Part shown: positions 1-64,000 of the stretch, one piece after another
Numbering within the stretch: position 1 is the first letter of the stretch
Layout: every line of letters starts with the position of its first letter
DNA from: an uncultured Phycisphaerales bacterium
Lineage (GTDB): Bacteria > Planctomycetota > Phycisphaerae > WQYP01
Direction: 5' to 3'
DNA: 64,000 nt
Assembly: GCA_903845195.1 (NCBI GenBank)
Contig: CAIMWO010000031.1
Coordinates: 69,207 to 133,206 of the forward strand
Notes under the pieces: generated by a model
The model's input: the letters and a program-made list of their open reading frames with translations, nothing else
Told to the model about the DNA's origin: nothing
Database searches by the model: none
Translations under genes and position numbers: made by a program

Positions 1-787
1 GCTGCATACGAGTAGTTTGGAATCTGGGGAGAATGCCAACGTATTGACGTACCAGGGAACGTCCATCGTTCCATCCGCGGTTCCACGTTCAACCGCATAG
101 AATCTGATGTGACATTTGTCCATTCCGGTGAAGTCGAATGTCGCAACGCGCGTGCCGTCTCTGGAGAAGGCGAACGTCGGGTTAGCGACCGGTAGTCCAA
201 AGGTTCGCACCAATCCGGACGAGGCCGCAGTGATCGGTGGAACATCGGGTAGATTCGAAGTGAGACTTTTCCCGTCCAGCCCGTTTGGTTCGGCCGACAG
301 GGTCGTGGTGGATTCCGACACGGTCGGCTCGGACGCCGCCGGCTGCTTCATATCATTCTCGTCCGAGATTGCCACCACGTCCGGCGGGGCGACGACGGTG
401 GTTGGCGTGATAGCCTCACCCAAAGGTCGCGAGGCCACTTCATGTTTCGCGATCGGTCTGCCAAAGGATCTGGAAAAGTAAATCCATGTACCCCACACTG
501 CTTCGCCGGAGAGTGCCGCAATAATTAGAATGGCCAGAACAAGGCGTATCTTGCTCCGGCCCGGTGGCGCCGGCACCGGGATCGCGGGGGTGGCCGGCGG
601 CGCTATTAGGTTCTTTGCGGATTCAGCAGCAGGCAGAGTTCTATCAGTAACGCAGTGGATTTTCTGTGCCGATGGGGTGGGAACCACGAATCGTCCCCCG
701 CACTTCGGGCATTTTCCGTTTCTGCCCGCCTTGTCGTCTGTGACTTGTAGGTCGACCCCGCAGTTTTCGCATTTGACGCTAATCATG
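1..787 (-). CDS. Partial (3' end runs off the window) zinc-ribbon membrane protein. N-term MISVKCENCGVDLQVTDDKAGRNGKCPKCGGRF, then a TM helix, a Pro/Thr-rich linker and a beta-propeller-like C-terminal region. Paralogue of the next two genes.
   Basis: Manual translation of the minus strand from ATG at ~787-785, preceded by a GAGGTAA RBS. Open to position 1 with no stop in the window, so it is absent from the ORF track. CxxC...CPKC zinc-ribbon motif is shared with ORFs 1533 and 2327. The plus-strand ORFs 116..481 and 530..790 are its antisense. Confidence 0.5.
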
Positions 788-1532
788 TGATTACCTCGTC
801 TTGCCTCGATAGCAGTGCTACGTTCCGGGAGTGAACGAGAATTGATGCCCGTGACCCACTAAAAAAGGGGTAGCATAGGTAAAGATATATCGAATCAGCA
901 CCAATGCAAGTCTAAAGCGACCAATTGGTCGCCTATTGTCTTTAACGCGTACTGTTGTTCGACGGAACGAGTGATGACGCGGGTCCAGACCTTTGGACCA
1001 AATTCGCATCGCGGGATCGTGGCAGTCGTTCATGCTGACACAACGCGGCCAGAATGCCGGTAGCTCACGGCGTCAGACGGTTCGCGAGTGCCTCGCGCAG
1101 CTCCGGGAAGCGAAACTCGAATTCCCTCGCACCCAGACGCCGGGAAATCAGATACGGCGCTATGCCAGAGGTGCGGCGGCTAGGTACTCGGTGCCGCCCC
1201 CACCCGTTCCCGGGCAATGAAATCGGTCGATTCTTGCTGCCCGAAAGAAATCTCTCACGCATCTGTTTTCGATTACCGCCACTGACGAAGGGCGTGTCAG
1301 CGCGACATGCTCCCGCGCCGCCGTAATTTTTTGGCCATTGCCGACGCCAACCAACTTCGGCGCATCGGCCGGGGAATGTGATCACAAAATAGGACTAATT
1401 AGTCTTGATGTATTCGGTTGGAGGATTTACCCTCCGCATATTCACATCTCTAAGGCGGCAAAGGGAATCGCCGTCTGCGCCTCATAAAAGTCGTAGCGAT
1501 GTCGGCATGGTGAACACGGCAGGAGCAGCGAA

Positions 1533-2255
1533 ATGATCCAAGCAACATGTCCGAAATGTTCCGAAATGGTAGAGGTGCCTGACCGTCTGTCGGGACAGGA
1601 GTACACCTGTCCAGCGCGCAAGTCGGCCGTCGCCATTCCACCCGCCTCCATAACAGCCTTGATCTGTTTGGTGGTCGCGGCCTTCGTCGTAGGCTGCTCC
1701 GGCTGTGGGTCACCGCCTCCGGCCGTCGATACGCCAGACGCCAAGGTCCAGCCAATCGGCGTCCATCGACGCACGGGCAATAACCTCGCGTTCGACAATC
1801 AAAATTCTGTTAGCACCACCCAGCCAAATCGCACGTTCATCGTCGTTCACGTTAAGGTGACGCCCAAACAGGCCACGGAGAGACCGGAGAAACCGGAAGG
1901 ACTCCCGGCGATGGTGACTAAGTATGGTACGTGGCCGAAAGGCAGCTATATGTTTGAAACACCCTTTGCCATGATTCGGCCCGACGGCGAGGATAAATGG
2001 AGCTTCTGCGCGGGGGTGATCCAAGATCAATGCGATTTGGTGGTCCCAGCGGACAACGAGAGCATTTCCTGGTTTTCAGCACCGGCAGTTTACGATGGAT
2101 TGAGCCAGATCACGTTCCTCGCGCCAGGGCACTCTTCCGTCATGGCGCTCGTCTTCAGCGTCCCGGATTCCGCCAAGAACGCCACACTCCGATTTCACGG
2201 GGCCGTAGAAGTCCCCATCAGCCTCGACAACTGGGGAAAGCAACCTTCGCCCTGA
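1533..2255 (+). CDS. Zinc-ribbon (CPKC...CP) N-terminal domain protein with a single TM helix and an extracytoplasmic domain. Function unknown.
   Basis: ORF track 240 aa. AGGAG RBS upstream. MIQATCPKCSEMVEVPDRLSGQEYTCP motif. Hydrophobic stretch ITALICLVVAAFVVGCSGC. Confidence 0.6.
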   Translation: MIQATCPKCSEMVEVPDRLSGQEYTCPARKSAVAIPPASITALICLVVAAFVVGCSGCGSPPPAVDTPDAKVQPIGVHRRTGNNLAFDNQNSVSTTQPNRTFIVVHVKVTPKQATERPEKPEGLPAMVTKYGTWPKGSYMFETPFAMIRPDGEDKWSFCAGVIQDQCDLVVPADNESISWFSAPAVYDGLSQITFLAPGHSSVMALVFSVPDSAKNATLRFHGAVEVPISLDNWGKQPSP

Positions 2256-2356
2256 GCTTCGTTCACGGCTGAATGTCGCTCAATAGCTTGCCGTTCGCCT
2301 ATGTATCTCTGTGAGAATGAAAAAAGGTGTCTGCCAAGAGTAGTCGAAAAGAGGGA

Positions 2357-3340
2357 ATGCTGATGATCAACTTCCAGTGTCCGAAATGCAACGAACCGCT
2401 TAGCGTTCCGACGTCAGTCGCGGGCGAACTTGAGACGTGTCCATCATGTAAGTGCGAGATCCAAGTTCCCTCCGTCGAACGGGCATCGACATCTGATTGC
2501 GACGGCGTGGGAAAGGCAACTGCGCCAGCTGCTACCATCGCCAGCCGTGTCGATCCCAGCACTGGTACGAGTCAGATTCCGGTCCCACTTCCATGCCAAT
2601 CGGGGCCGTCCGGTTCGCATGCCATTGTGGGAGCGGGCCGTCGCACAATATCTCCCATTAAGATTGGCGAGGTATTGGGCGAGACATGGCGGCTCTACAG
2701 ATCGAAGCCGATCGCGTTGACTCTGACACTGATCATACCGTGCCTCCTACTGGCAGGTCTTAGCGCGCTGGGAATTCTTGGAGATCAGGTCCTACGACAT
2801 CTGAACGTCCAGAAAGGATCACCCGCGGAGGGCCTCGCCGGGATCGTATTGTCTGTGCCCATTCTTGTGCTTCTAACGTTAGCATTTACCGGCCCAACAG
2901 TGTCTGCGCTTAATCTAGCTCGCGGCAATTCCAGCACAGTTCTGGCCGATCTGCGACGTGGTTTACGGTATACTCTATCTTTCTGGATGGCTCTTGTGGG
3001 GGTTGCGTGGTGGATAGGTTTGAGTGGCGTCTTGCTGTTCATTCCGTCTCCGTGTGTGACGGCGAGGTTGTCTCAGGTCTTTCCTGAGATCGTTGACCGG
3101 GACATAATCTACTTTCGTTGGCCGTTTTTCGCCTGTGGCGAGACAAGCTACCGATTGACGAAGGGGAACACCTTCACGCTGGTTCTTCTTCAGTTGTTTG
3201 CACTCGCGATGGTCATCGTCGCCGCGATTCCGTTTGGCATTGGTTTAGTCGTGGTGTTACCTTATCTTCACATCCTCGGTGCGGTGATATATGTTCATCT
3301 CACAAATCGCGAGCCCGGGACAAAAGTTAGTAGGTGTTGA
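2357..3340 (+). CDS. Zinc-ribbon N-terminal domain polytopic membrane protein of unknown function.
   Basis: ORF track 2327..3340 begins with GTG. The internal ATG at 2357 (MLMINFQCPKCNEPL...) is preceded by an AAGAGGGA RBS. C-terminal half carries several hydrophobic helices. Confidence 0.55.
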   Translation: MLMINFQCPKCNEPLSVPTSVAGELETCPSCKCEIQVPSVERASTSDCDGVGKATAPAATIASRVDPSTGTSQIPVPLPCQSGPSGSHAIVGAGRRTISPIKIGEVLGETWRLYRSKPIALTLTLIIPCLLLAGLSALGILGDQVLRHLNVQKGSPAEGLAGIVLSVPILVLLTLAFTGPTVSALNLARGNSSTVLADLRRGLRYTLSFWMALVGVAWWIGLSGVLLFIPSPCVTARLSQVFPEIVDRDIIYFRWPFFACGETSYRLTKGNTFTLVLLQLFALAMVIVAAIPFGIGLVVVLPYLHILGAVIYVHLTNREPGTKVSRC

Positions 3341-3395
3341 AAGGCGAGGACCAGTGGTCCTTCTCGGTTCCAATCCCGATCAACTGAAGATATCC

Positions 3396-4079
3396 ATGCT
3401 GAAAGCCGAAGAATGGTTCTTACGCGACCCCGCATCCTCACCGGAAGAGCTGCGGGTGCTCATTTACTTCAGTCTGAACAACGTGGTATGCGTCTTTGTT
3501 GACAAGGGCGGAACGCTTCTGCTCATGGAAATCGGCCTGCAGACGTTTCCGTACATTTCGGCCGACGGTAAGCTCTCGGTCATCGTCCGCCGCAGTTTCG
3601 TGACGGGCGCATTTTCAGTAGAGATCAACGGCGTCAAGCGATCGCTGCGAAAAGGCGGGCCTGCCTCCATGCCGACGTGGGACTGCATGCCGGTGTTTCC
3701 CAGCGTCCGCATCGGCGACAAAGTCCTGTTTGACATAATGGAACTCACCTACCGCAAGTCCGACTTCGAGGCTGCAGCGCTGAACCGACGTGGAGTTCTG
3801 ACACCCCGTTTGCAGGAACAGGCCAAGGCGGAACTGAAGGCGGTTCCGCAGAAGGCTGAAGCGTCGAAACAGGGACAGCAGGCGGCGGCTGGCATCATGG
3901 GATGCGGCGTTGTGCTTGTCGTTCTAGGACTGGGTTCGACGATCCTGCCCGCCTTCGGCTATCAATTTACGGCGATGAAGAATGCGACGGAAAGGTCCAT
4001 CGCCTGTATGGTCATTGCGGGATTCGCCTTGATCGTCTTTGGCGTCGGCATGCTAATCTTCAACGCTCGTCGCAAATGA
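3396..4079 (+). CDS. Hypothetical protein with two C-terminal TM helices.
   Basis: ORF track 3291..4079. The ATG at 3396 avoids overlap with the upstream gene. C-terminal AAGIMGCGVVLVVLGLGSTILPAF and MVIAGFALIVFGVGMLIF helices. Confidence 0.45.
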   Translation: MLKAEEWFLRDPASSPEELRVLIYFSLNNVVCVFVDKGGTLLLMEIGLQTFPYISADGKLSVIVRRSFVTGAFSVEINGVKRSLRKGGPASMPTWDCMPVFPSVRIGDKVLFDIMELTYRKSDFEAAALNRRGVLTPRLQEQAKAELKAVPQKAEASKQGQQAAAGIMGCGVVLVVLGLGSTILPAFGYQFTAMKNATERSIACMVIAGFALIVFGVGMLIFNARRK

Positions 4080-4666
4080 ACGAATCGGGTCCCGCGATCG
4101 TCTTGAGCCATGGCTGTATGGGAAATCCGAACTTTTCTTCGGGGCTCTCTCCCGATAACCAGCACATGGTTATCCAATTTCTTGACAAATTTCTCGATCC
4201 CAAGCGACCAGACGTCCGGCAGTTTCTGCTCCAACATCTCAAAGCCTTCTTTTCCGTAGAGGCGGGAAACCTGCGCCCAGAAACTCTTGACGCCATTAAG
4301 GACGCACAAGGAAACGCGCCATCTTTGACAGTGTTTCTAGACACCAACTTTGACTACGGTCTCTTGCGCTTGATGATCATAGGTCAGAGGAGACATCCCG
4401 ATGGAAACGCCCCCGCAAGAAGTAGACATGAGCAAAAGTGGCACCGCGTGGCACTTGGAGGGGGAGCCGGGACAGTGGGCACGCGTCATCGGCAAGGTGC
4501 AAGGACGCGTCAAGCGGGGCGCAGTCCAGAACCACGTGATCATAGCCCGCTTCAAACAAGGATTATTTCACTCTTTCCAGGTAAAACGCGAGGTTGCCTT
4601 TCTGCGGGAGTGGCAGCGTGTGGATGCCCAAACGGCTGGCGAAGTATCCCGCCTGCATCTCCTTGA
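4076..4666 (+). CDS. Possible small ORF coupled by an ATGA overlap to the preceding gene. The C-terminal half looks like low-complexity read-through.
   Basis: ATG at 4076 overlaps the TGA of 3396..4079 (translational coupling pattern). Second half is Arg/Gly-rich and not protein-like. Confidence 0.2.
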   Translation: MNESGPAIVLSHGCMGNPNFSSGLSPDNQHMVIQFLDKFLDPKRPDVRQFLLQHLKAFFSVEAGNLRPETLDAIKDAQGNAPSLTVFLDTNFDYGLLRLMIIGQRRHPDGNAPARSRHEQKWHRVALGGGAGTVGTRHRQGARTRQAGRSPEPRDHSPLQTRIISLFPGKTRGCLSAGVAACGCPNGWRSIPPASP

Positions 4667-4838
4667 GCCGCGCTGCCGACTCGGCCAGGTGTTCCCCCAA
4701 TGCCAATAGCTTCGCGGGTGATACCTTGGGGTGGGTGGAGCGTGGAAGGTGTTCCCAGCATGTGATTCCGTCGGCCCAGAGTTGGCGCTCGACAGCGGCT
4801 GAAATGCCCGGCAAATGGCAGAACGTGTTCTGGATCAT
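4563..4838 (-). pseudogene. 91-aa ORF with a helix-hairpin-helix motif (HLPGISAAVERQLWADGITCWEHL). Possibly the N-terminal fragment of an HhH-containing nuclease-family gene.
   Basis: LPGIxxxxxxxL + GI HhH signature. Ends abruptly with no continuation of the expected downstream domain. Confidence 0.2.
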
Positions 4839-6313
4839 GGGGACGGCTTACAGGGCGGATGGCAGAAAGAAATGATTCTACCGCCGTCAGGCACCGCCGT
4901 CGCATGGCCCTGCAACCGATGGCTCACCGAACAGCGGAAATCGTGCTTCCCTACGCCAGCAGGCAGGCAGAGTCTGCTGCGGCGGGCGATGCAGGATTGG
5001 GGAGATATTTCTATTGTTTCTGCGCAAGATCGCCTCGATTCAAGCGTATACAGTGGGGAGGACACACCTATGGAATCACTTGCCCCGCCTTCTCATCCCA
5101 CCTCCTTTGCAGGCATCCTTGCCCTGCTGGACCCCAACCGGCCAATGGACGACGACCTCACCCGCCTGTTGGGCGATCTGGTATCGCTGGCCGAAGAGGA
5201 TTTGAGCTTCATCCCTTACCACCCGCCCCGTAACCCCTCCGTCTCGTCTCCAACGTCGCTTTCTGGCAATGACCTGCATGGCCCAGCAAAATAAAATCAT
5301 GCGGGGGGGTAGACCGGCCCCATAGGGGTGTTGCGCAATGCCAAAATGGGAACCCGCCATGGATATCCTGTCACACTTTTAACCCGAGGCGTCTGTTGTC
5401 CGGGCCGTTTTTTATGGCCCAAAAAGCAAGATCACAAAATCTAGTCTGGGGCAAAAATGCGGCCCCGGCCCCGTAACGCCCACTGCCAGGTGAGTCTCAC
5501 ACGGGCTTCCCATTCATCCAACGGGCCAGAAAACGTCATCGGCTTCGGAGGTTTTGCATCCGGATGGAGGATGCAGGAGGAAGCCTGCGGAGCTGGTGCC
5601 GCCTCCGAAACCTTCGAGTCCACCAGAGAAAGGCGGCTTTTGTGTGGGTTGTACTTCTGGCGGGAATCCATGCCGTTATTTGCTTGGCCCGTTTTCGTGG
5701 CGGTGAAAAAGCGGAGCGGCGTATCTATGCACCTCACGTGGGTGATTCACTTTCGCGTGATCGGGTTAAGACAAAATGCACAAGAGGATGGAGGAGGAAA
5801 TGCGGGGGCGATGGAAGAGAGAGCCATGGAAACCATGCTCACATCCGACACTATTCTTGACGGTCACAGGATGCAACCTGCGATTTACGCCATCGAACAC
5901 ATCTCATCGGGGAAACGGCTGATTTGCTCAACACGTTGCCTGTCAAAACGGTTGTGGGACCAGCGCCGTCGGCTGGATCGCCGCCAACACCCCAACCACG
6001 CTTTGGATGCCGAACTCACACAAGGTGGACCCGAAGGGTTCATCATCGTCGTGCTGGAGCTGGTCGAGGACCACCGCACTCTTCCCCAGCGAAAACGTCA
6101 CCATCTTGAACAGGCGAGGGCTGGGAATGGGACGTTCAACGCTCCAGAGCCATCCTGCAGGAAGGCTGTCATGGTGGCACCAACGGCCGCTCCGATGACC
6201 GGGGTAAACGAGCTACTGGATCGGCTTGATCAACTTGAGCGGATGCCTGCGGATTCATCTGAAGACCGAGCGGCACGGGTGAAAGCACTGATCGAGGAGG
6301 TCCGCAATCGGCT

Positions 6314-7114
6314 TCATCCCTGATGCCGGACTTTCGCGACTCTCTTCTCGATCTGCTCCATCACGTATTTCAGGGGTTCGGTTTGGTCCTTGGCTCCAAT
6401 CCACACCCCCGCATCATTCACATCTCGAATGGCGGGCAATATGGCAGCCAAATCCGCATCTGAAAGCGCAGAAAGAAGTTCAAACCGACACCGACGACCA
6501 TAGTTGGCCTGCGGGGTCGATTCGCAGGGAGAGAGTATCTCGGGCAGGCCATACTTCTCCGCAAAGGCCGTGGCGTCCTTGGCAATCCGTCTTCCTTCGG
6601 CTGCCTTCCGCTTCTGCTCCAGCTTTGCAGCTTCCTCACGCTCTCTTTGCTGGCGGGCCTCCTCCAAAGCCTTCGGCATGGCCAGAAGGCATGAGATGGC
6701 ATCTCCGACGTGCTGGCGCAGCTTCTCAATCCACACCTTGGCTTGACGTTCGTTGCGCAACACGTCCATAGCCTCGTAGATCGTCTTTGCCTCAGCCTCT
6801 GGCTTTCCTTGTGTGACCATCATCAACTGGGGAAAGAGTTCAGACAGGAAGTCCCTCCGAACGATCCGTCCCCAGTCAACCTGGCGAGGAGTTCCCAACA
6901 GGAGGGGCAAGTGGTATTCACGCTCGAATGGTGGAACGTTATCGGGGATAAGAATCGGTTGGGGAACGGGAACACACACCACTGCCTGCACAGGCGGATT
7001 TGGAGGAATGCACGCCATCGGTTTCTTGGCCTTCTTACCCTTCCTGACATTCGTGATCTTCTTCTTGGCGGGTTGTTTGCCCACGTCATCCCAATCAACT
7101 AGACCGTCCGACAT
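6314..7114 (-). CDS. Hypothetical protein (element-associated), with a charged coiled-coil-like central region.
   Basis: ORF track 6314..7183. Internal ATG at 7114 is preceded by a GAGGTGA RBS. Co-directional with the Prim-Pol gene and 63 nt downstream of it. Confidence 0.5.
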   Translation of the reverse strand: MSDGLVDWDDVGKQPAKKKITNVRKGKKAKKPMACIPPNPPVQAVVCVPVPQPILIPDNVPPFEREYHLPLLLGTPRQVDWGRIVRRDFLSELFPQLMMVTQGKPEAEAKTIYEAMDVLRNERQAKVWIEKLRQHVGDAISCLLAMPKALEEARQQREREEAAKLEQKRKAAEGRRIAKDATAFAEKYGLPEILSPCESTPQANYGRRCRFELLSALSDADLAAILPAIRDVNDAGVWIGAKDQTEPLKYVMEQIEKRVAKVRHQG

Positions 7115-7248
7115 AATCGTCACCTCAACTGTTACCTGTTTTATCGACCTGCCGGGAGATGCAACCCAGCCCAACTGCTTCAAGAGAGAAGCAAAGCAAA
7201 GAAGGAGGTACTATTACGCTACCCCCCTTTAGCGTCTCAAAAATGGCC

Positions 7249-9066
7249 CTATGCGGCGTTGGACCAGGCAGTTCCGGCCACGATCTCTTTGACTTCAGTG
7301 GAAACGGTGAACATCGTTCCTTCGCTCTGACCAGCCTTCATATCCAGGCGTCCCTTCTTGATGATGCGGATTAGGCCACGTTTCTGGAGTGCCAGAAGGC
7401 AGGGGGAGATGGCGTTCATGCACAAGGTTATGGACGCTGCCTCTCTCATGAACCCTCGCAACGTGTCGTGCGAAAAGAAGGGGTCCGTGTTGTCCTCGGC
7501 GAGCTTGGCCAGCACGAACAGTACGCCAGCCATTTGGGCAGGGCAGACTGCTTTGATCTGGGGCCGCTTCCCCTTGGTCTTGTATTTCTTGAACGGCACG
7601 ACGATCCCCTCGACCAGTCGCTCGAGTCCCAGGCGTGCCTTCTCCCATCCCTCCATATCGATCCCCGAAGTCATCGCGGAATCGAATTTTCCTTCATAGA
7701 AATGTTTCATCCCTTGGAAGGTCTTCAACCTTCGTTCAGAGTTGTCGGTCTTGTTCAACCCAAGGACAACGTATTGTTCATTAGCTTCTTCCGGGCTGAC
7801 AAGTTCCCGTTCACGGCGACACAGCAGCTTGTAGAAGCCATTCAGACGTGCGAAATCCGCCTTGGGATCTGTGGATGCCTTTAGAAGACGGAGTTCCTCG
7901 ATCTGCTCCTCAAAGGTGCGGCGGCGGTAGAAACTCACGTACCGAGCTTCCCCTACACTTTCCCACACACTGCCATCAGAGTCGAAAAGATCCGTTTCTG
8001 AGCTACCAGCGGGGGGTAGTGTAATAATACCTTTATCATTGCCTTGCCTCTCTCTTGCTTGAGTGGGCTGAGGAATCGGCTCACGTACCTGGAAGTGGTC
8101 AATCAAGTAGACAGGAGAGAAGTGAAACTGCCGCACATCCTCAAGCGTGAAGAAGTAGGGCAGCTTCATGCAATATGAACGTTTGATCAGCAGTTTCTTC
8201 TTCACCCACAATGAAGGGAGGCCGAAGACACGACGGTCGATCTTGGCATTGAAGCCTTTATGGATGCGAAGGGAGTCGAGGTCCGACAGGAACAGCTTGA
8301 GCTTGTTGGTCAGGCAGACGAGATTGTAGACGACTTTCGAGGGATCGTGCATGGAGTAGGCCGTTTTGATGTAGAGGTGGAACCCGTTGCCGTGGGTTGA
8401 CCTCTCCCAGTAGGCGTCAGGGAAATACGTCCCATGGAGCCACTGGAAGACAGCCTCGGCATCATTGACAGTTCCCATAGGGTACTGGTCCTCGTGGAAG
8501 TCGATGTCGATGGTGAGGAGGATCGCACCGACTGGGTAATCCACTCGTTCTGTGTTTACACCCAATGCCTCGGAGAACACTGTCGAACTCGCTTGTCGGG
8601 CCGACGCACCGAATCCCGTGAAGTACGGCGACGCCAGTTCACCCCGGTAGTAGATGAATTGCCGCTCTACCTTCGCATCCTCTTCCTCGGGATTCTCTTT
8701 CTGGGAGATTCCATACTCCCTGTGTAGCTTGAAATCGCCTTTCGAGAGTCGATCCAACCCAACTTCTCCACCATCGGAATCGTTGGGATTACAGCGAACG
8801 ATTCCGTACTTGCCGTCTCCCTTCTGGCCAAACTTTGCGGGAAGCCCTTGCCACTTGAGCAGGATGTCATCGTTGAGATTCATGGGGGAGAAATACTTGT
8901 CGGTCTTGAGGTTGCAGTCCATGACGTTGAAGAAGGGCTTCAGGGCGTACCAGCCTGCCTCGGTTACGATGTCGTATGTGGTCCTTTCGCGAGACTTCGC
9001 TGCCACCGCGACGTTGGCGTCCGTCTGCGGCGGTTGATCCGCATGCTTCTTTCTGATGTGTGCCAT
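7249..9066 (-). CDS. Replication initiation protein of the archaeo-eukaryotic primase / Prim-Pol type with a C-terminal winged-helix-like region. Typical of plasmid/phage/integrative elements.
   Basis: 605 aa. Motif I hhhDhD = ILLTIDIDFHED. Motif II sxH = STHGNGFHLYIK. C-terminal basic/helical region. Confidence 0.55.
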   Translation of the reverse strand: MAHIRKKHADQPPQTDANVAVAAKSRERTTYDIVTEAGWYALKPFFNVMDCNLKTDKYFSPMNLNDDILLKWQGLPAKFGQKGDGKYGIVRCNPNDSDGGEVGLDRLSKGDFKLHREYGISQKENPEEEDAKVERQFIYYRGELASPYFTGFGASARQASSTVFSEALGVNTERVDYPVGAILLTIDIDFHEDQYPMGTVNDAEAVFQWLHGTYFPDAYWERSTHGNGFHLYIKTAYSMHDPSKVVYNLVCLTNKLKLFLSDLDSLRIHKGFNAKIDRRVFGLPSLWVKKKLLIKRSYCMKLPYFFTLEDVRQFHFSPVYLIDHFQVREPIPQPTQARERQGNDKGIITLPPAGSSETDLFDSDGSVWESVGEARYVSFYRRRTFEEQIEELRLLKASTDPKADFARLNGFYKLLCRRERELVSPEEANEQYVVLGLNKTDNSERRLKTFQGMKHFYEGKFDSAMTSGIDMEGWEKARLGLERLVEGIVVPFKKYKTKGKRPQIKAVCPAQMAGVLFVLAKLAEDNTDPFFSHDTLRGFMREAASITLCMNAISPCLLALQKRGLIRIIKKGRLDMKAGQSEGTMFTVSTEVKEIVAGTAWSNAA

Positions 9067-9310
9067 GTGTTCCTCGACTGCTCACGGCTTGGCCGAAAAG
9101 CAATGACGCCCGCCACTGCGGACCAGCACAGTGACGGGCGTCAGCGATTGGGATTAATGGATCGAGCCGACGTACTGGTCCACGCGGCGCTATATTTCTC
9201 TATTCGAGGAGACGACCGGCGTCACCTTCTAGGCCAAAGATCATCGCAAACTGCCATGCAAACAGCGGCTTGCAGATGCGTGCCGGGCAGATGGATGTGC
9301 GCCGTTATCG

Positions 9311-9757
9311 CTACGGTGTCGTCACTACACCAGGTTCCTCATACATGTCGGGCAGAAGACGTTGCAGGAATCGCATTTCCTGCTCTTCGTCATATGTCTC
9401 CTTACGCTTCCTCCACGCTTCCATCTCTTCGGGTAGATCGCTCGGTGGTCCAATCATCTCATCCCGCCATCCCGTGATGTCCAGCGAAGCCAAGGCGTCT
9501 GCTCCGAACTTCTCGGAGTAGCACGAGTAACAGAGGCTCAGGATTATGTCAGTGCGTTCGCCGTTGTCGATCTCTGAAAGGATCACCCCTTCCTCCGGAC
9601 CACACCGCTGCACCCATTGCACCGTTACCATCGCCACCTCGCGAGTCTGCAACTGCGCCTTGCTAATTTTGCATTGTGTGCATGTCGCGTGGTCATCGTT
9701 GTCTGGCCTGTCAAACCAAGTCTTTTTTTCCATCGGTTTCCCTTTCCATATAGGCAT
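9311..9757 (-). CDS. Small Cys-rich hypothetical protein.
   Basis: 148 aa. CxxC (CTQC) and CYSCYS motifs. Same strand as neighbours. Confidence 0.4.
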   Translation of the reverse strand: MPIWKGKPMEKKTWFDRPDNDDHATCTQCKISKAQLQTREVAMVTVQWVQRCGPEEGVILSEIDNGERTDIILSLCYSCYSEKFGADALASLDITGWRDEMIGPPSDLPEEMEAWRKRKETYDEEQEMRFLQRLLPDMYEEPGVVTTP

Positions 9758-9910
9758 GTGGCATCACTCCCATTACTGCTGGGCCAGGAGCAGCTCGTGG
9801 CATCGTGGGCGATTCCGTTAGGCCACTGACGGCTTACACGGCTCCTTCACAAGCGTAAAGCAGTTAGCGTTTCTTGCGTTTCCTCTTCCGGTGCCGGGCA
9901 TATGTCCTAC

Positions 9911-11188
9911 CTAATCTTTGGATGGATAGATACGCTTCGGCGGCTCATCCGCTTCAAGCGTCCTCCAGGCTCCCTCGGCAAGTTTATCAATTGGACATGC
10001 AAGAACTCGGTAGTCTGAGCGACGGATGCCCTCTACAGTGACTACGAGGTGTTCTTGTGCCAGCTGACCACTACCTACAGGCAGGGTGCGCTTGGTAACA
10101 GCTGCGATGAGCCGGGGCTTTTTGGCCAGGCAAAAGCTTCTGGCCCATGAGTACCAACAATCTGACATATCGTAGTTTTCGTTGTCGTCGGGATCTTCGA
10201 CCGGGGCTTTTGTTTCCATCATCCAAAACCATCCCTCAGGTTGGATATCTAAGTACATGAGTATCGGAGAAGAAGTGAAATGATACGTATCTAGGTGAGC
10301 AAACGGAATTGACTTGAGCAAGAGTCGCACAGCTTCATCAGTGGTTTGGTCGCACCCGGTATCAACATTTTCCTCAGCTCTCATCATCGTCTCTAGAATG
10401 TACGGAATTGTGGCGCAGACGTCTGGAGATTCAAGACGGAAGTCCTTAACGCTGCGGTAGTGTCGTAAGAGTGCTGTCTTTCCTTCGACTGGAATATGCA
10501 AAATGTGTCGATCCTTTGGCTCTGCAACTGACTGAAATAGAACGCCCGCGAAGTGCCCGATTGAGTGGTAATGTCCGAGGTACATAAACGTGGTATCGGG
10601 CTCGATCATCGACAGGACCGCTTGAACGGTTTCTTCAGCCAGGTGCAGACCGGCCTCTCGAATCTCGGCGATGACTTCGTGAAGTTGGAGCAGTTTCTCT
10701 GGTAGTGGAGGTTGCTTCCCTTCGCCAAGAGAGTAGAGCGCCGGAGAAGGCTCGCCGTCGATATTATGCGTCGCCATTTCTGGTTGTTCACTAAGTGTGC
10801 CGTCACTATTGATAGACCACACTAGCTGATACTCCTTAGTTGGATTGGCCAATTGGATCGAAAGTGAGCGTTCGTCTCCTTGTTCCACCAGAGTCACCGC
10901 AGCTGCCGCTTCGGGAGTGATTGAGCAAATTGCGAGGAGTATTGCACGACGTAGCCACTTGGCGTACTCATCGCGGTCTTCCCGGAGACCTTCGTCACTA
11001 TCGGACATCTCAATATGGACACCGTCCCATGTACCATTCGTAAAGACCTGAAGTACGCACGGAGCCGCAAGACGCCTGCCCATCGACTCCCATTGGGTGC
11101 GGAAGTCTCGCAAAAAAGAGTTGAATATTTTGTTATCGGGGAACATTTGATTAGTCTCCATAAATTGAATGCCGGTATGACTTGCCAA
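9911..11188 (-). CDS. Hypothetical protein (425 aa).
   Basis: Long ORF with ordinary composition, tightly spaced with the downstream and upstream genes. Confidence 0.5.
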   Translation of the reverse strand: MASHTGIQFMETNQMFPDNKIFNSFLRDFRTQWESMGRRLAAPCVLQVFTNGTWDGVHIEMSDSDEGLREDRDEYAKWLRRAILLAICSITPEAAAAVTLVEQGDERSLSIQLANPTKEYQLVWSINSDGTLSEQPEMATHNIDGEPSPALYSLGEGKQPPLPEKLLQLHEVIAEIREAGLHLAEETVQAVLSMIEPDTTFMYLGHYHSIGHFAGVLFQSVAEPKDRHILHIPVEGKTALLRHYRSVKDFRLESPDVCATIPYILETMMRAEENVDTGCDQTTDEAVRLLLKSIPFAHLDTYHFTSSPILMYLDIQPEGWFWMMETKAPVEDPDDNENYDMSDCWYSWARSFCLAKKPRLIAAVTKRTLPVGSGQLAQEHLVVTVEGIRRSDYRVLACPIDKLAEGAWRTLEADEPPKRIYPSKD

Positions 11189-11198
11189 GGGGGCATTT

Positions 11199-12395
11199 TC
11201 ACAGCCCCATTTCCTTCATTTCGGCGGGGCTGGGGAAAGCTTCGACCCTCCACCTCTCCGGATAGGTTCCCAGTGGTTGCATGCGATATCCCATAACTTG
11301 ATGCACTCGTTCCCATAAAACGTTACCGTACACAACTCGTTCTTGATCGCCGGCGGCGGGGTTAGTGAATACCACATATGTCACCTCTGGAAGCAGCGTC
11401 ACGTAGTCGCGCATCCAAAAAGCCAACGTGAATTCATCGATACATGTTTCTCCGATGAAAACACTGGCGATGACGTCCACATCCTGGCAATATGCCAACA
11501 GTTCCCTATTCTTGTCTTGATGTACATAATGAGACGCAAGACTGCGGAGTCGAAGCTCACGGAATGGCGAATAGACCGACGAGCATTCGGGCGGGATGAA
11601 TGTTTTCCAGGTCCCGCCACTGCGAAGTAAGGGAATGCCACTTAGAAATCGCGGGCCTTGTCGGCGAAGCTTGGCGATCGTCGCCATTTCGGCAAGTGCC
11701 GGCTCGTTGTTGGCGGGAGCCACCAGAAGGCAGTCACGATGAGGAATCATTGCTACCAGATCATCGTGTAGCGCTCCGGGTACGAGCTCGTCCAAGATCG
11801 TTAATCGAGCACTATCATAGTTATCCTGCCAGGGAGAGATCATTAGGCCACTGGGCCGGCGAATTAACGCCTTAGTACTAACCCGCCGCAGATTCTCCTT
11901 TGCAACGGCAATGGCTTCTTCGAACGAGATGCTCAATTTCAGCAATTGCGCCTTGTCGAGGAACATAATGTGATCCGGCAGATCGCGAGCGATTTCGACC
12001 GTGACATGATCGCCGAGTAGTTGATACGCGGGCGCCGATGCGTGCGCGTATTTGACGGGTTTCGGAGCCAATGTCCGATATAGGATATCCACGATCGGCA
12101 GGAGGTGGGGTCGCATTGACTCCAGCGACGCGCTTGCTACCATTTCCCAATTCTGCGTCCAACCGTGAGCGATGTCGCGGATTGTTGTACTTGCCTTTGC
12201 AGACGACCATTCGCGATAGACATTTTCCAGAAGTAGCGTCGTGCCTCCGGAAATATCGATCTGAAAGTTGTCGCGGTCATACGTGATGGCTAGATTGCCC
12301 CTGCAACTTTTCATAGCGTCGATCATCGCTTGCGCGAATTGATCTCGAGCCTGACTGTCGGATACGTTTCCACTAGAGTGCTGTTTCTCATACAT
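11199..12395 (-). CDS. Hypothetical protein (~398 aa).
   Basis: ORF track 11199..12482. Internal ATG (MYEKQHSSG...) is preceded by an AAGGAG RBS at optimal spacing. 10-nt gap to the upstream gene's stop. Confidence 0.55.
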   Translation of the reverse strand: MYEKQHSSGNVSDSQARDQFAQAMIDAMKSCRGNLAITYDRDNFQIDISGGTTLLLENVYREWSSAKASTTIRDIAHGWTQNWEMVASASLESMRPHLLPIVDILYRTLAPKPVKYAHASAPAYQLLGDHVTVEIARDLPDHIMFLDKAQLLKLSISFEEAIAVAKENLRRVSTKALIRRPSGLMISPWQDNYDSARLTILDELVPGALHDDLVAMIPHRDCLLVAPANNEPALAEMATIAKLRRQGPRFLSGIPLLRSGGTWKTFIPPECSSVYSPFRELRLRSLASHYVHQDKNRELLAYCQDVDVIASVFIGETCIDEFTLAFWMRDYVTLLPEVTYVVFTNPAAGDQERVVYGNVLWERVHQVMGYRMQPLGTYPERWRVEAFPSPAEMKEMGL

Positions 12396-12405
12396 TCTAT
12401 TCTCC

Positions 12406-12759
12406 TTAAAGTTGATGAAGTGACGTGTAGACTGACGCCTCACGCACGAGCGCTTCGGCGAGCTTGAGATTCCCGGTATCAATCAGCAGTGCCCAGGTGT
12501 AACCGTTATCTGTCGTGTCTGGGGCCAAAGTGTCGATCCCGAAACCGAGCTCGGTGATACCCGCGGCGCCTACGCGTTGTCGCAGATAGTCAACCTGTTC
12601 CCGGGCATAAACGGACTGGCAGTACCCGGTGTTCCCATATATCCCAACAGCGTCTTCTGTTATCGCGAGGCAGCCAATACGAGACTCGAACCAATACCGG
12701 CAGGCATAGTTCGCCGTGTCGATAGCTAAGTTTCGCCACCAAATGTGGTCTCGTGACAT
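12406..12759 (-). CDS. Small hypothetical protein (117 aa).
   Basis: Complete ORF packed between neighbouring genes on the same strand. Confidence 0.4.
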   Translation of the reverse strand: MSRDHIWWRNLAIDTANYACRYWFESRIGCLAITEDAVGIYGNTGYCQSVYAREQVDYLRQRVGAAGITELGFGIDTLAPDTTDNGYTWALLIDTGNLKLAEALVREASVYTSLHQL

Positions 12760-12844
12760 GAGAATCTCCAGTGATTCCGGATAGTTGATACGTACCTCGA
12801 GGGCCGCGAACGCGCGTTCGCGTTACCATCACGCCATTAGGGAT

Positions 12845-13342
12845 TCATCCCGCCCTCTCGATCAATCGATCGGGTGCCATGCTGGCGAGGATGTTGCCAA
12901 GAGAAGTTTGCATTGCTGCGATCTGTTGGCGGGCCTCAGTGGCGGTATGGCGCCACGCATAGTTGCATTCGGTTTGCTCCGCGATCAGACGTATGATCGC
13001 ATGCGCGTGTTCGAGTCTGTCGAGCACATTCCGTTGCCGGTCAAGCACCGAAGCGTGCTCGTGCCGAATCTCAACGGCGAGCGACTCCATGTTGTCCTGC
13101 CTGGGGGCCGAAGTCGAAGGCGGTGTAGATACCACCTGGCCGGGGGACGTGACCTCAGGGGCAGACTCGCCAGCACGCGTATCCTGCTTCGAATCAGGAG
13201 TCGCGGGTGTCGGTAGGGTAGTCTCAGCGGCTGATGACGATGCCGTCGAGAATACGTCGGCGAGAGGAGGCAGTTGATTCGTCGGTAGCATGACTCCTGC
13301 CTCCTGAGTAGGGGTCGCGTCGGCTTGCAGTGCCGTATTCAT
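12845..13342 (-). CDS. Hypothetical protein (~165 aa). N-terminal half is Thr/Pro/Ser-rich.
   Basis: ORF track 12845..13504. The ATG at 13342 (MNTALQADATP...) has an AGGAG RBS. Confidence 0.4.
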   Translation of the reverse strand: MNTALQADATPTQEAGVMLPTNQLPPLADVFSTASSSAAETTLPTPATPDSKQDTRAGESAPEVTSPGQVVSTPPSTSAPRQDNMESLAVEIRHEHASVLDRQRNVLDRLEHAHAIIRLIAEQTECNYAWRHTATEARQQIAAMQTSLGNILASMAPDRLIERAG

Positions 13343-13591
13343 AATGACTCCTGGATTCCAGTACTGGACGCGGTGGCGGGCGTCTGTCGCAGCAGGCGAG
13401 TGTCGCCTGATATAGAAATGGGGCATTTTGTGCGTGTCTAGTGACACGTGGTGACGTACCCTTGGCGTACCCTTATTGAAAAGGGCGAAGCGAAGGGCCA
13501 TCATCGAAGGTTGGCAAACACTTAACGACCGGCGGGAGTGATGCCGATCACGGGTGAGACAACCATGCGCCCGGCAGGACGAGATTCGTCT

Positions 13592-15028
13592 TCAGACATA
13601 CCAGTCCAGCCAAGTGGCCGGTTGGTAGCTGTAGGATGCCTTGCCATGAACTGGCCGTATGCTATTTCGCAAATACAGGGAGCAGTGCGGCATGGTTTTG
13701 CTGATCTTCTCCCGACAGTCCTGCATGCGTGCTTTCACGCGGCGGCGTGCTGCTTCTGCCTCCGACTTCGATCCCTCTTCCCCCGCTTTCCTTGCTGCCT
13801 TAGCTTCGCGAAGTTGCTGGCGAAGTTCATCCACATTCTCCGCGCCGGTGTCTACCGCAATCTCCAGTTCGTCTGATAGTAGTTTTTCCTCAGCCGTCAG
13901 CAACTCGTTTCCCGCGTCTGTCGCAAATGAATCGGATTCGTCGGATCGTTTGTTGCTTCGCCGCGATGCACCTGCAGCGCCAAGGTCTGCGGGGTCGATG
14001 TGTTTTGACCGGTCCTTTATCCGCGTCACGTCTGCAGCTGTTGCTGCTTTGCCAGACGGACTTTGCTCCAAGCAACTAACCGGGTCACCTCGGCGTCGAA
14101 GAATCTCCGCAATGTATTGGAAACCCAGTGATGCTTCGTCCATGAAGGAGTCTTCCTCCGTTGTCGCTGCATCGACTCTGAACCGCAGATGCCATCTGCC
14201 TCTTTCAAGATGAAACATGTAATCGGGCAATGTAGAGGTCTCGACCGTCGAAGTTGTGGTCGTAATAGTCATCGGCACTTCTACTGGAGCGGATTTCAGT
14301 TCGATCGGCAACTTCGGCAGTTCCCGACCCAGCTCGCCCCCCTCCTCCATCTGGATCACCCACGGATTGAGTAACAAAGCGCGGTCCGGGTCGAGGATCA
14401 TCTCGATTGCCGTGATCGACACGCGAAACAGATCAGGCGTCAGCGTCTCGCAAGAGCTGGTCATCAATTCAAAACGACCCTTATTTTCAGCCCATTTCAA
14501 CGGGCCAGAGTCTTCCAGCCAATCGTCATCACACCACGTCTTAATGCTGTGCTCTGTCCGAAGAAGCGGTTGGGGATAGCGGGCGGCGATGTGGTAAACA
14601 AGTTCAAGAAATCCCGGCCAGCCCTCCATCGTTAGGGCAATCCGACTGCGCATTTCGTTTTGGACAGCACAGGCACTTCCGGCCAGATGCTTGAATTGCT
14701 GCAACCCTTTCCCGTTTCCAAAGAATCGCCCGTACCAATCCCCGTCTTGTCCTGAGCCAGAATCGTGTGGGGGGGGGTCATCGTATTTGAGGATGGGAAA
14801 ATGCGACTTTACGGGGCCGTGCCATTCCTGCCACTTGCCGGAAGTTAGAGCGTGCCCTACCTCGTAAATCTTGCGGGCTTCGTACGTGACGCCTGCGCCA
14901 CGATGTTGGCTGTCGTAAATCCGTTGGTGATAAAGTGGGTGAGGAAAGGCCTTTGCTGCGCGCCGAAATTCACGGAGCAGTGCGTTCCAGTTGAATCGAA
15001 ATGGTTCAGCCATCATCACCTCAGTCAT
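13592..15028 (-). CDS. Hypothetical protein (478 aa) with an acidic/coiled-coil C-terminal region.
   Basis: Long ORF on the same strand as the element genes. No recognisable motif. Confidence 0.5.
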   Translation of the reverse strand: MTEVMMAEPFRFNWNALLREFRRAAKAFPHPLYHQRIYDSQHRGAGVTYEARKIYEVGHALTSGKWQEWHGPVKSHFPILKYDDPPPHDSGSGQDGDWYGRFFGNGKGLQQFKHLAGSACAVQNEMRSRIALTMEGWPGFLELVYHIAARYPQPLLRTEHSIKTWCDDDWLEDSGPLKWAENKGRFELMTSSCETLTPDLFRVSITAIEMILDPDRALLLNPWVIQMEEGGELGRELPKLPIELKSAPVEVPMTITTTTSTVETSTLPDYMFHLERGRWHLRFRVDAATTEEDSFMDEASLGFQYIAEILRRRGDPVSCLEQSPSGKAATAADVTRIKDRSKHIDPADLGAAGASRRSNKRSDESDSFATDAGNELLTAEEKLLSDELEIAVDTGAENVDELRQQLREAKAARKAGEEGSKSEAEAARRRVKARMQDCREKISKTMPHCSLYLRNSIRPVHGKASYSYQPATWLDWYV

Positions 15029-15270
15029 GTCGCCATTTCAGATTCTCGTTGTGATCCGCGATGCAAACAGGACTAGATTAACGCGCAGACACTCGTGACG
15101 CATCTTATGCACCTTCGGGCCCAAAAAGTCGATCCCACCCTCTACTTGCCCTTGGAAAATAATGCGGCTGGGCATTCTACTTGTCTATCCGTAGCTTTGT
15201 TGCCGCGTTTGTAGCATTGAATATAGTGTGTTCTCCCTTTCTTGATTGTTGGTGATGGATTGACTGGCCT

Positions 15271-17736
15271 TCAGGACACGTTGGCAGCGACCTTCTCGGC
15301 CTTCTTTTCGGGGCCTACGAGTTCCATGGCGCGGATATCCTCACGGCGATGCCGTATATCTGCCTCTACCGCTTTTATGTCAGTGGAGTAGAGGCGACAG
15401 GCCTTCTGTACTTGCCTCTGCGCGGTCGGATCAGGTCGCTGGCGCGCGGCAGGATACGTTTGAAACACAAAGGCGTCAGTTGGTCCTGTCGGTGTGAGGA
15501 GTCGTGCGGCAGCATGGAAATTCGGCAGTGTTTGGAGGTCTGCCGGTCCGAAGTTTGGGCGCGAGTAGATGGCCAGCTTTTCTGCATCTGGGGCGCCGAG
15601 TCGAAATAGAACCATGCTGCCGACATTCCCCAGCACCGAATTCACAAGATTCTCCTGTCCCTTTCCGACCGACAACTGTGTTAGATTTTGATTGGCAAGC
15701 GTTAGGCACAACCCGAATTTTCGCGACTCTGAGAGAAGCGATGCCGTGGCATCGGTAGTGAAATTCTGGAATTCGTCCACGTACACCATGAGCGGTTTGC
15801 GTCTGCTTGTCGCCATGTTCAGCCTACTCATCGCCGCGCACATGAGCTTAGTTAGCACGATCATCCCGAGTAGGCGCATATCAAGTTCGCCCAAGGCACC
15901 ACGGGATAGATTTACCAACAGTATGCGGCGGTTATCCATAATCCCGCGGAAATCGACTGTGCTCTTGGTTTGCCCGATGATGGGCCGGAGTACGGCGTTA
16001 TGTACGAATCCATTTAACTTTGAAACGATGTACGGCGCGATATTTGCCAGTCTTGCTTCTCCTCCAGCGGCGTCGGCCATTTTCCAGAAGTCCGCCAGCA
16101 GAGATGGTCCGCATCGCTCAAGCATCGCCTCGCGATACCTTTTGTGTTCAAACACCGCCGACATATCGACCAGGGTGCCCTGGTTGTCTGGATCCGCCAT
16201 GATCAATTGAAGTGCCCCCCGGAAGTACTGCTCGAACATGGGGCCGCCGCATTGTTTCATATCGTAGAGTTTCTCTAGAATCGCGAAGACTTCGTTAATA
16301 ACGAAGTTGACCTGCATTTCCCGGTAAGGTTCTGTGCAGTCGAGTAAGTTGATCCCGACGGCTCGTTTGCGATCGCAGGGGTCCAATAGAACGACGTCGC
16401 CTGCGCGGTGTGCAGGGATGGACGCGCGTACCTGACGGTACAAATCGCCGTGCGGATCAATGAGGCAAACTCCCTCGCCGTGCTGAATATCCTGCATTAC
16501 CAGGTTGTAGAGCAGGGTCGATTTTCCTGTGCCGGTGGCTCCCAGAATGTAAAGGTGGTGGCTCCGTTCTTTTCGGCACAGCTTAACGGCCTGCTCAGTT
16601 TGGCCATCTCGGATGCATCCCATCCTTGCGCCAGTCTTGGGGAAGCCCAGTTTCTCTCTGTTAAAGAATCGACGAACGCCATGCTGGGCCAATGCCTCAG
16701 GTGGTGGAAAAAGGGAGGGAAGGGGAACTGTTGAGGGGATGCAGTTTCTCAGGTCAAGAAAGTGATTCGTCAATGCTGCCACCGCGCTGTCACTGCCCGC
16801 GCGATCGCCTTCGGCGCGACGAGAGAAAACGCGGGCGGTGCCGTGGTAGATCTCGCCAGCAAGCATCCTCAGGAATGATTCGGAGATGGGATGTGACGAT
16901 GATACCGAGCACGTCACGCGACAACCGGCCAAGGTCTTGAGCCAGACATTTGCGGCATTTTCCAGATGCGCTGGAAGCTCGCTGTTTAGGCTTCGGTTGA
17001 GGATAAAATCTTGGGCCGACTTGATCACATGCTCTTGTGTCCGGTTGAGATGGCAGGATTCCAGTGCGATCGAAATTCGCATAGGTACGTGGCTGGATAC
17101 CAGGAGTTTGACTATTGAACTAAATGCCCGAGCGCGTTCATTTGTGTAATGAGGGAGCCAAACAGTGGTATCGGTTTCTGTGGCGGACTCACCGAATCCA
17201 AAGAGTCCCTTGGTGAACTCCACATGTGTACCCTCTGGCTGGATCAGCCCGATCCACTTGTCTCCGACAGTGCGTAATTGGGTTGCGGCGTTATCCGAGA
17301 GTGGTCGGAACCGGTAGCAAGTCTTCTGGCTTTCCAGGACGGTCATCAGGGCATACCGGACATTTCGCAACTGCTCACCTGCTTGCGCGGCAGATTCGCC
17401 GCTCGACGCCTCTCCGAAAATACGCCACCGTAGGGGCGACTGACCTCCTCCCTCGTAGACGAAAATTACCTTCTGCTCAGGGTCCAAAACCGACACGAGA
17501 GAAGACATCATGCGATCTTGCTCTGACGCCGCCTCAGCACCAAACGCGTCAACCAAGTCAGTGCCCGAGTGAGGGCGAGCCGTGACGCTAACAACCTCGT
17601 ATCCGCACCAAGCCACGTGTCGGTGACATTCCGCCTGTTGCTCAACCGTTTCAGAGCATCGCTCATTCCGCGTTCCGCGGATCGTCGATTCCACGGAAGT
17701 AGCTACGGCTTGGATATGTCCGGCAAAGTGTTCCAT
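15271..17736 (-). CDS. P-loop ATPase of the FtsK/HerA/TraG-VirD4 (DUF87 / type IV coupling protein-like) superfamily. Possible conjugative DNA-transfer or DNA-pumping ATPase.
   Basis: 821 aa. Walker A HLYILGATGTGKSTLLYN. Walker B LMVYVDEFQNF, followed by FGLCLTLANQNLTQL. ATPase sits in the C-terminal half and the N-terminal half is novel. Confidence 0.6.
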   Translation of the reverse strand: MEHFAGHIQAVATSVESTIRGTRNERCSETVEQQAECHRHVAWCGYEVVSVTARPHSGTDLVDAFGAEAASEQDRMMSSLVSVLDPEQKVIFVYEGGGQSPLRWRIFGEASSGESAAQAGEQLRNVRYALMTVLESQKTCYRFRPLSDNAATQLRTVGDKWIGLIQPEGTHVEFTKGLFGFGESATETDTTVWLPHYTNERARAFSSIVKLLVSSHVPMRISIALESCHLNRTQEHVIKSAQDFILNRSLNSELPAHLENAANVWLKTLAGCRVTCSVSSSHPISESFLRMLAGEIYHGTARVFSRRAEGDRAGSDSAVAALTNHFLDLRNCIPSTVPLPSLFPPPEALAQHGVRRFFNREKLGFPKTGARMGCIRDGQTEQAVKLCRKERSHHLYILGATGTGKSTLLYNLVMQDIQHGEGVCLIDPHGDLYRQVRASIPAHRAGDVVLLDPCDRKRAVGINLLDCTEPYREMQVNFVINEVFAILEKLYDMKQCGGPMFEQYFRGALQLIMADPDNQGTLVDMSAVFEHKRYREAMLERCGPSLLADFWKMADAAGGEARLANIAPYIVSKLNGFVHNAVLRPIIGQTKSTVDFRGIMDNRRILLVNLSRGALGELDMRLLGMIVLTKLMCAAMSRLNMATSRRKPLMVYVDEFQNFTTDATASLLSESRKFGLCLTLANQNLTQLSVGKGQENLVNSVLGNVGSMVLFRLGAPDAEKLAIYSRPNFGPADLQTLPNFHAAARLLTPTGPTDAFVFQTYPAARQRPDPTAQRQVQKACRLYSTDIKAVEADIRHRREDIRAMELVGPEKKAEKVAANVS

Positions 17737-18202
17737 GGTAATGCGTTCCCATTTCTATGAAATGTCTGCTTGGCAGTCATCTGCGAAAACGTGCCGTAAC
17801 CCGATGCTGCTGTGCATCAAACATTCAACGGCCACGGCGGATTGGTCGTCTCGAAAACGAAGGGGCGAATGTATTCTCATACGAAGCGTTCATACCTCTC
17901 TCGCCCGCTGTTCTCCTTACGTTGCGGATGAAGGTGTATTTCAGCCCCTCTCAACTAAGGCGTGACACGATCTGTTCGCTAGCATCCCACTTCGTTGTTG
18001 GCGAATTTACTGTGAAAGCAGCTACGACTTCTTGGATTCCCCGCAAACCACCTCTGAAGATGTTTGCGATGTCGTAGTATGCTGGCCATCACGCACCGCA
18101 ACTTCGCGAGTCGTCTTTGAAAAACATGTTCAACGAGCAGCGGGCCATAGATCATCGCCCTCTCGCATGCCCGGATTCCCTGACTTTGCCTTCCCACTAC
18201 GC

Positions 18203-19381
18203 TTAGCCCCGTGGCGCTTCGCAGGTGGAAGCCAGCCGGACCATTCCTCGAAATGGGTGTCGCCGTAAGAACGCTACAGTGAAATACAATAAGAGCAGCG
18301 TCCCCGTACCGACGAAGACACTGGCGACCACGATTTGGGCCCCCCGTTTAGAATTCCAGCTACGATCTGCAACCATCAAGAAGCAGAATCTGTCGCCGAC
18401 CGTTTCCATGCCTATTTCATCCACCCGATCCAACCGTTCTGGGTCGTGCATCCGATCCCAAATTGTGCTCTTCCTGGCGTCCCATGCCGCAATGGATGCA
18501 ATGTCGCGGAACTGCACCGGCGGCGTAAGAGGGAAAGTGATTCCATTCCCGATGATGGCCTGATTTTCCGTGCGCGTCCGGAGCAATCCATGACTGGTGG
18601 TCAGTTCCAGGAAAAGATCCCATTTGTGGGGCGGCAGAAGCCGTAACTCTATTCCCGGTTTGGCGGTCAGTCGTATGGCTTTGACTAGTGCTGCATTTTC
18701 CGCCGACGGGCCGACTAGGAGAATGACGGCGCCCAGTGCTAGGGCGAACACACCGACCGCGATTCCAAGCCGATGTGCGTGACGATTCCATCGTGGCCCC
18801 TGTATTGCCTGCACAATCGCTTTAGACGCCGCATCATCGTCACCCCCTGCTTCGGGCATACAAGCAGCTGCGGCACCCGACAGGAAAACCGCCGAGCAAA
18901 ATACGATGGTTCCGGATCCAACATTCACATCCATGATGCTGTGCAACATCAGTGTGTCTCCCGTCTTGACGACCACAACCATCACCGCGGCAACGAACAC
19001 GTCGAGCATGGAAAATCGTGCCAGTGATCTGGCCGACGCCAGCAATTGCCGCCGTACCGCCAATGGAAATACGGGGATTAACGATGCTCCCCCCGCCACC
19101 ATCAGCAGTTTGACAAAGGGAAAGACAAAGCTAAAAACGAAAATCACGGTCCCAAGTACGATATTTCTCTGACGAAACAGTTCCACGATTCCGCCCAAAA
19201 TCGTGTAGTCATACTGCCTGCCAAACTGGCGCATCACGATAAACGGGAGTTCGTTGGCCAGGACCAGCATTCCAAATGCCAGCACGCACAGCGTTAGGGC
19301 GAACAACTCGCGGCGAAATGTCATACGCCGTACTGACTGAGAATCAGTCGTGTTTCTCGAATGGGTATCTGGGACTAGCAT
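18203..19381 (-). CDS. Integral membrane protein, tentatively PqiA-like (paraquat-inducible protein A family).
   Basis: AAGGTAAGG RBS upstream of 19381. Segment ILGGIVELFRQRNIVLGTVIFVFSFVFPFVKLLMV resembles the PqiA signature. Multiple TM helices. Confidence 0.4.
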   Translation of the reverse strand: MLVPDTHSRNTTDSQSVRRMTFRRELFALTLCVLAFGMLVLANELPFIVMRQFGRQYDYTILGGIVELFRQRNIVLGTVIFVFSFVFPFVKLLMVAGGASLIPVFPLAVRRQLLASARSLARFSMLDVFVAAVMVVVVKTGDTLMLHSIMDVNVGSGTIVFCSAVFLSGAAAACMPEAGGDDDAASKAIVQAIQGPRWNRHAHRLGIAVGVFALALGAVILLVGPSAENAALVKAIRLTAKPGIELRLLPPHKWDLFLELTTSHGLLRTRTENQAIIGNGITFPLTPPVQFRDIASIAAWDARKSTIWDRMHDPERLDRVDEIGMETVGDRFCFLMVADRSWNSKRGAQIVVASVFVGTGTLLLLYFTVAFLRRHPFRGMVRLASTCEAPRG

Positions 19382-19526
19382 CGTCTCGACCTTACCTTAG
19401 TGGGCGTAGCTGCAAGCTCTCGGTCTTACAAATTTATCGGCTGACAGAACCTTGGCTGAAATATGAGTCAGGCCTAGGGGTTGTGCGTCCGTTTAGTTTC
19501 GCCAGTGCTTTAGGTGCGGGAGCTGT

Positions 19527-20876
19527 TTAGGGAGCTGGCAGAAGGATAACGCTCACCCGCGTGGAGGAAATGGGCACGGGCTCTTGAGGCATAAAATGCA
19601 ACGATTTGCCATCCGACAACGTCACACTGACGCGTAAGTCATGCGGCGCGATCTGTCCTGCTGCGAATCCTGATGGAAACGGTGTAACTTCGGAAAGCTG
19701 TGCGTCGTTGTTCGCGCCACACACCGGGATGCGGAATTCAGCGTTCCGAACCATTCCATTGAGCATCCAATGACAGGTCACAAACACGTCAAGTTGCCGC
19801 GTATTGATCGGTACGTTCATAATCTGGAGCGATGGTTTACTTGGACTTGGCGGCGGTGCAATAGTTTCCAGTGTTTCTTTCCGCTGAATTGTTGACGATA
19901 GGGCCATAGGCTGCACTCGCTGATAGGATGAGAATTGGCCGTCATTCCATTGAATAATTAGCAGATTATCTCGTCCTGGAATCTTGGTGTCGGCGAATTT
20001 AGGCGGCAAGCGCAGTGTATTACTGCTATGGGTCCCCTTGTCCACGTCGAATGTGAGTCGTTCGCGGCAGATTCGCGAGGGAACATCATGAGAATCGCGA
20101 AGAGTTAGGGTCGTCATCAGCTTCTCGGCTCCAGCCGGAACGTTGAAGTATTGAATCGATGGACCGACAACGATCATCGAAGCGTGTGTTTGGGTGATTA
20201 TTGGGACGGACTTTGGAGGATTGGCCGGGAAAGGGTTAGAGAGGCTTAGGGACAGCTCCTGCATCCTCTGGACCGGCGGTTGCCGTCCAACTTTCGTGGA
20301 ATCCGTGATGGCGCAAGGGGCTGACTTCGTGGGTACATCCGGGGCCTTAATAGGTGTTTGAACCGCGATCGTAAGAGGCTCGGAGGGGCTGTGAAGCATC
20401 GACGTTCGTGCATCCGCGTCCTTCGTGCAGATGAAACCTTCTGCCCCCTCCGGATCCGCGAGGATCGTATTTCGAATATCGTCCGCTCGTCCTGTGTCAT
20501 TAGTAGCCATGGATACGGGTCGTGAGTTGAATAGGGGCTCATCGGAACGAAGCGGAGGCGACATAGCTGGTGCAGAGTTGCTTGGGCGCGTCGTGGGCAT
20601 ACGCTGATTTAGGTCGGAGATGATGTTGTTGAGGATTGTGTCGCGCTTCCGGTCGGCATTTCGATGTTGCGTCCAGGCACGAACCACGGGATCCGTTGAG
20701 GGCGCAACGGGGGGAAGAGTCGATTCCGCCGAATTGACGGGGGCCGATGGCGCTGAGATTGGACTCGCAGCGCTGGATTTTGGGAAATTGGCCTCCCACA
20801 GGGTTCTGCCGTAGCGGTTCCAGCCGATGATCCCAAGTACCAGTATGCCAATGATCAATAGCAGTCGTTTAATCAT
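19527..20876 (-). CDS. Secreted/membrane-anchored hypothetical protein (449 aa). The N-terminal ~100 aa is duplicated at 35527..35913.
   Basis: Strong AGGAGG RBS. N-terminal signal/TM MIKRLLLIIGILVLGIIGW. Ser/Pro-rich linker. Confidence 0.55.
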   Translation of the reverse strand: MIKRLLLIIGILVLGIIGWNRYGRTLWEANFPKSSAASPISAPSAPVNSAESTLPPVAPSTDPVVRAWTQHRNADRKRDTILNNIISDLNQRMPTTRPSNSAPAMSPPLRSDEPLFNSRPVSMATNDTGRADDIRNTILADPEGAEGFICTKDADARTSMLHSPSEPLTIAVQTPIKAPDVPTKSAPCAITDSTKVGRQPPVQRMQELSLSLSNPFPANPPKSVPIITQTHASMIVVGPSIQYFNVPAGAEKLMTTLTLRDSHDVPSRICRERLTFDVDKGTHSSNTLRLPPKFADTKIPGRDNLLIIQWNDGQFSSYQRVQPMALSSTIQRKETLETIAPPPSPSKPSLQIMNVPINTRQLDVFVTCHWMLNGMVRNAEFRIPVCGANNDAQLSEVTPFPSGFAAGQIAPHDLRVSVTLSDGKSLHFMPQEPVPISSTRVSVILLPAP

Positions 20877-21090
20877 TTCTTCGCCTCCTGAGTCGGATCC
20901 ACTTCGAGATGCCAGTCTCCACCCGAGTTGACAAGTCTTGCATGCACTTGTTCGAACCTGCTGTTTTTGTAAGTGAGATCCGATACGTCGCGAGGAAATA
21001 TTCCTCGAAACGATCGTCTGTAATACCTGCGTGACAACTTCTGCTCCGAAAGACCTCCACCAAAGGTTGGATCGCGTTAACCGTGCTCAA
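20869..21090 (-). pseudogene. 73-aa ORF spanning a deletion junction. Its 3' ~85 nt are the tail of the gene homologous to 35910..36878, read in a different frame. Probably not a functional gene.
   Basis: DNA identity of 20869-20960 with 35910-35996, but the stop falls in another frame (ND* versus DPTQEAKK*). Confidence 0.25.
20955..21045. repeat. Dispersed copy of the ~85-bp element also found at ~37975-38060 (upstream region of the second locus copy).
   Basis: Near-identical string gtgagatccgatacgt.gcgaggaaa.attcctcgaa.cg.tcgtctgtaata.ctgcgtgacaac at both sites. Confidence 0.5.
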
Positions 21091-21408
21091 AAGAGGGCCG
21101 ACAGACGCAAGGATGATTCCATTGAAGGAAGCTTTTCGTGTGGCGCAACACGTAACGCATAAGCGACGGTGCAGCCTTGCTCTCGGCAGGCTCCCCCTCT
21201 ATTAGGCTCGAACCAGCTCTGACCCCCAACCGACGATTGTTAAAGGAATAAGGCTGTCCAGTGAAGCAGTTTCAATGGCATTATTACGGTAAAATGAGGT
21301 CTGATACCACTAACCGGCATTACTATAACTGCATAATTTGTAACCAGTTACGATAACGTAAACACCTATGGGCGTATTTTGTGACACAATGCGTCACGCT
21401 ATGCTTGT

Positions 21409-22389
21409 ATGAATACATTACGCAGTACCATCGTTGCATTCATCGTCGCGGTTGCCCTCACGTTTTTGGGGTGCGAAGAACATTCTGATAAACCACAGGC
21501 ACGCAAGACAGTTGGCGTCCTACTTCTTGCGTCTCATCCGGTCCTTCAAGAGCTACGCGACGGATTCCGGGAGCGTCTCGACGAAATCGCCAAGGCGAAG
21601 AATGTGCAGCTATCGTATGATGAGAAAAACGCCGAGGGAAACGCCGCCACCCTGAATCAACTAGCCGCCTACTTCTCGACTGGGAAACACGATCTCGTTT
21701 ACGCTGTAGGGTCTGATAGTGCACTGAAATTGAAGTCCAAGGAATCTCAGATTCCCGTCATCTTCGCTGGCACCCCTGACCCTATCCGCAATGGATTTGT
21801 GGATTCATTGGAGAAGCCTGGTTCCAATCTAACAGGGGTGCGTTTCTTGGCGCCGGCAACTGTGCTTCTTGATGTCTTAGCAAAACGTCATCCAGGCATC
21901 CACAGAATTGCCGTCCTCCGAAATCCTTCTGAAATCAATTCCCTGTCGGTGGCAGATCCATTCATTGCAGAAGCTCGCAAACGAGGCATTATCATCGGCG
22001 ATTTTGGCGTCACAGAGATATCTCAACTTCCATCAATCCTCGGGAAAATCGGTTCCGAGAAATGGGAAGCCGTCTTCGTTCCCAATGACAATCTTATTTA
22101 CCAGAATCTCAAGCAGGCTGCGGCATCGCTCGCTTCATACGGTATCCCATTCTTCAGTGTCACCGACGCGTCTGTAAGAGCAGGAGCTGAATTTGCAGTG
22201 GGTGTCTCCTATCGCGAGATGGGACGCCAGGCTGCTTCGGTTGCTGCGAAGATATTGTTCGAGGGGAAGAAACCTGGCGAAGTTCCCGTGCTCGAGTTGC
22301 GCGAGGGTTGCCTCTATGTACCTGCTCAAAAATCGCAGGAATTTTCTTCTATGGCGCCTCGGGAATTTCCTGTTACGCCGGTAAAATAA
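21409..22389 (+). CDS. ABC transporter substrate-binding lipoprotein of the uncharacterised-transport family (COG2984 / ABC_sub_bind-like).
   Basis: 326 aa. Signal peptide plus lipobox LTFLGC. Periplasmic-binding fold pattern. First gene after an AT-rich ~300-bp promoter region. Confidence 0.65.
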   Translation: MNTLRSTIVAFIVAVALTFLGCEEHSDKPQARKTVGVLLLASHPVLQELRDGFRERLDEIAKAKNVQLSYDEKNAEGNAATLNQLAAYFSTGKHDLVYAVGSDSALKLKSKESQIPVIFAGTPDPIRNGFVDSLEKPGSNLTGVRFLAPATVLLDVLAKRHPGIHRIAVLRNPSEINSLSVADPFIAEARKRGIIIGDFGVTEISQLPSILGKIGSEKWEAVFVPNDNLIYQNLKQAAASLASYGIPFFSVTDASVRAGAEFAVGVSYREMGRQAASVAAKILFEGKKPGEVPVLELREGCLYVPAQKSQEFSSMAPREFPVTPVK

Positions 22390-22408
22390 ACGATAGGACT
22401 GTTCAATC

Positions 22409-23263
22409 GTGATTGAAGAAATCATCATGCAGACCGGGATTTATTGGTTCATGGCGCTTGGGCTGTGGATCAATCTCCGAGTCGTTCGATATCCCGACCT
22501 TGCCGTCGAGAACGTCCTGGTCTTGGCAGCCATGAGCACATGCGGCATTGCTGCCGCCGGCATAAACGGTGCAAGCGGTGTTGTCCTCACGGTAGTCCTG
22601 GGCGTGCCATCGGCGCTCCTCGTAGCAGGCTGCGCGTGGATAGCATGGAAAGTTCTGCGTGTTCATGCCATTATTGTCAGTCTTGCCTTAGGATACATCC
22701 TTTATTCGGTGGCGCTTGAAGCGTTTGGCGCTATGAAGGACGGGCAGGGTTTGCCTAAATTGCGTGCGAACGCACAAGGCTTGGCTATCGTCTATAGTTC
22801 CATTCTTGTTATCTGTGGGGTGCTGCAAATGATTAGAGGCTCCTCGGCAGGACGCCATTTCCTAGCCGCAGTTGGTAATCCGCCCCTCGCCCGCGCCTTG
22901 GGCATGAAACCAGCAGTCTGGCAGTGGTTGGGGCTGTCATTTGGGACATTCCTCATGATGGTCAGCGGACTTCTTCATGCCTGCTATTACACTTATGTTA
23001 ACATTGGGGATGCGGTGGGTTTTCTGCTTCTTGGAATCTTTTCAGCAGTCCTTGTAGCGAACGGCCTGTGTCCGCGTATCGTTGGCTTATGGAATGGGCT
23101 AGCGACGTTAATTGCCGTCGCGGCGTTTCAATCCGTCATCACCGTCGCGATTTACGCAGGCCTTCCAATAAATCTAAACAAAGGCTTGATGGGCTTGCTG
23201 CTGATAGGTGTGGTGGCGTTACTTCGATACAAGAAGGTCTCTCAACCCATCACTTTGAGTTAG
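22409..23263 (+). CDS. ABC transporter permease (COG4120-like, branched-chain amino acid permease-type fold).
   Basis: 284 aa with about eight hydrophobic helices. Directly follows the SBP gene. Confidence 0.6.
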   Translation: MIEEIIMQTGIYWFMALGLWINLRVVRYPDLAVENVLVLAAMSTCGIAAAGINGASGVVLTVVLGVPSALLVAGCAWIAWKVLRVHAIIVSLALGYILYSVALEAFGAMKDGQGLPKLRANAQGLAIVYSSILVICGVLQMIRGSSAGRHFLAAVGNPPLARALGMKPAVWQWLGLSFGTFLMMVSGLLHACYYTYVNIGDAVGFLLLGIFSAVLVANGLCPRIVGLWNGLATLIAVAAFQSVITVAIYAGLPINLNKGLMGLLLIGVVALLRYKKVSQPITLS

Positions 23264-23266
23264 CCC

Positions 23267-23896
23267 ATGATTACTCTTTCGCAGCTAACCTTCTCCTACA
23301 CGGAGGCCTTCGACGGATTTCGACTTGGCCCAGTTGACATGGCGATGCAACCAGGCAAGACCTACGGATGGAGGGGAAACAATGGCAGCGGCAAGTCCAC
23401 ACTTGCATCCATTCTTGCTGGTCAGCGGTCTGCAGCGACAGGTGGAATTGATGGACTCCCACCTCGGGTCCTCTATTTTCAGCAAAACATTGCGGCAAAC
23501 ATTTTTCCGGATCTCACGGTGGGGGAGCATCTTCGTCTCTGCAAAACTGCCGAGAGACGAGCAGATATCTTGCACGTGTTTCCGTCCCTCTCGCAATTCG
23601 CACGCAAGTATCCTGATGCGCTATCGGGTGGTCAACTCCAGCGCCTGGCATTCTCCCTCGCATTGATTCGCGACTTCGACCTTTACATATTTGATGAAGT
23701 AACCAACCACCTCGATCAGCAAACAGCGAAACTTGTTGGCGAAACGATGCAGTCCCTCCTCAGACGAAAACCGGACTGCACCGTGGTCTTCATAAGTCAT
23801 GATCATGACTTTCTTCGCCGCTACGCAGACGTTATCTTTACCTTCGACGAAGGAAAAGTGATTGAGGAATCCCAGTATGACCATTCGTTCACCTAA
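23267..23896 (+). CDS. ABC transporter ATP-binding protein (COG1101-like).
   Basis: Walker A GNNGSGKST. ABC signature LSGGQLQR. Walker B LYIFDEVT. H-loop ISHD. Confidence 0.8.
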   Translation: MITLSQLTFSYTEAFDGFRLGPVDMAMQPGKTYGWRGNNGSGKSTLASILAGQRSAATGGIDGLPPRVLYFQQNIAANIFPDLTVGEHLRLCKTAERRADILHVFPSLSQFARKYPDALSGGQLQRLAFSLALIRDFDLYIFDEVTNHLDQQTAKLVGETMQSLLRRKPDCTVVFISHDHDFLRRYADVIFTFDEGKVIEESQYDHSFT

Positions 23897-24620
23897 CGAT
23901 TGCAATAGAACTGCTATTGTGGTCGGCGGGACTTCAGGGTTTGGGGCTGCGATTACCGAGGAATTGCGTCAGCGTCGTTTCGCTGTGATCACGGTTGGTC
24001 GAAGTGCCGATTCGCCGCGGGGCGTGCGGCTTCATTTCTCATGTGATGTGGGCGATCTCCAGGCCTGGGATATGACCGTCGGCAAGATTCTTGAGGCAAC
24101 AATTTCTGCCAAAGTGGATGTCCTGATTTATACCGTAGGCTACGCTCGAGTATTTCCATTCGGTCACACTCCGTCGGAAGAATGGCACCGGCACCTACGG
24201 TTAAATTTGACCTATGTAGCAGAGAGTTTTCCGTACCTGGAGACGGTTCTTTCTGAGAATGCAAGCATAGCTACGACGGGGAGCCAATGGTCTTTCCGAC
24301 ACGGGTGGCCTGACCTAATTCCTTACATAACGGCTAAGCATGCATTGGCAACCCTCACCGAAGAGTACGCTGCGACTTTTCCTCAGCGGCGATTTAGGCA
24401 CTACTGCGTGCCTACTATGGCAACCCCTGGTTACGATGCGGTGCGCCAGTCTGTAATCGAGAACAAGGGAACACTGCATACCCTCTCCGACAAATCTCGT
24501 CCTGCTGATATTGGATTAATTAGTCGCGTATTCGTAACCGATCTGCTAGATTCTACCGTTACTCATCCCGTGACGCGTGAAATCAGCGCTGCCGGTAATC
24601 TGAAACCTGTTGGTGCATGA
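23877..24620 (+). CDS. Short-chain dehydrogenase/reductase (SDR) family oxidoreductase.
   Basis: ORF track 23862..24620. TAIVVGGTSGFGAAI (TGxxxGxG cofactor motif). YITAKHAL (YxxxK catalytic motif). Confidence 0.65.
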   Translation: MTIRSPNDCNRTAIVVGGTSGFGAAITEELRQRRFAVITVGRSADSPRGVRLHFSCDVGDLQAWDMTVGKILEATISAKVDVLIYTVGYARVFPFGHTPSEEWHRHLRLNLTYVAESFPYLETVLSENASIATTGSQWSFRHGWPDLIPYITAKHALATLTEEYAATFPQRRFRHYCVPTMATPGYDAVRQSVIENKGTLHTLSDKSRPADIGLISRVFVTDLLDSTVTHPVTREISAAGNLKPVGA

Positions 24621-25657
24621 TGAAAGATAGCGTAAAGGAAGTCGCCGAATACTTTGGGAAGCGCGCTGCACGATACCAGCTTTCGCAAGAAACATGCCCT
24701 ATGGCGCGAAGCCTGGATTTAATTCCTTACGTATACGTTATTGATGGCGTGATACGCCAATTCTCTCGAAGTCCAGGAGACTTACGGATTTTCGATGCCT
24801 TTGGAGGCTCCGGCTTTTTGTCGAGGTCATTTGCACACACTGAAATTCGTTTCACAATTGCTGATTGCACAAACGCCTATAAGCAAGACGGCAGCAACAA
24901 ACATGAGTGGCTGATATGTCCCGACTATTTCCGCGCCATATCCGCAGAACGAGCTGGAGAATATGATCTTGTGTTTGCGCATGGTGGACTTCATCACGTC
25001 TATGTTAAAGACAATGCTGGACTGGAAGATGAAACATCTGTCGGCCTTCAACACCAGTGTGTCGCTAACCTCTCGCGGCTACTCCGCAAGGGAGGTTTCC
25101 TGGTGTTAGCGGACATACCAGACCGGCCGTCCCGAGTGGACGCACATGGAAGTGACATTTCGCTTATCGATACCAGCATGGCAATTGACTTATTTGGCAA
25201 CGAACGACTAGCGTTCCTTCGGTCTGCAGCCACCGATTTCTCACTGTCTCCGTCGTTGAATAACACGTGCCACACTGTTGAGTCCATTTTCCGTGACTCC
25301 ACCCACCCCGGCTCTCTGCGGCGTTTCTTTGACGAGGAAGTTGCGCGCAAGACTCCCAACGGCCACGAAGCCTGTTTCCTTGATTTTGAAAGGATCATAG
25401 CAAGGGCTGCCAAACATGATCTGTGTTTAATGGCCCTCATACCTTACCCGGGAGCATGGGTATTTGAGACTGCGAACCAGGCCGTGTGGTTCTTTCGCGA
25501 AATGTTTGGCTTTGGACAATCGATGCCCCCTTTCCAGGAAGATTCGCAAGATTACGTCGTGAAGTCCGCCATTTCCGACACACTAGGGATGAGGAGTGTG
25601 GGCGATCATCTCGCGGTTAACTGGGGCGTGAGCTACGCAATCTTCAGGAGGGATTAA
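24617..25657 (+). CDS. Class I SAM-dependent methyltransferase.
   Basis: Motif I IFDAFGGSGFLS. Motif LRKGGFLVLADI. 4-nt overlap with the upstream gene. Confidence 0.55.
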   Translation: MMKDSVKEVAEYFGKRAARYQLSQETCPMARSLDLIPYVYVIDGVIRQFSRSPGDLRIFDAFGGSGFLSRSFAHTEIRFTIADCTNAYKQDGSNKHEWLICPDYFRAISAERAGEYDLVFAHGGLHHVYVKDNAGLEDETSVGLQHQCVANLSRLLRKGGFLVLADIPDRPSRVDAHGSDISLIDTSMAIDLFGNERLAFLRSAATDFSLSPSLNNTCHTVESIFRDSTHPGSLRRFFDEEVARKTPNGHEACFLDFERIIARAAKHDLCLMALIPYPGAWVFETANQAVWFFREMFGFGQSMPPFQEDSQDYVVKSAISDTLGMRSVGDHLAVNWGVSYAIFRRD

Positions 25658-25658
25658 C

Positions 25659-27923
25659 ATGGCGCAAGACATGCAGATCCTCCTGCAGAACTATCAGGGT
25701 ACGTTCATCCTAGACATGCTGAATGAGTTCCGCAAAGATGTTATTCGATGCATGTTTCGGGACATGGTTATTGCCATTGATTCGATCCATACCTCGCCAC
25801 CTCTCGAGAACCATTCGAGGGAACTGTCTGCTTTTCTGCGTAATTCCGATTGCCTAGCTTGGGCGAACTCGTTTTCCGAATGGTTTGGCGCCGATTGCCC
25901 GGCTCATGTGAAATCGCTATACGTCAATCTTCAACTCGCGGCAAGAGAATTTATAGTGAAATTCAATAGTAAACCGAAGACCGAAATATGGGCATACTTA
26001 TACTCGCCACAGTTCGCCACAAAATTGCGTATAAGTGCTGGGGATAAGCAAGGTTACAGAGGTGATTCCTTAGCCGGTCTTTTCAACGTCGTGGCTCTTT
26101 CGATCGACAAGAAGAACGTTAAGCTCATCCAGCCGCATGACATTGAGTTAACTGGCGGATTTCACACTTTACAATGTTGCTTCCCTATTTTGAACGCGAC
26201 GGCCCGGAGCCAACTCGCTAAAGATTTCGAGGAAGAACAAGAGTTTATATCACTCCCGCTCGAAGAAGATTTTTCTATTAAGCCTGCGATTTTTCGAGGA
26301 CATACAGCCGTCTGCTACGACACGGGCTATTACCAACATCACGTAGGAAGTTTGAGTCTTCTCCCAAAGGCACGACGGGTATACAACACTTGCTTTCTGC
26401 AAATCAGACCTCAGGCGGATCTGCAAAAGGCCAACGGTCCGGTTGGGTTCATTCAATTACAGTGCTGCTTGCCAGGACTAATGAACTTTCTTGTCCCGAA
26501 GTCGACAAGCAAGGATACAGATGTTCTGGTGTTGGGCATCGATAAACAGCTCGTTGCCACGAAAGGATGCGAAGATAACTTCAAAGACGTGGTCCTTGCC
26601 GAATTTGCTAACGATTGGTGGGAGAGCGACAAAGAACGGAGAAGTTTATGTACCTTCTGGAGGCTGCGAGAACTTACGCATGGCTGGCCGCGTAGGCTTT
26701 ACAACATTCTGGACTTAGGCAAGAGGCAGGCGGCCATACTGGAGAAAGAGTTGGTTCGGCGGGAGCAGCACAAATACCGCCAGCAACTTCAGTTGTTGGA
26801 TCAACCCATTGACGACTTACTGTCGGCCGTCGGCCTCCTGCAAGAGTCGTCCAGCCAGGTGTACGCGATAGTGAGGGAGCCGTCTGACGCAATTTTCGGA
26901 ATACATCACCAAGTGGCACCACTTTTCGATGAGAACAGCGGGAAACTAGTGGTCGCATCGGACTTCTCTGCGCGGATCCAACACGATCCGATGGAATATG
27001 ACGAGAAGGAGGAAGTTGATATTAAATCTTTGCGCTCTGTAGTAGCGATGCTTCTCCTTAAGTGGACTGGGTATCACAAGAAAACAACGACGTTAACATA
27101 TCTGCAGTTTATGACAAAGGCGTCACAATGGCTCGATAAATGCGAGCGTGATGGCAAGGCCTACCATTGGCTTCTGTCGCAAATCCGGGGTGTGTTACTA
27201 CGCCCAGCACCTAACGCTACCACGCCACCCCAAGTGGACCGAATGAGCGATCTGCTGGGAACAGGGTACCCATTCGCCGCGCTTCAGCAGGGTGCTTGTG
27301 CCGCCAAGTCACTGTTGTTTACCCCGTTCAAACTTGGTGCGAGTGAATTGGGGGTGCTTCCAGTAGCCATTGCCGCAAAACTCGATCACAAGAAGACGTT
27401 TGATATCGATCGCGGAGAAGTGATAAAGGCAACAATTTCGGACGTCGCGGCGGTCGAGGAACACCTCACGTTGACGCGCGACATTTCCCCCGCATTACCA
27501 AAGGACATCATCCAATTTATACACGGCGTTGTTGGGGAAGCGTTCAACCGCCGCCAGTCTCTCAATGTTGACGCTTTGCAGATTAAAAGGTGGTACTACG
27601 AGGACAGGGACATCAATTGGCAGCATATTCGAATCACCTTTTCTGATTCGTATTTGAAAGGGGCATTGAAGAAGTTGCGTGGCGAAGTGGATAGCCTGCT
27701 AAGAGCTGACCGCGATTGGAGAATAGAGTTTGGCGCTTCCGGCAATTTCAGTGCACCTTTTAAGACGTTGGCAAATCGGCTGCTCGGCGTTGGATCGGAA
27801 TGGTTCGTGTCTCCCACGCTTGAAGAAAGCGATGTCTTTAGGCTTATGAACGCAACGAGCCACAATACTTTCGCCGTTTCATCCCATGACAGGTGCATTT
27901 GCCTTGAATGGCAAAAAAAGTGA
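25659..27923 (+). CDS. Large hypothetical protein (754 aa), no recognisable domain.
   Basis: Begins 2 nt after the methyltransferase stop. Balanced composition. Confidence 0.55.
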   Translation: MAQDMQILLQNYQGTFILDMLNEFRKDVIRCMFRDMVIAIDSIHTSPPLENHSRELSAFLRNSDCLAWANSFSEWFGADCPAHVKSLYVNLQLAAREFIVKFNSKPKTEIWAYLYSPQFATKLRISAGDKQGYRGDSLAGLFNVVALSIDKKNVKLIQPHDIELTGGFHTLQCCFPILNATARSQLAKDFEEEQEFISLPLEEDFSIKPAIFRGHTAVCYDTGYYQHHVGSLSLLPKARRVYNTCFLQIRPQADLQKANGPVGFIQLQCCLPGLMNFLVPKSTSKDTDVLVLGIDKQLVATKGCEDNFKDVVLAEFANDWWESDKERRSLCTFWRLRELTHGWPRRLYNILDLGKRQAAILEKELVRREQHKYRQQLQLLDQPIDDLLSAVGLLQESSSQVYAIVREPSDAIFGIHHQVAPLFDENSGKLVVASDFSARIQHDPMEYDEKEEVDIKSLRSVVAMLLLKWTGYHKKTTTLTYLQFMTKASQWLDKCERDGKAYHWLLSQIRGVLLRPAPNATTPPQVDRMSDLLGTGYPFAALQQGACAAKSLLFTPFKLGASELGVLPVAIAAKLDHKKTFDIDRGEVIKATISDVAAVEEHLTLTRDISPALPKDIIQFIHGVVGEAFNRRQSLNVDALQIKRWYYEDRDINWQHIRITFSDSYLKGALKKLRGEVDSLLRADRDWRIEFGASGNFSAPFKTLANRLLGVGSEWFVSPTLEESDVFRLMNATSHNTFAVSSHDRCICLEWQKK

Positions 27924-27930
27924 GGACGTA

Positions 27931-28689
27931 ATGAAGGTTGTCATACACGACCACAAATCCCGCGACGATTTCTCTTGGGCCAAAATAATCGCGAAACTCG
28001 CCACGAAGACGGGTGTGAGGATTGCGGAATTCGTCACGGATAGGCCGAGCATTGATATGGTGCGTCCGGAGTGTGGAGGGGGTGACACCATCATTTTCTT
28101 ACATTCGGAGCAGTGGAGACAATGGAATATTGCTCAGGAGAATATCGTTCAGCCTCTTGCAGGCATTCTTGTACATGTCGGAACAAATGGTTTTTCAGGG
28201 CAGCATTCACCTTTCCAAAACCGTCGGTATGCAAGTAGGTTTACGGCGAAACAATTCGCGGAAAATGGCAGGGGGGAAGCGTTCTTTGCTTCTGTTGCGA
28301 ATGGGCATCCAGATTGGGAGTTCCTCAATCCGGCTGCGACGGAGGAACTCCGTGCCCTCAAGATCCTGTGCGAAGCGTGGAAGTTTGTTTTTGTTGCAGA
28401 GAAGAAGAAGGTTGCCGGCATTTCCGTTCACGCCCCGGAAACCCCGGCGGCCTGGTTCAAACCTTTCGACTGGATGTTCCCGGCCCCGGTTAACCTCAAC
28501 AGCGAGGAGGAAAAGCGTCGTATCCATAAAGAACTACCAGCTTTGGTCGCCCTGATGGGAGATGCCGAGGGAGACGCGATGAATCTGCTGACGGCGGTTA
28601 TAACGGGAGACGACCTCAGGATACCGGTCGAGACATTCCTGGATAGGTTCCCTGGCTCCAAACCAGCAGCAACGAAGGCGGGCACATGA
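27931..28689 (+). CDS. Hypothetical protein (~252 aa).
   Basis: ORF track 27886..28689. ATG at 27931 has an AGGA RBS and lies 8 nt after the upstream stop. N-term MKVVIHDHKS...IIFLHSEQW suggests an alpha/beta fold. Confidence 0.45.
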   Translation: MKVVIHDHKSRDDFSWAKIIAKLATKTGVRIAEFVTDRPSIDMVRPECGGGDTIIFLHSEQWRQWNIAQENIVQPLAGILVHVGTNGFSGQHSPFQNRRYASRFTAKQFAENGRGEAFFASVANGHPDWEFLNPAATEELRALKILCEAWKFVFVAEKKKVAGISVHAPETPAAWFKPFDWMFPAPVNLNSEEEKRRIHKELPALVALMGDAEGDAMNLLTAVITGDDLRIPVETFLDRFPGSKPAATKAGT

Positions 28690-30230
28690 CAACCACGCCC
28701 CCCATGAATCCTGTTTCGCGGGCTCTTTCCTTTGTCCTGAAAGGGAATCCCAGTCTCCTCGTCCTCGATTACGCGGACAAGGGCACATTCTCGGATCTCT
28801 GGCTAAAGGGATTGGAGTCATACACTCCAGAAATTGCTGGACACCAGGTGCCTTGGAATGATGAGCACGAGGTTGTGCTAATTGTTGGTGGACCGCCTCC
28901 CGCCGAGGCATTCAAGGAAATGCCGGAGTGCCTCAACGGTATCAATTTTCGCGATCATTTAACTGCGGCGTCATGGGCGGCGGCCTGGCGGCTCAGGTTT
29001 CCAGGCGCCAAGGCGCGTGTAGTTGTGCTCGCATCGAGTTCATATGGAACGGTGGGTTCGATCGCCGAGGCTCTGGCCACCCTGTTTAGCGCTCATGATG
29101 CGACCGGTTTGCCGCTCGTGCCTGGGATTAGCTTCTTGGGGTCGCCCTCGCTGGAAATCCTGTGCGAGAGCCTGAATGCTGATGACGGTGAAGTCATGGA
29201 ACCAACACCAACTGTCTTGGCGATGCTGCGCACCACTCTCTGGTACGGACTGACTTCTGATCGCGGTGACCACCATGCCGTGAGCAACGTCCTAGGTGCA
29301 CTCTTGCTGAGCTCTCAAGTAGGAAGGGGAGAGGCTCACGGAGGTCGAGCTTGGGCTGAAGATTATCTTCTCGCCCTGGCGAAGGCATGTGGCGTATTCG
29401 CCAACAGCGATCAAGCAGAAGTCAAGAATCGCCAGGGATCCAAGTGTTGGATAAATCCGCAAATACAGAGCGTCGTTAGCGCGGCAGTCCTGATCGATGA
29501 CATGGCCGACTTATGGGGAGTTTTCCTTCGAAACGCACTTGGGTTTGCCAGTGGTGCGGATTTCACAGGACAAGACCGCACCTTCCGTGAAAGTTTCGTC
29601 AGCTCACCTGACGGGAAATTCTTCGATGAACTCCAAGGATTGCCTGCAAGGTTAAAGGCTTTTCTCGGCTCCGGTGATCCATTCATTGCCGCCAGTGACC
29701 TTATCTCCGGGCAGCATAAGGTCAAGAAAGACTTCGTTCTATTCCTAGATCTTCGCCTCTTTCCCAAACGCGGTCTTGGCAGAAGCGATCAACAGGCGAT
29801 GTTTTTTTCAGAACTCGCTGAATTCGGTCTTGCCCTGCTTAATCCTGATCGCAATCTGCCATGGCTCGATGAGCTCGGACAAGAGCTTCTGCGGAATGAA
29901 CTTGGGCAATATGACGTCACGGTCTCGCATCAACCCTCTAATGGTGCGGGCCTCGACCTGCCTCCAGAGGAAACACTATTGCCCCGCCTCCTATCGCTGC
30001 TGGACCCAACACTTCCTATCGTCATCTTCTCTTCCACGCATCACAGTGAATTGACAGACCCATTCCGCGATTATGGCAACATCATCACCACCTTTCGAAA
30101 ACCGGTCGTCACCGCCATGACTCGTGATTGGATAGCGACGCTTGAGGAACTCCACGCCGATTTCGTCTCGGCGCTGGAGAAGTCAGCCAAGGTGATGAGT
30201 GCAAGAAGCATACTGCAGAGTTTTTATTAA
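28686..30230 (+). CDS. Hypothetical protein (514 aa).
   Basis: ATGA-type 4-nt overlap with the upstream gene. No known motif recognised. Confidence 0.5.
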   Translation: MTTTPPMNPVSRALSFVLKGNPSLLVLDYADKGTFSDLWLKGLESYTPEIAGHQVPWNDEHEVVLIVGGPPPAEAFKEMPECLNGINFRDHLTAASWAAAWRLRFPGAKARVVVLASSSYGTVGSIAEALATLFSAHDATGLPLVPGISFLGSPSLEILCESLNADDGEVMEPTPTVLAMLRTTLWYGLTSDRGDHHAVSNVLGALLLSSQVGRGEAHGGRAWAEDYLLALAKACGVFANSDQAEVKNRQGSKCWINPQIQSVVSAAVLIDDMADLWGVFLRNALGFASGADFTGQDRTFRESFVSSPDGKFFDELQGLPARLKAFLGSGDPFIAASDLISGQHKVKKDFVLFLDLRLFPKRGLGRSDQQAMFFSELAEFGLALLNPDRNLPWLDELGQELLRNELGQYDVTVSHQPSNGAGLDLPPEETLLPRLLSLLDPTLPIVIFSSTHHSELTDPFRDYGNIITTFRKPVVTAMTRDWIATLEELHADFVSALEKSAKVMSARSILQSFY

Positions 30231-30252
30231 CAAGGTTATTTCGGGGTGCGGC

Positions 30253-31446
30253 ATGAAATTGTTGGAAGTGTTCTTGGATGAATCTGGGGATATTAATCGC
30301 GGCGGGCCGATGAACATCACCGGAATCGCGGTCCTAAGTCCAAGCGCCAAGGTTGCACAAGCTTTTCATGCTTCGCTCTACACTGTTCTCAAGCCCGAAG
30401 GCCTGACTTCGGGCCTTTGCGATCAATCAGTCGCCAACGGCTCAACATGGGAAACTGTTCGTGCTCCGCAGGGCTACATCCCCAAGCGGCCGAAATCCGG
30501 CGAATGGCTGCAATTCGAAGGGAAGATATCGCAAGTCGCTCAACGCGCTGACGTCCTAGCTGAACGGCTAGGGGTATGGATCAGCGCCTTTTCCTTGGAA
30601 TTTCGCGCCAGTAACCGGCGAGGGTGGAGCACAAACAACGCCACCGAAGATCTGTTGTTGGATCGCACTTACGGGGAGTGCCTTCAGGATGTACTGGAAG
30701 TCTTGCTTTACGAAACTCCTGGCATCCGAGCCAGTTTATCTGATACAGAGGGTTGTGCCCTGGGGATAGATCTTCCCTCACGTATGCTTGGCGCATCAGG
30801 GGCCGATGCGTCCAGCCAAAGAGCAACTATTCAGCAGATGTGGCGGAATTGGGGTATTGACGCCTGGACAGAGATGGCAGATGACGGCCAAATCCAGGTG
30901 ATGGCCAACACGCTTGGAGCATCCGACGGTGTTGACGTCCTAACCGCAGCGCTCAATCGTCGCAAGAATGCAGATATTGCTTTCATAGTGCAACGAGCGC
31001 GATGCTGCAGGCTTGTGACATGGTCGCAATGGCTGGAGGCTGGGAACCTCCCAGAGCAGTCACGAATATCAAAACAGTCTACCATGATTAATAGCACTCC
31101 CCGCCCGAAGCAGATTCATTATTTGGCTGACTATTTAGCGAATCGCTTATTTCAAGGCAGTATCCAGCCAAACAGCGCTCCCTTCGGAAAGTGGTTTGAC
31201 CGTGGATTCCTTCTCTCAAGCGCGGATGAGCATGCTGGCTCATGGATCGGAGCATCGAGGGCGTTTGCGAATGGCAATCGAGTCGAAGCGATACGAAATG
31301 CAGGTGTCATTTGTGCTGATCCTCAGCATAGAGAGACAAAAACATCTTCCTTTTTTAGACGGGCAGCGCGGGAATGGGCAAAGTCCCTTACAGGAAATGA
31401 CTTCCGGGAACTCTTTGGACTAGCCCCAGGGACGACGAATATCTAG
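30253..31446 (+). CDS. DUF3800-like protein (N-terminal LxxFLDESGD motif).
   Basis: ORF track 30199..31446. Internal ATG at 30253 gives MKLLEVFLDESGD..., which resembles the conserved DUF3800 N-terminus. Confidence 0.4.
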   Translation: MKLLEVFLDESGDINRGGPMNITGIAVLSPSAKVAQAFHASLYTVLKPEGLTSGLCDQSVANGSTWETVRAPQGYIPKRPKSGEWLQFEGKISQVAQRADVLAERLGVWISAFSLEFRASNRRGWSTNNATEDLLLDRTYGECLQDVLEVLLYETPGIRASLSDTEGCALGIDLPSRMLGASGADASSQRATIQQMWRNWGIDAWTEMADDGQIQVMANTLGASDGVDVLTAALNRRKNADIAFIVQRARCCRLVTWSQWLEAGNLPEQSRISKQSTMINSTPRPKQIHYLADYLANRLFQGSIQPNSAPFGKWFDRGFLLSSADEHAGSWIGASRAFANGNRVEAIRNAGVICADPQHRETKTSSFFRRAAREWAKSLTGNDFRELFGLAPGTTNI

Positions 31447-31454
31447 AGGCTCAA

Positions 31455-32228
31455 ATGTCTTCAACAGTCTTAAATGAATGGCAATATAATCCACCGGAAT
31501 CGGTGGTGGTTGGCTGCGGCTCTTATTCCGCGGCCCTTGCCAGTATTTTGGGGACAGTCCCCCTTCCATTCGACGAACTGCATGCCGGTCCGGAACCAGA
31601 TACTGACGGCAGCTATGAATGCCTTTTGGAAAACCTGAAACACGTGCTCTTGGTAGTCTCAAACGAAATGGCTGCCGCCGAGACGCTCCGATGTCATCAA
31701 TCCTTATGGCGCTGGGTCGAAAAATTATCCTCTGCTGGTTGCCAGCATGATCTGGCCTTTCTATTCGTTCTCCTGGAAAATACTTCCGAACAATACGAAC
31801 ACGCCCTCGCAATCGGCTTGAGCGTCCCCGCTATCCATCCACCAACCACCGGCCATGCCGTCTGGCGGCGGTCAGGGTCACTCCCGGAACTGCTCGACCT
31901 CGTGGCGGCCACCCAATCGATGGACTTACTCCAACTGACGGCCCGCCGGGCTGTCGACATCAAGCGCCTGGCCTTGGCACGGCTACAGTCCGCTGTTGGA
32001 CGGGATGATTTGAATGACCTCCAAGGCGCCGTGCAGGCCGTTTTTCAAACTTTCCGCGGCAACGAATATGAATTCGATCTATTCTGCCGGCCCCCGAGTC
32101 ACCGCAATGGTAATCTTCTTCGCCGATGGCTGACCGTCGCCGTGACCGGAACCGTCACGCAGGATTGGTGGACCACCGGGAAATCTCAGCTTACCTCCTG
32201 GCTAGATGAAAGGCTGCTATCACCATGA
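31455..32228 (+). CDS. Hypothetical protein (257 aa).
   Basis: 8-nt gap after the upstream gene, 4-nt overlap with the downstream gene. Confidence 0.45.
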   Translation: MSSTVLNEWQYNPPESVVVGCGSYSAALASILGTVPLPFDELHAGPEPDTDGSYECLLENLKHVLLVVSNEMAAAETLRCHQSLWRWVEKLSSAGCQHDLAFLFVLLENTSEQYEHALAIGLSVPAIHPPTTGHAVWRRSGSLPELLDLVAATQSMDLLQLTARRAVDIKRLALARLQSAVGRDDLNDLQGAVQAVFQTFRGNEYEFDLFCRPPSHRNGNLLRRWLTVAVTGTVTQDWWTTGKSQLTSWLDERLLSP

Positions 32229-33544
32229 GCTCTATTCGGATACTAATCGTTGAGGATGACTCGCAACTGCTACCCATTTTAGCGACTTCCTATCGCAAGA
32301 TCTTCGCGTCCCTTGGCTACGTGGTGACCATTGAGCAAACGAGTAATGTGGCGGACGCAAGACAACTGGCGAAGGCCGCTCATGGTAAACCTTACGATTT
32401 TGTTTCACTCGACGTAAATCTTGGGGACGGCACGCTGACTGGTCTGAACGTCTTGGAAACGTTCAATCGATTTCGATCCGCCTGGATGGTGGCCTTGCTC
32501 ACCGGCGTCGAATCGGACGCGAAGCTGGATGCGACCTTAGGGAGGTCCGAAGCCGAGGATCTTCGCAAAAAGCTTCGCCGGCATGCATACGCGAACTTTC
32601 CAGCGGAACGGCTCATGGTGGTCGAAAAGCCATCCCCGAATGCCGACGACGCGCAGACACTTCTTTCTAATCGGCTAATCCAAATCGCTTTAGTTTACGA
32701 CGAGGTTGCACGCCTTCGCTACGTGTTCCGCCCCATAGAGGTCGCCGGACTCAAGCGCGTCCGGGCGCCCAAGGGAAAGAAGGTGAAGCGCTCGTTCATC
32801 AATACTACCTCGGTGCATTGGCAGATCAGGTTCAATTGTGGCGAAATCAGGACCCTACCAGATATGGCCGGCTTTCAAACTCTCCACCGCTTACTGGCGC
32901 TAGATCGCACCCAGTCGGTTACCCCCGAAGAAGCATTGATGAGTGAACCCAAGACCGAAAAGGCTGAGACCATAAAGACCGAGACGGTCACGCCGGATTG
33001 CGATGCCGATCCGTTGGCTACCTACTTTGAGGCCAAGGGAATCACCTGGAAGGGGCTCCCCCGAGAGGAGCAGGACACGCTGATTCGAGCGGCACTTTCC
33101 CTGCGGATAACGCGATACGTGGAGTTAAGAGAACTGCAGGATGATGAGGACGTCTCGCCTGCCGAAGGAAACGAATTGGATGCAATCAAGAAGGAACTCG
33201 GTCCGCTGGTGGGCGCGGCAGAGCGTGCCTATCAGAGCATTACTGCAATATCCAATCGCCAGAAGGCAGAGGAGGAAGAGGACAAGGACGAGAAATTTGG
33301 GGTGGCAGAAATGTCGGCGGAGGGTCTCCACCTTGAAGGCGGAAACTATGACCGAATCGGAAACGACCGGCGAGGATGGGATTCACCGGGAGGCCAAGCC
33401 TTCCGTGCCAGGATGAAACGCGTCAGGGATTGCCTGCGGGAGAATGGGTTTGACGATTTCGCCACACACATCGAAAAGTCCATCCAGTCCGCCAACGGCA
33501 AGTGGAGTTACAATCAGCCTAACGACATCGAGTGGACAACATGA
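32225..33544 (+). CDS. Response-regulator receiver (REC) domain protein with an uncharacterised ~300-aa C-terminal domain and no obvious HTH output.
   Basis: ILIVEDD...DFVSLDVNLGDG...ALLTG phospho-acceptor pattern. C-terminal ...KWSYNQPNDIEWTT is shared with the paralogue at 33868..35247. Confidence 0.6.
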   Translation: MSSIRILIVEDDSQLLPILATSYRKIFASLGYVVTIEQTSNVADARQLAKAAHGKPYDFVSLDVNLGDGTLTGLNVLETFNRFRSAWMVALLTGVESDAKLDATLGRSEAEDLRKKLRRHAYANFPAERLMVVEKPSPNADDAQTLLSNRLIQIALVYDEVARLRYVFRPIEVAGLKRVRAPKGKKVKRSFINTTSVHWQIRFNCGEIRTLPDMAGFQTLHRLLALDRTQSVTPEEALMSEPKTEKAETIKTETVTPDCDADPLATYFEAKGITWKGLPREEQDTLIRAALSLRITRYVELRELQDDEDVSPAEGNELDAIKKELGPLVGAAERAYQSITAISNRQKAEEEEDKDEKFGVAEMSAEGLHLEGGNYDRIGNDRRGWDSPGGQAFRARMKRVRDCLRENGFDDFATHIEKSIQSANGKWSYNQPNDIEWTT

Positions 33545-33867
33545 CTGGCGTGATAGCCAGATCAAGTGTTTGGGGCGCAATGCTCGGAAGACCTATCATC
33601 GGTATTGCCTGAAATCCGCTTCTTTTCGCTTTTCATTTTGGTCCGTCCATTTCACCACCCATGCGCCAATGTCCGTTTCGGCGCTGAAGTAATACCCTTG
33701 CTCCTGCAGATGTGATGGGACGATTCGTGCCACTGGGCTGGGCCTGCTGGTTGTTGAAATGGATCCCCCCGTAATGAAATGCAGGGAAACACCTCATTTG
33801 GCAATGCCGATAACAGAAGGGCATTTGACCAATGATGCTCTCAAACTCTTAATCTTAGGATCGCCGC

Positions 33868-35247
33868 TTATGTCGTCCACTCTATGTCGTCGGGTGGATT
33901 ATAGCTCCATTTGGCGCCGGGAGACTGAATAGAGTCTTCGATGTGTTTTGCGAACTCAGCGTATCCGTTTTCCCGCAGGTATTTGAAGACGCGCCCCTTT
34001 CTTTGACGGAAGGCCCAGCCAGCCTTTGACTCCTTTCCACGTCGGGCGGGACCATTAGTTACATCAATCCCGCCCTCCTGCCCGAGACCCTCGACAGCCG
34101 CTACCGTCGCCCCCCCCGGCCGGCGATTCTTGGCGTCCCGCCCGGGAGCTTCTTGTTCAGTATCGTTCTGCTTTCCTGCGGCGGCAGCCCTGCTGCGGTA
34201 TTTGTCCTCGGCAATGGCTGCGAGTGGACCAAAGCCCTTCACCATTGCCTCCAACTCATTTTCTTCGCTGGCCAAGAAGTAGGCCTTGGGGTTCTTATCA
34301 TCCTGCATTTCCCTTAGCTCCATGTATCGCATCATCTTCGGGGAAAGCTCCTCTTGAATCAGCGCGTCCAGAGTGTCAGGCGGAAGCCCATCACAGACGA
34401 TTCCCTTGGCTTTGAAATAGGCGGCCACTCCCCTGGCTACGGAGTTTGCGGCCACGGGCTCTTCATTCGCATCTGGACTGACGTTCTCAGGCTTTTCGTT
34501 TTTGGGTTCTTTCATCAATGCTTCCTCGGGCGTAACCACTTGGTTGCGATCTTGCGAGAGCAGGAGCCGGAGAGTCTGGAAGCCGACCATGTCGGGAAGG
34601 GTTCTCATGTCGCCACAATTAAACCTGATCTGCCAATGCACGGAGGTCGTCTCGATAATCCTGCCCTTCTCCTTTGAACCTTTGGGCGATGGAACGCGTT
34701 TGAGGCACGGAACCGTAATGGGTCGGAACACGTAACGAAGGCGCTCGATCTCTTCATACACATGCGCGATTTGTACCAGTCGATTAGTAAGGCGTGCTTG
34801 TGCCTTTTCTGCCTTGTCTGCATCCTTAAGCAAGGAATCCGGTTTTTCGACGACCATCAGTCGCTCGGCGGGGAAACTCGCGTACGCACGCTGCCGGAGC
34901 GTTTTACGAAGGTCCTCCGCTTCGATGCTCCCCACCGTCTTATCCAAGCTCTCGTCCGATTCCACGCCCGTGAGCAACGCGACCATCCAGGCAGATTGGA
35001 AACAATTCAGCGTCTCCAGGACGTGCAGCCCGTTCAGGGTGCGTTCCCCGAGATTTACGTCTAGGGAAACGAAATCATATGGTTTTCCGCGAGCAGTTTT
35101 CGCCAGTCGCCTCGCGTCCGCTACAGTACTCGCCTGCTCAAAAGTTGGCTTGTATCCAAGATCTGAAAATATCTTGCGATACGACGCTTTTAAAAACGCA
35201 AGCAGATTCAGATCGTCTTCGACAATCAAAATATGGACGGACTTCAT
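33868..35247 (-). CDS. Paralogous REC-domain protein (same architecture), convergent with 32225..33544.
   Basis: ORF track 33868..35352. ATG at 35247 (MKSVHILIVEDD...) has a GAAGG RBS. About 55% identity to the upstream paralogue across the full length. Confidence 0.6.
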   Translation of the reverse strand: MKSVHILIVEDDLNLLAFLKASYRKIFSDLGYKPTFEQASTVADARRLAKTARGKPYDFVSLDVNLGERTLNGLHVLETLNCFQSAWMVALLTGVESDESLDKTVGSIEAEDLRKTLRQRAYASFPAERLMVVEKPDSLLKDADKAEKAQARLTNRLVQIAHVYEEIERLRYVFRPITVPCLKRVPSPKGSKEKGRIIETTSVHWQIRFNCGDMRTLPDMVGFQTLRLLLSQDRNQVVTPEEALMKEPKNEKPENVSPDANEEPVAANSVARGVAAYFKAKGIVCDGLPPDTLDALIQEELSPKMMRYMELREMQDDKNPKAYFLASEENELEAMVKGFGPLAAIAEDKYRSRAAAAGKQNDTEQEAPGRDAKNRRPGGATVAAVEGLGQEGGIDVTNGPARRGKESKAGWAFRQRKGRVFKYLRENGYAEFAKHIEDSIQSPGAKWSYNPPDDIEWTT

Positions 35248-35526
35248 GGGAATACCTTCTTTCCATCTAACCAAGAGGTAAGTTGGGTTTATCTCGAGAC
35301 TCATTAATCCTGCGTGACAGGGTTGGTCACAGTGGCATTCAACCACTTGCAAAGAAGATGACCATCTTCATGGTGGTCGGGCTGTCGACAGTACAGATCA
35401 ACCCCTACAAGGCCGAAGGCGTGCACAATACCCCGCGCGACGGCCTGGATGACTTTTCTCCTAAGTGCTGTATCGTAAGGTGTTAAACGTCGATTGCTCT
35501 TTCGTTCCGCCGGATTGAGATGCAGT

Positions 35527-35913
35527 TTAATTCTTATGAGCGACAACTGGTGGCCTTGGATCAGGGCGAGGGTTTGATGGAAGCGTATTTGGAGGCGATG
35601 GAGCTGGTGCGGGGTTGCCGGGGCGCGTCGTGGGCATACGCTGATTTAGGTCGGAGATGATGTTGTTGAGGATAGTGTCCCGCTTCCTGTCGGCATTGCG
35701 ATGCTGCTCCCAGGCACGAATCACGGGATCCGTTGAGGGCGCAACGGGGGGAATCGTCGATTCCGCGGAATTGGCAGAGGCCCTAGGAGGCGAGATCCAA
35801 CGCGCGACGTTGGCTTTCGAGAGCCCGGCCTCCCACAGGGTTCTGCCGTAGCGGTTCCAGCCGATGATCCCAAGCGCCAGTATGCCAATGATCAATAGCA
35901 GTCGTTTAATCAT
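35527..35913 (-). pseudogene. Truncated duplicate (first ~100 aa) of the secreted protein 19527..20876. Diverges into unrelated sequence after ~300 nt.
   Basis: MIKRLLLIIGILALGIIGWNRYGRTLWEA... is nearly identical to the N-terminus of 19527..20876. DNA identity over ~35615-35913. Confidence 0.4.
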
Positions 35914-36878
35914 TTCTTCGCCTCCTGAGTCGGATCCACTTCGAGATGCCAGTCTCCACCCGAGTTGACAAGTCTTGCATGCACTTCATCGCCTCCCAGA
36001 CGTCCATATCTCTGCCGAATGCTCTCCCAGTTACTGGCCACCGATGGCTTGAGCCGTATCTGCACATTCACAAAGCGGCCGTCCAGCCCGAAGCCCCTTG
36101 CCGGTAGTTCGCGGTAGAGACCCTCCGGCAACTCTGAAGCCGCCTGCCAAGGGCCCACTGTCACGCCCGCGCGGTTAAACGTCAGGCGTGCGACACGATT
36201 GTCGTGCCCAATTCCATAGAAGACATCGCCGATGGACTTAGCGGCTTCCAACTCGTTATTGGCCGGCCATGTCACACGCAACACCGCCGTGTCTTTACCT
36301 GCGTCGGCGATTTGGGGAGATTGGACTGCTCGCTCATTTTCCCGGGCGGCCTGCTCCTTCGATTGTCGCAGGGGAATATTCTGTTGCTTGGACGCGTCGG
36401 CCTTGCGGTCCGCTTCGGCCTGCAGGTCCCGAGTTGCGCGGAGTGTATTCTCGCTAACCTCGACCTCGTCAACTTTTGCCGGAAGATGCGGCTCCTGCTT
36501 CGCCTGCGCAGGTTGTGAGGATGGGTTCGTGTGTGCTCCTTCCGTAATCGTGCTGTTCTGTGCCCCGCCGAGGCAAAGCAGCAGTGCTAAACAGGTGACC
36601 GCCAGGCTTGCAGTCACCATCCCCCACATCCTGCCGGTGGGAAGACCCCGACATCGCGCTGCACCTGTTTGAAGTCGAGCTGGTGCCGGCACGGTCTCCC
36701 GATACACTTCCTCGGCGGGCGCCATTTGTGCAAGGACTTCACTTAGAGCCTCCGTTGCGTTGGACGAAAGCTTCGGTACACATGCAGTTGCCGCCTTCTC
36801 ATGCCACGACAGATACCAGACTGCGGCGGCCACCGCAGTCACACCCGCCAGTAGAATGATTGTTGCTGCCAGTACCAT
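35910..36878 (-). CDS. Membrane-anchored/secreted hypothetical protein (322 aa).
   Basis: N-terminal TM. Its 3' tail is duplicated (frameshifted) at 20869-20960. Confidence 0.45.
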   Translation of the reverse strand: MVLAATIILLAGVTAVAAAVWYLSWHEKAATACVPKLSSNATEALSEVLAQMAPAEEVYRETVPAPARLQTGAARCRGLPTGRMWGMVTASLAVTCLALLLCLGGAQNSTITEGAHTNPSSQPAQAKQEPHLPAKVDEVEVSENTLRATRDLQAEADRKADASKQQNIPLRQSKEQAARENERAVQSPQIADAGKDTAVLRVTWPANNELEAAKSIGDVFYGIGHDNRVARLTFNRAGVTVGPWQAASELPEGLYRELPARGFGLDGRFVNVQIRLKPSVASNWESIRQRYGRLGGDEVHARLVNSGGDWHLEVDPTQEAKK

Positions 36879-36956
36879 GAGAGATCCTCCATGTCTGTGT
36901 TCATGTAAGAAACCACGGCGGCTTCGCCAGCCGTGGCCCCCTCTCCGCCTTGTGGT

Positions 36957-37976
36957 TTACCTTGCCGCCGCCGGTGCCGGCGACGGCGCCGTCGTCGGCG
37001 TCGGACTCTGAGTTGCTTGGCGTCGCTGTTGCATGTACTTCTGAACCTGGTCGTGGGACGCCGGTTCGATGGCAGTATTGCCATCTTTGGGCGTGAGCTG
37101 GCCTCGGATGGTTTTGAACAGGGTCGCTGCCGCTACCTGACCAGGGTTGGGTTGGCCGCTGCTGTAGGAGGAGCGGATCCGCTCGCTCGTGTCCAGCAAC
37201 CGCAACCCGTTTGCCATCTGGCGATATAGATAGGCGTTGGCAGCGCTTTCCGCCGACAGAACGGCCATCTCCGCTCCCGCCGAGGCCAAGGTGAGGTCCC
37301 AGCCAGCGGTGGAGCCGCCGGCGACGTTGAGGTCCCCCTGTCCGCATATCTGCTTGATGTTGTTCTCTGCTGTCTCCTTCGCGGATAGGAAGATTCCCAG
37401 CTTCTCTTCCGCCACCGCCGCCGCCTGCTTATCGTTGGCTTTTTGCGCTGCCTCAAGCTCATTCGCCGCATCGTCGATGGATGGTTGCAGATTGGAGTCT
37501 GCCATCGCCTGCTGGACGATGTCCCCGGCGCCTTTTCCCGAGCCTGTTTGTGCCGCCATGCCGACGCTCTTGCTGGCTTCCCCAAAGCGCTGGCTGGCCA
37601 CCTTCGCCTGCTGGCTGATGTGCGCATACTGCTCGGCGACTTGCACGGCAGTCTCCGCGGCCTTCTCCCACTCGCGGGTTTTCGGGTCAGCGGCCTTTCC
37701 CAAGGTGTCGAGCAGCGGGTTCAACACATCGTAGCTGATGGCCGCGGCGGAACGCTCCGCTTTATCCAAGTCCCGCTTCGCCTTGCGCACTACCACTTCA
37801 TTGTCGACGTTCCCGGCATCAACGCCGCCGGCCCCAGTATCCTTCTGGTCCGACACCATGCTCTGGCCCGAAACTTCGGGCGTTGCACCGAGTACCGTCT
37901 GGTTCCACATCGGCGAGCACGCCGCGGCAACTGCGAGAGAAATGGTCAGCGAACGAAGAGTCTGTGACATCGTCAT
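36957..37976 (-). CDS. Secreted hypothetical protein (~339 aa) with an Ala/Gln/Glu-rich helical core.
   Basis: ORF track 36957..38063 begins with TTG. ATG at 37976 gives a signal peptide MTMSQTLRSLTISLAVAAACSP. Confidence 0.45.
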   Translation of the reverse strand: MTMSQTLRSLTISLAVAAACSPMWNQTVLGATPEVSGQSMVSDQKDTGAGGVDAGNVDNEVVVRKAKRDLDKAERSAAAISYDVLNPLLDTLGKAADPKTREWEKAAETAVQVAEQYAHISQQAKVASQRFGEASKSVGMAAQTGSGKGAGDIVQQAMADSNLQPSIDDAANELEAAQKANDKQAAAVAEEKLGIFLSAKETAENNIKQICGQGDLNVAGGSTAGWDLTLASAGAEMAVLSAESAANAYLYRQMANGLRLLDTSERIRSSYSSGQPNPGQVAAATLFKTIRGQLTPKDGNTAIEPASHDQVQKYMQQRRQATQSPTPTTAPSPAPAAAR

Positions 37977-38042
37977 GGTAAACCTGCCTTTTTTGTTAGT
38001 GAGATCCGATACGTTGCGAGGAAACATTCCTCGAACCGTTCG

Positions 38043-38200
38043 TCTGTAATATCTGCGTGACAACTTTTGTCGCCGGAGGAAGATTCATCACGACATCCAT
38101 CCTGTAATCCCTGCGTGACAGTTACTGTCGTCGGAAGAATGTTCATCACGACATGCTTCCTGTAATCCCTGCGTGACAGTTACTGCTGCCGCGAGACCGC
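38043..38200. repeat. About 2.6 tandem copies of a ~58-bp unit (ctgtaat.c.tgcgtgaca...ttcatcacgacat.c.tc), immediately upstream of gene 36957..37976. Candidate regulatory array.
   Basis: Direct visual alignment of three consecutive units. A partial unit also follows the dispersed element at ~21028-21045. Confidence 0.5.
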
Positions 38201-38394
38201 GACTACGGGCGGGGTTAGATCATCTGGACTACACCGGCGAACCCAGAGAGGTCAAGAGGGATCCTTGGAGAGTGTTGATGCCACGCGTGACACATTACGT
38301 AACGCATTTTGGATGGGCAGGCAGCGCAGCCGGCGTACCTCAATCTGCAAGCCATCGATCCACCGAGTGGAAATCAAGTCAAGGAGCAATGCCC

Positions 38395-38799
38395 ATGAAC
38401 GACAAAATTGCGGATGCCATTCTCGTTCGCGTCGAAAGGCAGTTTGGATGGTTTCGAAAAAACGCCATCACCTGGCATGAGTTGATAGGCTATGCCTGCA
38501 ATATGCTATTAGCTAACAAACGGCTTGATCTCGCGGTCCCTGTGGCGCGGATGTTTGCACCATCTGAACAGTTACGCTTGCGGTGGTGGGCCAGAGACAT
38601 TCTCGATCGTTTCGGCGAAACCACACTGGATGACATCACGCCAGATAGCCCCATCTATACTGAGCCGACAAATAAGGATATTACCTCCGGTTGCCATCCG
38701 GCGGCTCTAGCTGAGCTGGCACGGCGCTTTCAGATGGCACTTGCCGAGAACTCGGGAAAAAGCAGGGTCGGGCCATCGGATGATGCTGGAGCTCCGTGA
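38395..38799 (+). CDS. Hypothetical protein (~134 aa).
   Basis: ORF track 38173..38799. The AAGGAG RBS sits 8 nt before the ATG at 38395. Confidence 0.4.
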   Translation: MNDKIADAILVRVERQFGWFRKNAITWHELIGYACNMLLANKRLDLAVPVARMFAPSEQLRLRWWARDILDRFGETTLDDITPDSPIYTEPTNKDITSGCHPAALAELARRFQMALAENSGKSRVGPSDDAGAP

Positions 38800-38945
38800 C
38801 GAACGCCCACCGTCCTCATCAAGGGTGAACACGGATGCTGGGGCCTGTTGGTCCATCGCAACGAAGATGAGATGACAAGAAGACCACGATCTTAGAGGTG
38901 ACCGTCTTTTACGACAGACCCCAAAGACATGAAAGGAGATGTCAG

Positions 38946-39260
38946 ATGCGTCAGCAAACACCCCTCGAACAACTACACTTACCACCCGAAAAGATCCAGG
39001 CAATCAAAGCCGCGGGCATCACCTGCGTCGAAGAACTGTGTGCCAAACGGCTTACCGAGGTCGGCAACATTGTTGGCCGCACTATCGACGACATCAAGGA
39101 AGTCCGTGTGGCTTTAGCCGAACTTGGCTTGGACATACGGCGGCAATTTGAGGATCCAGCTGGCTCACCCGATATCCCCTCCCGCAAGGCGTTTCGTAGC
39201 CTTCTGGACCGCCTTGATCTGATGCCGCTAACGAGGGAAAAACAACGCTCCATTTACTGA
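38946..39260 (+). CDS. Small protein with an RNA polymerase alpha-subunit C-terminal-domain-like HhH motif.
   Basis: AAGGAG RBS. LHLPPEKIQAIKAAGITCVEEL matches the alphaCTD pattern LxLSxRxxNxLKxAGIxTVxDL. Confidence 0.4.
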   Translation: MRQQTPLEQLHLPPEKIQAIKAAGITCVEELCAKRLTEVGNIVGRTIDDIKEVRVALAELGLDIRRQFEDPAGSPDIPSRKAFRSLLDRLDLMPLTREKQRSIY

Positions 39261-39488
39261 TTGTGATTACTCGCAGCGAAGTGTTATGCAGTGTCGAACC
39301 GGAAGACCGCGAGAAGATCGAACGGCTGCTTGAGCTTATGGTTGAGGTCGATCGATGACCCTTATGGCTATGTGGCGCAAGCCAGCGAAAAAGTCGCGAG
39401 GGACTTTGCGCAGACTCTCAAGGAGGTTGAGAGAACAAAGCAACGCGATTGAATTGCCAACGGCAAACGTATTGCGAAAGGAGACCAG

Positions 39489-39899
39489 ATGATTCCACTC
39501 GACGCACTTCACTTGCCTGATGAAATGCTACAGAAGCTCCGGGCTTTGGGTTACAACAGCGTTTGGGACCTACACGCGAGCAATAAATACACACTCCGAA
39601 TACGCTCGCGTCTTAGCATCAGTGCCGAAGAAGTTGACCAGATTGTTGCAGCCATGCGAGCCATCGGATGGGACTTTAAGGATCCAGCAGACGATCCGGT
39701 GGGTGCCGAAGACTTCCCCTCAGCAGTAGTCTTACGGAATTTACTGACCGCCCTTCGTCTTAATCCGCGGTCGAGCCGTTTCTTGAGATACTACTTGCGT
39801 GGTGTCAGCACATTGCCCGAACTGCTCAAGGGGATTGAGCCGGATGACACCGAAACGATTATCGGGCTTCTTAGGTTGATGAAGGTTGAGGATATTTGA
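39489..39899 (+). CDS. Paralogous alphaCTD-like small protein.
   Basis: AAAGGAG RBS. LHLPDEMLQKLRALGYNSVWDL. A second similar motif sits in the C-terminal half. Confidence 0.4.
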   Translation: MIPLDALHLPDEMLQKLRALGYNSVWDLHASNKYTLRIRSRLSISAEEVDQIVAAMRAIGWDFKDPADDPVGAEDFPSAVVLRNLLTALRLNPRSSRFLRYYLRGVSTLPELLKGIEPDDTETIIGLLRLMKVEDI

Positions 39900-39927
39900 G
39901 AGGCAATTAGCAGAATGGAGGTCCGCC

Positions 39928-40479
39928 ATGACGTGGTGCGTGCCGAAAGACCGAAGTATCTACGTTGCGGAAAATTTTCGTACCGCAGAGCAACTGGAGG
40001 ACATAGCGAGTAAGTTGGAGACAATCGCGCGCCGTTCTCCGGAGCCCGTGTGTTTCGAGTTTTGTTCTCTCTTCGCCGATGTGGACGTCTTCGCGGCCAT
40101 GGCATTCGTCAAGCGAATGCGGCGTAATGTGCCGGAGCTGATAACGGTCACCCGATTGGACACTTGTGGGAGCGCTATTGTTGTTCTCCAAGCTGGAGCC
40201 AGGCGATTAATAACTAGGGCGGGAGGGATGATCTTTAGGGACCCGATCACTTTTCGGAATTCTGAGATACCGGCGCGAATATTTTCAGATGAGGAGCAAC
40301 GCCGCCTGCAAGTAGCCGCAATTGAGTCCGCACAACTTATTGCTGACCGTTCTCGCCTTAGTATGGCGATGATCGCCCATTTCCGTTCACGGCGCCATAT
40401 TCTGGGTCCCGATAAGATCCTGGAGTACTTTTTGGCTGACGGTGTCAAAGACGCTCCATTATGGAATTTCACTGGATAG
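39928..40479 (+). CDS. ClpP/crotonase-fold (peptidase S14-like) protein, probably non-catalytic because the His is replaced.
   Basis: GGAGG RBS. TCGSAIVVLQAGARRLITRAGGMIFRDP aligns to ClpP TxxxGxAASMGxxLLAAGxxxxRxxxPxxxxMIHQP, with F in place of the catalytic His. Confidence 0.35.
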   Translation: MTWCVPKDRSIYVAENFRTAEQLEDIASKLETIARRSPEPVCFEFCSLFADVDVFAAMAFVKRMRRNVPELITVTRLDTCGSAIVVLQAGARRLITRAGGMIFRDPITFRNSEIPARIFSDEEQRRLQVAAIESAQLIADRSRLSMAMIAHFRSRRHILGPDKILEYFLADGVKDAPLWNFTG

Positions 40480-40532
40480 ATACTCTTTGGATTAGGGGGC
40501 CATAGGTATCAATTATGCTTCTAGGAGAAAAT

Positions 40533-40793
40533 ATGTGGAAAATCAGTGATTACCAGTCGGGTAAGAATAATTCGGTAGATGAAATCGCCGCGTCAAACCT
40601 GAGGGTACGGACAAAACATCCTTTGAAGAATTTGGGCGTGAGGACCGTCGACGAACTGACGGCACTCAGTGCGACCCAGATCCAGCAGGCACGAAATGCC
40701 GGAGTAAATACTCTGCCTGATATCCAAGCCTTTCTGGCACATAGGGGTAAGTGTCTCGCCTCTCATTCGCTTCCGAAAATACCAAGCGAATGA
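40533..40793 (+). CDS. Third alphaCTD-like small protein.
   Basis: AGGAGAAAAT-ATG RBS. LRVRTKHPLKNLGVRTVDELTALSATQI. Confidence 0.4.
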   Translation: MWKISDYQSGKNNSVDEIAASNLRVRTKHPLKNLGVRTVDELTALSATQIQQARNAGVNTLPDIQAFLAHRGKCLASHSLPKIPSE

Positions 40794-41069
40794 TGTCCCA
40801 CTGGCAGCCAGATGACATTGGCATCAGACCTTTGGACATGGCGCTCTTCGTGGAGTTCAAGAACTTGCCGGGTGCGCCCCGGGGGCACAGTCGCACGTCG
40901 GTGAATCGCATGAATGTGCTAAAGGACAGAATTCCCCTACAGCTCAGCCAGGCACGGACAAGGACGGTTGGTCTAAGGCGTTGCGACGGACAAACCACAA
41001 CGGGCTCAATTCATGGGATGGAATTAGCGTGATGGCCGCGATTACTTTCAACTTGTTCAATTCATGATC

Positions 41070-43286
41070 CTATTTCACCTTCATAGAATCCCATAGCCGC
41101 TTGAAATCATCCCAATGTCTGTCGAATGTCCCGGCGGTTGTGGTTAGTGAAATCATCACGATCTTTCCGTTACTAACTGCCAAGACTTCTATTGTATGCA
41201 TCTTTATTCCTTTCGGCGCACGCTCAATGGTAAAAGCAATCGCCTCCGCGCCTGCTAAAGTGGTTTTTACAGGATCGGAATACTTTTCAGTTGGATTGTC
41301 TTTGTGGGCATTCACCACGATACGAGCATAAATATCCGCCGGACTATTATTAGGCCCACGCGATTGGAGCCATGAGACTAATATTTCATCATAAAGTCCA
41401 TCCACTGGTGGACCCGAAAAACGGAATCCTTGGCCGGCGGTCAACTGCGGGATACTCCGCTTGAAATTAGCTGGGTAGCTAAAGCTGATGTCATTGGTCT
41501 CATCGGCATAGTTCAGGTCTGGCTGATCCGTCGCTCCCGGCTGTCGGGCGAGAAGCCCTTTGAGAATTTGTATGGGATCATTTTGTTCGCCGGCGCCTGC
41601 CGGTGTAACAATGCCATTTTGCCGGTCTACAAGCGATTTCATCGCGCGGGTCTGATTGTCTGACAAAGCATTGGTTTCGTTTTGAAAGGTAAGCGCCAAT
41701 AGCTGATCTTCCTGAGTCTGCCTATTAGCTAGAGCCTGCCGATCCTGCGCCTGCCGCTGTAACAATTGATCCATTCGGTTTTTCTTTTCGGTAGCAGGGT
41801 CTACAACCACAACTTTGTCATGGTCGAAGCGAACTTTTGGAGATGACGCCGGTTTGGAGTTTAGAGCGTTTTGTTCTTGCGACTGCGCGTTCGCCAAGGC
41901 CGTGGTGTCTTTGCTATGCCGATTGACTATGTCGGCTTGACGCTGCTGCTGGCTCTTTCGTAAGTCGTCGCGAGACTGGGACTGTTGCAGTTTCAACGCA
42001 TCTATTTCACGATGATTCCGTGTCTGTTGTTGTCTGAGCTTTTCATCGTTTTGCTCGCGCGCGATGCGTTCCGCATCTTGATTCGCATCCGCATTATTGG
42101 AATGGTTGTTATTGGTCGATGGTATAATTTCTGGTGCGCTTGGCGTTCTATGTTCCTGCAACCATTTCTTAGCTACATCGTCGCCAAGTTCCGCCGCCTT
42201 CCGGAACCACTTGGCCGCTTCATCATCGTCCTTAGAAACGCCTCGACCCGCAGCGTACATGAAGCCGAGTTTTGTCATACCCGCGGGGTTGCCACGATCG
42301 GCTGCCTTCCGGAACCAGGCGACCGCTTTGGCATCATCATTAAGAACACCGCGAGCATTTTTGTACATGTTGCCGAGATTAGCCATGGCGATGACACTGC
42401 CTGCATCGGCGGCCCTCTGATACCATTTCACCGCTTCGGTATCGTCATTGGGAACACCGTGACCTTCGCCGTACATCCAACCGAGATAGCCCATGCCCTC
42501 AGCGTCACCAGCATTCGCAGCGTTTCGAACTAACTTGTACGCTTCGGTTTCGTCCTTAATCGTGCCGCGGCCGTTCATGTACATGTTGCCGAGATTAGTC
42601 ATGGCTGTGACATTACCAGCATCTACCGCCCTTCGGAACCACTTGACCGCTTCGGCATCGTCGTTGGTCACGCCGAGCCCGTCCCGGTACATTGAGCCAA
42701 GATTCATCATCCCATACGAATTGCCCGCATCCGCAGCTTTCTGGTACCACTTGACCGCTTGGACATATTCCTTCTGTACCCCAATACCTCTTTCGTAGCA
42801 GACGCCAACATCGTTAATTGCGAATAAGTTCCCTGAATTTGCGGCCTTTTGATATAAGTCGAATGCCTTAACGCAGTCTTTCGGCACTCCTTGGCCTTCC
42901 TGGTACTGTCTGGCGAGTCTCTCGGTTGCAATTGCATTGCGGGCGTCATCGTCTAGAGTTGCCGTTACGCCGGATTGCTGCGGAATAACCTTCTCAGATA
43001 CATCTGCAGTCCTATTTTGAAATATTGGCGTGGAATAATTTGGATTAGCCGTACCAATATGACGAGTCGAAGTCACAATCTGTAACAGGAATACAATTAA
43101 TAGCGGGAGGAGAATTGCTGCCCACATCGCGAGTATGAGCACTATTTTTAAGGGATGCAGAGCCGACGCGAATGGCACCGGAGCAAGCCCCACACTCTTT
43201 GCAGAATCGCGATGCGAACCAGATGGTCGCCCCTCTCCTGCCGCGGGTGAACTGCTCGATCTAGAAGTGTTTAATGGTATTGACAT
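41070..43286 (-). CDS. Sel1-repeat (TPR-like) membrane-anchored protein, last gene of the T7SS-like operon.
   Basis: 738 aa. AAGGA RBS. N-terminal TM. At least eight tandem Sel1 units (A.KWYRKAAEQGNA.AQ.NLG.MY..G.GV..D...A..W-type). C-terminal domain of ~200 aa. Confidence 0.65.
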   Translation of the reverse strand: MSIPLNTSRSSSSPAAGEGRPSGSHRDSAKSVGLAPVPFASALHPLKIVLILAMWAAILLPLLIVFLLQIVTSTRHIGTANPNYSTPIFQNRTADVSEKVIPQQSGVTATLDDDARNAIATERLARQYQEGQGVPKDCVKAFDLYQKAANSGNLFAINDVGVCYERGIGVQKEYVQAVKWYQKAADAGNSYGMMNLGSMYRDGLGVTNDDAEAVKWFRRAVDAGNVTAMTNLGNMYMNGRGTIKDETEAYKLVRNAANAGDAEGMGYLGWMYGEGHGVPNDDTEAVKWYQRAADAGSVIAMANLGNMYKNARGVLNDDAKAVAWFRKAADRGNPAGMTKLGFMYAAGRGVSKDDDEAAKWFRKAAELGDDVAKKWLQEHRTPSAPEIIPSTNNNHSNNADANQDAERIAREQNDEKLRQQQTRNHREIDALKLQQSQSRDDLRKSQQQRQADIVNRHSKDTTALANAQSQEQNALNSKPASSPKVRFDHDKVVVVDPATEKKNRMDQLLQRQAQDRQALANRQTQEDQLLALTFQNETNALSDNQTRAMKSLVDRQNGIVTPAGAGEQNDPIQILKGLLARQPGATDQPDLNYADETNDISFSYPANFKRSIPQLTAGQGFRFSGPPVDGLYDEILVSWLQSRGPNNSPADIYARIVVNAHKDNPTEKYSDPVKTTLAGAEAIAFTIERAPKGIKMHTIEVLAVSNGKIVMISLTTTAGTFDRHWDDFKRLWDSMKVK

Positions 43287-43298
43287 AATAATTCCTTA

Positions 43299-43508
43299 TC
43301 ATTCATATATGTTAAGCAGCGCCCGATTCATCTCCTCATCCAAGTCCTCCATGGCTTGGAGCAACATCATCGCGACTTGCTCACATTCTTGCCAACAATC
43401 GCGTTCGAACTTAGTTGCTGCCTGGTCGTTCCACTGGTCCTGTGTTGCAGCCCATTGTTTGGTAAGGCGTTGCCATTCGACGTACAAGAGTTCGGTTTGT
43501 TCGGACAT
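43299..43508 (-). CDS. Small acidic helical protein (~69 aa). Possible WXG-like or chaperone-like accessory protein.
   Basis: ORF track 43299..43571 starts at GTG. ATG at 43508 gives MSEQTELLYVEWQRLTKQW.... Trp-rich helical sequence. Confidence 0.3.
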   Translation of the reverse strand: MSEQTELLYVEWQRLTKQWAATQDQWNDQAATKFERDCWQECEQVAMMLLQAMEDLDEEMNRALLNIYE

Positions 43509-43571
43509 AGTTGTCTTCAGTCCAAGTCTATTACCACCATGTCTCTTTCTACTGCCAATAGTCCGTGCCAC

Positions 43572-43886
43572 TCATGGCGTCATGGTCACCCGATCATGGC
43601 CTCGTTTGAGTGATGCTTTGGCCGGTTCCGGCTCGCGCACGAGCCAATCAAGCGTTAAAATCGCAGCTATCGGATTCATGCCGTGTTCCCTCATCAATGT
43701 CTCAATGTTATAGCCCTCGATAATTAGGGGTGATATCTGACCACTCGTCCACCACAGCTCAAATGCCACTTGTAGGGCAGGGGCGAGAGCGGTGAGATCG
43801 GTAGCAATCAACTCCGCACCATGGGGGGGATAGCCGAATTCATTGGAAAGCCTCGCTAACAACACTTCTTTTGAAATCGATATCAT
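43572..43886 (-). CDS. Putative immunity protein (~104 aa) for the upstream HExxH toxin.
   Basis: ATG at 43886 is 1 nt after the toxin stop, with a perfect GGAGGAG RBS inside the toxin 3' end. Small cytoplasmic protein. Confidence 0.45.
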   Translation of the reverse strand: MISISKEVLLARLSNEFGYPPHGAELIATDLTALAPALQVAFELWWTSGQISPLIIEGYNIETLMREHGMNPIAAILTLDWLVREPEPAKASLKRGHDRVTMTP

Positions 43887-43887
43887 T

Positions 43888-44949
43888 TTAATCTCCTCCG
43901 AGGGGATAAAGACGCAGCCGAATAGCACTTGCATACGTCCACGCGTCCGCCTCAATAGGTTGGGCTTTGTAACGCGCCTGGCCATACTTCTCAGCCGATA
44001 GGTAGTTACCAGGTATATTGTTGTTTCGCCAGGATGCCACTTCTTCTACATTGGAATGGAACATTGGGTGTTTAATGGCATAGTGCTGATAAGCATGACG
44101 TCCTTCATGAGCAATAGTATCGACGGTTTCTGATATGTCGTCCCACATCTTGGTATTAATATGAATTGCATGCTCATCAAAATACCCATAAGTTCTGGAA
44201 TCCATCTTTTCGGCAACGACTGGCACTGCCGGCCGACCTTGGACATTGGCGAGTTTATATTCGATTTCCTGAACAACTGTAACCCTTTCCTCGTCATTGA
44301 GGCTGATCCAGACCTTCGGGGTAAGTTGTATCATCCCTCTAAGCGAATCAACACCCCGGTCTGAAATCACCGAGCCTGGCAAATCGGAACCCGATGTCGG
44401 ATTAGTTGCATCTGAATGTGATTGCGCAGCAGAAGTCATGTTGATTGCCGATGGCTGATTTGCACCTAGATTCGGTTTGATTGACTGATAATGGTTTATG
44501 GCATCAATATGCTGCTGGAGAATGCCTTGGGAGCGGGGCACATGCTCACCAGCAAGTTCGGCAAACTCCCTTGTTCGTCTCTGGAATTCCTCATAGGCGT
44601 CCTGTACTTGCCCCATTGCCGCCGTTAGATCGTCAACTCGATCCTGAGCGGGGCTTAGGTCATTCCGTAGTTCAGAACGCCGCTCGGCGTTGAGATCCTC
44701 GCCGGTCTCTTCATCGGGGCTATAGTCAAGCGACGCCAATTCATCTTTAATCGAATCTACGCGTGCCTGAAGGGAGTGTAAGGAATGCGTTAGCTCTGAC
44801 CATTTGCTTTGAAACTTCCTATCGTAGAGTTCCAAACAGGATGTACCGCGGTTTGCAAACAGTCCAAGCGCAGCATGAAGAGTTTCCAGCGCTTCCAAAC
44901 ACTGAATATTAACGCTAAGACTGCTGGAGGTTTCTGTCGACATTGCCAC
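43888..44949 (-). CDS. Polymorphic-toxin-like protein. N-terminal ~200-aa helical (LXG/WXG-superfamily-like) secretion domain plus a C-terminal zinc-metallopeptidase (HExxH) domain.
   Basis: 353 aa. C-terminal TIAHEGRHAYQHY (HExxH). N-terminus is helical with heptad-like spacing. The ORF track start is GTG at 44949, with an ATG 2 codons in. Confidence 0.5.
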   Translation of the reverse strand: MAMSTETSSSLSVNIQCLEALETLHAALGLFANRGTSCLELYDRKFQSKWSELTHSLHSLQARVDSIKDELASLDYSPDEETGEDLNAERRSELRNDLSPAQDRVDDLTAAMGQVQDAYEEFQRRTREFAELAGEHVPRSQGILQQHIDAINHYQSIKPNLGANQPSAINMTSAAQSHSDATNPTSGSDLPGSVISDRGVDSLRGMIQLTPKVWISLNDEERVTVVQEIEYKLANVQGRPAVPVVAEKMDSRTYGYFDEHAIHINTKMWDDISETVDTIAHEGRHAYQHYAIKHPMFHSNVEEVASWRNNNIPGNYLSAEKYGQARYKAQPIEADAWTYASAIRLRLYPLGGD

Positions 44950-44967
44950 ACCACAAATACATCCGGG

Positions 44968-45237
44968 TTATCGATGATACTCCTCTTCAATAATGCGGGC
45001 TTTTTCTCGGAGGTATGCGACGTATTTCTCACAGTCCTCGAGAAATTGCGCCAACTTCACCGTAGTTTCGTCCAGATCCTGTTCAAAGGCTCGATACTTG
45101 GCATCGCGCCACGCGTCCCTCAACATCCGAGCCTTGTTGATTACAGAAAGGTTCTTTCCCCGCATATCTCTACCGAGCGTCTCTAGTACATTGGCAAAAT
45201 TTCGTGCCGCTTCAGGGTCGAAAATCGCTTGTGACAT
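44968..45237 (-). CDS. WXG100-like small helical protein (89 aa).
   Basis: AGAGGAAG RBS. ~90-aa two-helix composition. Follows a clearer WXG100 gene. Confidence 0.4.
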   Translation of the reverse strand: MSQAIFDPEAARNFANVLETLGRDMRGKNLSVINKARMLRDAWRDAKYRAFEQDLDETTVKLAQFLEDCEKYVAYLREKARIIEEEYHR

Positions 45238-45251
45238 GGCTTCCTCTCTTT

Positions 45252-45548
45252 CTAAAGGCGAGGTTTGACACTATGAAACTTATCAATTGCCGCGGCGTCA
45301 TGTTCCAAGTCTTTCGCGGCTAAACGCCCGCTAACTAAAAATTTAGCCAACGATTGCCGTGATTTTGCAAACTGATCGCAGAATTGCTCATACCCATCAT
45401 CACGAAAGGTATTCCCCAACCAAGTGAGATCACGCCGAATAGTGGTGTCGAATTCTTCGACATTATCACAAAAACGGGCTAACTCACGTGCAAATCCTCG
45501 GATTTCTTCAGAATTGGCGTAAACCCGTTTGGATCCTGCATCGCTCAT
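45252..45548 (-). CDS. WXG100-family (ESAT-6/EsxA-like) protein (98 aa).
   Basis: AGGAGG RBS. Central W-x-G (TWLGN) between two helices. Size ~100 aa. ATGA overlap with the upstream ATPase stop. Confidence 0.5.
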   Translation of the reverse strand: MSDAGSKRVYANSEEIRGFARELARFCDNVEEFDTTIRRDLTWLGNTFRDDGYEQFCDQFAKSRQSLAKFLVSGRLAAKDLEHDAAAIDKFHSVKPRL

Positions 45549-48500
45549 GACGATCCTCCTTTAATTTGACTTGCGACCTGTCGAATCCACGCGAGGTCAG
45601 GCAGGCGGTAAGGTCTATATTTCTGAACTGGAGCATTTTGGACAGCATCCACAAAGAACATTCGGTGCTGCTTTCCTTCCAAACGTGCCGCGTCGGGAAC
45701 GTCGAGAAAAGCTCGCGATTCCTCTGGTGAGAGCGCTGCGGACGTCTTTAGTCCGAAATTGGCCATCGAGCGTTTGAGTGTCTTCACGGCGGTTGGGTGA
45801 GTATCACACCATGCCAAAACATGAATACCAAATTCTGCCCCATCCTTGAGGATGGAACAAAACAAATCGTAAAGACTGGTTTCCCGAACCGTACCAATGA
45901 CAGGAAAGCCTCCATCATCGGTTGGTCGTAAGTCCCGCGCGCGGTGGAGGCCTGCGATAATGAGATATGTAGGTGTTATGTCTTCTTTGCCGTCAATTCG
46001 CAATCGTATGCGGTCAACTATTCCCTGAAGTGCAGTGCGCAGCATTGGTCGGGAAAGTCTCTGAATAAAGTGGAAGTCAAACCGCTCACATATCTCGTCG
46101 ATCAAAGGAGGACATGGGCCATCGGGCGACGTAAAATCCAATAGATAAAATTGAGAAGCCTGTGGTACATTCTGTGCCATTAGTGCTATCCACGCAGAGA
46201 GAAGAACCCCCATCCCTTCAGACTCATCACGATTGAGTACCATCAAGTTTGCGTCAGTTTGATGACCCAATAGCACTGGAATCGGCCCTGAGAGATTTAG
46301 TGGCTCCCCGAGCCAAATTGTCGCCGCTCTTCCACGAGGACGGACAGACTTTGTTTGGAACATCTGGGTCAGCGGTTGGCATTGTTCCAAGTTCGGTGGT
46401 TCATCGGCCTCGAATACTATAGGTATACGATTACTGCCATCAATCGCCGCCGCGGCCTTTGCGATGCCTCGTACGTAAACTGCAATTTCTTCATTCTCTT
46501 TGGTTTTATCTTTATCATCTTTGCCGATTAGTGCAACTTGGAAATCTTCGTTAGCTTCGAGCCGGCCGCCATCCCCGTTATAGATTGCCTGGCCGGGCTG
46601 CGTGAGTTTTGATGCCACAAGTTTCTGCCTCGGCAACAATATTTCAGCATCAACATCGCTACAAGGTAATGCAATCCGCAAGCCCATCAATCCAAACATG
46701 CTGCTCAGTCGCGACATATCTGATCCTGCCAGTGTTTGAGTGACCAAAATTAGGTGTATGCCGAATTGCCGTCCTTGCTTTACTAGTTGGGTCAAAAGGG
46801 ACCGCGCTTGTTCGGCAACGCTGTCCTCGTTAGCGAAGAATTCTTGGAATTCGTCTGCGATCAAGAGAATCCGTGGGAGTACATCATCAGCAGATGCCCT
46901 ATTTCTATATGCGGCTACACTCTCCACCCCACCAGCGTTACGAAAAAGATCCATACGTCGGGTCATTTCCGCGCTAAGCTTTTGCAGAACGCTAAGTCCA
47001 AATTCTCGATCACTTTGAATGGCGATGACTTTTGCATGTGGTAAAGAATTCTGCGCATACGGTTTGAAACCGACACCGCCTTTGAAATCGATGAGATAAA
47101 GCTCTATTTCGTGGGGTGGATACGTTAATGCCAATCCGGTGATCAATACGTGCATTAATTTGGTTTTTCCGGAGCCGGGCTTGCCTATGACCAAGCCACT
47201 GTGCGTGGTACCGTTCCCTCCTAACGTGAGATACTGGAGTTGCCCAGCTTTGCCAGGGCCTAGTGGCACGCGGATATCGTTTGCCGTTGACGATTCGTTC
47301 TTCCATATGATGTTTGCCCCATCCAACCCAGCCTGTTTGAGCATATCAGCAAACGGCACCTCAATCTTCATGGCCTCCTTTGAAGTCGTGCCGGCCTTGT
47401 GAATGATGTCGTTGAATAATTCATCGCCTGGAGGTAGATCAGGTAGCACTTGAGCATCGAAGAGGTCTTTGTCCTGCCACGTTACCCCTTGGGGTCCCCA
47501 CTCTATAATGCTGGCAACTTTGTCTAATTCATTGAGATTGAAACCGTAGGGCGCAATCTCATCTTTGCTTACATCTCTGATAATTAGTGTGTAGACGCCG
47601 CATCGCTGCCCATTGCGAATAATGGTCAGCAGTCGATCTGCCGCCGCCTTGGAGAATCCACACGGGAAGTCGAAGATAACTAGGAATCGAAACGCCTCCG
47701 CGACGGCTCGTTGTTCAGCGTTGTAATTATTAAGTGTCGCATATTTGTTACGGAGCAGGTTGCTAATTACCCTTTCCATATGGCTAGTGAGTTCCGTCAG
47801 CCGCTGCTCAATGTCGCCAGGCTCAGTCCAGGGCTTTTGGTTAATCAATGACTTGTCATGGTCCCCTAGGGCGAGGAAAGACGCCACGTTCTGGCCTATC
47901 CCGACTGGATCGATAAACGTGAACCGTAATTTGCCCGGCGGCGTGTTGGCAAGCATCCGCAACATGACTGACTGCATCGCCTTCGTTGCGGCGTCTTTAT
48001 TGACACCTTCCGCTTTCAAAAGCAGGCAGCGATTGTCTGTAAAGGGAACGAGTGCTGGTAGTCTAAAATCGAGGTTCAATCTAGGAAGATGGGCCTTTAG
48101 AAACCGAGTATCAAGTACGAGTTGACCGATTTGTGCGGCGAAACCGGGAGATGGGTCTGGGGCCCATGTATTCCATACGGGATCGTCCCATTTAGCTCCC
48201 GCGTATTGGGAACGTGAGGTAAAAGAAGAGAATTCAACATAAAATTGTGCCGCTTTGGGCTTAAGCAATATTTCATTCCTAACCATTTCTATGGCATGGA
48301 GATTTACAGCTGCCTGAAAACCGTTGTGCATATTATTGTTGGCCTGTTCCATACAATTATTGAGACAGGCTTCTGCGACAGCCCGATGATGCTGCAATTG
48401 TTGATAGCGCCGCTCTGACCTGAAGGCGGCGTACCAACGTAGAGTGACCATGACAGCTAGATAAAGGATTGGTGCAAAACAAAGTGCAATGCAGACCGTT

Positions 48501-48970
48501 CCAATGAGTAAAAATATGTAGGGACTGATTGTCCCTTCATTAATTGGCCAGAGTGAAGGTTTTTTAATTCGGCAGATTGCATCCAGATCGGCCTTGACTG
48601 AATTGGCATATGTTGTGGCTACTGCCCAATCGCCAGAATCGCCGTGTGGATCGACTGTGGGCGCATGTCCATGATATACTTTCTGTAGTTCTAGGTATTG
48701 TATCGCTTGATTGTGCCAATCTGTTAATGCGGTTCGTATTTCATTTACCGCAGTTGTTGCGTTTTGATATTGAGCCTCGATGCTTTTTTTATCAGCGTTC
48801 AGCTTCGTATCCGCTGCATCTATTTGTTGCCAGTAAGGTTCCAGTAGCTCGGACTTAATCCGGCCAACTATGTTTTTGGCTTCTGATGGAAGTTCGAACT
48901 CGATTAGCCCATCATCGGACACAGCTGAGGACGCAGCCCTTTGATATCCCGTAGCTGATACTGGGTCCAT
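45545..48970 (-). CDS. FtsK/SpoIIIE-family triple-ATPase-domain membrane protein, EssC/EccC-like type VII secretion ATPase.
   Basis: 1141 aa. GAGGTAA RBS. N-terminal ~150-aa region then a TM segment ISPYIFLLIGTVCIALCFAPILYLAVMVTL. Domain 2 has canonical Walker A GKPGSGKT and Walker B LLIADEFQEF. Domains 1 and 3 are degenerate FtsK-like. Confidence 0.65.
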   Translation of the reverse strand: MDPVSATGYQRAASSAVSDDGLIEFELPSEAKNIVGRIKSELLEPYWQQIDAADTKLNADKKSIEAQYQNATTAVNEIRTALTDWHNQAIQYLELQKVYHGHAPTVDPHGDSGDWAVATTYANSVKADLDAICRIKKPSLWPINEGTISPYIFLLIGTVCIALCFAPILYLAVMVTLRWYAAFRSERRYQQLQHHRAVAEACLNNCMEQANNNMHNGFQAAVNLHAIEMVRNEILLKPKAAQFYVEFSSFTSRSQYAGAKWDDPVWNTWAPDPSPGFAAQIGQLVLDTRFLKAHLPRLNLDFRLPALVPFTDNRCLLLKAEGVNKDAATKAMQSVMLRMLANTPPGKLRFTFIDPVGIGQNVASFLALGDHDKSLINQKPWTEPGDIEQRLTELTSHMERVISNLLRNKYATLNNYNAEQRAVAEAFRFLVIFDFPCGFSKAAADRLLTIIRNGQRCGVYTLIIRDVSKDEIAPYGFNLNELDKVASIIEWGPQGVTWQDKDLFDAQVLPDLPPGDELFNDIIHKAGTTSKEAMKIEVPFADMLKQAGLDGANIIWKNESSTANDIRVPLGPGKAGQLQYLTLGGNGTTHSGLVIGKPGSGKTKLMHVLITGLALTYPPHEIELYLIDFKGGVGFKPYAQNSLPHAKVIAIQSDREFGLSVLQKLSAEMTRRMDLFRNAGGVESVAAYRNRASADDVLPRILLIADEFQEFFANEDSVAEQARSLLTQLVKQGRQFGIHLILVTQTLAGSDMSRLSSMFGLMGLRIALPCSDVDAEILLPRQKLVASKLTQPGQAIYNGDGGRLEANEDFQVALIGKDDKDKTKENEEIAVYVRGIAKAAAAIDGSNRIPIVFEADEPPNLEQCQPLTQMFQTKSVRPRGRAATIWLGEPLNLSGPIPVLLGHQTDANLMVLNRDESEGMGVLLSAWIALMAQNVPQASQFYLLDFTSPDGPCPPLIDEICERFDFHFIQRLSRPMLRTALQGIVDRIRLRIDGKEDITPTYLIIAGLHRARDLRPTDDGGFPVIGTVRETSLYDLFCSILKDGAEFGIHVLAWCDTHPTAVKTLKRSMANFGLKTSAALSPEESRAFLDVPDAARLEGKQHRMFFVDAVQNAPVQKYRPYRLPDLAWIRQVASQIKGGSS

Positions 48971-49314
48971 GTCACATTACCTCAAAGGATGATTACCCAA
49001 TGACGAGACTCTCCAACACCGGGGCAGGAGCAATTAAACATTGCCGTCTGCACCATCGCGACCTTCGGTTGGTCTAGAATAGAGCGGACCAGCCCAAGCG
49101 TCGGCGCAAGACCGCGGAATCCAGCACGTTTCCCGTTTGCGGGATATGAACAATGACCGTGCGGCCTGTCGGATTGTGGGAACAAATAGTGTTCAAACCA
49201 CTCAACACCGCCCGCCGATGCGGCAAGCTGCATGAAAGATAACACGGGCTTATGATTGTGCAAGTGGTACGAGTGGGAAATTGGGACTTTCCCACTTCTG
49301 GACCCGGAAATCTT

Positions 49315-49773
49315 CTAAGAACCGGTGCGCCGTTTAATCCATCGCACGGTGTAAACCCTGCGGCTGACTTGGGAATTATTGAACACCCGGCCATCCAAGT
49401 CTAGCGTGATCTCTACGCAGGGCCGATCAGCCGACAGGCCGGGAATCCCGCGGCACGGGTCGTTGATCTCCACGGGGTAAACCATTTTCGCCTGCTTCTC
49501 GGCCGCCTCGGGATTGTTCGGTTTCGCCAGCAATGTCCAAATCTTCCCACTCTGATCCTGGACGACCTTCGTGCCGCGGTCGAAGACGAAGACCTCCTCG
49601 CCATCTTGGTCCAACGATGGAAGCCTTGCCGGCAGAATGGCTCGCTCCGGTGCGTCGCGGGTAGACGCCGGGATCGTCGGTGCATTTTCGGGAAGCTTGC
49701 AGACCTTGAGTGTGACGCTAGTGGTAGCTGGCGGTTTGACCACGGCGCTGTTGATGTAGGGGGTGTGCAGCAA
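49315..49773 (-). CDS. Hypothetical protein (152 aa) upstream of the T7SS-like ATPase.
   Basis: ORF on the same strand. Overlapping alternative-frame ORFs make the call uncertain. Confidence 0.3.
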   Translation of the reverse strand: MLHTPYINSAVVKPPATTSVTLKVCKLPENAPTIPASTRDAPERAILPARLPSLDQDGEEVFVFDRGTKVVQDQSGKIWTLLAKPNNPEAAEKQAKMVYPVEINDPCRGIPGLSADRPCVEITLDLDGRVFNNSQVSRRVYTVRWIKRRTGS

Positions 49774-50119
49774 CGTAGCAGCAGGTCAGGTAGGTGCCGC
49801 GTTGACTGCCCGATGCCTTGTGGTCGGCTACACACGCCAATGGTGATCTGCCCGGTGCCTCGGGTTGAAAGGGAAGGTGGTGGCGAAATCTGCGCAAGGT
49901 GATGGGGAAACGGTTTTACAAATGGACATAAATCCATTGTAGTAAAATGTAGTAAAATTAGCATTCATGATGCACGCGATGCACATCATGCGCATTCTGG
50001 AAATGCTCATAAATCACTTGTTTGCAAGTATTTCAGCGATGTCAGAGAGAAAATGCAGAAATGGCAAAACAGGCTATAGCCCGCTCATAACCCGGAGGTC
50101 GGAGCCGTCGAAGAACTCT

Positions 50120-51440
50120 GTGTGCAGACGGAAGATCGGTTGTCTGAAACTGTTCGTGTGGCATCACCCTGCTTCTACGCCGCCTTCCTGTAATAATGCC
50201 GCATCAGTCCACCAAGGAATGTTCGGCACTTCACTTCGCCCTTCGCTGTTGGCCGTGGCGGCGGGGACTGACCGGGGAATCGAAGTGGCTCGTTCGACTT
50301 CGACTGATGGGGCCGGTGGGTGTTGTAAAACGCCACGGCCTGTCGAGCGATGTAATCCAAATGGGCCAAACTGAAACCGTAAAAGTGGTTCAGACACTCT
50401 CGCTTGAAATTTCCGATCCATGATTCTGCGAAGGCGTTCGCATCGGGAGCCTCGAACGGCGTCTTTACTACCTTCACGCCATCGTTCCGAAAAATGGTGT
50501 CGAATTCCTCCGAGAACTTCTTGTCTCGATCATGCAGGATGAATCGCTGCTCGATGCCCGCATCATCCAACCACATCTTCAGGTTGCGTGCTTGCTGACA
50601 CACCCACTCCTCCTCGGGATGGTACGTCGCAGGCGACAGGAACACCTTCCGGCTCTCAACATGGATGAACATCAAGAAGTAGGCCGTCTTCTTGCCCAGC
50701 GGCGTCAGCACGTCCTTGCAGAAAAAATCACACGCCACGAGCGTGTTCATGTGCAACTCGATGAACTTCCGCCACGGGGAGTCAGGGACTCGGTGGGCAC
50801 GACGATGGGGGTCAGGGTACAGCCCCTCCTTCTTCAGGATGCGTCGGATGGAAGATCGTCCCACCTTTTCCCCCAGCTTCCGAAGTTCCCCGGTTATCCG
50901 GTTGATGCCCCACCCAAGGTTCTCCTTGCCAAGCCGGATCACGAGGTCGATGAGTTCCTTAGCCAACTTCGGGCGGCCCACCTTCTTGGGCTGCTTCCCA
51001 TCTCGCTCTTCCCGCTGCCAAGTCCGGTAGGTTTTGAGGCTCACCACTTGGAGGGTATCTTGAACTGCATGGCTCAGTTCGGCACCGAGGGCCAATAACC
51101 GCTTACGGTCGGTCGGGTCGATGACGACCCGGTTGCCCGGCAATTTCTTACGCAGTATTTCGTTCTGGAGTTTAAGGAAACGGACTTGAGCATCACGGCG
51201 GGCCGAAAGGCTCTCCATCAGCATCACGAGAACCATATGAAACCACTGCGGCATGGAAAATGGCCTTTCAAAAAAAGAAGCCATAAACCCTGTAACGGCA
51301 AAGGCCCGACAATTTGGACCCTTGCTACGCAGTTTCAACTTACAACACGAATTGGGGTGGGGCGAATTTCTCCCTCAACTACCCTCATTTTCATGCAAAT
51401 CGTCCAACCTATGGACTAAGGCATCCCGAATCATGCGACA
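50120..51440. mobile_element. Insertion sequence (approximate boundaries) carrying the transposase above.
   Basis: Transposase ORF with ~50-100 bp flanks. Possible imperfect terminal inverted repeats around ~50135-50160 and ~51325-51350 (gaaactg / cagtttc). Boundaries not resolved by eye. Confidence 0.35.
50175..51338 (-). CDS. DDE transposase (integrase-core rve domain with an N-terminal HTH), single-ORF IS481-like type.
   Basis: 387 aa, TTG start. HTH GRPKLAKELIDLVIRLGKENLGWGINRITGEL. rve motifs ACDFF (D), LHDRDKKF (D), downstream E. Confidence 0.65.
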   Translation of the reverse strand: MKLRSKGPNCRAFAVTGFMASFFERPFSMPQWFHMVLVMLMESLSARRDAQVRFLKLQNEILRKKLPGNRVVIDPTDRKRLLALGAELSHAVQDTLQVVSLKTYRTWQREERDGKQPKKVGRPKLAKELIDLVIRLGKENLGWGINRITGELRKLGEKVGRSSIRRILKKEGLYPDPHRRAHRVPDSPWRKFIELHMNTLVACDFFCKDVLTPLGKKTAYFLMFIHVESRKVFLSPATYHPEEEWVCQQARNLKMWLDDAGIEQRFILHDRDKKFSEEFDTIFRNDGVKVVKTPFEAPDANAFAESWIGNFKRECLNHFYGFSLAHLDYIARQAVAFYNTHRPHQSKSNEPLRFPGQSPPPRPTAKGEVKCRTFLGGLMRHYYRKAA

Positions 51441-51460
51441 GGTATCGAAACGCTCCCCCG

Positions 51461-51697
51461 CTACTTCTTGTAGAATAAGGACTTACGATGAAAATTGTGA
51501 GGTATGTCGGCCACGTGCTCAGGCGCAAATTTTCGCAGGCGCTCAATCAGTACCGTCACCAGCTCGATCATTGGCGCGCGGACGTGCGTCTCAAACAATT
51601 CCTTGCGTGGAGCGAACCACTCGCGGTCATTGTTGTGCTCCAGCTCGCGAAAGAAGGTCGGCATCTGCCGTGCAAAACCGGAAAAACTGCTCTTCAT
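51461..51697 (-). pseudogene. N-terminal fragment (78 aa) of a DUF2461 (TIGR02453) family gene, truncated next to the IS.
   Basis: FSGFARQMPTFFRELEHNNDREWFAPRKELFE matches the conserved DUF2461 N-terminus. The family is ~220 aa and the remainder is missing. Confidence 0.45.
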
Positions 51698-51760
51698 AAT
51701 GGATCAATTGTATGCTGCCCTAATCCTCAAAATATTTCCATGCGCAATTTCCCCGGATCA

Positions 51761-54700
51761 TCAGAAGTTCGCGTAGCCCCAGAATTGGGGTTCTAGGCGG
51801 GCTTCAATGGCTTCGTCAGAAGTACCGGTGGCCTGACGGTTGGACCAATAGAGGCGATCTTTGACTTGGTTGCCATCGTCAGTGGTGAGGAAGCCCCAGT
51901 CCATACGGAGTCGGAGTCCTTTCTTGGGTTTGAGGCCGAGGTCGGAAAGGGGGATGGAGGCTTCGACGGTGAAGTCGTTGCCACCGGAGGCGGCGACTTT
52001 GGCGTTCGGGAGTTCGACGACGCGTTGGAAAGCGGTTTCGCCACCGGCGGGGGTGTAGGCGCGCCAGGCTTCGGTGGCTTTGGCGCCTGGGGCGACGGGT
52101 TGATAGAGGACGACGCGCGGTTTTCCGGCAACCATGGAGATGAGGAGTCGCAGATCGCCTGCGACGGGCTTGGTGCGGGCGGGGTCGGCGTCAGGGCTGG
52201 TGCCGAGGAGGAGGTCGACGGCGGCGCCGGTCTTGAAGAGGCGTTGAAAATCGCCGCCGGAATTCTTAAACGGACCGATCCCTTTGGCGGTCCAGCAGAG
52301 ATAAAGATTCTTCTCGTCATAGGCCATGGAAAAGGTGTGCGGGTTGTCGTTGCCCATGGTGGCGCCGGCATCTCCCCATTCCTTGGGCTTGCGAAGACCA
52401 TCGATCTTGGGCGTTTCGCCATCGAGAGGATCGATGGCCTTGACCTTAAGGATGGAGGGCCGGCTTTCAACGAGCCTCCGGACCTGCTGCGATTCCCAGG
52501 CTTTGGCGCGATCGATATCGGCCTGGGTGACGGTGAAATCAGTGGTGACGCGTTTGAAACGGTCGAGGCCGCGGACTTCCATGATGCTCATGCTGGTGAA
52601 GCCGGTGATGATGTAGTATTTGCCGGTGGCCTCGGCGCGGGTGAAGAAGCCGTGGAAGTGTTCCTGTGAGCCGGTGAGCGGATCGACGCGCATGCCGGGC
52701 TTGATGTCGGGCATGGAGAGGAAGTGGGCGCGGGGGTCGGTTTTGTGAAGGAGGATTTGTCCTGCGAGGAGCCCGTCGGCGGTCCAGATGCGCCACTGCC
52801 CATCGTTGCCGGAGGTGACGACAAATTCGCCGAGATCGCCGGGGTCGGTTTCGTGTCCGATGATGCCGAACTCGTTGGCGACATCGCCAGCTTTCCATGG
52901 ATGGATGGAAAGGCCCGAGACGCCGGCGTTGGAGACGGGGTAGGACCAGAGGAGCTTGCCATTGGGATCGGTGACGAAGTTGCTTTCGGGCCCGTCGGCG
53001 CCGGGGTGACCGTGGAGGGTGAGGAAGTTGCCATTGTTGAGTTTGAGGAACGAGCCGCGGTTGGGCGAGGCGACGCGCTGGTAGACGGGCGAACCGTTGG
53101 GGAGGGTTTCTTTAACCTCGTAGCGTGCATCGGTACCCATGCATCCGAGCTGGGTGTCGAAGGGACCGAATGCGGGTCCTCGTTCGTCGTCGGCCTTGGG
53201 TTCAAAGGTGACTTCGTCGGGCGAAACCTTGCCGTCGCCATTGCGGTCGGTCCAGATAAACTTGAAATCTTCGGGGCATTTTCCGCCGAGGAGAGAGACG
53301 ATGGCGCTGGCGCGCAGGGGCGGGAAGTGGTCGGCGTTGCCAAAGGCGGCGACCATGCGCACGGGCGTATTGTCATCGGCGAGGTAGACGATGGGGACGG
53401 ATTGGCGGTCGTTGAGCGTGATGGGGACAGTCACGAGGTAGGTATGGCCATTGGCCCGGGCCGCGACGAGATCGTTACCGTAGAACGGCTGGACGAGCTG
53501 GCTGTGGATTCGGGAGAAGTTCTTGGCGTAGTCGATTTCGAACTCGGTGTTGCCGAGGTAAGCACGGGAGATGTCGTAACGGTTGAGAGTGCCGCCGCCG
53601 CCATAATGCGTACTGCCGGTCATTTCCTTGAGGAGCTTGCCGGTAGTGGCGTTGTATTGGAGGACGCGGCGCGGGTTGTCGACGCCTTCGACGATCCAGA
53701 GGCTGAGGTTGCGGTCGACGCACATGGAGATGACGTTGCGGTTGAAGCGCTGGGGGTCCCAGGGCCCGACCGCAGCGCCGCCCGGATTGCCGATGGTGTG
53801 GAGAAATCTTCCGGAGGTATCGAAGACGCGGACAGTGCCGTGGCCGACGTCGGAGAAATCCATGACATAGAGGTTGCCATCGGGACCGACGGCCATATTG
53901 GCGCATTCGACGTTGACGAGCGTGGTCAGTGCACCGGTGTCGGTGTTGACTTTGACGATGGAGCGGTGGTCGCCGTTGATGGCGACGAGCTCGCCGGACG
54001 GGAGAAAGCCCAAACCATGCCAGCCAAGGTGGACAGGGAGCTCTTTGAGGAGTGTGCCGGTAGTGCCATCGTGGATTTCAAGGCGTTCGTAGACGAGGGA
54101 GTCGATGGGGGGTTCCCCGCCGAGGTATTGGAGGGGCGCGACGCCGTAGATTTTGCAGCGGCGGGTGTCAAGGTTCATGATGTAGGACTTGGAGATATGC
54201 ATGCCGTGTTCGTCGCGGCCGTCATGACGGAGGCAGCCGCCTTCGGCGTTGTCCATCCAGGGCTCGACGATGCGGATGCGGACGGCGCGGGTGGTCTGGG
54301 AGGTGCGAACGCCATTCTCTTTGAATTCGACGTAGCCATCGATGTAGTTGGCGTATTGATTGTCATCAGCTTTGTATTTTGCGGTGCGGCGGCCGGGTTT
54401 GAAGGTGGCGACATTTTTCCAGCCGGCGGTGGTGGGGGAGGCGACGGGCGCATCGAGGGGGATGGTGCCATCGGGTCCGTTCCAGACGTCGATCTCGGCA
54501 CGAGCGCCATCAATTTCCTTGATCGCCAGGCCATCGATCTTCTGGGGGGTGGTCCATTCCATGAGATAGACGGCGGGTTTGTCCTCGCCGATGGATTCGG
54601 TGCGCTGGGCTTCCCATTCGCCGTTGGCAGTGGGTTTGCCGGAGTTGACGCGGATGGCGGCGGTAGTGGAGAGATCCTTGAAACGGCGGTTGAGGATGCG

Positions 54701-56932
54701 GAGGCCGTCGAGGTGAGCGAACCACTGTTTGTCGCTGAGAGCATCTCCGCCGGAGCGGCTGATCTTGACGCGGAGGGCGCGGGTCAGTGTGTTCTCGGCG
54801 GCGGTGAGGCATTCCCAGCGGCCGGGGCGGCCCTGGTCGGGAAGTGGCGTCCAGTCTTTGTTGTTGGAGGGCCGTGGAGGGAAGGGGGCATCAGCTTTGA
54901 GGACGCTGAATTCGAGTTTGTCCGTGGTGACGGGGTGGGGGAAAACAATGCTGCCGATGGGGACGGGCTGTTTGAAGGCGATGACGGTGTATTGTTCATC
55001 GCCGGTGCCTTCGGTGGTTTCGAGGTTGAGGTCGCCATTGCCCTGGGGCTTGCCGGTCTTGGCGGGGGCCTCCTTGCCGGGGACTCTTCCGCCGAGGCGG
55101 AGGAGGTGTGGAAGTTGCGTGGTGGGTTTGGGCAGGCAATGTTCGAGATCGACGCCGGCGGTGGAGGTGGGGTTGTCGAAGAGGGGGATGCCGGAAAAGG
55201 CGAGATAGACTTTGTTGTCGTGAGCGGAGATGGCGGTGAGGCTTCCGCGGCGTTCGGGGGTGCCGATGGGGAAGATGACGCTGGCTTCGTGGGTGGCGGG
55301 GTCCATGCGGTAAATTTTATGGCCGGTGGATTCGATGAAGACGGATTTCTGATCTGCGGTGAGGCGATTGACGCCGAGCCATGCGCCGAAGTCGTGACGG
55401 CCCCAGAGTTTTTTGCCATCGAGGTCGGTTTCGATCATGCAGACGCCGGCTTCAGCCATTGGCGCGCCGAAGTAGACGTGGTCGCCGACGGAGGTGACGG
55501 CCCAGTTCTGAGAGTGGTCGGAGAGCCAGCCGTTGGGGCCGTCGTGGCTGGTGAGCCACGGGGTGCGGTCGGGGAAATAGTTTTGCACGTTGGGGTAGGG
55601 GCAATTCTGGAAGACGAGTTCGACGAGAGGCCCGGTGATGGCCTTGAGCCGGTAATTGCCAGGGGCGACATAATTTCCAGTGGGATCTTTGAGGTTCCAG
55701 GGGATTTCACGGGTGGCTTTGGGGAGAACGGTCTGGGCCGAGAGATTCAGGAGGCGATGGCCATCTGCGGTGTCGATCGCCAACGCGGACGGCCCCTCGG
55801 CGGTGATGGCGGCGGGGATGCGGAAGGGAGGGCCATCATCGCGCTGGGTGATTGCGGGCGGGGTGGCGTCTTTCAGATCAATGAAAGAGCCGAAGCCGCT
55901 GATCCAGGCGTCGTTTCCATTGCTGCCGGTGATTTCAATTTTTACGGCGCGCGTGGCGCCGGCAGGAAGGTTCACCCAGCGGGTGAAGTAGCCCCACCAT
56001 TTGAATTTGTGAGTGCATTCGCGAACGGCGGCGGCATCAATCTTTTCCCAATCCTGTGCGGGGGCCAGAGCGGGGTTAGCGGCGACATCGCCCTTCATGC
56101 GATAGACGTTGAAGGCGGTGATATTGGAACTGAAAAAGAGGCCGGCGATGTCCTGAGGTTTATCCCAGGCCAGGACATACCAGGTCGGATTCTTGGGCGT
56201 GGGGGCGGTGTTCTTGGACTTGGTTTTTCCGGCGGCGAGGCTGGACCAGCCGGTGCCGCGGGCGATGCCGTCGGGATCTCCCGCGCTGGCGCCGCCTGCA
56301 CAGTAGCCTTTGGCGGAAAAGGTGAGGTCGGCAAGGCGGGCGCGATAGAAATTCCAATGGGCGAGGCTGGAGGAGCCTGCAGTACGGACGTCACGATAAA
56401 GGAAGGCGCGGGTTTTTGTGCCTGGTGGAAGGGCGGCGCTGCGGAGAAGCTGCTGAACGCCAGTGAATTCAATTTTATTCCACTGGGCCTGGTCGACGGG
56501 ATTGGGGGCTGCCGAGACATTGTCTTTGAGGTAGAAGACTTCACCGCCGTTCCGGGAGCCGGTGTTGGTGGAGAAATCAGCAGGTTCGATGGCGACGGTG
56601 CCGACGGTGACGGGTTCCTTGAGCACGACGAGGTAATCGAACGTGGTCTCCGCGTCGACTCCAACTTTTCCCGCTTCCCAGCGATTTTCCTCCCAATTGC
56701 CGTCAGGCGAGGTCAGACCGAGGGTGCGGGAGACGATGGCGGCATCGCCGGGTGTGGCTTTGCCGTTGAGAGACGTGCGGGTGAGGGTCATGTCGATCTT
56801 GTCGGCGGAGAAGGCGAGGGTGAAGGCATCGCCGGTGGGGCGCGGTTCAGCCCAAGTGGAAAGGAGGAAGGCGGCACTGGCGAGGATCGCGAAGGCAGGG
56901 AGCAGGAATTTTGTTCGTTTGCGCGAGTTCAT
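51761..56932 (-). CDS. Giant secreted protein (1723 aa) with beta-propeller-like repeats and a C-terminal carbohydrate-binding-like (CBM9/DOMON-like) domain.
   Basis: Signal peptide MNSRKRTKFLLPAFAILASAAFLLSTWA. Repetitive Gly/Asp/Thr-rich beta-strand composition. C-terminal ~250-aa region with conserved W/Y/G pattern. Confidence 0.65.
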   Translation of the reverse strand: MNSRKRTKFLLPAFAILASAAFLLSTWAEPRPTGDAFTLAFSADKIDMTLTRTSLNGKATPGDAAIVSRTLGLTSPDGNWEENRWEAGKVGVDAETTFDYLVVLKEPVTVGTVAIEPADFSTNTGSRNGGEVFYLKDNVSAAPNPVDQAQWNKIEFTGVQQLLRSAALPPGTKTRAFLYRDVRTAGSSSLAHWNFYRARLADLTFSAKGYCAGGASAGDPDGIARGTGWSSLAAGKTKSKNTAPTPKNPTWYVLAWDKPQDIAGLFFSSNITAFNVYRMKGDVAANPALAPAQDWEKIDAAAVRECTHKFKWWGYFTRWVNLPAGATRAVKIEITGSNGNDAWISGFGSFIDLKDATPPAITQRDDGPPFRIPAAITAEGPSALAIDTADGHRLLNLSAQTVLPKATREIPWNLKDPTGNYVAPGNYRLKAITGPLVELVFQNCPYPNVQNYFPDRTPWLTSHDGPNGWLSDHSQNWAVTSVGDHVYFGAPMAEAGVCMIETDLDGKKLWGRHDFGAWLGVNRLTADQKSVFIESTGHKIYRMDPATHEASVIFPIGTPERRGSLTAISAHDNKVYLAFSGIPLFDNPTSTAGVDLEHCLPKPTTQLPHLLRLGGRVPGKEAPAKTGKPQGNGDLNLETTEGTGDEQYTVIAFKQPVPIGSIVFPHPVTTDKLEFSVLKADAPFPPRPSNNKDWTPLPDQGRPGRWECLTAAENTLTRALRVKISRSGGDALSDKQWFAHLDGLRILNRRFKDLSTTAAIRVNSGKPTANGEWEAQRTESIGEDKPAVYLMEWTTPQKIDGLAIKEIDGARAEIDVWNGPDGTIPLDAPVASPTTAGWKNVATFKPGRRTAKYKADDNQYANYIDGYVEFKENGVRTSQTTRAVRIRIVEPWMDNAEGGCLRHDGRDEHGMHISKSYIMNLDTRRCKIYGVAPLQYLGGEPPIDSLVYERLEIHDGTTGTLLKELPVHLGWHGLGFLPSGELVAINGDHRSIVKVNTDTGALTTLVNVECANMAVGPDGNLYVMDFSDVGHGTVRVFDTSGRFLHTIGNPGGAAVGPWDPQRFNRNVISMCVDRNLSLWIVEGVDNPRRVLQYNATTGKLLKEMTGSTHYGGGGTLNRYDISRAYLGNTEFEIDYAKNFSRIHSQLVQPFYGNDLVAARANGHTYLVTVPITLNDRQSVPIVYLADDNTPVRMVAAFGNADHFPPLRASAIVSLLGGKCPEDFKFIWTDRNGDGKVSPDEVTFEPKADDERGPAFGPFDTQLGCMGTDARYEVKETLPNGSPVYQRVASPNRGSFLKLNNGNFLTLHGHPGADGPESNFVTDPNGKLLWSYPVSNAGVSGLSIHPWKAGDVANEFGIIGHETDPGDLGEFVVTSGNDGQWRIWTADGLLAGQILLHKTDPRAHFLSMPDIKPGMRVDPLTGSQEHFHGFFTRAEATGKYYIITGFTSMSIMEVRGLDRFKRVTTDFTVTQADIDRAKAWESQQVRRLVESRPSILKVKAIDPLDGETPKIDGLRKPKEWGDAGATMGNDNPHTFSMAYDEKNLYLCWTAKGIGPFKNSGGDFQRLFKTGAAVDLLLGTSPDADPARTKPVAGDLRLLISMVAGKPRVVLYQPVAPGAKATEAWRAYTPAGGETAFQRVVELPNAKVAASGGNDFTVEASIPLSDLGLKPKKGLRLRMDWGFLTTDDGNQVKDRLYWSNRQATGTSDEAIEARLEPQFWGYANF

Positions 56933-57119
56933 AGAGATTCCTTTGCGGATGAACGTGCGATTTGGAGGTCACATGCGAAATGACACAAGGACTAGGGGAC
57001 GCGACTACAAGAGTTTCGAGAACAGAAATCTATTAGAGAAGCAGGAATAAAGAATCAAGAAGAAAGAAAAAGAGTACCTAACCTTCTTGATTCTTCCTCC
57101 TTACTTCATAGACAACATC

Positions 57120-58751
57120 TTAATTCTTTTCGCCTTCAGTTGCGCCGCCGAGGGTGTCGTCGAAGTGGTGGACGGTCTTGAGGCGGACGTGGGCTTCGGA
57201 CGCAGCACCGCTCTTCGGGAAGAGGTGGTTGACCTTGCGAAGCAGTTTGATGGCGGTGTCGTTGTCGTTGAGTTTTTCGTATTCGAGAGCCATGCAGTAG
57301 ATGGCGTGAGGCGTATCGGTTTCGAAGGCGGCGCCGATTTCGGAATATTGGGCGATGGCTTCCTTGTATTTCTTCTGGGCCGAAAGGCATTCGGCGACGC
57401 GATAGAGATTGGCGGGTTCATTCTGGGCCTGGCGGAATTCCTTGATGGCTTCATCATTCTTGCCCGACCAGGCCAGCGCATTGCCGACCCACATGAAAAC
57501 ATTGGTAGATTCATGGGAATCGAGTTCGGAGATTTTGCGGCGGCGGGTGATGGCGTCGTTCAACTTGCCGGCCTGGCGTAACACTTCGGAAGTACGCTCG
57601 AGGCTGAACTTGCGGTTTTTCATCAGGTCCCAGGCGGCGACGGCCTGTTCGATGTCGCCTTTCTCACGGACGAGGGTGGCGTACATATCGATGGCCCAGT
57701 CGGCATCCTTGTGGAACTGGCGGGCCTCGGAGGCGACGCCGATGGCTTTGTCGATTTTGTTGGCGCGCTTGTAGAGCTCGACCATGAGGCCGTAAGTCCA
57801 AGGCGCGTTGCTATAGAGTTTGCGGGCTTCGAGGGCCTGCTTGACGGCTTCGTCGGTGTTCCCGATCGTCTGGAAGATGTTGACGACGCCGCGGGTCAGA
57901 TCTTCGTGGTAAGGGCGATCCTTATTTTCGTGAAGCCAGCCCATGACCGTGTTGGAAAGAAGCTCTGCGACTTTGTCACGGCGGGCGGCCAGTTCCTTGG
58001 TGTTGAGATCGTAGATGACCGATTCGCCGTTGCCTACGAACATGCGCTGCGCATCGGACTCCTGCCGGACGGATCGGTACAGGATATATGCGCCGGGAAC
58101 ATCACCGGCCAGAAGTTTCTCGCGAGCCAGCCCTTCGGCGGCCTCACGGTAACGATCGCCATCCAAACGGTTCTTGTTAAAGCGGTCGATGAATTCTTCC
58201 CAGACGGGGACGCGCTCGCGGAGTTTCTTCTGGCCTTCAAGAATGGCCACGTGCTCGAGCGCTGCGTGGAACGCGGTGGGGTGCGTGCCGTTATTCTTGA
58301 AGAGGTCCTTATAAATGACGATCGCTTTTTCGACATCACCCGACTGGCGATAGCACTGGCCGATGCGGAGGTAGGCCCACTTGGCGTCATCGGAATCGGG
58401 GGCGATATCCCGGACGAACTGAAAATCAGAAACGGCGAGATTGGGCTTGCCCTGAAGGCGGAGGCATTCGGCCATCATGAGCTGGCAGTAGGTGGCGACA
58501 TCGCTCTTGGAGTGGGCATTCATGAATTTTTCGTAGGAGTTGCGCGCCGCGGTGAAGGAGGCTTTCTTGCGGAAGACGTCCTCGGCGGCCTTGAGCTCGG
58601 CGAATTCTATTTCACTGAGATTTTTCCAACGCGCAGCGCTGAGGGCGCCGGGTTCGTCGGCGCTCGCGGTACGTGGCAAGGGAATGAGCATCGACGCTCC
58701 AAGGAGCGTCAGCAAAACAGCAATAGTAGGGGGGCGTTGGAAGGATTTCAT
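57120..58751 (-). CDS. Secreted TPR-repeat protein.
   Basis: 543 aa. Signal peptide. Multiple 34-aa TPR-like units (A..YL..AECL...G). Confidence 0.6.
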   Translation of the reverse strand: MKSFQRPPTIAVLLTLLGASMLIPLPRTASADEPGALSAARWKNLSEIEFAELKAAEDVFRKKASFTAARNSYEKFMNAHSKSDVATYCQLMMAECLRLQGKPNLAVSDFQFVRDIAPDSDDAKWAYLRIGQCYRQSGDVEKAIVIYKDLFKNNGTHPTAFHAALEHVAILEGQKKLRERVPVWEEFIDRFNKNRLDGDRYREAAEGLAREKLLAGDVPGAYILYRSVRQESDAQRMFVGNGESVIYDLNTKELAARRDKVAELLSNTVMGWLHENKDRPYHEDLTRGVVNIFQTIGNTDEAVKQALEARKLYSNAPWTYGLMVELYKRANKIDKAIGVASEARQFHKDADWAIDMYATLVREKGDIEQAVAAWDLMKNRKFSLERTSEVLRQAGKLNDAITRRRKISELDSHESTNVFMWVGNALAWSGKNDEAIKEFRQAQNEPANLYRVAECLSAQKKYKEAIAQYSEIGAAFETDTPHAIYCMALEYEKLNDNDTAIKLLRKVNHLFPKSGAASEAHVRLKTVHHFDDTLGGATEGEKN

Positions 58752-60022
58752 TGGTGAACCTTGTTCTCCTCAAGCCACGCGGCGTACTTGTTCATGGAAT
58801 AATAGAGCACATTAAGTCCCAGGCGATAAGATCCTTCGACTACGGAGGGTTCGATGCCGCTGTGGCCGTCTTTCCATGCGTCGCCGATGTCTCCGGGGTG
58901 CAGGAATGCTACCCAACGTCCCTGAACTTTCCAGCCCCAGGGGACGGTAGGCCGTTCGTGCGGTGAGGTAAAGGGGAAGCTCCTGAGGTGATAGGGGGCC
59001 TGGAAGATTTCGTCATCGAGCGGGATTTCGACCGGTTTGACGTCGGGCAGAACGCGGGACATGAGGCGGCGGAAATGTTGTGCCCAGCCGGGCGAGGAGG
59101 CGTCGGCGAAGATCATGCCGTGGCGGTCGACGAGGTAACGCCGGAGGGTGGCATCCTCCCGCGAGGAGGTATTGAGGTCTTTGGCCCCGGTGATGTAGAC
59201 GATGGGTGGGGAGGCGTATTTGGGGAAGGAGTTGAGGCCGTCGATCTCCTTGTATTCGGATTTGTCGGCGACTTTCCAGCCTCTGGAACTGCCTGCGGCG
59301 GTGCGGACGTGAACTTCGAGCAGGAGGTTGTAGTCGGCGCCTTTGCCCATGTTGGAGTCCCAGTTTCCACCATCATATTTGAGGCGGATCCAGCGGACGA
59401 CGCCATTGCCGCGGCCGACGCCAAAGCCCGCGCCATCGCCGGAACCGCGGCCGAGCATGCCGCTGCCGGGCCCGTCGCCGTTTTCGGTGCCTTCGCCGTG
59501 GCCTTCTGCGCCGGCCTTGTACTGCAGGTTGGAGAATTCCTCGAGTTTTTCGTCGACTTTTTCGCGGGCGGCGTCATCGATCTTGGGCACGGTGAACTTG
59601 ATGGGGCTGAACTTGTTGGTGACGAACTTCACTTGCTTCTGTTTCTTTTTCTTGATGATGCGGATGATTTCCTGCTGCCGGGAGCCGCCGGCCATGGAGC
59701 CGCCGCCGCCGCCGGCCGGCAGGTAATAGTAATCACAGCCGCGGAGCATCATGGGGAGGTAAAAGGCCAGTGCAAAGAGGATGTGCGCCAGCAGGCTGAT
59801 CGTGAAGCCGTGCCAGAATTTGGAATTTTTCTGGCCATAGAGCGTGGCGTCGGGGCGAAGGATGTTCCACTCAATGCCGCGGACGAAGACGGAATGCAGG
59901 ATGAATCTGCCGACGGCTCCGAGCATGCGCATGACGAAGGTGGCGGTGAGGTCGATGTAATCGACGAAAGCGTTGATGGCGCGGTCGCGGAGCGAAGAAG
60001 TTGTATCGTTTTCAAACTGCAA
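58748..60022 (-). CDS. Membrane protein with a C-terminal DUF4159-like domain.
   Basis: 424 aa. N-terminal TMs. Gly-rich linker. C-terminal RWIRLKYDGGNWD...pattern reminiscent of DUF4159. 4-nt overlap with the downstream TPR gene. Confidence 0.4.
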   Translation of the reverse strand: MQFENDTTSSLRDRAINAFVDYIDLTATFVMRMLGAVGRFILHSVFVRGIEWNILRPDATLYGQKNSKFWHGFTISLLAHILFALAFYLPMMLRGCDYYYLPAGGGGGSMAGGSRQQEIIRIIKKKKQKQVKFVTNKFSPIKFTVPKIDDAAREKVDEKLEEFSNLQYKAGAEGHGEGTENGDGPGSGMLGRGSGDGAGFGVGRGNGVVRWIRLKYDGGNWDSNMGKGADYNLLLEVHVRTAAGSSRGWKVADKSEYKEIDGLNSFPKYASPPIVYITGAKDLNTSSREDATLRRYLVDRHGMIFADASSPGWAQHFRRLMSRVLPDVKPVEIPLDDEIFQAPYHLRSFPFTSPHERPTVPWGWKVQGRWVAFLHPGDIGDAWKDGHSGIEPSVVEGSYRLGLNVLYYSMNKYAAWLEENKVHQ

Positions 60023-60060
60023 AAAACTCTCTTTTGCGGGTGAGGGACGCGGATTGGCGA

Positions 60061-60480
60061 TCAGCGCAGGTTATTCATCATGTCGTCGACCTTGTTGGGC
60101 GTCTTCTTGTTAATTTCGTCCGGTGTGGCGGAATCATTCTTCATGACCTTTTCAATAACTTCCTTGGGGGGGTCTTTCGCTTCCACAGGGGTGGGGGCCG
60201 GCGCCTTGGGGGCCGCAGTTACGGATTTGGTGGTATCGGCGGCGCGGGTGGCGGGAGCGGTGGCGGCGTCCGCCTGGGCCTTTTCCGCGGCGGCCAGACG
60301 TTCGGCGGCGCCTTTGGGATCAATCCACGTGTCATGGATGTACGTTGTGGAGGTGCCCAGCAGCAGGACGACGTGAATCGCCAGCGCCACGCTGAGCCAG
60401 ATGAGGCTGTCGCGTGAGGAGAGCTGCTGAATCATGCGCGCGGCGTTTTGCTTGCGAGCGGTGGACATTGTGCTGTTCAT
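60061..60480 (-). CDS. Small membrane-anchored protein with an Ala/Pro/Thr-rich periplasmic region.
   Basis: 139 aa. Single TM LIWLSVALAIHVVLLLG. Upstream of the ExbD pair. Confidence 0.4.
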   Translation of the reverse strand: MNSTMSTARKQNAARMIQQLSSRDSLIWLSVALAIHVVLLLGTSTTYIHDTWIDPKGAAERLAAAEKAQADAATAPATRAADTTKSVTAAPKAPAPTPVEAKDPPKEVIEKVMKNDSATPDEINKKTPNKVDDMMNNLR

Positions 60481-60509
60481 ATAACGGGCCTCGAAAGGAA
60501 GTTCCGGAG

Positions 60510-60920
60510 TCAGGGGGTACGTGTTTCGTGAACGATGGCGATGATGCCGCCGGCGTCGCCGATGGCTTGGTAGACTTTCTGGTAATCCTTGTATTTGAGA
60601 TCTTTATCGCAGCGGAAGCGGACTTCGCAATCCTTGGGCGTCTTCTTGTCGACGAGGAGGGCCTTGAGTTCCATGCCGAGTGATTCGGCGGAGGGCATCT
60701 CCTGGCCGTTGAGGAACAGCTTGGCGCCCTTGTCCATGGCGACGCTGATGGGGGTTTCAGTTTGCTTGGTTCGCGGCAGCTTGGGCAACGCCACCACGAG
60801 CCGATCGCGCATGAACGTCGACGTGAGCAGGAAGAAGAAGATGATGAGAAAAGCGATGTCGGCCAGGGAAACCATCTGGGTTTCCTTGACCGGTTCAGTT
60901 CGCTTCTTTTGGATTCTCAC
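60510..60920 (-). CDS. exbD: ExbD/TolR-family biopolymer transport protein.
   Basis: ORF track 60510..61004. A GTG start ~60920 preceded by AGGAGG gives a basic N-terminus plus TM (RIQKKRTEPVKETQMVSLADIAFLIIFFFLL) typical of ExbD. Confidence 0.55.
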   Translation of the reverse strand: MRIQKKRTEPVKETQMVSLADIAFLIIFFFLLTSTFMRDRLVVALPKLPRTKQTETPISVAMDKGAKLFLNGQEMPSAESLGMELKALLVDKKTPKDCEVRFRCDKDLKYKDYQKVYQAIGDAGGIIAIVHETRTP

Positions 60921-61323
60921 CGGAACCCTCCTCTGACATGACAATGATTCCACCGGCCTTCTGGATGGCATACAGGATGTCGGCATCGCGCTGGAAGGGA
61001 ACATCGTCGGCGGCAGTCAATACCACCAGCCGTTCGGAATCTTTCTTGGTGGTGCTGAGCAGGGCCTTGATGCGGTCCTGCAAAGCGTTGAAATCGACAA
61101 TTTCACCGTTGACGGTGACGACCTGTGCGCTGGCCTGCACGGTGATGGTCTTGGATTGCGAGGGTGACGGATCATTGGTGCTGCTGGGGCTGTCGAGATT
61201 GAGCGAATCATTTTGCGCAAAGGTGGCCGCCACCAGGAAGAAAATAATGATCTGCCAGGCGATGTCCGCCAGGGAGATGAAGGGAATATGGGGTGCCGGA
61301 GGTGGGCGGCGTTTGACTTTCAT
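60895..61323 (-). CDS. exbD: ExbD/TolR-family protein (second copy).
   Basis: MKVKRRPPPAPHIPFISLADIAWQIIIFFLVAATF N-terminus. 142 aa. Confidence 0.6.
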   Translation of the reverse strand: MKVKRRPPPAPHIPFISLADIAWQIIIFFLVAATFAQNDSLNLDSPSSTNDPSPSQSKTITVQASAQVVTVNGEIVDFNALQDRIKALLSTTKKDSERLVVLTAADDVPFQRDADILYAIQKAGGIIVMSEEGSGENPKEAN

Positions 61324-62066
61324 ACAGCAGTGGTCTCATTTGAGGGCCGCACGTGGGAATTCGCAGGATGCCCGGAGGAATCCTCAGTTTCCTTGGCCTG
61401 GGCATCCAGAACGCGTTCGACCAGTTTGGTGGCCGCCGACTGGACCTGCAAAACGTAACGATTCACGCGCGTGGTGAAGTAGTTGAATTCGACGGTAGCC
61501 ATGGCGGCGACGATCAGCCCGCCGGCGGTGCAGTGGAGGGCTTCGGCGATACCGCCGGAGACCGCAGCGGGGGTCAGGTTGCCGGTGCGGGCGACCGAGC
61601 CGAAGGCGTTGATCATGCCGATGACGGTGCCCATCATGCCCAGGATCGGCGCGAGGGAGGCGACCGTGGCCAGCGCGGTGAGATTTCGTTCGAGGAAGTC
61701 GACGACGTGGCCGCCGTGGTCTTCCATGGCTTGGACGATGCCTTCTTCAATTTCCTCGGGGCGCTTCCCGATTTTTTCGAGGAACTTAAGTTTGCGCAGG
61801 CCGATGGCCAGCGTTTCGGCTGTGGGTCCGGGCGTGGCCTGGCAGATGTCGATGGCGGCGGGGAGGTTCTTCTCGTCGAGTTTTTTCGATACGCGATCGA
61901 GGAGATCTTCGGCGTCGATATCGGCTTTGCGAAGGGTGCGCCAGCGTTCCAGGGTGATGCCCAGACTGATCACGGAACAGACCGTGATCACCCACATGGC
62001 CCATCCCCCTTCCATAATAAACTGCAGCATACGAACATCCTTACTTAGAGGCGGTTGGGGCAGCAA
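61320..62066 (-). CDS. exbB: MotA/TolQ/ExbB proton-channel protein.
   Basis: ILGMMGTVIGMINAF...AAVSGGIAEALHCTAGGLIVAAMA signature. Three TMs. True start may be the internal Met ~62030. Confidence 0.65.
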   Translation of the reverse strand: MLPQPPLSKDVRMLQFIMEGGWAMWVITVCSVISLGITLERWRTLRKADIDAEDLLDRVSKKLDEKNLPAAIDICQATPGPTAETLAIGLRKLKFLEKIGKRPEEIEEGIVQAMEDHGGHVVDFLERNLTALATVASLAPILGMMGTVIGMINAFGSVARTGNLTPAAVSGGIAEALHCTAGGLIVAAMATVEFNYFTTRVNRYVLQVQSAATKLVERVLDAQAKETEDSSGHPANSHVRPSNETTAV

Positions 62067-62117
62067 GAATCAAGGAGCAACGATCAAGAAGAGAACGCCA
62101 TTTTACAATATCGGCGG

Positions 62118-63905
62118 TTACTTTTCGTCGCCGCTGTCGGTCTTCGCGGCGGTGAGCATTTCCGGCAGCGTCAACTGACCACGGGCATACCGTGCGGCAT
62201 CGGAATCCGGGAAATCCCAGGTGCAGCGGCGGTAGCGGCGGTAGGCCAACTGAGCGTCGCCGGCCTTGTGGTAGCTCTGGCCGGCCCAGAACATCGCGTC
62301 GGAGCGAAGGTCAGAGTCGGTGTAGCGTTCGACGAGATTATCAAAGGCCTTGGCGGCGAGGAGGTAATTCTTTTTCACATCGGAGGCCGAAGCGCCGGGC
62401 TCCTTGGTGGGCGTTTCGGCGGCTTTGAAGTAGCACTGTCCCTGACGAAAGGCGAGTTTGGGCGCCCATTCGTGATCGGGATACTGCTGAAGGAACTGCG
62501 AACAGATGTTGGCCGCGACCAGGAGCTTGCTGGATTTATAGAAGTAGTCGCTGAGGCGGACCATGCACTTGGCGATGAGCGGGTTATCCGGATAGGTGTA
62601 CGCCAGGCGGACATACTCTTCGCAGGCACGATCCATATCGCCTTTGTCTTCGAAGCATTGGGAGAGCTTGTACTGGGCGTCGGGGGCAAAGGCGTTGTTG
62701 GAGTAAGCGCGGATGACGGTCTGGTAGCACTCGATCGCTTTGTCGAATTCTTTGAGTTCCTGATGGAAGCCGCCGAGCAGGTAGAGCACGCGGGCTTCAT
62801 AGTTGGAGCCGCGGTAGTTTTCGCGGACGCTGGCCAGGATGCCGCGGCCGGCTTCGAGAGCCTCCTTGGCTTCGGCGACATCCTTGAGCTGGTTGTGGCT
62901 CTTGAAGAGTTCGAAATAGCACTCGGCGAGTTTGAACTGCGTTTCGACGGCGAGTTCCTGATCGCTGAACCGTTTGGAGAATGCCGTGACGTTCGCATCG
63001 GCGCCCGGGGCGACATGCACGGTGAAGGTGCGATCGATGGCCGTCAACGAACGGGTGTTGAATTCATCGACGTACGTCAGCGTGAATGTATCGCCGAAAC
63101 GTGCCTCGAGGGCTTGAGTGTTCGGATCGGGTTTGTCGGACTGGATGGTCGGGAGCTCGGCGGTGAAGACGCCGGAATGGCCGAGCGTTTCCCTGAGCTT
63201 GAGGTCGATCTTCTTACCGGAAGTGCTGGTGAGTTTCACGGTGATTTCGTCCTCATCAGGAGTGAGGTCCCGGTCGGCATCTTCGACGCGGAGGAAGAGT
63301 TTCTCGCCCAGGTGGATAGTAGAGATTTCCTCGCGGCCGTCGCGGCTGAGGTTGGCCAGCGTAGCATCCGTGACCATGCGGGCCTCGGCGGTGCGCGTGA
63401 TGTCGTCGCCGGCGGGGGAGCGCTTATCCACGTAGGTTGCGGTGATGGTGTCGTTGCCGCTGATGGCCAGAACGGGAACGCGAACGGCGCCGTCATCGCC
63501 GGTGAGATCCTGGGCATAGCGCCATGCGCCCAGGAGGTTGCGGGCGCTTTCGACAGGGACGTTCACGGTGGACTTTCCGTTTTCGTCGGGTTTGCCGAGG
63601 ACGAGGAGGGCCTGGCCGACGAAGCGGCCGGATTCGAGCGGCGTGCCGAGTTGCCGTCCGCCGGGCTGGGCGCCGTTGCTGAGCTCGAGCGGGATCGAAA
63701 GTTTGGCGCCGGCGGAGGTGGTGACCTTAACGACAACGGCCGAGTGGGCGTCCTTGGCGGCGTCAGGATCAATGACTTCGATGGTCAACGGTGCGCCCAG
63801 CACCACACGAGAAGGCTTGCCGGGCTCCGGTGCGAGGAAGATCTGGCGCACCTCGGGCTGAGCGCCAGGGGTGCCAGCGGTCGCGGGGTTCGTACGCACT
63901 TCCAC
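62118..63905 (-). CDS. TPR-repeat protein (tol-pal/ExbBD-associated YbgF-like C-terminal region with a large N-terminal beta-rich domain).
   Basis: 595 aa. C-terminal half has consecutive TPR units (AKLAFRQGQCYFKAAE..., AMFWAGQSYHKAGD...). Confidence 0.55.
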   Translation of the reverse strand: MEVRTNPATAGTPGAQPEVRQIFLAPEPGKPSRVVLGAPLTIEVIDPDAAKDAHSAVVVKVTTSAGAKLSIPLELSNGAQPGGRQLGTPLESGRFVGQALLVLGKPDENGKSTVNVPVESARNLLGAWRYAQDLTGDDGAVRVPVLAISGNDTITATYVDKRSPAGDDITRTAEARMVTDATLANLSRDGREEISTIHLGEKLFLRVEDADRDLTPDEDEITVKLTSTSGKKIDLKLRETLGHSGVFTAELPTIQSDKPDPNTQALEARFGDTFTLTYVDEFNTRSLTAIDRTFTVHVAPGADANVTAFSKRFSDQELAVETQFKLAECYFELFKSHNQLKDVAEAKEALEAGRGILASVRENYRGSNYEARVLYLLGGFHQELKEFDKAIECYQTVIRAYSNNAFAPDAQYKLSQCFEDKGDMDRACEEYVRLAYTYPDNPLIAKCMVRLSDYFYKSSKLLVAANICSQFLQQYPDHEWAPKLAFRQGQCYFKAAETPTKEPGASASDVKKNYLLAAKAFDNLVERYTDSDLRSDAMFWAGQSYHKAGDAQLAYRRYRRCTWDFPDSDAARYARGQLTLPEMLTAAKTDSGDEK

Positions 63906-64000
63906 GCGGGTGGGAAGGATGCTGACGATGCCTTCAGTCGGCTTGGCGACGGTGAACTCCGCGACGCGATCGGTGCGCGAACCGGGGTTAGTGTTCTGGC

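Follow-up and report, generated by a model that had tools for sequence, protein, structure and literature searches.

A nine-gene array encoding a soluble conjugation-type ATPase and a divergent AEP-like protein in a probable Phycisphaerae chromosome

A probable chromosome of the Phycisphaerae (Planctomycetota) contains a genuine array of nine soluble genes on one strand, two of them of the kind found on plasmids. We favor, at a probability of roughly 45%, a reading in which a plasmid-like element left the array behind as a remnant that is now fixed and non-autonomous, within a variable region of larger extent. Nothing shows that the array can still move. Mobile elements of the Planctomycetota are poorly known.

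If the remnant reading holds, the winged helix of a 605-aa protein would bind a specific site, where the AEP core of the same protein may prime or initiate DNA synthesis in the manner of plasmid Rep-primases, and a hexameric ATPase would move a DNA or nucleoprotein substrate. Lacking a recombinase, a relaxase, an att site and any channel component, the unit would be unable to excise or transfer alone, and would now be a stable part of the genome of this lineage.

Gene content of the array

The array lies in a 64-kb stretch of DNA, called the window here (Table 1). The sequence-only reading placed ten genes in 6314-17736; a recount of the ORFs gives nine, all on the minus strand, with which independent gene callers in three metagenomes agree. 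The genes are genuine. A 466-bp gap precedes the first of them and a convergent gene follows the last, with gaps of 150-250 bp and a terminator-like hairpin inside the array. The co-directional run does not end at 17736 as first thought, and extends to 20876 through the genes for a PqiA-like protein and a 449-aa protein. No paralogy was found between block proteins, and the base composition of the block is that of its flanks; only genes past 51.7 kb deviate.

Table 1. Features of the array and its surroundings (positions within the window)
Feature	Positions	Strand	Basis or remark
250-aa gene, convergent with the array	5571-6323	+	outside the block
266/289-aa basic protein, last gene of the array	6314-7183	-	phrog_16123
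605-aa divergent AEP-superfamily protein	7249-9066	-	motifs and models
Hairpin, 17-bp G+C-rich stem, then TTGCTTTTC	9104-9143	-	~40 nt upstream of the AEP start codon
148-aa acidic protein, two CxxC pairs	9311-9757	-	sequence
411/425-aa acidic protein	9911-11188	-	no family match
398-aa conserved hypothetical, weakly DUF1444-like	11199-12395	-	profiles and tblastn
117-aa protein	12406-12759	-	no family match
165-aa acidic protein (219 aa if upstream ATG)	12845-13504	-	sub-threshold Pfam only
473/478-aa soluble protein	13592-15028	-	no homologue found
821-aa soluble ATPase, TrwB/VirD4-VirB4 superfamily	15271-17736	-	profiles, PDB search, model
Upstream same-strand continuation, two genes	18203-20876	-	adjoins the block in every contig
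PqiA-like polytopic membrane protein, 392 aa	18203-19381	-	PF04403 8.8e-21
449-aa N-terminally anchored protein	19527-20876	-	TM scan
396-bp direct repeat, left copy	20554-20949	.	right copy 35591-35986
IS3/IS481-type transposase	50175-51338		nearest recombinase to the block

Eight of the genes had been counted as orphans. The 398-aa gene is not one, having full-length homologues in the Burkholderiales; the other six of the seven non-hallmark proteins do lack detectable relatives. Orphan genes are the norm across the 64 kb, since most genes of the window have no Pfam match. The 398-aa protein touches PF07285 (0.0092) and NF010189 (0.0007), both far under cut-off, and tblastn finds it in Variovorax and Burkholderia (3e-20 and 2e-14, 25-26% identity over 88-94%), the Variovorax copy being a lone gene amid housekeeping genes. 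The 473/478-aa protein has a charged, probably helical C-terminal third; Pfam, NCBIfam, PHROGs, PADLOC, PDB and plasmid and phage tblastn searches returned no homologue, and the members of its 90% cluster all belong to the same species. Nothing matched the 411/425-aa protein in Pfam, PHROGs, NCBIfam, PDB sequences or plasmid and phage tblastn, and PDB sequence searches with four orphan proteins were likewise negative. The 266/289-aa protein matches phrog_16123 (5.5e-6, unknown function) and otherwise nothing, plasmid and phage tblastn included. PEP-utilisers_N is the sole, sub-threshold match of the 165-aa (219-aa) protein. Neither the 117-aa nor the 148-aa protein matched a family; by eye, the two CxxC pairs of the latter have the look of a zinc ribbon.

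The two hallmark proteins

The 821-aa protein is a P-loop ATPase of the conjugation and DNA-translocation superfamily, as it was first read, on the evidence of PF10412, DUF87, a PDB profile search and Foldseek. PF10412 matches at 1.4e-11 (44.4 bits against a cut-off of 20.5) and DUF87 at 28.6 bits, over its cut-off; PF02534, which had also been suggested, does not match. TraG-D_C gives 21.7 bits and, in PHROGs, phrog_5156 gives 2.8e-48. The C-terminal motor contains Walker A GATGTGKST at 399-407 and Walker B DEFQ at 654-657, with all family-invariant residues of both kept. TrwB is the best match in the PDB profile search (2.9e-8), and DotL scores 7.5e-6. The AF2 model (pLDDT 78) predicts a folded, soluble N-terminal domain. 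Its top Foldseek matches are TrwK/VirB4 chains (E 4.7e-15, ~850 columns, but TM 0.31 and rmsd 15-20 Å), and its comparison with TrwB gives TM 0.64 and rmsd 5 Å. In PADLOC the ATPase matches mad8 (2.8e-19) over the generic motor domain only, and HerA/DndH weakly over motor regions.

With the type IV coupling proteins (TrwB of R388, VirD4, DotL) and VirB4/TrwK, the ATPase shares the RecA-like hexameric type of motor and the TrwB_AAD_bind and TraG-D_C signatures. Its overall layout of ~820 aa, apparently with two domains, aligns best to VirB4/TrwK, at the low TM and high rmsd given above. It differs from both groups in its N-terminal ~380 aa, which are matched by no library, in line with the first reading, and from the coupling proteins in lacking their N-terminal transmembrane anchor; a TM scan found no transmembrane segment or N-terminal anchor. 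VirB4/CagE family models do not match (TIGR00929 gives 16.6 bits where 643 would be needed), and the protein scores far under every NCBIfam TraD/VirB4 cut-off. Unlike in T4SS loci, no relaxase, VirB3, B6, B8 or other channel gene lies near it.

The N-terminal region is an alpha/beta domain conserved throughout a widespread family of ~820-aa proteins; 781 homologues were found, many spanning 88-99% of the length. Many plasmids carry the C-terminal motor, among them conjugative plasmids of Sulfolobus and plasmids of Streptomyces, haloarchaea and Bacillus. Close homologues sit in conserved clusters quite unlike this array, and one from Bradyrhizobium sits amid CHAT and TPR genes. A PqiA gene occurs 9 kb from the Bradyrhizobium homologue and is missing in the Sulfitobacter locus and all metagenome loci, so we take this proximity to be a coincidence. 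As a separate observation, the usual home of the ATPase family is a conserved cluster that encodes a fused RNA polymerase; a search for literature on RNAP/DUF1257/DUF2997 clusters found nothing.

The 605-aa protein does contain the motifs IDIDFHED and STHGNGFHLYIK, from which it had been called a Prim-Pol protein with PF09250 as the expected family. PF09250 did not bear out: the protein has no Pfam family at E<=0.01, none of 35 relatives matches at E<=0.1, and NCBIfam and PHROGs give no match. The AEP-type catalytic motif set is upheld, and it is common to a rare but real family. Word-indexed searches, with the single sequence and with a profile, recovered nothing beyond the query and a single fragment, and tblastn found no relatives in plasmid and phage collections. 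A degenerate DNA pattern for motif II had one viral and one genome match. An exhaustive search of 1.84 billion representatives found 56 distant relatives, query excluded (57 with it). In an alignment of 35 sequences with a mean identity of 21%, the AEP order of DxD, STxGxGxH and a later Asp is kept, with D187, D189, S223/G228 and D277 invariant and H230 present in at least 90%.

These motifs fall in a core at ~135-325 (D187/D189, E221-S223-T224-G228-H230, D277, K301-P303), on a strand-helix-strand-strand-helix pattern of the AF2 model (pLDDT 81.6). The core is predicted to be followed by a disordered linker (331-382), a helical middle and a C-terminal winged helix (~509-596), the latter resembling many winged helices in Foldseek, including the Orc/Cdc6 WH. 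Foldseek ranks the CAPP Prim-Pol 7nqd_B second among PDB folds (E 0.11, prob 0.57). An hhalign comparison with pRN1 ORF904 picks exactly motif II and is statistically weak. The only Pfam AEP model that the family touches is PF22548 (AEP-TOTE), weakly and sub-threshold, through 3 of 35 members that do not include the 605-aa protein. Support for the AEP assignment from library profiles and fold searches is statistically weak.

Plasmid and phage AEP initiator-primases and their kin (pRN1 ORF904, ColE2-type Rep, CAPP) share with the 605-aa protein the order DxD, sGxGxH, hD, followed by a K/R-x-P strand, and a single polypeptide also includes a winged helix for DNA binding, as the model predicts here. 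Their integrated-element contexts are also seen for its relatives. One relative (locus L009) lies directly after a tRNA-Glu, ringed by HigB/HTH, a large P-loop NTPase and an EVE-domain gene; another, in a Phycisphaerae MAG (L014), lies 2.5 kb from a tyrosine integrase; and one is on an IMG/VR contig. In contrast to these initiators, the 605-aa protein has a ~130-aa N-terminal extension and the disordered linker, and no helicase domain, SF3/D5 included, or PriCT domain is recognized in it.

The hairpin upstream of the AEP gene is predicted to be terminator-like or an operator. As a strong terminator-like structure it divides the AEP gene from the upstream array genes; one of its arms is repeated at 13371-13384, and no iterons or tandem repeats were found around the gene. 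The convergent 250-aa gene probably belongs with the AEP gene, because a homologue (48-51% identity, 106-123 aa) lies immediately downstream of the L009 AEP relative and is also convergent. A GIY-YIG identity suggested by eye for the 250-aa protein is unsupported, since neither this protein nor the homologue in L009 has a Pfam match at E<=1. In no locus examined does a relative of the ATPase occur together with one of the AEP protein, and the remaining seven array genes do not recur beside either.

Boundaries and signs of mobility

The absence of a recombinase or relaxase noted at first was confirmed: searches of Pfam, NCBIfam, PHROGs and PADLOC matched no block protein to such a family, neither block nor window contains a relaxase or VirB family, and no integrase or other recombinase lies within 1-24 kb. 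Nor is there a tRNA target, since no tRNA or Rfam family was found anywhere in the 64 kb. The suggestion that one of the large hypothetical proteins could be a novel integrase or relaxase gained no support from sequence and profile searches, and no Tyr, Ser, DDE or HUH catalytic motif was noticed by eye in the array proteins. No boundary of any kind delimits the proposed 11.4-kb element, and flanking direct repeats within 1-24000 are of chance length only. Presence/absence polymorphism was not seen in a shallow set of same-species metagenome contigs, in which every contig with the flank genes carries the block. All nine contigs read for the 250-aa gene show the gene order of the window, and the left junction is identical in all seven with long enough DNA or gene tables. 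The earlier label "decayed" does not fully fit, since neither hallmark protein has lost any catalytic residue that is invariant in its family.

The surroundings are variable. The 396-bp repeat copies are 89% identical, with the final 110 bp identical, and bound a 15,037-bp segment that is missing in two other assemblies. In these metagenome assemblies the run continues straight into the genes found here at 35910-38063. A T7SS-like toxin cluster lies elsewhere in the window. A prophage was considered and rejected, as PHROGs returned no phage structural or packaging gene, only families of unknown function and a weak P-loop match to terminase. No complete PADLOC defense system is present, and besides the ATPase nine other scanned proteins had no match.

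Origin and meaning of the array

The remnant reading draws on the ATPase, with its family assignment, intact Walker residues and plasmid-borne motor; on the conserved motifs, model pattern and winged helix of the AEP protein, and the tRNA, integrase and IMG/VR settings of its relatives; on a neighborhood with the 15-kb indel, the T7SS-like cluster and the transposase; and on the lack of phage genes. Against it stand the missing boundary, flank-like composition and identical left junction in all spanning contigs, the hallmark relatives that are never co-located, the terminator-like hairpin before the AEP gene, the statistically weak AEP support, and a 398-aa gene with chromosomal, non-mobile homologues. 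A less likely alternative is that there is no functional unit at all and that two hallmark-type genes were acquired or domesticated independently and came by chance to lie in the same co-directional stretch of a planctomycete chromosome whose genes are poorly annotated. The lack of co-occurrence elsewhere, the normality of orphans over 64 kb, the hairpin and gaps inside the array, and the different conserved clusters of close ATPase homologues all fit this. Nine soluble same-strand genes between a 466-bp gap and a convergent gene do not, nor does the conservation of that convergent gene beside an AEP relative, and both hallmark families otherwise occur in mobile or variable contexts.

Unlikely, in our view, is a conflict (defense or counter-defense) module in which the ATPase senses or translocates foreign DNA, the AEP-winged-helix protein is a nucleotide-polymerizing effector or sensor, and the lineage-specific proteins are fast-evolving partners. 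The mad8 and HerA/DndH matches point this way, as do the neighbors of the L009 AEP relative and of the Bradyrhizobium ATPase homologue, the T7SS-like toxin cluster, and the link to TOTE conflict systems (defined in PMC12458937) through their AEP model. However, no complete known system was matched, the mad8 match is confined to a generic motor domain, the AEP-TOTE matches are sub-threshold and exclude the 605-aa protein itself, and none of the proteins was recognizable as a nuclease, methylase or effector of another kind. We consider it very improbable that the array is an active integrative element whose unrecognized recombinase or relaxase is the 473-, 411- or 398-aa protein. Both hallmark genes are intact and several large proteins have no family match, but terminal repeats and a tRNA target are lacking, no catalytic motif was noticed by eye, no recovered contig comes from a block-less strain, and homologues of the 398-aa protein stand alone in chromosomes.

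The array read as a remnant follows a small-element logic similar to that of actinomycete integrative and conjugative elements (AICEs), with a candidate Rep protein, one DNA-translocating ATPase and unknown genes. AICEs such as pSAM2 reportedly encode a Rep, in some cases of Prim-Pol type, a single FtsK/TraB-like ATPase and small unknowns, and are said to carry an integrase/excisionase, a tRNA att site and a membrane-anchored FtsK-type TraB. The array has none of these last three, and its host phylum differs. It is tempting to speculate, as a long shot, that the soluble VirB4/TrwB-like ATPase of ~820 aa is the signature of a class of large elements, so far undescribed and spread over several phyla, each with a fused beta/beta' RNA polymerase of its own, and that a derived copy recombined here with a new AEP-winged-helix initiator to give a minimal replication and DNA-translocation module. 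This would be a single-ATPase transfer system in the Planctomycetota, without relaxase or tyrosine/serine integrase, analogous and unrelated to the actinomycete TraB elements.

A motif-level AEP call can be right even when PF09250 fails, which is a caution for similar work. The practical value is modest and consists of seed alignments for two uncharacterized families, the ATPase and the AEP protein. If the array is a remnant of a plasmid-like element, it would add a primase-type initiator family missed by current profile libraries, and a conjugation-type ATPase family would work without a membrane anchor or recognizable secretion channel. The more interesting lead lies beyond the window, in the fused-RNA-polymerase cluster that usually houses the ATPase family.

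Gene content and population structure of the block

The mobile-element-like block lies on a single strand, as the sequence-only reading held, with nine called genes where ten had been counted. In coordinate order the products have 266/289, 605, 148, 411/425, 398, 117, 165/219, 473/478 and 821 aa, and gene callers returned this same set in three independent metagenome assemblies of the organism. The genes are separated by gaps of 10-257 bp, their GC1/2/3 profiles are coding-like and similar to those of the flanks, and all nine products are predicted to be soluble. The PqiA-like, 449-aa and 322-aa proteins encoded upstream are predicted membrane proteins. The earlier failure to see an integrase, relaxase or tRNA target is borne out, as no block protein matches a recombinase or relaxase family in Pfam, NCBIfam, PHROGs or PADLOC, and the window contains no tRNA, tmRNA or Rfam family. 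The flanking direct repeats once envisaged did not materialize: those around the block are no longer than expected by chance. Its proposed right limit, 17736, marks at most an operon boundary.

Presence/absence polymorphism of the block, also envisaged, was not seen. All nine contigs read with the 250-aa gene keep the window gene order, the two shortest stopping short of the upstream genes. Two further metagenome assemblies of this organism, L024 and another contig without DNA, pass from window position 20949 to 35987 with nothing between and only one mismatch, so a 15,037-bp segment is missing there. In these assemblies, the genes that the window has at 36957-38063 and 35910-36878 lead straight into the 449-aa, PqiA-like and ATPase genes. 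Together with the gene order of the contigs, this joint places the structural polymorphism 3.2 kb upstream of the block, with none of the block itself.

Features of the block and the rest of the window
Feature	Coordinates	Strand	Remarks
250-aa gene	5571-6323	+	convergent to AEP gene
Block	6314-17736	-	nine genes
AEP gene	7249-9066	-	605 aa
ATPase gene	15271-17736	-	821 aa
PqiA-like gene	18203-19381
449-aa gene	19527-20876
Direct repeats	20554-20949, 35591-35986		396 bp; 89% identical, last 110 bp identical; bound the segment
Missing segment	20950-35986		ABC transporter, SDR, hypotheticals, two response regulators
89-nt copy	20955-21043		of 37981-38069 region
Response-regulator paralogues	32225-33544, 33868-35352	+, -	convergent
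Imperfect inverted repeat	32639-32969, 34485-34815		331 nt, 74%; the two response-regulator paralogues
Truncated paralogue of 449-aa gene	35527-35913		128 aa
Genes leading into 449-aa gene where segment is missing	36957-38063, 35910-36878
Tandem repeat	38044-38185		58 nt, 2.4 copies; divergent promoter region
Three small paralogous genes	38898-39260, 39489-39899, 40515-40793		helix-hairpin-helix look; one weakly RNA_pol_A_CTD (precomputed annotation)
Sel1-repeat protein	41070-43286		738 aa; 108-nt periodic DNA repeat at 42180-42773
Type VII secretion-like cluster	43299-48970		probable planctomycete; FtsK-family, EccC/EssC-like ATPase (1141 aa, TIGR03924 3.9e-39); 353-aa HExxH protein, then small possible immunity genes
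Gene with homologue of 198-aa cluster gene	43888-44949		C-terminal half is the homologue
WXG100-like genes	45252-45548, 44968-45237		~90-100 aa; by eye
IS3/IS481-type DDE transposase	50175-51338		rve_3, HTH_21; clear terminal inverted repeats not found; just precedes gene GC3 rise, <=0.69 to 0.74-0.78 (51.7 kb onwards)
Secreted-looking protein	51761-56932		1723 aa; no Pfam match
1419-aa ORF	52724-56983	opposite to 1723-aa gene	probably high-GC artefact

The AEP protein and its relatives

The 605-aa protein carries the motifs quoted for it. Its assignment to PF09250 (Prim-Pol) is rejected for want of any Pfam match, and NCBIfam, PHROGs and PADLOC gave none either. A word-indexed homologue search returned the query alone; phmmer against 1.84 billion representatives gave 57 proteins, the query among them, five of which fall below 1e-30. 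Across 35 aligned sequences (mean column identity 21%), G151, D187, D189, E221, S223, G228 and D277 are invariant, and at least 90% of the sequences keep T224, H230, Y232, P284, K301 and P303. The residue order is that of an archaeo-eukaryotic primase (AEP): motif I DxD, motif II sGxGxH and motif III hD, with a K-x-P strand after them. The order used for this comparison is reportedly that of Iyer et al. 2005. On this motif conservation we accept membership of the AEP superfamily. In the AlphaFold model (pLDDT 81.6), DxD ends a long strand, GxH lies on a strand preceded by a helix-strand unit, and a long helix comes before D277; residues 331-382 form a disordered linker that leads into a helical region and then a winged helix at the C-terminus. 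No helicase domain was found in the protein. A hairpin with a 17-bp stem and T-rich tail precedes the AEP start by ~40 nt.

Relatives of the AEP protein occur on an IMG/VR contig (L013), in Phycisphaerae MAG49 with a tyrosine integrase 2.5 kb downstream (L014), and directly after a tRNA-Glu (L009). The order at this last locus is 152 aa, DUF5131, a 302-aa P-loop protein, 111 aa and AEP, then a convergent 287-aa gene, HigB/HTH, a large NTPase and an EVE-domain gene. The 287-aa gene is homologous to the 250-aa gene of the window (48-51% identity over 106-123 aa). The 250-aa gene is probably a companion of the AEP gene, so the unit may begin at ~5570 and take it in. A conserved 250-287-aa gene is convergent to an AEP gene in two unrelated loci (11905-12768 in L009); its motif (A)IYAIEH..GKRLI.ST..LSKRL looks GIY-YIG nuclease-like by eye, without profile support.

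The ATPase family and the other block genes

The 821-aa ATPase matches TrwB_AAD_bind (44.4 bits vs a cut-off of 20.5) and DUF87 (28.6 bits) in Pfam, TraG-D_C at the borderline, and phrog_5156 in PHROGs (2.8e-48). The NCBIfam TraD, TrbC, CedD and VirB4 models reach its P-loop area only, far under cut-offs. It has 781 homologues, and because many cover 88-99% of its length (35-74% identity), its N-terminal half is a conserved portion of a ~820-aa family. The near-full-length homologues come from MAGs named Phycisphaerae, Nitrospirota, Deferrisomatales and Patescibacteria. Walker A, Walker B and ~55 further columns are invariant in a 40-sequence alignment, and all are kept here. A PDB profile search returned TrwB (2.9e-8), DotL and HerA. 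In the AlphaFold model (pLDDT 78), both domains together best match TrwK/VirB4 of R388 (E 4.7e-15 but TM 0.31), and the motor alone best matches TrwB (TM 0.64, rmsd ~5 A). No transmembrane segment was found. Among plasmids, the C-terminal motor is frequent in those of Sulfolobus, Streptomyces, haloarchaea, Bacillus and rhizobia; a few large Bacillus phages also carry it.

Homologues 64-74% identical to the ATPase, and even those at 39%, sit at the end of conserved clusters, the usual setting of the family, in several phyla (L004, L005, L006, L008, L015, L016). A fused RNA polymerase beta/beta' of only 1580-1891 aa is encoded there together with a ~320-aa protein, an AAA+ protein of the sigma54-activator type, DUF1257, DUF2997 and an AAA protein, and a second, 872-aa DUF87-like ATPase often comes next after the ATPase. 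No description of such clusters was found in the literature searched. The window has none of their genes except a homologue of a 198-aa one.

The 398-aa block protein is weakly DUF1444-like (Pfam, NCBIfam), and its homologues in Variovorax and Burkholderia are lone chromosomal genes; the 148-aa protein carries two CxxC pairs. For the remaining block proteins, the PDB, plasmid and phage collections yielded no relatives; they show no paralogy among themselves, and their 90% clusters hold this species only.

Origin of the block

Both hallmark proteins are intact, and elsewhere their families occur in settings that are mobile or variable. The block itself has none of the features required for autonomous integration, excision or transfer, and an active element with a cryptic recombinase is very improbable. 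It is fixed in the sampled population, whose host, judged by the best hits, probably belongs to the Phycisphaerae. We tentatively favour, at a probability of about 0.45, a remnant of a plasmid-like element, fixed and non-autonomous, in a wider variable region.

The two hallmarks are no recurrent pair: none of the related loci examined has both the AEP and ATPase families, and the other seven block genes do not recur there. A juxtaposition of genes that form no unit is rather unlikely, and so is a conflict module. No new mechanism is demonstrated, and both hallmark families vary known kinds: the AEP-winged-helix family is a variant outside the coverage of current libraries, and the soluble VirB4/TrwB-like ATPase family is an uncharacterised one.

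Follow-up and report, generated by a model that had tools for sequence, protein, structure and literature searches.

Do eleven closely spaced genes of an uncultured Phycisphaerales bacterium, which set an ABC importer and small-molecule enzymes ahead of several large proteins and a response regulator, form a single system, and what might such a system do? The genes occupy positions 21409-33544 of the window (the whole 64,000-nt stretch of DNA analysed here), and the initial annotation, made from the sequence alone, had taken them for one operon that could act as an uptake-and-modify/signalling module or a defence-like system.

Organisation of the block and its surroundings

All eleven ORFs lie on the plus strand, and each of the ten junctions is either a gap of no more than 22 nt or a short overlap. 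The ORF coordinates of the initial annotation were correct, as was every junction it gave (23263/23267, 24620/24617, 25657/25659, 27923/27931, 28689/28686, 31446/31455 and 32228/32225); absent from it were 22389/22409 (19-nt gap), 23896/23877 (20-nt overlap, computed with the SDR start codon picked by database gene callers) and 30230/30253 (22-nt gap). The features of the block are:

21381-21397, plus: palindrome GTGACAcaATGCGTCAC, 11-27 nt 5' of the SBP start codon
21409-22389, plus: substrate-binding protein (SBP) of the ABC importer, a lipoprotein, 326 aa; PF04392 E = 4.5e-48, lipobox FLGC
22409-23263, plus: ABC permease, 284 aa; PF02653 (BPD_transp_2) E = 3.4e-10
23267-23896, plus: short ABC ATPase, 209 aa; PF00005 E = 1.8e-18
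23877-24620, plus: short-chain dehydrogenase/reductase (SDR), 247 aa; PF00106 E = 4.5e-17, motifs GGTSGFG and YITAK
24617-25657, plus: g346, class I SAM-methyltransferase-like protein, 346 aa; motif I FDAFGGSGF, Methyltransf_11 sub-threshold
25659-27923, plus: g754, large protein with a conserved C-terminal module of ~375 aa (26736-27920)
27931-28689, plus: g252, ~250 aa, family C4/C20, position kept in 12 loci
28686-30230, plus: g514, N-terminal half of the split C1 protein; alpha/beta domain (aa ~20-165), helical segment and predicted receiver-like domain (aa ~265-480, 29478-30125)
30253-31446, plus: g397, C-terminal half of split C1, predicted DUF3800/RNase H-like nuclease
31455-32228, plus: g257, ~255-aa partner of the hub regulator, family C2; 4-nt overlap with REC439
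32225-33544, plus: REC439, hub response regulator; receiver aa 1-136 (32225-32632), novel output domain aa 137-439

The AT-rich promoter region proposed upstream of the block was borne out only as a mild AT bias (GC 0.48 versus about 0.52-0.55), and a sigma-70 scan found no promoter-like site there; within the block, promoter- and terminator-like sites were no more frequent than shuffle expectation. In an alignment of the window with its closest counterpart, locus L004, the palindrome GTGACAcaATGCGTCAC together with the short GGTTACGA was the main conserved block of an otherwise diverged intergenic region. Its pattern was found in only three of 56 loci (L001, L002 and L004), and it is a possible operator or translational control site. 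No Rfam family, including the DUF3800-associated RNA motif, was found in the window.

REC439 is the last co-directional gene, as the initial annotation had it, but the block has no clean end there, being followed by a truncated convergent copy and enclosed as a whole by direct repeats. The surrounding features are:

15271-17736, minus: TrwB/HerA-like P-loop ATPase, 821 aa; TrwB_AAD_bind, DUF87 and TraG-D_C domains
20554-21043: left copies of the flanking direct repeats (repeat search)
33868-35459, minus: truncated second copy of the cassette, made up of a g257-like remnant (35459-35247) and, after it, a 459-aa REC paralogue (35247-33868)
35591-35890 and 37981-38069: right copies of the flanking direct repeats (repeat search)

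Along its full length the REC paralogue shares 58 % identity with REC439, residues 190-257 of g257 map to the remnant by tblastn, and inverted repeats I1-I3 connect the two copies. The direct repeats comprise 300 nt at 86 % identity and 89 nt at 90 % identity, and the left copy holds a deletion derivative of the m368-m322-m128 gene set. With a transposase and an FtsK-like gene, the repeats and the truncated duplicate give the locus an island-like setting. The TrwB/HerA-like ATPase, 3.7 kb from the cassette on the opposite strand, is 38 % identical to a protein (C23) encoded immediately downstream of the hub REC gene in L030 and L031, and is a possible accessory gene of the cassette.

A modular cassette family

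The single-system proposal was tested by neighbourhood comparison anchored on g754, REC439 and g514, and whichever the anchor, the hypothetical proteins proved to be conserved together, in company with an ABC importer and the REC gene. The arrangement exceeds chance, since the whole gene order recurs in L004 (53-85 % identical) and on the P0002 contig, and its rear part in ~20 further loci. The window block is one member of a modular cassette family, found mostly in Verrucomicrobiota MAGs, with a fixed rear part (C1, C2 and hub regulator), within which the g257-type and REC439-type genes are the invariant core, and an exchangeable front of ABC importer, small-molecule enzymes, a large protein with the ~375-aa module of g754 and a ~250-aa protein like g252. 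No published description of such a family was found and no PADLOC model matched any of the unknown proteins, in keeping with the earlier statement that the composition fits no described pathway. Viral contigs and plasmids yielded no relatives, so nothing ties the family directly to mobile elements or phages.

The calls of an ABC importer and an SDR were upheld by PF04392, PF02653, PF00005 and PF00106. The SBP and permease are 78 % and 85 % identical to their L004 counterparts, and the ATPase has legible Walker A (GNNGSGKST), signature (LSGGQ), Walker B (LYIFDE) and H-loop (ISHD) motifs, a PADLOC mad3 match to it being restricted to the generic ABC region. The PF04392 importer itself is no defining part of the cassette, because four importer classes (PF04392, Opp/Dpp-like, NMT1-type and Liv-type) head homologous cassettes. 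The methyltransferase call is weak for g346 alone (17 bits against Methyltransf_11, cut-off 21.2; 20.4 bits for the L004 orthologue) but is strengthened by motif I and by methyltransferase domains fused N-terminally to g754-type proteins in P0330 (34.1 bits), L020 and L007. A fused methyltransferase domain is likewise carried by the C42 front protein (32.8 bits), and in L058 a methyltransferase gene follows the importer; methyltransferases recur in the variable front of the family, next to other enzymes.

The N-terminal ~360 aa of g754 are confined to its own subfamily, and its conserved C-terminal module, which defines 186 representative clusters, had no PDB fold match. The g252 families C4 and C20 are related to each other (hhalign probability 99.3 %) and conserve the motif LCEAW...HAP..P..WF.PF; Pfam, NCBIfam and PADLOC profile searches gave no domain match for g252. 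The cassette is a mosaic of exchangeable modules, its front being closest in sequence to L004 and its rear to L015: g514 shares 48 % identity with its L015 counterpart but 25 % with that of L004, to which the front genes are 53-85 % identical. Related loci add genes for REC-HD-CE (C11, both domains over Pfam cut-offs), PRTase-CE (C27), TCAD9 (with a weak REC match in the long form of C3), VWA, HerA/TrwB-like and tubulin-like proteins.

Receiver and predicted nuclease components

A REC-domain protein with a novel output had been proposed for the last gene, and this stands: REC439 passes PF00072 (31.1 bits, cut-off 30.2), with E10, D63, T93, K135 and P136 invariant and D11 nearly so, leaving the phospho-acceptor site intact, whilst its conserved 300-aa output domain had no Pfam, NCBIfam, PDB sequence or PDB fold match. 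A homology search yielded 178 related proteins, ~430 aa long and 53-66 % identical, for the most part named Verrucomicrobiota. In no fewer than 21 of 27 cases the gene directly 5' of the hub REC gene is of the g257 type; the g257 family (33-62 % identity; invariant H216, R223 and W85) had no domain match and no PDB sequence match.

The initial annotation placed g514 and g397 among the proteins without recognisable domains, a description that no longer holds, because they are two halves of a ~900-1100-aa protein, fused in most relatives, which is predicted to join a receiver-type domain to an RNase H-like nuclease. It had also called g397 DUF3800-like. By itself g397 has no Pfam match, being too diverged for the DUF3800 model, but it aligns over its full length to the C-terminal halves of the fused homologues, one of which (P0150) clears the DUF3800 cut-off (30.4 versus 21 bits), and shares with them an N-terminal DE motif, a conserved C-terminal Asp and an RNase H-like fold. 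Conserved residues of C1 comprise a DD/D/S/KP pattern and the acidic D9, E10, D137, E149 and D293. The putative receiver of g514 is suggested by predicted structure and this residue pattern; profile comparisons of g514 with REC families were not significant.

Function of the cassette and comparison with known systems

Overall, the cassette bears more resemblance to a device for cell conflict or signalling than to a metabolic pathway, and we tentatively favour a Detocs-like, receiver-gated nuclease conflict system with an imported small molecule as its input. The importer would take up a specific small molecule, which the enzymes would modify, and the g754 and g252 proteins would sense the molecule or the act of transport. 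The signal, carried by a phosphoryl group or by a conformational change, would next reach both receiver domains, and activated g514 would turn on its partner nuclease g397, so that nucleic acid is cut. REC439 and g257 might be a transcriptional or regulatory arm, or else set the threshold by acting as a phosphate sink, a role that would parallel DtcB of Detocs. The outcome would be a conflict- or defence-type response such as abortive infection, kin- or signal-triggered growth arrest or attack on invading nucleic acid, following the logic of Detocs with another sensor and no canonical kinase. We counted in favour of this reading the gene order and coupling, co-conservation from three anchors, conserved residues, the DUF3800 hits in fused homologues, receiver-effector proteins in related loci, module shuffling, the island-like setting and the Detocs precedent. 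Counted against it were the lack of a kinase-like fold in g754, of PADLOC matches, of a significant g514 profile and of viral or plasmid relatives, and a search for histidine kinases and other phosphodonors that came up empty both in the window and in ~20 related loci. ABC importers and tailoring enzymes are also, to our knowledge, atypical of known defence systems.

A possible, somewhat less likely alternative is a substrate-responsive uptake and regulatory operon without a conflict role, in which a nutrient or xenobiotic would be imported and processed, REC439 would be a transcription factor with an unrecognised DNA-binding domain controlling the cassette and neighbouring genes, and g514 and g397 would serve RNA processing or turnover. 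Every cassette has a functional-looking importer and enzymes at its head, and which enzymes are present depends on the importer class (a carbamoyltransferase together with a LOG-like protein, radical SAM, or a PLP enzyme), as would be seen with substrate-specific pathways. The hub regulator (53-66 %) is far more conserved than its neighbours, as expected for a regulator, and the conserved palindrome 5' of the SBP gene and the sigma54-type activators and RNA-polymerase-like gene downstream in some relatives also fit such an operon.

It is improbable that the cassette produces a small molecule or signal (for example a modified amino acid or peptide), with the large unknown proteins as scaffold enzymes and the receivers regulating production. 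Tailoring enzymes do recur (SDR, methyltransferase, radical SAM, PLP enzyme, carbamoyltransferase and DegT-type aminotransferase) alongside large conserved proteins with no assigned fold, but the transporters come with substrate-binding proteins and are thus importers, not exporters, no core biosynthetic enzyme (NRPS, PKS, RiPP precursor or cyclase) was detected, and it is the receiver and nuclease genes that are invariant, not the enzymes. Nor does the block probably consist of two adjacent units, an ordinary transport operon (importer, SDR and methyltransferase) and a separate downstream one, which we consider most improbable. The closest relatives do differ between front and rear halves, the C2-hub pair is without the front part in some loci (L023), and the window itself has a truncated copy of that pair. 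Against this stand the tight spacing at all ten junctions, the shuffle-level internal promoter- and terminator-like sites, the importer that, whichever the anchor, heads the co-directional genes wherever a locus extends far enough upstream, and the fusion of methyltransferase to g754-type proteins in relatives. An uptake-and-modify/signalling module or defence-like system stays the best reading, with corrections for the split C1 protein, the mosaic modules, the importer class and the right end.

Parts of the cassette have known counterparts. All three importer components are of the PF04392/TrpX type, although the SBP scores 163.9 bits against NCBIfam TrpX, well under the 390-bit equivalog cut-off, the ATPase is unusually short (209 aa) and Opp/Dpp-like, NMT1-type or Liv-type systems replace this importer in homologous cassettes. 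REC439 resembles classical response regulators and orphan receivers in passing PF00072 and in its full acidic pocket, T and K-P residues, but has neither a cognate kinase gene nor a known output domain and is always paired with a ~255-aa protein. DUF3800 (PF12686) is an RNase H-like domain tied to retron type VII and Cas12a2 systems (PMC7736814, PMC10910872), and the g397 family has the DE motif, C-terminal Asp and RNase H-like fold of those effectors; the g397 domain is coupled to a receiver-type domain, whereas the known ones are coupled to a reverse transcriptase or a TPR/Cas12 partner.

The NTP-dependent 'ternary' conflict systems (vWA-MoxR, TCAD, EAD and '-CE' effector domains; Kaur et al. 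2020, PMC7159879) share a similar phylum and a highly modular style, and TCAD9, HD-CE, PRTase-CE, VWA and tubulin-like genes adjoin related cassettes, but the window cassette is without their MoxR, vWA, STAND or GTPase core; ABC transporters go unmentioned in that paper (0 occurrences), and receiver domains are noted there only sporadically. That an effector fused to a receiver can serve in defence is shown by Detocs, the defensive two-component system DtcA/DtcB/DtcC (Rousset et al., bioRxiv 10.1101/2023.01.24.525353). The window cassette differs from Detocs in having no histidine kinase, in a DUF3800/RNase H-like effector instead of a PNP ATP nucleosidase, in a second receiver protein that bears a large conserved 300-aa domain instead of standing alone, and in an added ABC importer, enzymes and three further unknown proteins, with no PADLOC match. 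Common to both are a receiver fused or coupled to a cell-damaging effector (predicted here), a second receiver protein in the same operon and an effector that is exchangeable between loci.

Gene layout and conservation of the cassette

The ORF listing bore out the eleven plus-strand genes at 21409-33544 described by the initial annotation, in the order substrate-binding protein (SBP), permease, ATPase, SDR, the methyltransferase-like g346, g754, g252, g514, g397, g257 and the hub response regulator REC439. All gene junctions that it had listed were correct, and at three further junctions the genes stand 19 nt (22389/22409) or 22 nt (30230/30253) apart or overlap by 20 nt (23896/23877). The window is matched by a JGI freshwater metagenome contig and by two other assemblies, and on the identical contigs public gene callers start the SDR at 23877, the 252-aa protein at 27931 or 27886 and the 397-aa protein at 30253. 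Pfam searches agreed with the assignment of a PF04392 SBP, a PF02653 permease, an ABC ATPase, an SDR and a receiver domain in the last gene, and the five proteins termed hypothetical indeed had no match in Pfam, NCBIfam or PADLOC.

The region upstream, which had been proposed as AT-rich, is so by base composition but only mildly, and promoter-like sites are fewer than in shuffled sequences, the consensus scan being uninformative for this phylum. A terminator scan of the window, likewise uninformative for this phylum, gave no clear terminator. No Rfam family reached its gathering score over the window, and hence no DUF3800-associated RNA or riboswitch was found in it. Shortly before the SBP start codon, both the window (21381-21397) and the related locus L004 (5700-5716) have the palindrome GTGACAnnATGCGTCAC, which is kept between the two whilst the remainder of the intergenic region has diverged.

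The gene order from ABC importer to REC gene is repeated in L004 and in the P0002 contig, the latter starting inside the importer. The cassette is conserved, co-directional and tightly packed. Identity to L004 varies along its length, and a single 1088-aa gene in L004 takes the place of g514 and g397.

Identity of cassette genes to related locus L004
Transporter genes: 78-85 %
SDR and methyltransferase-like gene: 64 %
g754, g252 and g257: 53 %
g514: 25 %
g397: no match
REC439: 60 %

A word-index search of 5.8 billion proteins gave the 754-aa protein just five homologues. For REC439, homologues of about 430 aa number 178 or more, with 53-66 % identity, and the few with a source name are from Verrucomicrobia or Verrucomicrobiota. 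Scans yielded six loci in species-representative genomes and 42 in metagenomes, in which ORFs were called and then clustered into protein families (C-numbers), giving a recurring gene order.

Recurring gene order across related loci
1-2: ABC importer, then enzymes
3-4: large protein of family C5 (including g754), C8/C47 or C42; optional 410-600-aa protein
5-6: protein of about 250 aa, family C4/C20 (including g252); C1 protein, 900-1130 aa
7-8: C2 protein, about 255 aa (g257); hub REC gene

C1 is encoded by two genes in the window (g514 and g397) and in loci L029, L035 and L058. The hub REC gene is directly preceded by C2, or by its distant relative C30, in at least 21 of 27 cases, and C1 lies no more than three genes upstream of it in at least 15 of 21, both counts being lower bounds because the ORF calls were crude. 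The same architecture was recovered with two distant C1 proteins (P0200 and P0188) as anchors. These loci form a modular family built on a C1-C2-hub core; viral contigs and plasmids held no relatives of the hub regulator.

Protein families of the cassette

REC439 scored 31.1 bits against PF00072 (cut-off 30.2, E = 2.8e-7), and receiver domains were the only matches in a PDB profile search. Across 18 diverse homologues E10, D63, T93, K135 and P136 are invariant and D11 nearly so. Conservation is also high across the C-terminal 300 aa, where the motifs HWQIRFNCGEIRTLP, DCLRENGF and WSYNPP..IEWTT occur, and this output domain had no fold match in the PDB. In the preceding protein g257 residues W85, H216 and R223 are invariant; it has no detectable relatives and the C2 family profile found no match among PDB sequences. 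C2 and C30 are mutually homologous. A short W-x-Y-N-x-P-like motif is common to REC439 (WSYNQP, aa 427-432) and g257 (WQYNPP, aa 9-14), and hhalign of the REC439 C-terminus with the g257 N-terminus at this motif covered 13 columns and was not significant.

A profile search gave 93 C1 homologues, and in many fused members the C-terminal half aligns with the whole of g397. Several of these halves match Pfam DUF3800 (PF12686) at exactly the equivalent position (P0150 with 30.4 bits against a cut-off of 21; P0131, P0126, P0149 and P0148 weakly), g397 itself having no DUF3800 match at E <= 1 and three of 20 members of one alignment (A2) matching weakly. A structural model of concatenated g514 and g397, built with 83 homologues (pLDDT 87.7, pTM 0.75), predicts an RNase H-like fold for g397. 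Across 54 sequences D9 and E10 are conserved in 100 %, D137 in 90 %, E149 in 88 % and D293 in 98 %, all of them present in the window protein, and K78 and H289 likewise fall within 88-100 %. These residues fit the carboxylate active site of RNase H-type enzymes, and also the DE motif that PMC7736814 describes for DUF3800. We conclude that g397 is an RNase H-like nuclease with intact carboxylates, its nuclease activity being predicted.

The same model predicts a CheY-like (beta/alpha)5 fold in g514, where all 84 sequences compared have D271, D272, D355, S450, K472 and P473. The strands predicted to precede these residues (267-270, 351-354, 445-447 and approximately 466-470) place them at the ends of beta1, beta3, beta4 and beta5 of an alpha/beta domain at aa 265-480, which is the canonical receiver pattern. 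By sequence profile g514 had no Pfam match, and hhalign probabilities were 0.1 % against the hub REC family and 1.5 % against a canonical REC profile; since these are not significant, the receiver assignment draws on the model and the residue pattern. Of a putative 'receiver-gated RNase H-like nuclease' the nuclease half is therefore well supported and the receiver half moderately so, and the cassette encodes one certain receiver, in REC439, and one probable receiver, in g514, each with an intact acceptor site. A PDB sequence profile search with the C1 family returned no matches.

An exhaustive HMMER profile search placed g754 in a family of 186 representative clusters that have only the C-terminal ~375 aa in common, the N-terminal parts being variable. 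This module had no fold match in the PDB, and the C5 family profile matched no PDB sequences. A reading of g754 as a divergent histidine kinase was rejected because neither HisKA/DHp nor HATPase_c (GHKL) features were found and it lacked any fold or sequence support. C8 and C47 are mutually homologous by hhalign; no relationship of C8/C47 or C42 to the g754 module was detectable (C5 against C8, hhalign only 57 %), and C5 profiles gave no matches to other front proteins. The g252 family, which includes C20 (C4 against C20, hhalign 99.3 %), carries no annotation.

The importer is of the PF04392 type, with SBP, permease and ATPase all present and their motifs intact by Pfam, the ATPase sequence showing Walker A, signature, Walker B and H-loop motifs. 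The SBP scored 163.9 bits against the NCBIfam equivalog for TrpX (tryptophan), far below the cut-off of 390. That g346 is a SAM-methyltransferase, as initially annotated, holds for class I motif I, which is present, but not for the Pfam methyltransferase score, which at 17 bits falls below the cut-off of 21.2 (20.4 bits for the L004 orthologue); a PDB sequence search with g346 gave no match. Methyltransferase domains fused in relatives exceed the Pfam cut-offs. Importer and enzymes alike look functional.

Both components change between loci. The importer combines PF04392 with BPD_transp_2 in the window and L004, SBP_bac_5 with two BPD_transp_1 permeases in L031, L057 and others, NMT1 with BPD_transp_1 in L007, and Peripla_BP_6 with two BPD_transp_2 permeases in L058. 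The enzymes are an SDR plus methyltransferase, a LOG-like protein plus carbamoyltransferase, a radical SAM enzyme or a PLP enzyme. Of the enzymes the methyltransferase recurs most often; it stands as its own gene in the window, L004 and L058, and is joined N-terminally to the large protein in L020, L007, P0314, P0324, P0330 and C42, fusions which link g346 functionally to g754.

Mosaicism, neighbours and possible surrounding island

The rear genes are closest to those of L015, a locus from the same metagenome with a different front module (g514 48 %, g257 62 % and REC439 66 % identical), and the front genes are closest to L004, which puts a point of recombination between g252 and g514. Downstream lies a convergent REC paralogue of 459 aa, 58 % identical to REC439, with what remains of a g257 C-terminus in front of it; the whole (33868-35459, minus strand) is a truncated second cassette. 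Two direct repeats flank the cassette and this paralogue.

Direct repeats flanking the cassette and REC paralogue
20554-20853 and 35591-35890, direct repeat, 300 nt, 86 %
20955-21043 and 37981-38069, direct repeat, 89 nt, 90 %

Co-directional genes for proteins of 368, 322 and 128 aa without family match occupy 35527-38063 (minus strand), a stretch that the right-hand repeats enclose and that lies upstream of the REC paralogue. The left repeat copy is a deletion derivative of this gene set (m368-m322-m128; 38063-35527, minus strand), and the ORF at 19527-20876 (minus strand) has an N-terminus that matches the 128-aa protein with 82 % identity. Upstream of the 368-aa gene, at 38044-38180, a 58-nt unit occurs in tandem with two copies at 38044-38159; its motif, TGCGTGACA, occurs a third time at 38170 and also in the left repeat at 21028. 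As a recurrent operator TGCGTGACA was rejected, its enrichment in the window having gone once repeats were discounted.

The wider window holds many unannotated ORFs and Sel1/TPR proteins, and three of its genes suggest that the cassette lies in a variable genomic island.

Candidate island genes in the wider window
41070-43286, minus strand, Sel1-repeat protein, 738 aa
45545-48970, minus strand, FtsK/SpoIIIE-like ATPase, 1141 aa
50175-51338, minus strand, rve-family transposase

A 1723-aa ORF without Pfam match at 51761-56932 (minus strand) shares nearly its whole length with an opposing 1419-aa ORF (52724-56983, plus strand).

In relatives, the hub REC gene adjoins further candidate effectors, namely C11, which combines REC and HD-CE domains (both above Pfam cut-offs), and C27, a PRTase-CE protein. 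Beside it stand long C3 proteins with weak REC, TCAD9/kinase-like and weak glycosyltransferase-3 matches, and further neighbours include an IU-nucleoside hydrolase, VWA proteins and a TrwB/HerA-like ATPase (C23). An N-terminal scaffold common to C1, C3 and C11 was not supported. An 821-aa ATPase of the window (15271-17736, minus strand) is 38 % identical to C23; since it lies 3.7 kb off on the other strand its membership of the cassette is unproven. Many loci, though not the window, carry a giant protein of about 1600-2134 aa just downstream of the hub REC gene.

Loci with the giant RNA-polymerase-like protein
L007, 14014-19392
L006, 16492-21293
L010, L015, L020, L033 and L042, also present

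Its domains are of both beta type (Rpb2_6, Rpb2_7) and beta'-type (Rpb1_2, Rpb1_5), which makes it a fused, much shortened RNA-polymerase-like protein, and it is often accompanied by a protein of about 335 aa and a sigma54-type AAA+ activator. A 1088-aa Tubulin_2 (PF13809) protein is encoded directly upstream of the importer in L004 (2164-5430), with a VWA/PKD protein alongside, and also in L007 (1-389); in L023 Tubulin_2 (a C45 fragment) lies directly upstream of the C2-hub pair. The Tubulin_2 gene may be part of an even larger system, and the RNA-polymerase-like and tubulin-like genes of related loci suggest a larger, unexplored Verrucomicrobiota regulatory network.

Proposed function and comparison with known systems

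In the mechanism that we propose, the importer and enzymes would supply the input, which g754 and g252 would sense. Receivers would then be switched, with the nuclease as output, and the hub regulator with g257 could act as a second output or threshold device. A conflict role is favoured by the effector repertoire of the family, the shuffling of its modules, its island-like context and the known occurrence of DUF3800 alongside retrons and CRISPR systems (PMC7736814, PMC10910872). Since defence systems do not usually include importers and tailoring enzymes, an operon for uptake and regulation stays a serious rival. A more speculative reading, to which we give a minority chance, is a new class of conflict or signalling system, in which a small-molecule cue delivered by a dedicated ABC importer and tailoring enzymes reaches new sensors, the g754 module and g252, and from them acts through a phosphorelay free of canonical kinases on receiver-gated effectors. 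In the window the effector would be the RNase H-like nuclease, whilst relatives would use HD-CE, PRTase-CE and others, and in some lineages the hub, with its novel output domain, would control a dedicated fused beta/beta' RNA polymerase.

HisKA and HATPase_c domains were absent from every scanned window ORF and from all related loci, and the phosphodonor for two apparently intact receiver domains, with no kinase encoded, is a biochemical puzzle. The conserved families without annotation are the g754 module (186 representative clusters), g257, the hub output domain (more than 170 members) and g252, and DUF3800 nucleases gain a testable regulatory partner.

In PADLOC and NCBIfam scans of all cassette proteins without assigned family, generic ABC and SDR matches were the only ones. 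No description of the cassette was found in PADLOC, NCBIfam or the searchable literature on -CE domains, TCAD9 and receiver-effector defence systems, including Kaur et al. 2020. The core of the vWA-MoxR ternary system consists of a MoxR AAA+ ATPase and a vWA protein, neither of which occurs in the scanned ORFs, including all window ORFs of at least 300 aa, and a VWA gene is found in some related loci only.

The nearest described logic is that of Detocs, the defensive two-component system DtcA/DtcB/DtcC, where phosphate passes from a kinase to a receiver-effector protein and a further receiver serves as signal buffer, the effector of DtcC being a PNP in 80 % of cases and another effector in a minority (bioRxiv 10.1101/2023.01.24.525353). 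Membership fails on kinase, buffer protein and homology. Detocs has the sensor histidine kinase DtcA, whereas the cassette loci carry no kinase domain; DtcB is a stand-alone receiver 'buffer', whereas REC439 carries the conserved 300-aa C-terminal domain; and in place of DtcC, to which no search detected homology and PADLOC no match, the cassette has a receiver plus nuclease architecture, here split over two genes. We class the cassette as a putative receiver-gated effector system set apart by its unannotated families, two of which (the g754 module and hub output domain) also match no PDB fold, by its import-type input and by its missing phosphodonor. If this holds true, the idea behind Detocs, that two-component signalling is re-used to trigger cell-damaging effectors, would extend to a new phylum, a new effector in the DUF3800 nuclease and a new input in the import of a specific molecule.

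Follow-up and report, generated by a model that had tools for sequence, protein, structure and literature searches.

Response regulators are classed by their output, and each new output class is a new route from a phosphorylation signal to an action. Three described groups come closest to the proteins considered here. In the OmpR/PhoB family, the N-terminal receiver has all phospho-acceptor residues and is joined to a C-terminal winged-helix output (Trans_reg_C). Regulators of the AfsR/SARP and HilA type have a SARP or OmpR-type DNA-binding domain at the N-terminus, and their NTPase-TPR body is matched by STAND relatives to which we return below. Orphan response regulators with non-canonical outputs are encoded by genes unpaired with a kinase gene, and NtrX/ComE-type proteins among them have an AAA+/HTH output, a LytTR output or none.

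We compared with these systems two genes, A and B, that lie in a 64,000-nucleotide stretch of DNA from an uncultured Phycisphaerales bacterium (GCA_903845195.1 CAIMWO010000031.1:69207-133206; hereafter the window) and that encode members of a family we refer to as REC-X (Table 1). REC-X shares with the OmpR/PhoB family the N-terminal receiver, the C-terminal position of the output and a comparable total size; unlike that family, it gives no Trans_reg_C match in Pfam and no OmpR-family match in PDB profile searches or Foldseek, it carries ~130 residues of acidic helices in the middle of its output module, and no cognate kinase gene adjoins it. With the relatives of AfsR and HilA it shares the joining of a switch domain to an effector domain, although the switch is a receiver in REC-X and an NTPase in those relatives. 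Like the orphan regulators, REC-X has a gene unpaired with a kinase gene, but the LytTR of ComE is unmatched in it. REC-X is a signalling protein of a known sort, probably phospho-switched, with an unannotated output, and not a unique invention.

Table 1. Positions of the features discussed, counted from the first letter of the window.
Feature	Coordinates	Strand	Basis or remark
g6, g7, g8+g9, unannotated upstream cluster genes	25659..31446	+	synteny in related loci
g10, 257-aa protein	31455..32228	+	stop overlaps start of A (ATGA)
Gene A, REC-X response regulator	32225..33544	+	ORF, 439 aa; final gene of 11-gene run
Receiver (REC) domain of A, residues 1-162	32225..32710	+	Pfam, AF2, Foldseek, invariant residues
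Module part 1 of A, residues 163-242	32711..32950	+	AF2 secondary structure, charge, alignment
Acidic helical middle of A, residues 263-354	33011..33286	+	AF2 helices 263-306, 312-354
Module part 2 of A, residues 381-439	33365..33541	+	AF2; family conservation
Convergent intergenic spacer A/B	33545..33867	.	323 bp
Gene B, paralogue of A	33868..35247	-	ORF, 459 aa counted from ATG
C-terminal module of B	33871..34743	-	
REC domain of B	34744..35247	-	
Pseudogenised 3' end remnant of g10 copy	35248..35459	-	abuts start codon of B
128-aa ORF	35527..35913	-	first 108 residues copy start of 449-aa ORF 19527..20876

An earlier, sequence-only reading of this DNA had proposed that A and B are a convergent pair of paralogues with a short gap between them, ~55% identical and ending in a shared C-terminal tail. 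Both ORFs, their coordinates and the gap are exactly as it gave them; the identity measured by BLASTP is 58% from end to end (E 4e-176); and the two tails are KWSYNQPNDIEWTT and KWSYNPPDDIEWTT. A simple scan of the spacer gave only weak terminator-like hairpins. An exact copy of A is present in public data (P0001).

A and B are paralogous receiver-domain proteins in which every phospho-acceptor residue is kept. The matches to Pfam Response_reg (PF00072) are weak (31.1 bits for A and 27.1 bits for B, at a gathering cut-off of 30.2), and a precomputed match to the same family is present in most homologues. All signature residues of a REC domain are present, namely the acidic pair, the phospho-acceptor Asp, the Thr/Ser and the Lys after strands 1, 3, 4 and 5, respectively. 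E10, D11, D63, T93 and K135-P136 are invariant in 43/43 aligned sequences, A and B included, which settles in the affirmative whether the receiver Asp is conserved in homologues, a check that the earlier reading had left to be made. The AF2 model of A (pLDDT 84) folds this part as a (beta-alpha)5 unit in canonical order with pLDDT >90 and an extended helix-4 region between strands 4 and 5; the packing of the two domains against each other is uncertain (pTM 0.51-0.57). The best Foldseek matches of the receiver model are themselves receiver domains (E 1.5e-6 to 1e-3, target TM 0.6-0.78), CtrA, NtrX, ComE and Rcp1 among them, and it superposes best on CtrA, NtrX, ComE and phytochrome-associated receivers. 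From the conserved residues, A and B are probably phosphorylated at Asp63. The absence of an adjacent histidine kinase, claimed earlier, held for the larger window ORFs scanned (the 11-gene run that ends with A and ~40 others of at least 128 aa), which contain no histidine-kinase domain, and the Pfam annotations of called genes in five related loci include no kinase family.

The C-terminal region falls into three parts. In the AF2 model, module part 1 has a long basic beta-hairpin, K/R-rich at its tip, together with a third strand and two short helices; it bears the motif HWQIRFNCGEIRTLPD.AGF.TLH.LL and has a mean net charge of +4.7. The middle of A begins with a helical insert specific to REC-X and continues into a 43-residue helix, with a net charge of about -8. 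Module part 2, the best-conserved stretch of the REC-X family, runs from RRG..S through a basic helix (FRARMKRV.DCLRENGF), a second helix and a beta-hairpin to the tail WSYN.P..IEWTT. The charge pattern, in which the +4.7 hairpin unit with its K/R-rich tip is set against a middle of about -11, lends support to the proposal made below.

Residues 163-439 have no counterpart in the databases searched. When A, B and a set of 28 C-terminal regions were scanned against Pfam, NCBIfam and PADLOC, no match to this part was returned, and neither single-sequence nor profile searches found a sequence match in the PDB. The C-terminal model (pLDDT 82.7) gave no Foldseek match at E <0.05 (best PDB E 1.2, best BFVD E 0.056). 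For catalytic outputs (GGDEF, EAL, HD-GYP, CheB, PP2C and others) no Pfam or NCBIfam family appeared at E up to 1-5, and the winged-helix output Trans_reg_C (PF00486) matched the region neither by sequence nor by fold. The statement that A and B have no recognisable HTH or enzymatic output is thus borne out for Pfam, NCBIfam and the PDB, and no alignment emerged between the C-terminal region and a known output domain such as a degenerate GGDEF or an HTH, on which the novelty of the region had been made to hang.

Compared by eye with OmpR/PhoB, the module has its elements in much the order of a winged helix with an insertion in it: beta strands, a helix, 'P.R....EL', a basic helix and a hairpin with an aromatic residue. 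A split winged helix, although it may still apply, gained no support. A profile with the middle spliced out reached only 2.9% probability in hhalign against PhoB/ArlR, and the PDB profile search with the spliced module returned spurious armadillo-repeat matches only and no HTH protein. A LytTR-like output, suggested by extra columns aligned with full-length ComE, was set aside; those columns add no TM-score.

An exhaustive profile search found the C-terminal module (~180 aa) in non-REC proteins (P0149 at E 3.5e-5 with the whole-library HMM), and it is module part 2 that is matched in these proteins (P0149-P0160). With hhalign, the REC-X C-terminal alignment matched a 41-sequence alignment of the module at 98.6% (E 8.4e-16) over 187 columns and at both ends; it also matched a subset of 10 sequences, mostly of the STAND-type form (94.9%, E 4.6e-8). 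A direct comparison between REC-X and two STAND sequences only was not significant, and the homology link therefore depends on intermediate sequences. Module part 1 aligns with the 'W.I.F.G....L.D..G..YLA.LL..P' stretch of the wider module; nothing in the wider module alignment corresponds to the helical insert of REC-X. In the STAND/TPR proteins the module reads 'W.I.F ... ERAR..VT.AI ... TG..C.Y.P..W', and homology is found at both conserved ends. These comparisons indicate that the C-terminus of REC-X is a divergent copy of a widespread, un-modelled module, with a family-specific helical insert. Of the claim of a novel ~300-aa domain, the part that stands is that no database annotates it; it is not peculiar to A and B, which carry a divergent member of the wider ~180-aa module.

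Other architectures, for which the sequence-only reading had proposed a search, do exist. The module lies at the C-termini of Streptomyces and Bacteroidota STAND-NTPase/TPR proteins, again C-terminally in a primase-zinc-finger/reverse-transcriptase fusion, and in small stand-alone proteins; the stand-alone and reverse-transcriptase-fused forms sit in mobile-element or prophage regions. The module of P0149 retrieved Streptomyces and Chondrinema proteins in tblastn (E 1e-14 to 6e-21), and the module HMM scored 82 and 71 bits over the ends of these Streptomyces and Chondrinema proteins, respectively. The Streptomyces protein combines AAA_22/nSTAND/NB-ARC with MalT-type TPR repeats and ends in the module; it matches AfsR only from residue 286, so that the SARP DNA-binding domain is missing. 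The Chondrinema protein, which also has the module at its end, matches HilA/EilA only from residue 113, and the OmpR-type DNA-binding domain is accordingly missing. Word-indexed homologue searches with the module alignments added hypothetical proteins only. The module is absent from the literature that we searched, as is any description of the gene cluster, and a paper on STAND/ternary conflict systems makes no mention of TCAD9, RNA polymerase or the module. The output of A and B is thus a widespread module for which domain databases have no model, joined to three types of switch or sensor (receiver, STAND NTPase with TPR repeats, and reverse-transcriptase fusion), and its definition would annotate together many entries now called 'AAA family ATPase', 'TPR protein' or 'hypothetical'.

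Since the module sits in proteins that miss the winged-helix DNA-binding domain of AfsR and HilA, we infer an output that binds nucleic acid, probably dimerises and regulates transcription. We propose, with a probability of about one half for the proposal as a whole, that A and B belong to the two-component response regulators, as orphans that can be phosphorylated and whose output probably binds nucleic acid, that they control the gene cluster in which A lies, and that B arose by inverted duplication. The N-terminal receiver would act as a phospho-switch, through Asp63, that governs an output made of a basic beta-hairpin/helix unit, an acidic coiled-coil-like middle and a basic helix-helix-hairpin tail terminating in W.Y.PP...W. 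One module is joined to several switches: a receiver, a STAND NTPase with TPR, and a primase-zinc-finger with reverse transcriptase. Within this proposal, the analysis shows the paralogy, the fold and active-site residues of the receiver, the kinship of the C-terminal region with the wider module, the synteny and how the duplicate came about; phosphorylation, the binding of nucleic acid and the target of regulation are inferred.

Alternatively, the module could be a protein-protein interaction or oligomerisation adaptor and not a nucleic-acid binder, with receiver phosphorylation controlling how REC-X assembles with g10 and with the large unannotated proteins of the cluster, or a homotypic association between proteins that bear the module. 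We regard this as possible, if on the unlikely side. The long coiled-coil-like acidic helix of the module would suit an adaptor, an HTH is undetectable in the module by sequence or by fold, and terminal modules of STAND NTPases are often adaptor domains, as is established for STAND conflict systems (e.g. PMC7159879). g10 is translationally coupled and adjacent to REC-X in nearly every locus with upstream sequence, and its N-terminus (EWQYNPPESV) resembles the REC-X tail (WSYNPPEGVEW), although so short a likeness could be due to chance. However, it is exactly the DNA-binding domain that the module-bearing AfsR- and HilA-like proteins miss, which fits a functional replacement better, and it is not obvious what effector the small stand-alone proteins would recruit.

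Eleven tightly packed genes run in one direction (21409..33544) and end with A, in agreement with the operon-terminal position first ascribed to it; A overlaps its predecessor by ATGA. This predecessor, g10, lies directly 5' of REC-X in almost all related loci whose upstream sequence is retained (34-53% identity), and it has no match in Pfam, NCBIfam or the PDB. A CX5R phosphatase motif in g10 ('FCRPPSHR') was rejected, as its Arg is not conserved, and a profile comparison with G-alpha gave weak matches to engineered chains that were not significant. Farther upstream, g6 (754 aa), g7 (267 aa) and g8+g9 (514+415 aa, the frame-split form of what is one ~1020-aa gene in relatives) have no Pfam, NCBIfam, PADLOC or PDB match. 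Neither A and B nor the operon genes that lack annotation matched a defence-system model in PADLOC; g3 gave generic ABC-ATPase matches only. The REC-X family is found almost exclusively in Verrucomicrobiota metagenome bins; a search of viral contigs turned up relatives of neither REC-X nor the fused polymerase described below, and plasmids yielded no REC-X match. Together with the translationally coupled g10, REC-X is a constant part of a gene cluster that is nearly confined to Verrucomicrobiota. According to our proposal, an unlinked kinase would most likely act through REC-X to turn on or off this cluster or genes that work with it. We found no conserved operator; the sole repeated motif in the window, the 19-nt CTGTAATNNCTGCGTGACA (four copies), is absent from all other loci and was rejected as one.

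In eight related loci (L004, L005, L007, L010, L015, L020, L033 and L042), a fused bacterial-type beta-beta' RNA polymerase (1792-2134 aa where complete) is encoded at most 10 kb downstream of REC-X, beside a 317-338-aa protein and a sigma54-type AAA+ protein. REC-X might then be a dedicated activator or specificity factor that brings the fused polymerase to promoters, the copies in the window being leftovers. The window, with its split ~1020-aa gene and rearranged downstream side, lacks the polymerase, as such leftovers would, although the polymerase could sit elsewhere in the genome to which the window belongs. Against so dedicated a role, no polymerase is present in L006, L013, L031, L035 or L041, each with 8-10 kb of downstream sequence, and relatives of the module occur in organisms and proteins without such a polymerase; we consider it distinctly unlikely. 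On a broader version, which we also think unlikely, REC-X and g10 would be the regulatory core of an undescribed cluster, with a module that directs the fused polymerase and has been reused in other phyla. If this were true, the complete cluster would comprise several large proteins of unknown fold, a minimal fused beta-beta' polymerase and the adjacent sigma54-type AAA+ protein, and the module would be a new class of nucleic-acid-binding output, later reused by STAND NTPases and reverse transcriptases. Once defined, the module would offer a regulatory entry to a conserved Verrucomicrobiota cluster and to the second, fused RNA polymerase that many of the genomes encode. In the window this cluster looks partly degraded, with the ~1020-aa gene split and both the downstream ~870-aa gene and the polymerase missing, and A and B may be regulators that have lost their original target.

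The history of B can be read from its flanks. The NJ tree places A and B as sisters, and their DNA forms inverted repeats (32107-33151 / 34291-35365, 71-74%). The remnant that abuts B falls within inverted repeat I1, matches g10 residues 190-257 at 42% (tblastn), and has three in-frame stops in ~70 codons, at positions W, W and K of g10. The adjoining 128-aa ORF is 82% identical over 108 aa to the 449-aa ORF, within a direct DNA repeat (20554-20853 / 35591-35890, 86%). A truncated duplicate locus does lie beside B, as had been suggested. The paralogy of the pair stands, but the family as a whole does not conserve the pairing: the convergent arrangement is absent from other loci, where second copies are in tandem and form an older, separate clade. 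From the other family members, B lies at a mean distance of 0.79 and A at 0.64. These comparisons indicate that B is a lineage-specific, faster-evolving duplicate of A whose partner gene was lost, and the locus in the window is a partly degraded instance, with the partner gene of B dead and the polymerase absent. B originated by inverted duplication of a segment 'g10 3' end + A', and its frame stayed open and largely conserved while the g10 fragment decayed.

It has been considered whether B, and possibly the whole locus in the window, is instead a decaying by-product of rearrangement, so that the pair reflects a transient duplication accident and no two-regulator design. Such an origin would agree with the longer branch of B as the lineage-specific sister of A, with the pseudogene state of its g10 copy, with the duplicated and truncated sequence in its neighbourhood and with a convergent layout seen in no other locus. 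B has also lost 5/78 invariant and 15/86 near-invariant positions, and A retains 77/78 of the positions invariant across the other 41 family members. Yet the 459-codon ORF of B is intact, as against the stops in the adjoining remnant, and the 73/78 family-invariant positions that B retains include all receiver active-site residues; the core motifs of the module are kept as well. We hold decay to be very unlikely and prefer the reading of B as an inverted duplicate that, if it acts at all, would be a second, more divergent regulator. A longer form of B, starting at a TTG at 35352, is possible; homologues start at the ATG.

The shared C-terminal region of the paralogous response regulators A and B had been proposed, from sequence alone, as a candidate new output domain. 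It does have no database counterpart, residues 163-439 matching nothing in Pfam, NCBIfam, PADLOC or PDB sequences; its novelty is qualified by proteins outside the receiver-bearing family (REC-X, to which A and B belong) that end in the same way. An exhaustive profile search of 1.84 billion cluster representatives gave only 42 hits, mostly of the receiver-plus-X architecture; beyond these, the C-terminal portion hit the end of P0149, a reverse-transcriptase protein, and several receiver-less proteins of 230-610 aa. The non-REC matches share a bipartite pattern, in which an acidic coiled-coil stretch separates 'G.VW.I.F.G....L.D..G...L..LL..P' from a following 'R.RV.K.L.....LA.HL...I..G..Y.PP...W'. 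With the P0149 module as tblastn query, C-termini were matched in Streptomyces, Nonomuraea, Embleya and Chondrinema (E 1e-14 to 6e-21), in proteins annotated 'AAA family ATPase', 'tetratricopeptide repeat protein' or 'hypothetical protein', so that the search for other architectures yielded STAND-NTPase/TPR proteins as well. The Streptomyces protein (899 aa, AAA_22/nSTAND/NB-ARC plus MalT-type TPR) aligns to the AfsR model no earlier than residue 286, and the Chondrinema protein (613 aa) aligns to HilA/EilA no earlier than residue 113. The winged-helix DNA-binding domain that AfsR and HilA/EilA have at the N-terminus is therefore missing from both proteins, which carry the module at their C-terminal end instead. 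An HMM built from metagenomic non-REC modules spans both of these ends fully (82 and 71 bits). The REC-X C-terminal alignment matched a 41-sequence module alignment over 187 columns including both conserved ends (hhalign 98.6%, E 8.4e-16), and a 10-sequence, mostly STAND-type subset at 94.9% (E 4.6e-8); compared directly with just the two plasmid sequences, REC-X gave no significant match, so the link to the STAND-type proteins depends on intermediates. What sets the REC-X form apart is a helical insert specific to the family, at about residues 263-311. These results support the view that the REC-X output belongs, as a divergent form, to a widespread module that lacks database annotation.

The C-terminal region modelled separately (pLDDT 82.7) comprises a basic hairpin, acidic helices and a helix-helix-hairpin tail. 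On visual inspection the module looks like a winged helix of the OmpR/SARP type with an insertion in it, and it may be very remotely related to such a known output; hhalign of PhoB/ArlR against the module with its middle spliced out reached 2.9% (PhoB sequence checked against 1QQI and 1GXP), and a PDB profile search with the module returned no HTH protein. The sequence-only reading, which saw no recognisable HTH or enzymatic output and would have dropped the novelty claim had a known output domain aligned, thus holds on this point as far as these comparisons reach. We infer that the module would be a nucleic-acid-binding, transcription-regulating output of A and B, because it replaces the DNA-binding domain of AfsR-like and HilA-like proteins, is joined to switch or sensor domains of three kinds, has a basic beta-hairpin end and an acidic middle, and occurs in stand-alone forms located in mobile-element and prophage regions.

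The N-terminal receiver domain, residues 1-162, scored 31.1 bits in A and 27.1 bits in B against Pfam Response_reg (cut-off 30.2). In the AlphaFold model of A (mean pLDDT 84, >90 over the receiver) the canonical strand-helix order is present with an extended helix-4 region, and Foldseek superposed the receiver model on the receivers of CtrA, NtrX, ComE and phytochrome regulators. E10, D11, D63, T93 and K135-P136 are invariant in a 43-member family alignment, and the SLDVNL aspartate (D63) is thereby conserved in homologues. As first noted, no histidine kinase is adjacent: none was found in the larger ORFs scanned within the window or among the Pfam annotations of called genes at five related loci. 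This supports A and B as orphan response regulators, predicted from their sequences to be phosphorylation-competent.

Full-length REC-X homologues (52-66% identical, ~430 aa) come nearly all from Verrucomicrobiota metagenome bins; a scan of one genome per species (185,579 species) found six loci, every one in a MAG, and none turned up in the viral contigs or plasmids searched. The gene for g10, a 257-aa protein, lies immediately 5' of REC-X wherever upstream sequence exists (~50 loci, with no more than one or two short contigs as exceptions). Farther 5' in related loci are a ~750-930-aa protein (or a ~840 + ~540 pair), a ~250-295-aa and a ~1020-1090-aa protein; 3' there is either a protein of ~870-900 aa or a TCAD9-domain protein accompanied by one of 147 aa. 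These 3' genes are missing in the window, where B and rearranged duplicates stand instead. The distribution supports A and B being fixed, together with g10, in a conserved cluster. The g10 N-terminus begins ..NEWQYNPPESVVVG.. and resembles the A tail ..KWSYN(Q/P)P.DIEWTT; a W.Y.PPE pattern recurs in g10 homologues, and the likeness could be chance or a common docking motif. Beside its inferred role in transcription, the module may alternatively be an adaptor or oligomerisation domain acting with g10. The split gene g8 (514 aa) and g9 (415 aa), earlier in the run, is the window's counterpart of the ~1020-1090-aa protein: its two parts lie in different reading frames and jointly match a single ~1020-aa protein of relatives; an independent assembly (L002) shows identical split calls, so this is probably a genuine frameshift or split rather than a sequencing error.

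Eight REC-X loci encode, ≤10 kb 3' of REC-X, bacterial-type RNA polymerase beta and beta' fused into one polypeptide (1792-2134 aa when complete) that is far shorter than rpoB plus rpoC. Its gene lies next to those for a sigma54-type AAA+ protein and a protein of 317-338 aa; the literature searched held no description of this. REC-X may be a dedicated factor of this polymerase, which is absent within the window. The main interest lies in the breadth of the module and this polymerase-bearing cluster of relatives, less in the partly degraded window locus.

A and B are 58% identical end to end (E 4e-176) rather than the ~55% first estimated, and their paralogy, positions, 323-bp spacer and common KWSYN(Q/P)P(N/D)DIEWTT tail are borne out. 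A does end an operon-like run, whose 11 genes are closely spaced and share one direction; five of their proteins had no match in family searches. In DNA, A and B form three collinear inverted-repeat blocks (71-74%), of which the first extends 118 nt beyond A, into the 3' end of the preceding gene. Neighbour joining of 125 family members places A and B as sisters. Where other contigs have a second copy (P0116 with P0032, P0095 with P0044), it falls in an older, separate clade of about 15 members; in L006 the second copy is in tandem with the first. The convergent pair is thus, as judged from the sequences, a local event and no family design. The duplicated unit took in the 3' end of g10, now a remnant with three in-frame stops; the same portion is intact before the second L006 gene, as a 94-aa ORF equivalent to the last ~80 residues of g10. 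B may be a duplicate in decay. It sits on the longer branch, its mean distance to other members being 0.79 and that of A 0.64. Of 78 family-invariant positions it keeps 73 and A keeps 77, and B has stayed open over 459 codons. The truncated duplicate seen next to B proved to be this remnant plus a 128-aa ORF 5' of B, which over its first 108 residues shares 82% identity with the beginning of a 449-aa ORF diverging from the operon; this indicates segmental duplication and rearrangement around B. An 89-nt direct repeat (90%) likewise copies sequence from the other operon end. The 19-nt CTGTAATNNCTGCGTGACA, which lies within this repeat, occurs four times (0.15 expected): once between the operon and the gene diverging from it, and three times in 58-nt tandem repeats 5' of the minus-strand genes leading to B. 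It was found in no other locus.

Positions of the features discussed (window coordinates unless a locus or residues are named)
Feature	Position	Strand	Details
A	32225..33544	+	439 aa
B	33868..35247	-	459 aa from ATG; ATG matches start of all homologues
A, residues	163-242		model: long beta-hairpin with K/R-rich tip, third strand, two short helices; mean net charge +4.7
A, residues	middle of C-terminal region		model: acidic, helical, including 43-residue helix; net charge about -11; disordered linker either side
A, residues	381-439		model: helix-helix-hairpin tail
11-gene run	21409..33544		ABC substrate-binding protein, permease, ATPase; short-chain dehydrogenase; possible methyltransferase; A last
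g8/g9	28686-31446		match L004 6152-9217
g10 N-terminus	31455-31500
A tail	33497-33541
A/B inverted repeats	32107-33151 / 34291-35365
g10 remnant	35248..35459
128-aa ORF	35527-35913
449-aa ORF	19527-20876
89-nt direct repeat	20955-21043 / 37981-38069
CTGTAATNNCTGCGTGACA	21018-21036, 38044-38062, 38102-38120, 38160-38178
TraG/TrwB-type coupling protein	15271-17736		821 aa
FtsK/SpoIIIE-family protein	45545-48970		1141 aa
rve-type integrase	50175-51338
86-aa product	about 40533-40793		weak precomputed PF03118 match (RNA polymerase alpha C-terminal domain); listed at L001 18309-18569
P0149	L055:8001-13052		1683 aa: DnaG-type CHC2 zinc finger, reverse transcriptase, C-terminal module; in prophage-like island with serine recombinase, RNase H-like gene, Abi_2, MmeI-type methyltransferase
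Fused beta-beta'	L004:16492-21293, L005:14014-19392, L007:17620-21296, L010:17726-21268, L015:15159-20603, L020:13920-19277, L033:18631-21219, L042:14091-20066
Second REC-X gene, older clade	L006:8449-11377 (tandem); L013:6633-7472; L035 and L047, where a second match lies about 800 bp 3'		~434 aa

The TraG/TrwB-type, FtsK/SpoIIIE and integrase genes, all of mobile-element type, flank the REC-X region, most other ORFs at 1-50 kb of the window had no family match, and an integrated conjugative element may contain the window. In L006, too, the REC-X pair is followed by a TraG-like gene. At 51761-56983, a 1723-aa ORF (-) and a 1419-aa ORF (+), neither with a Pfam match, overlap almost fully in a region of 62% G+C with strong positive GC skew (0.23-0.28).
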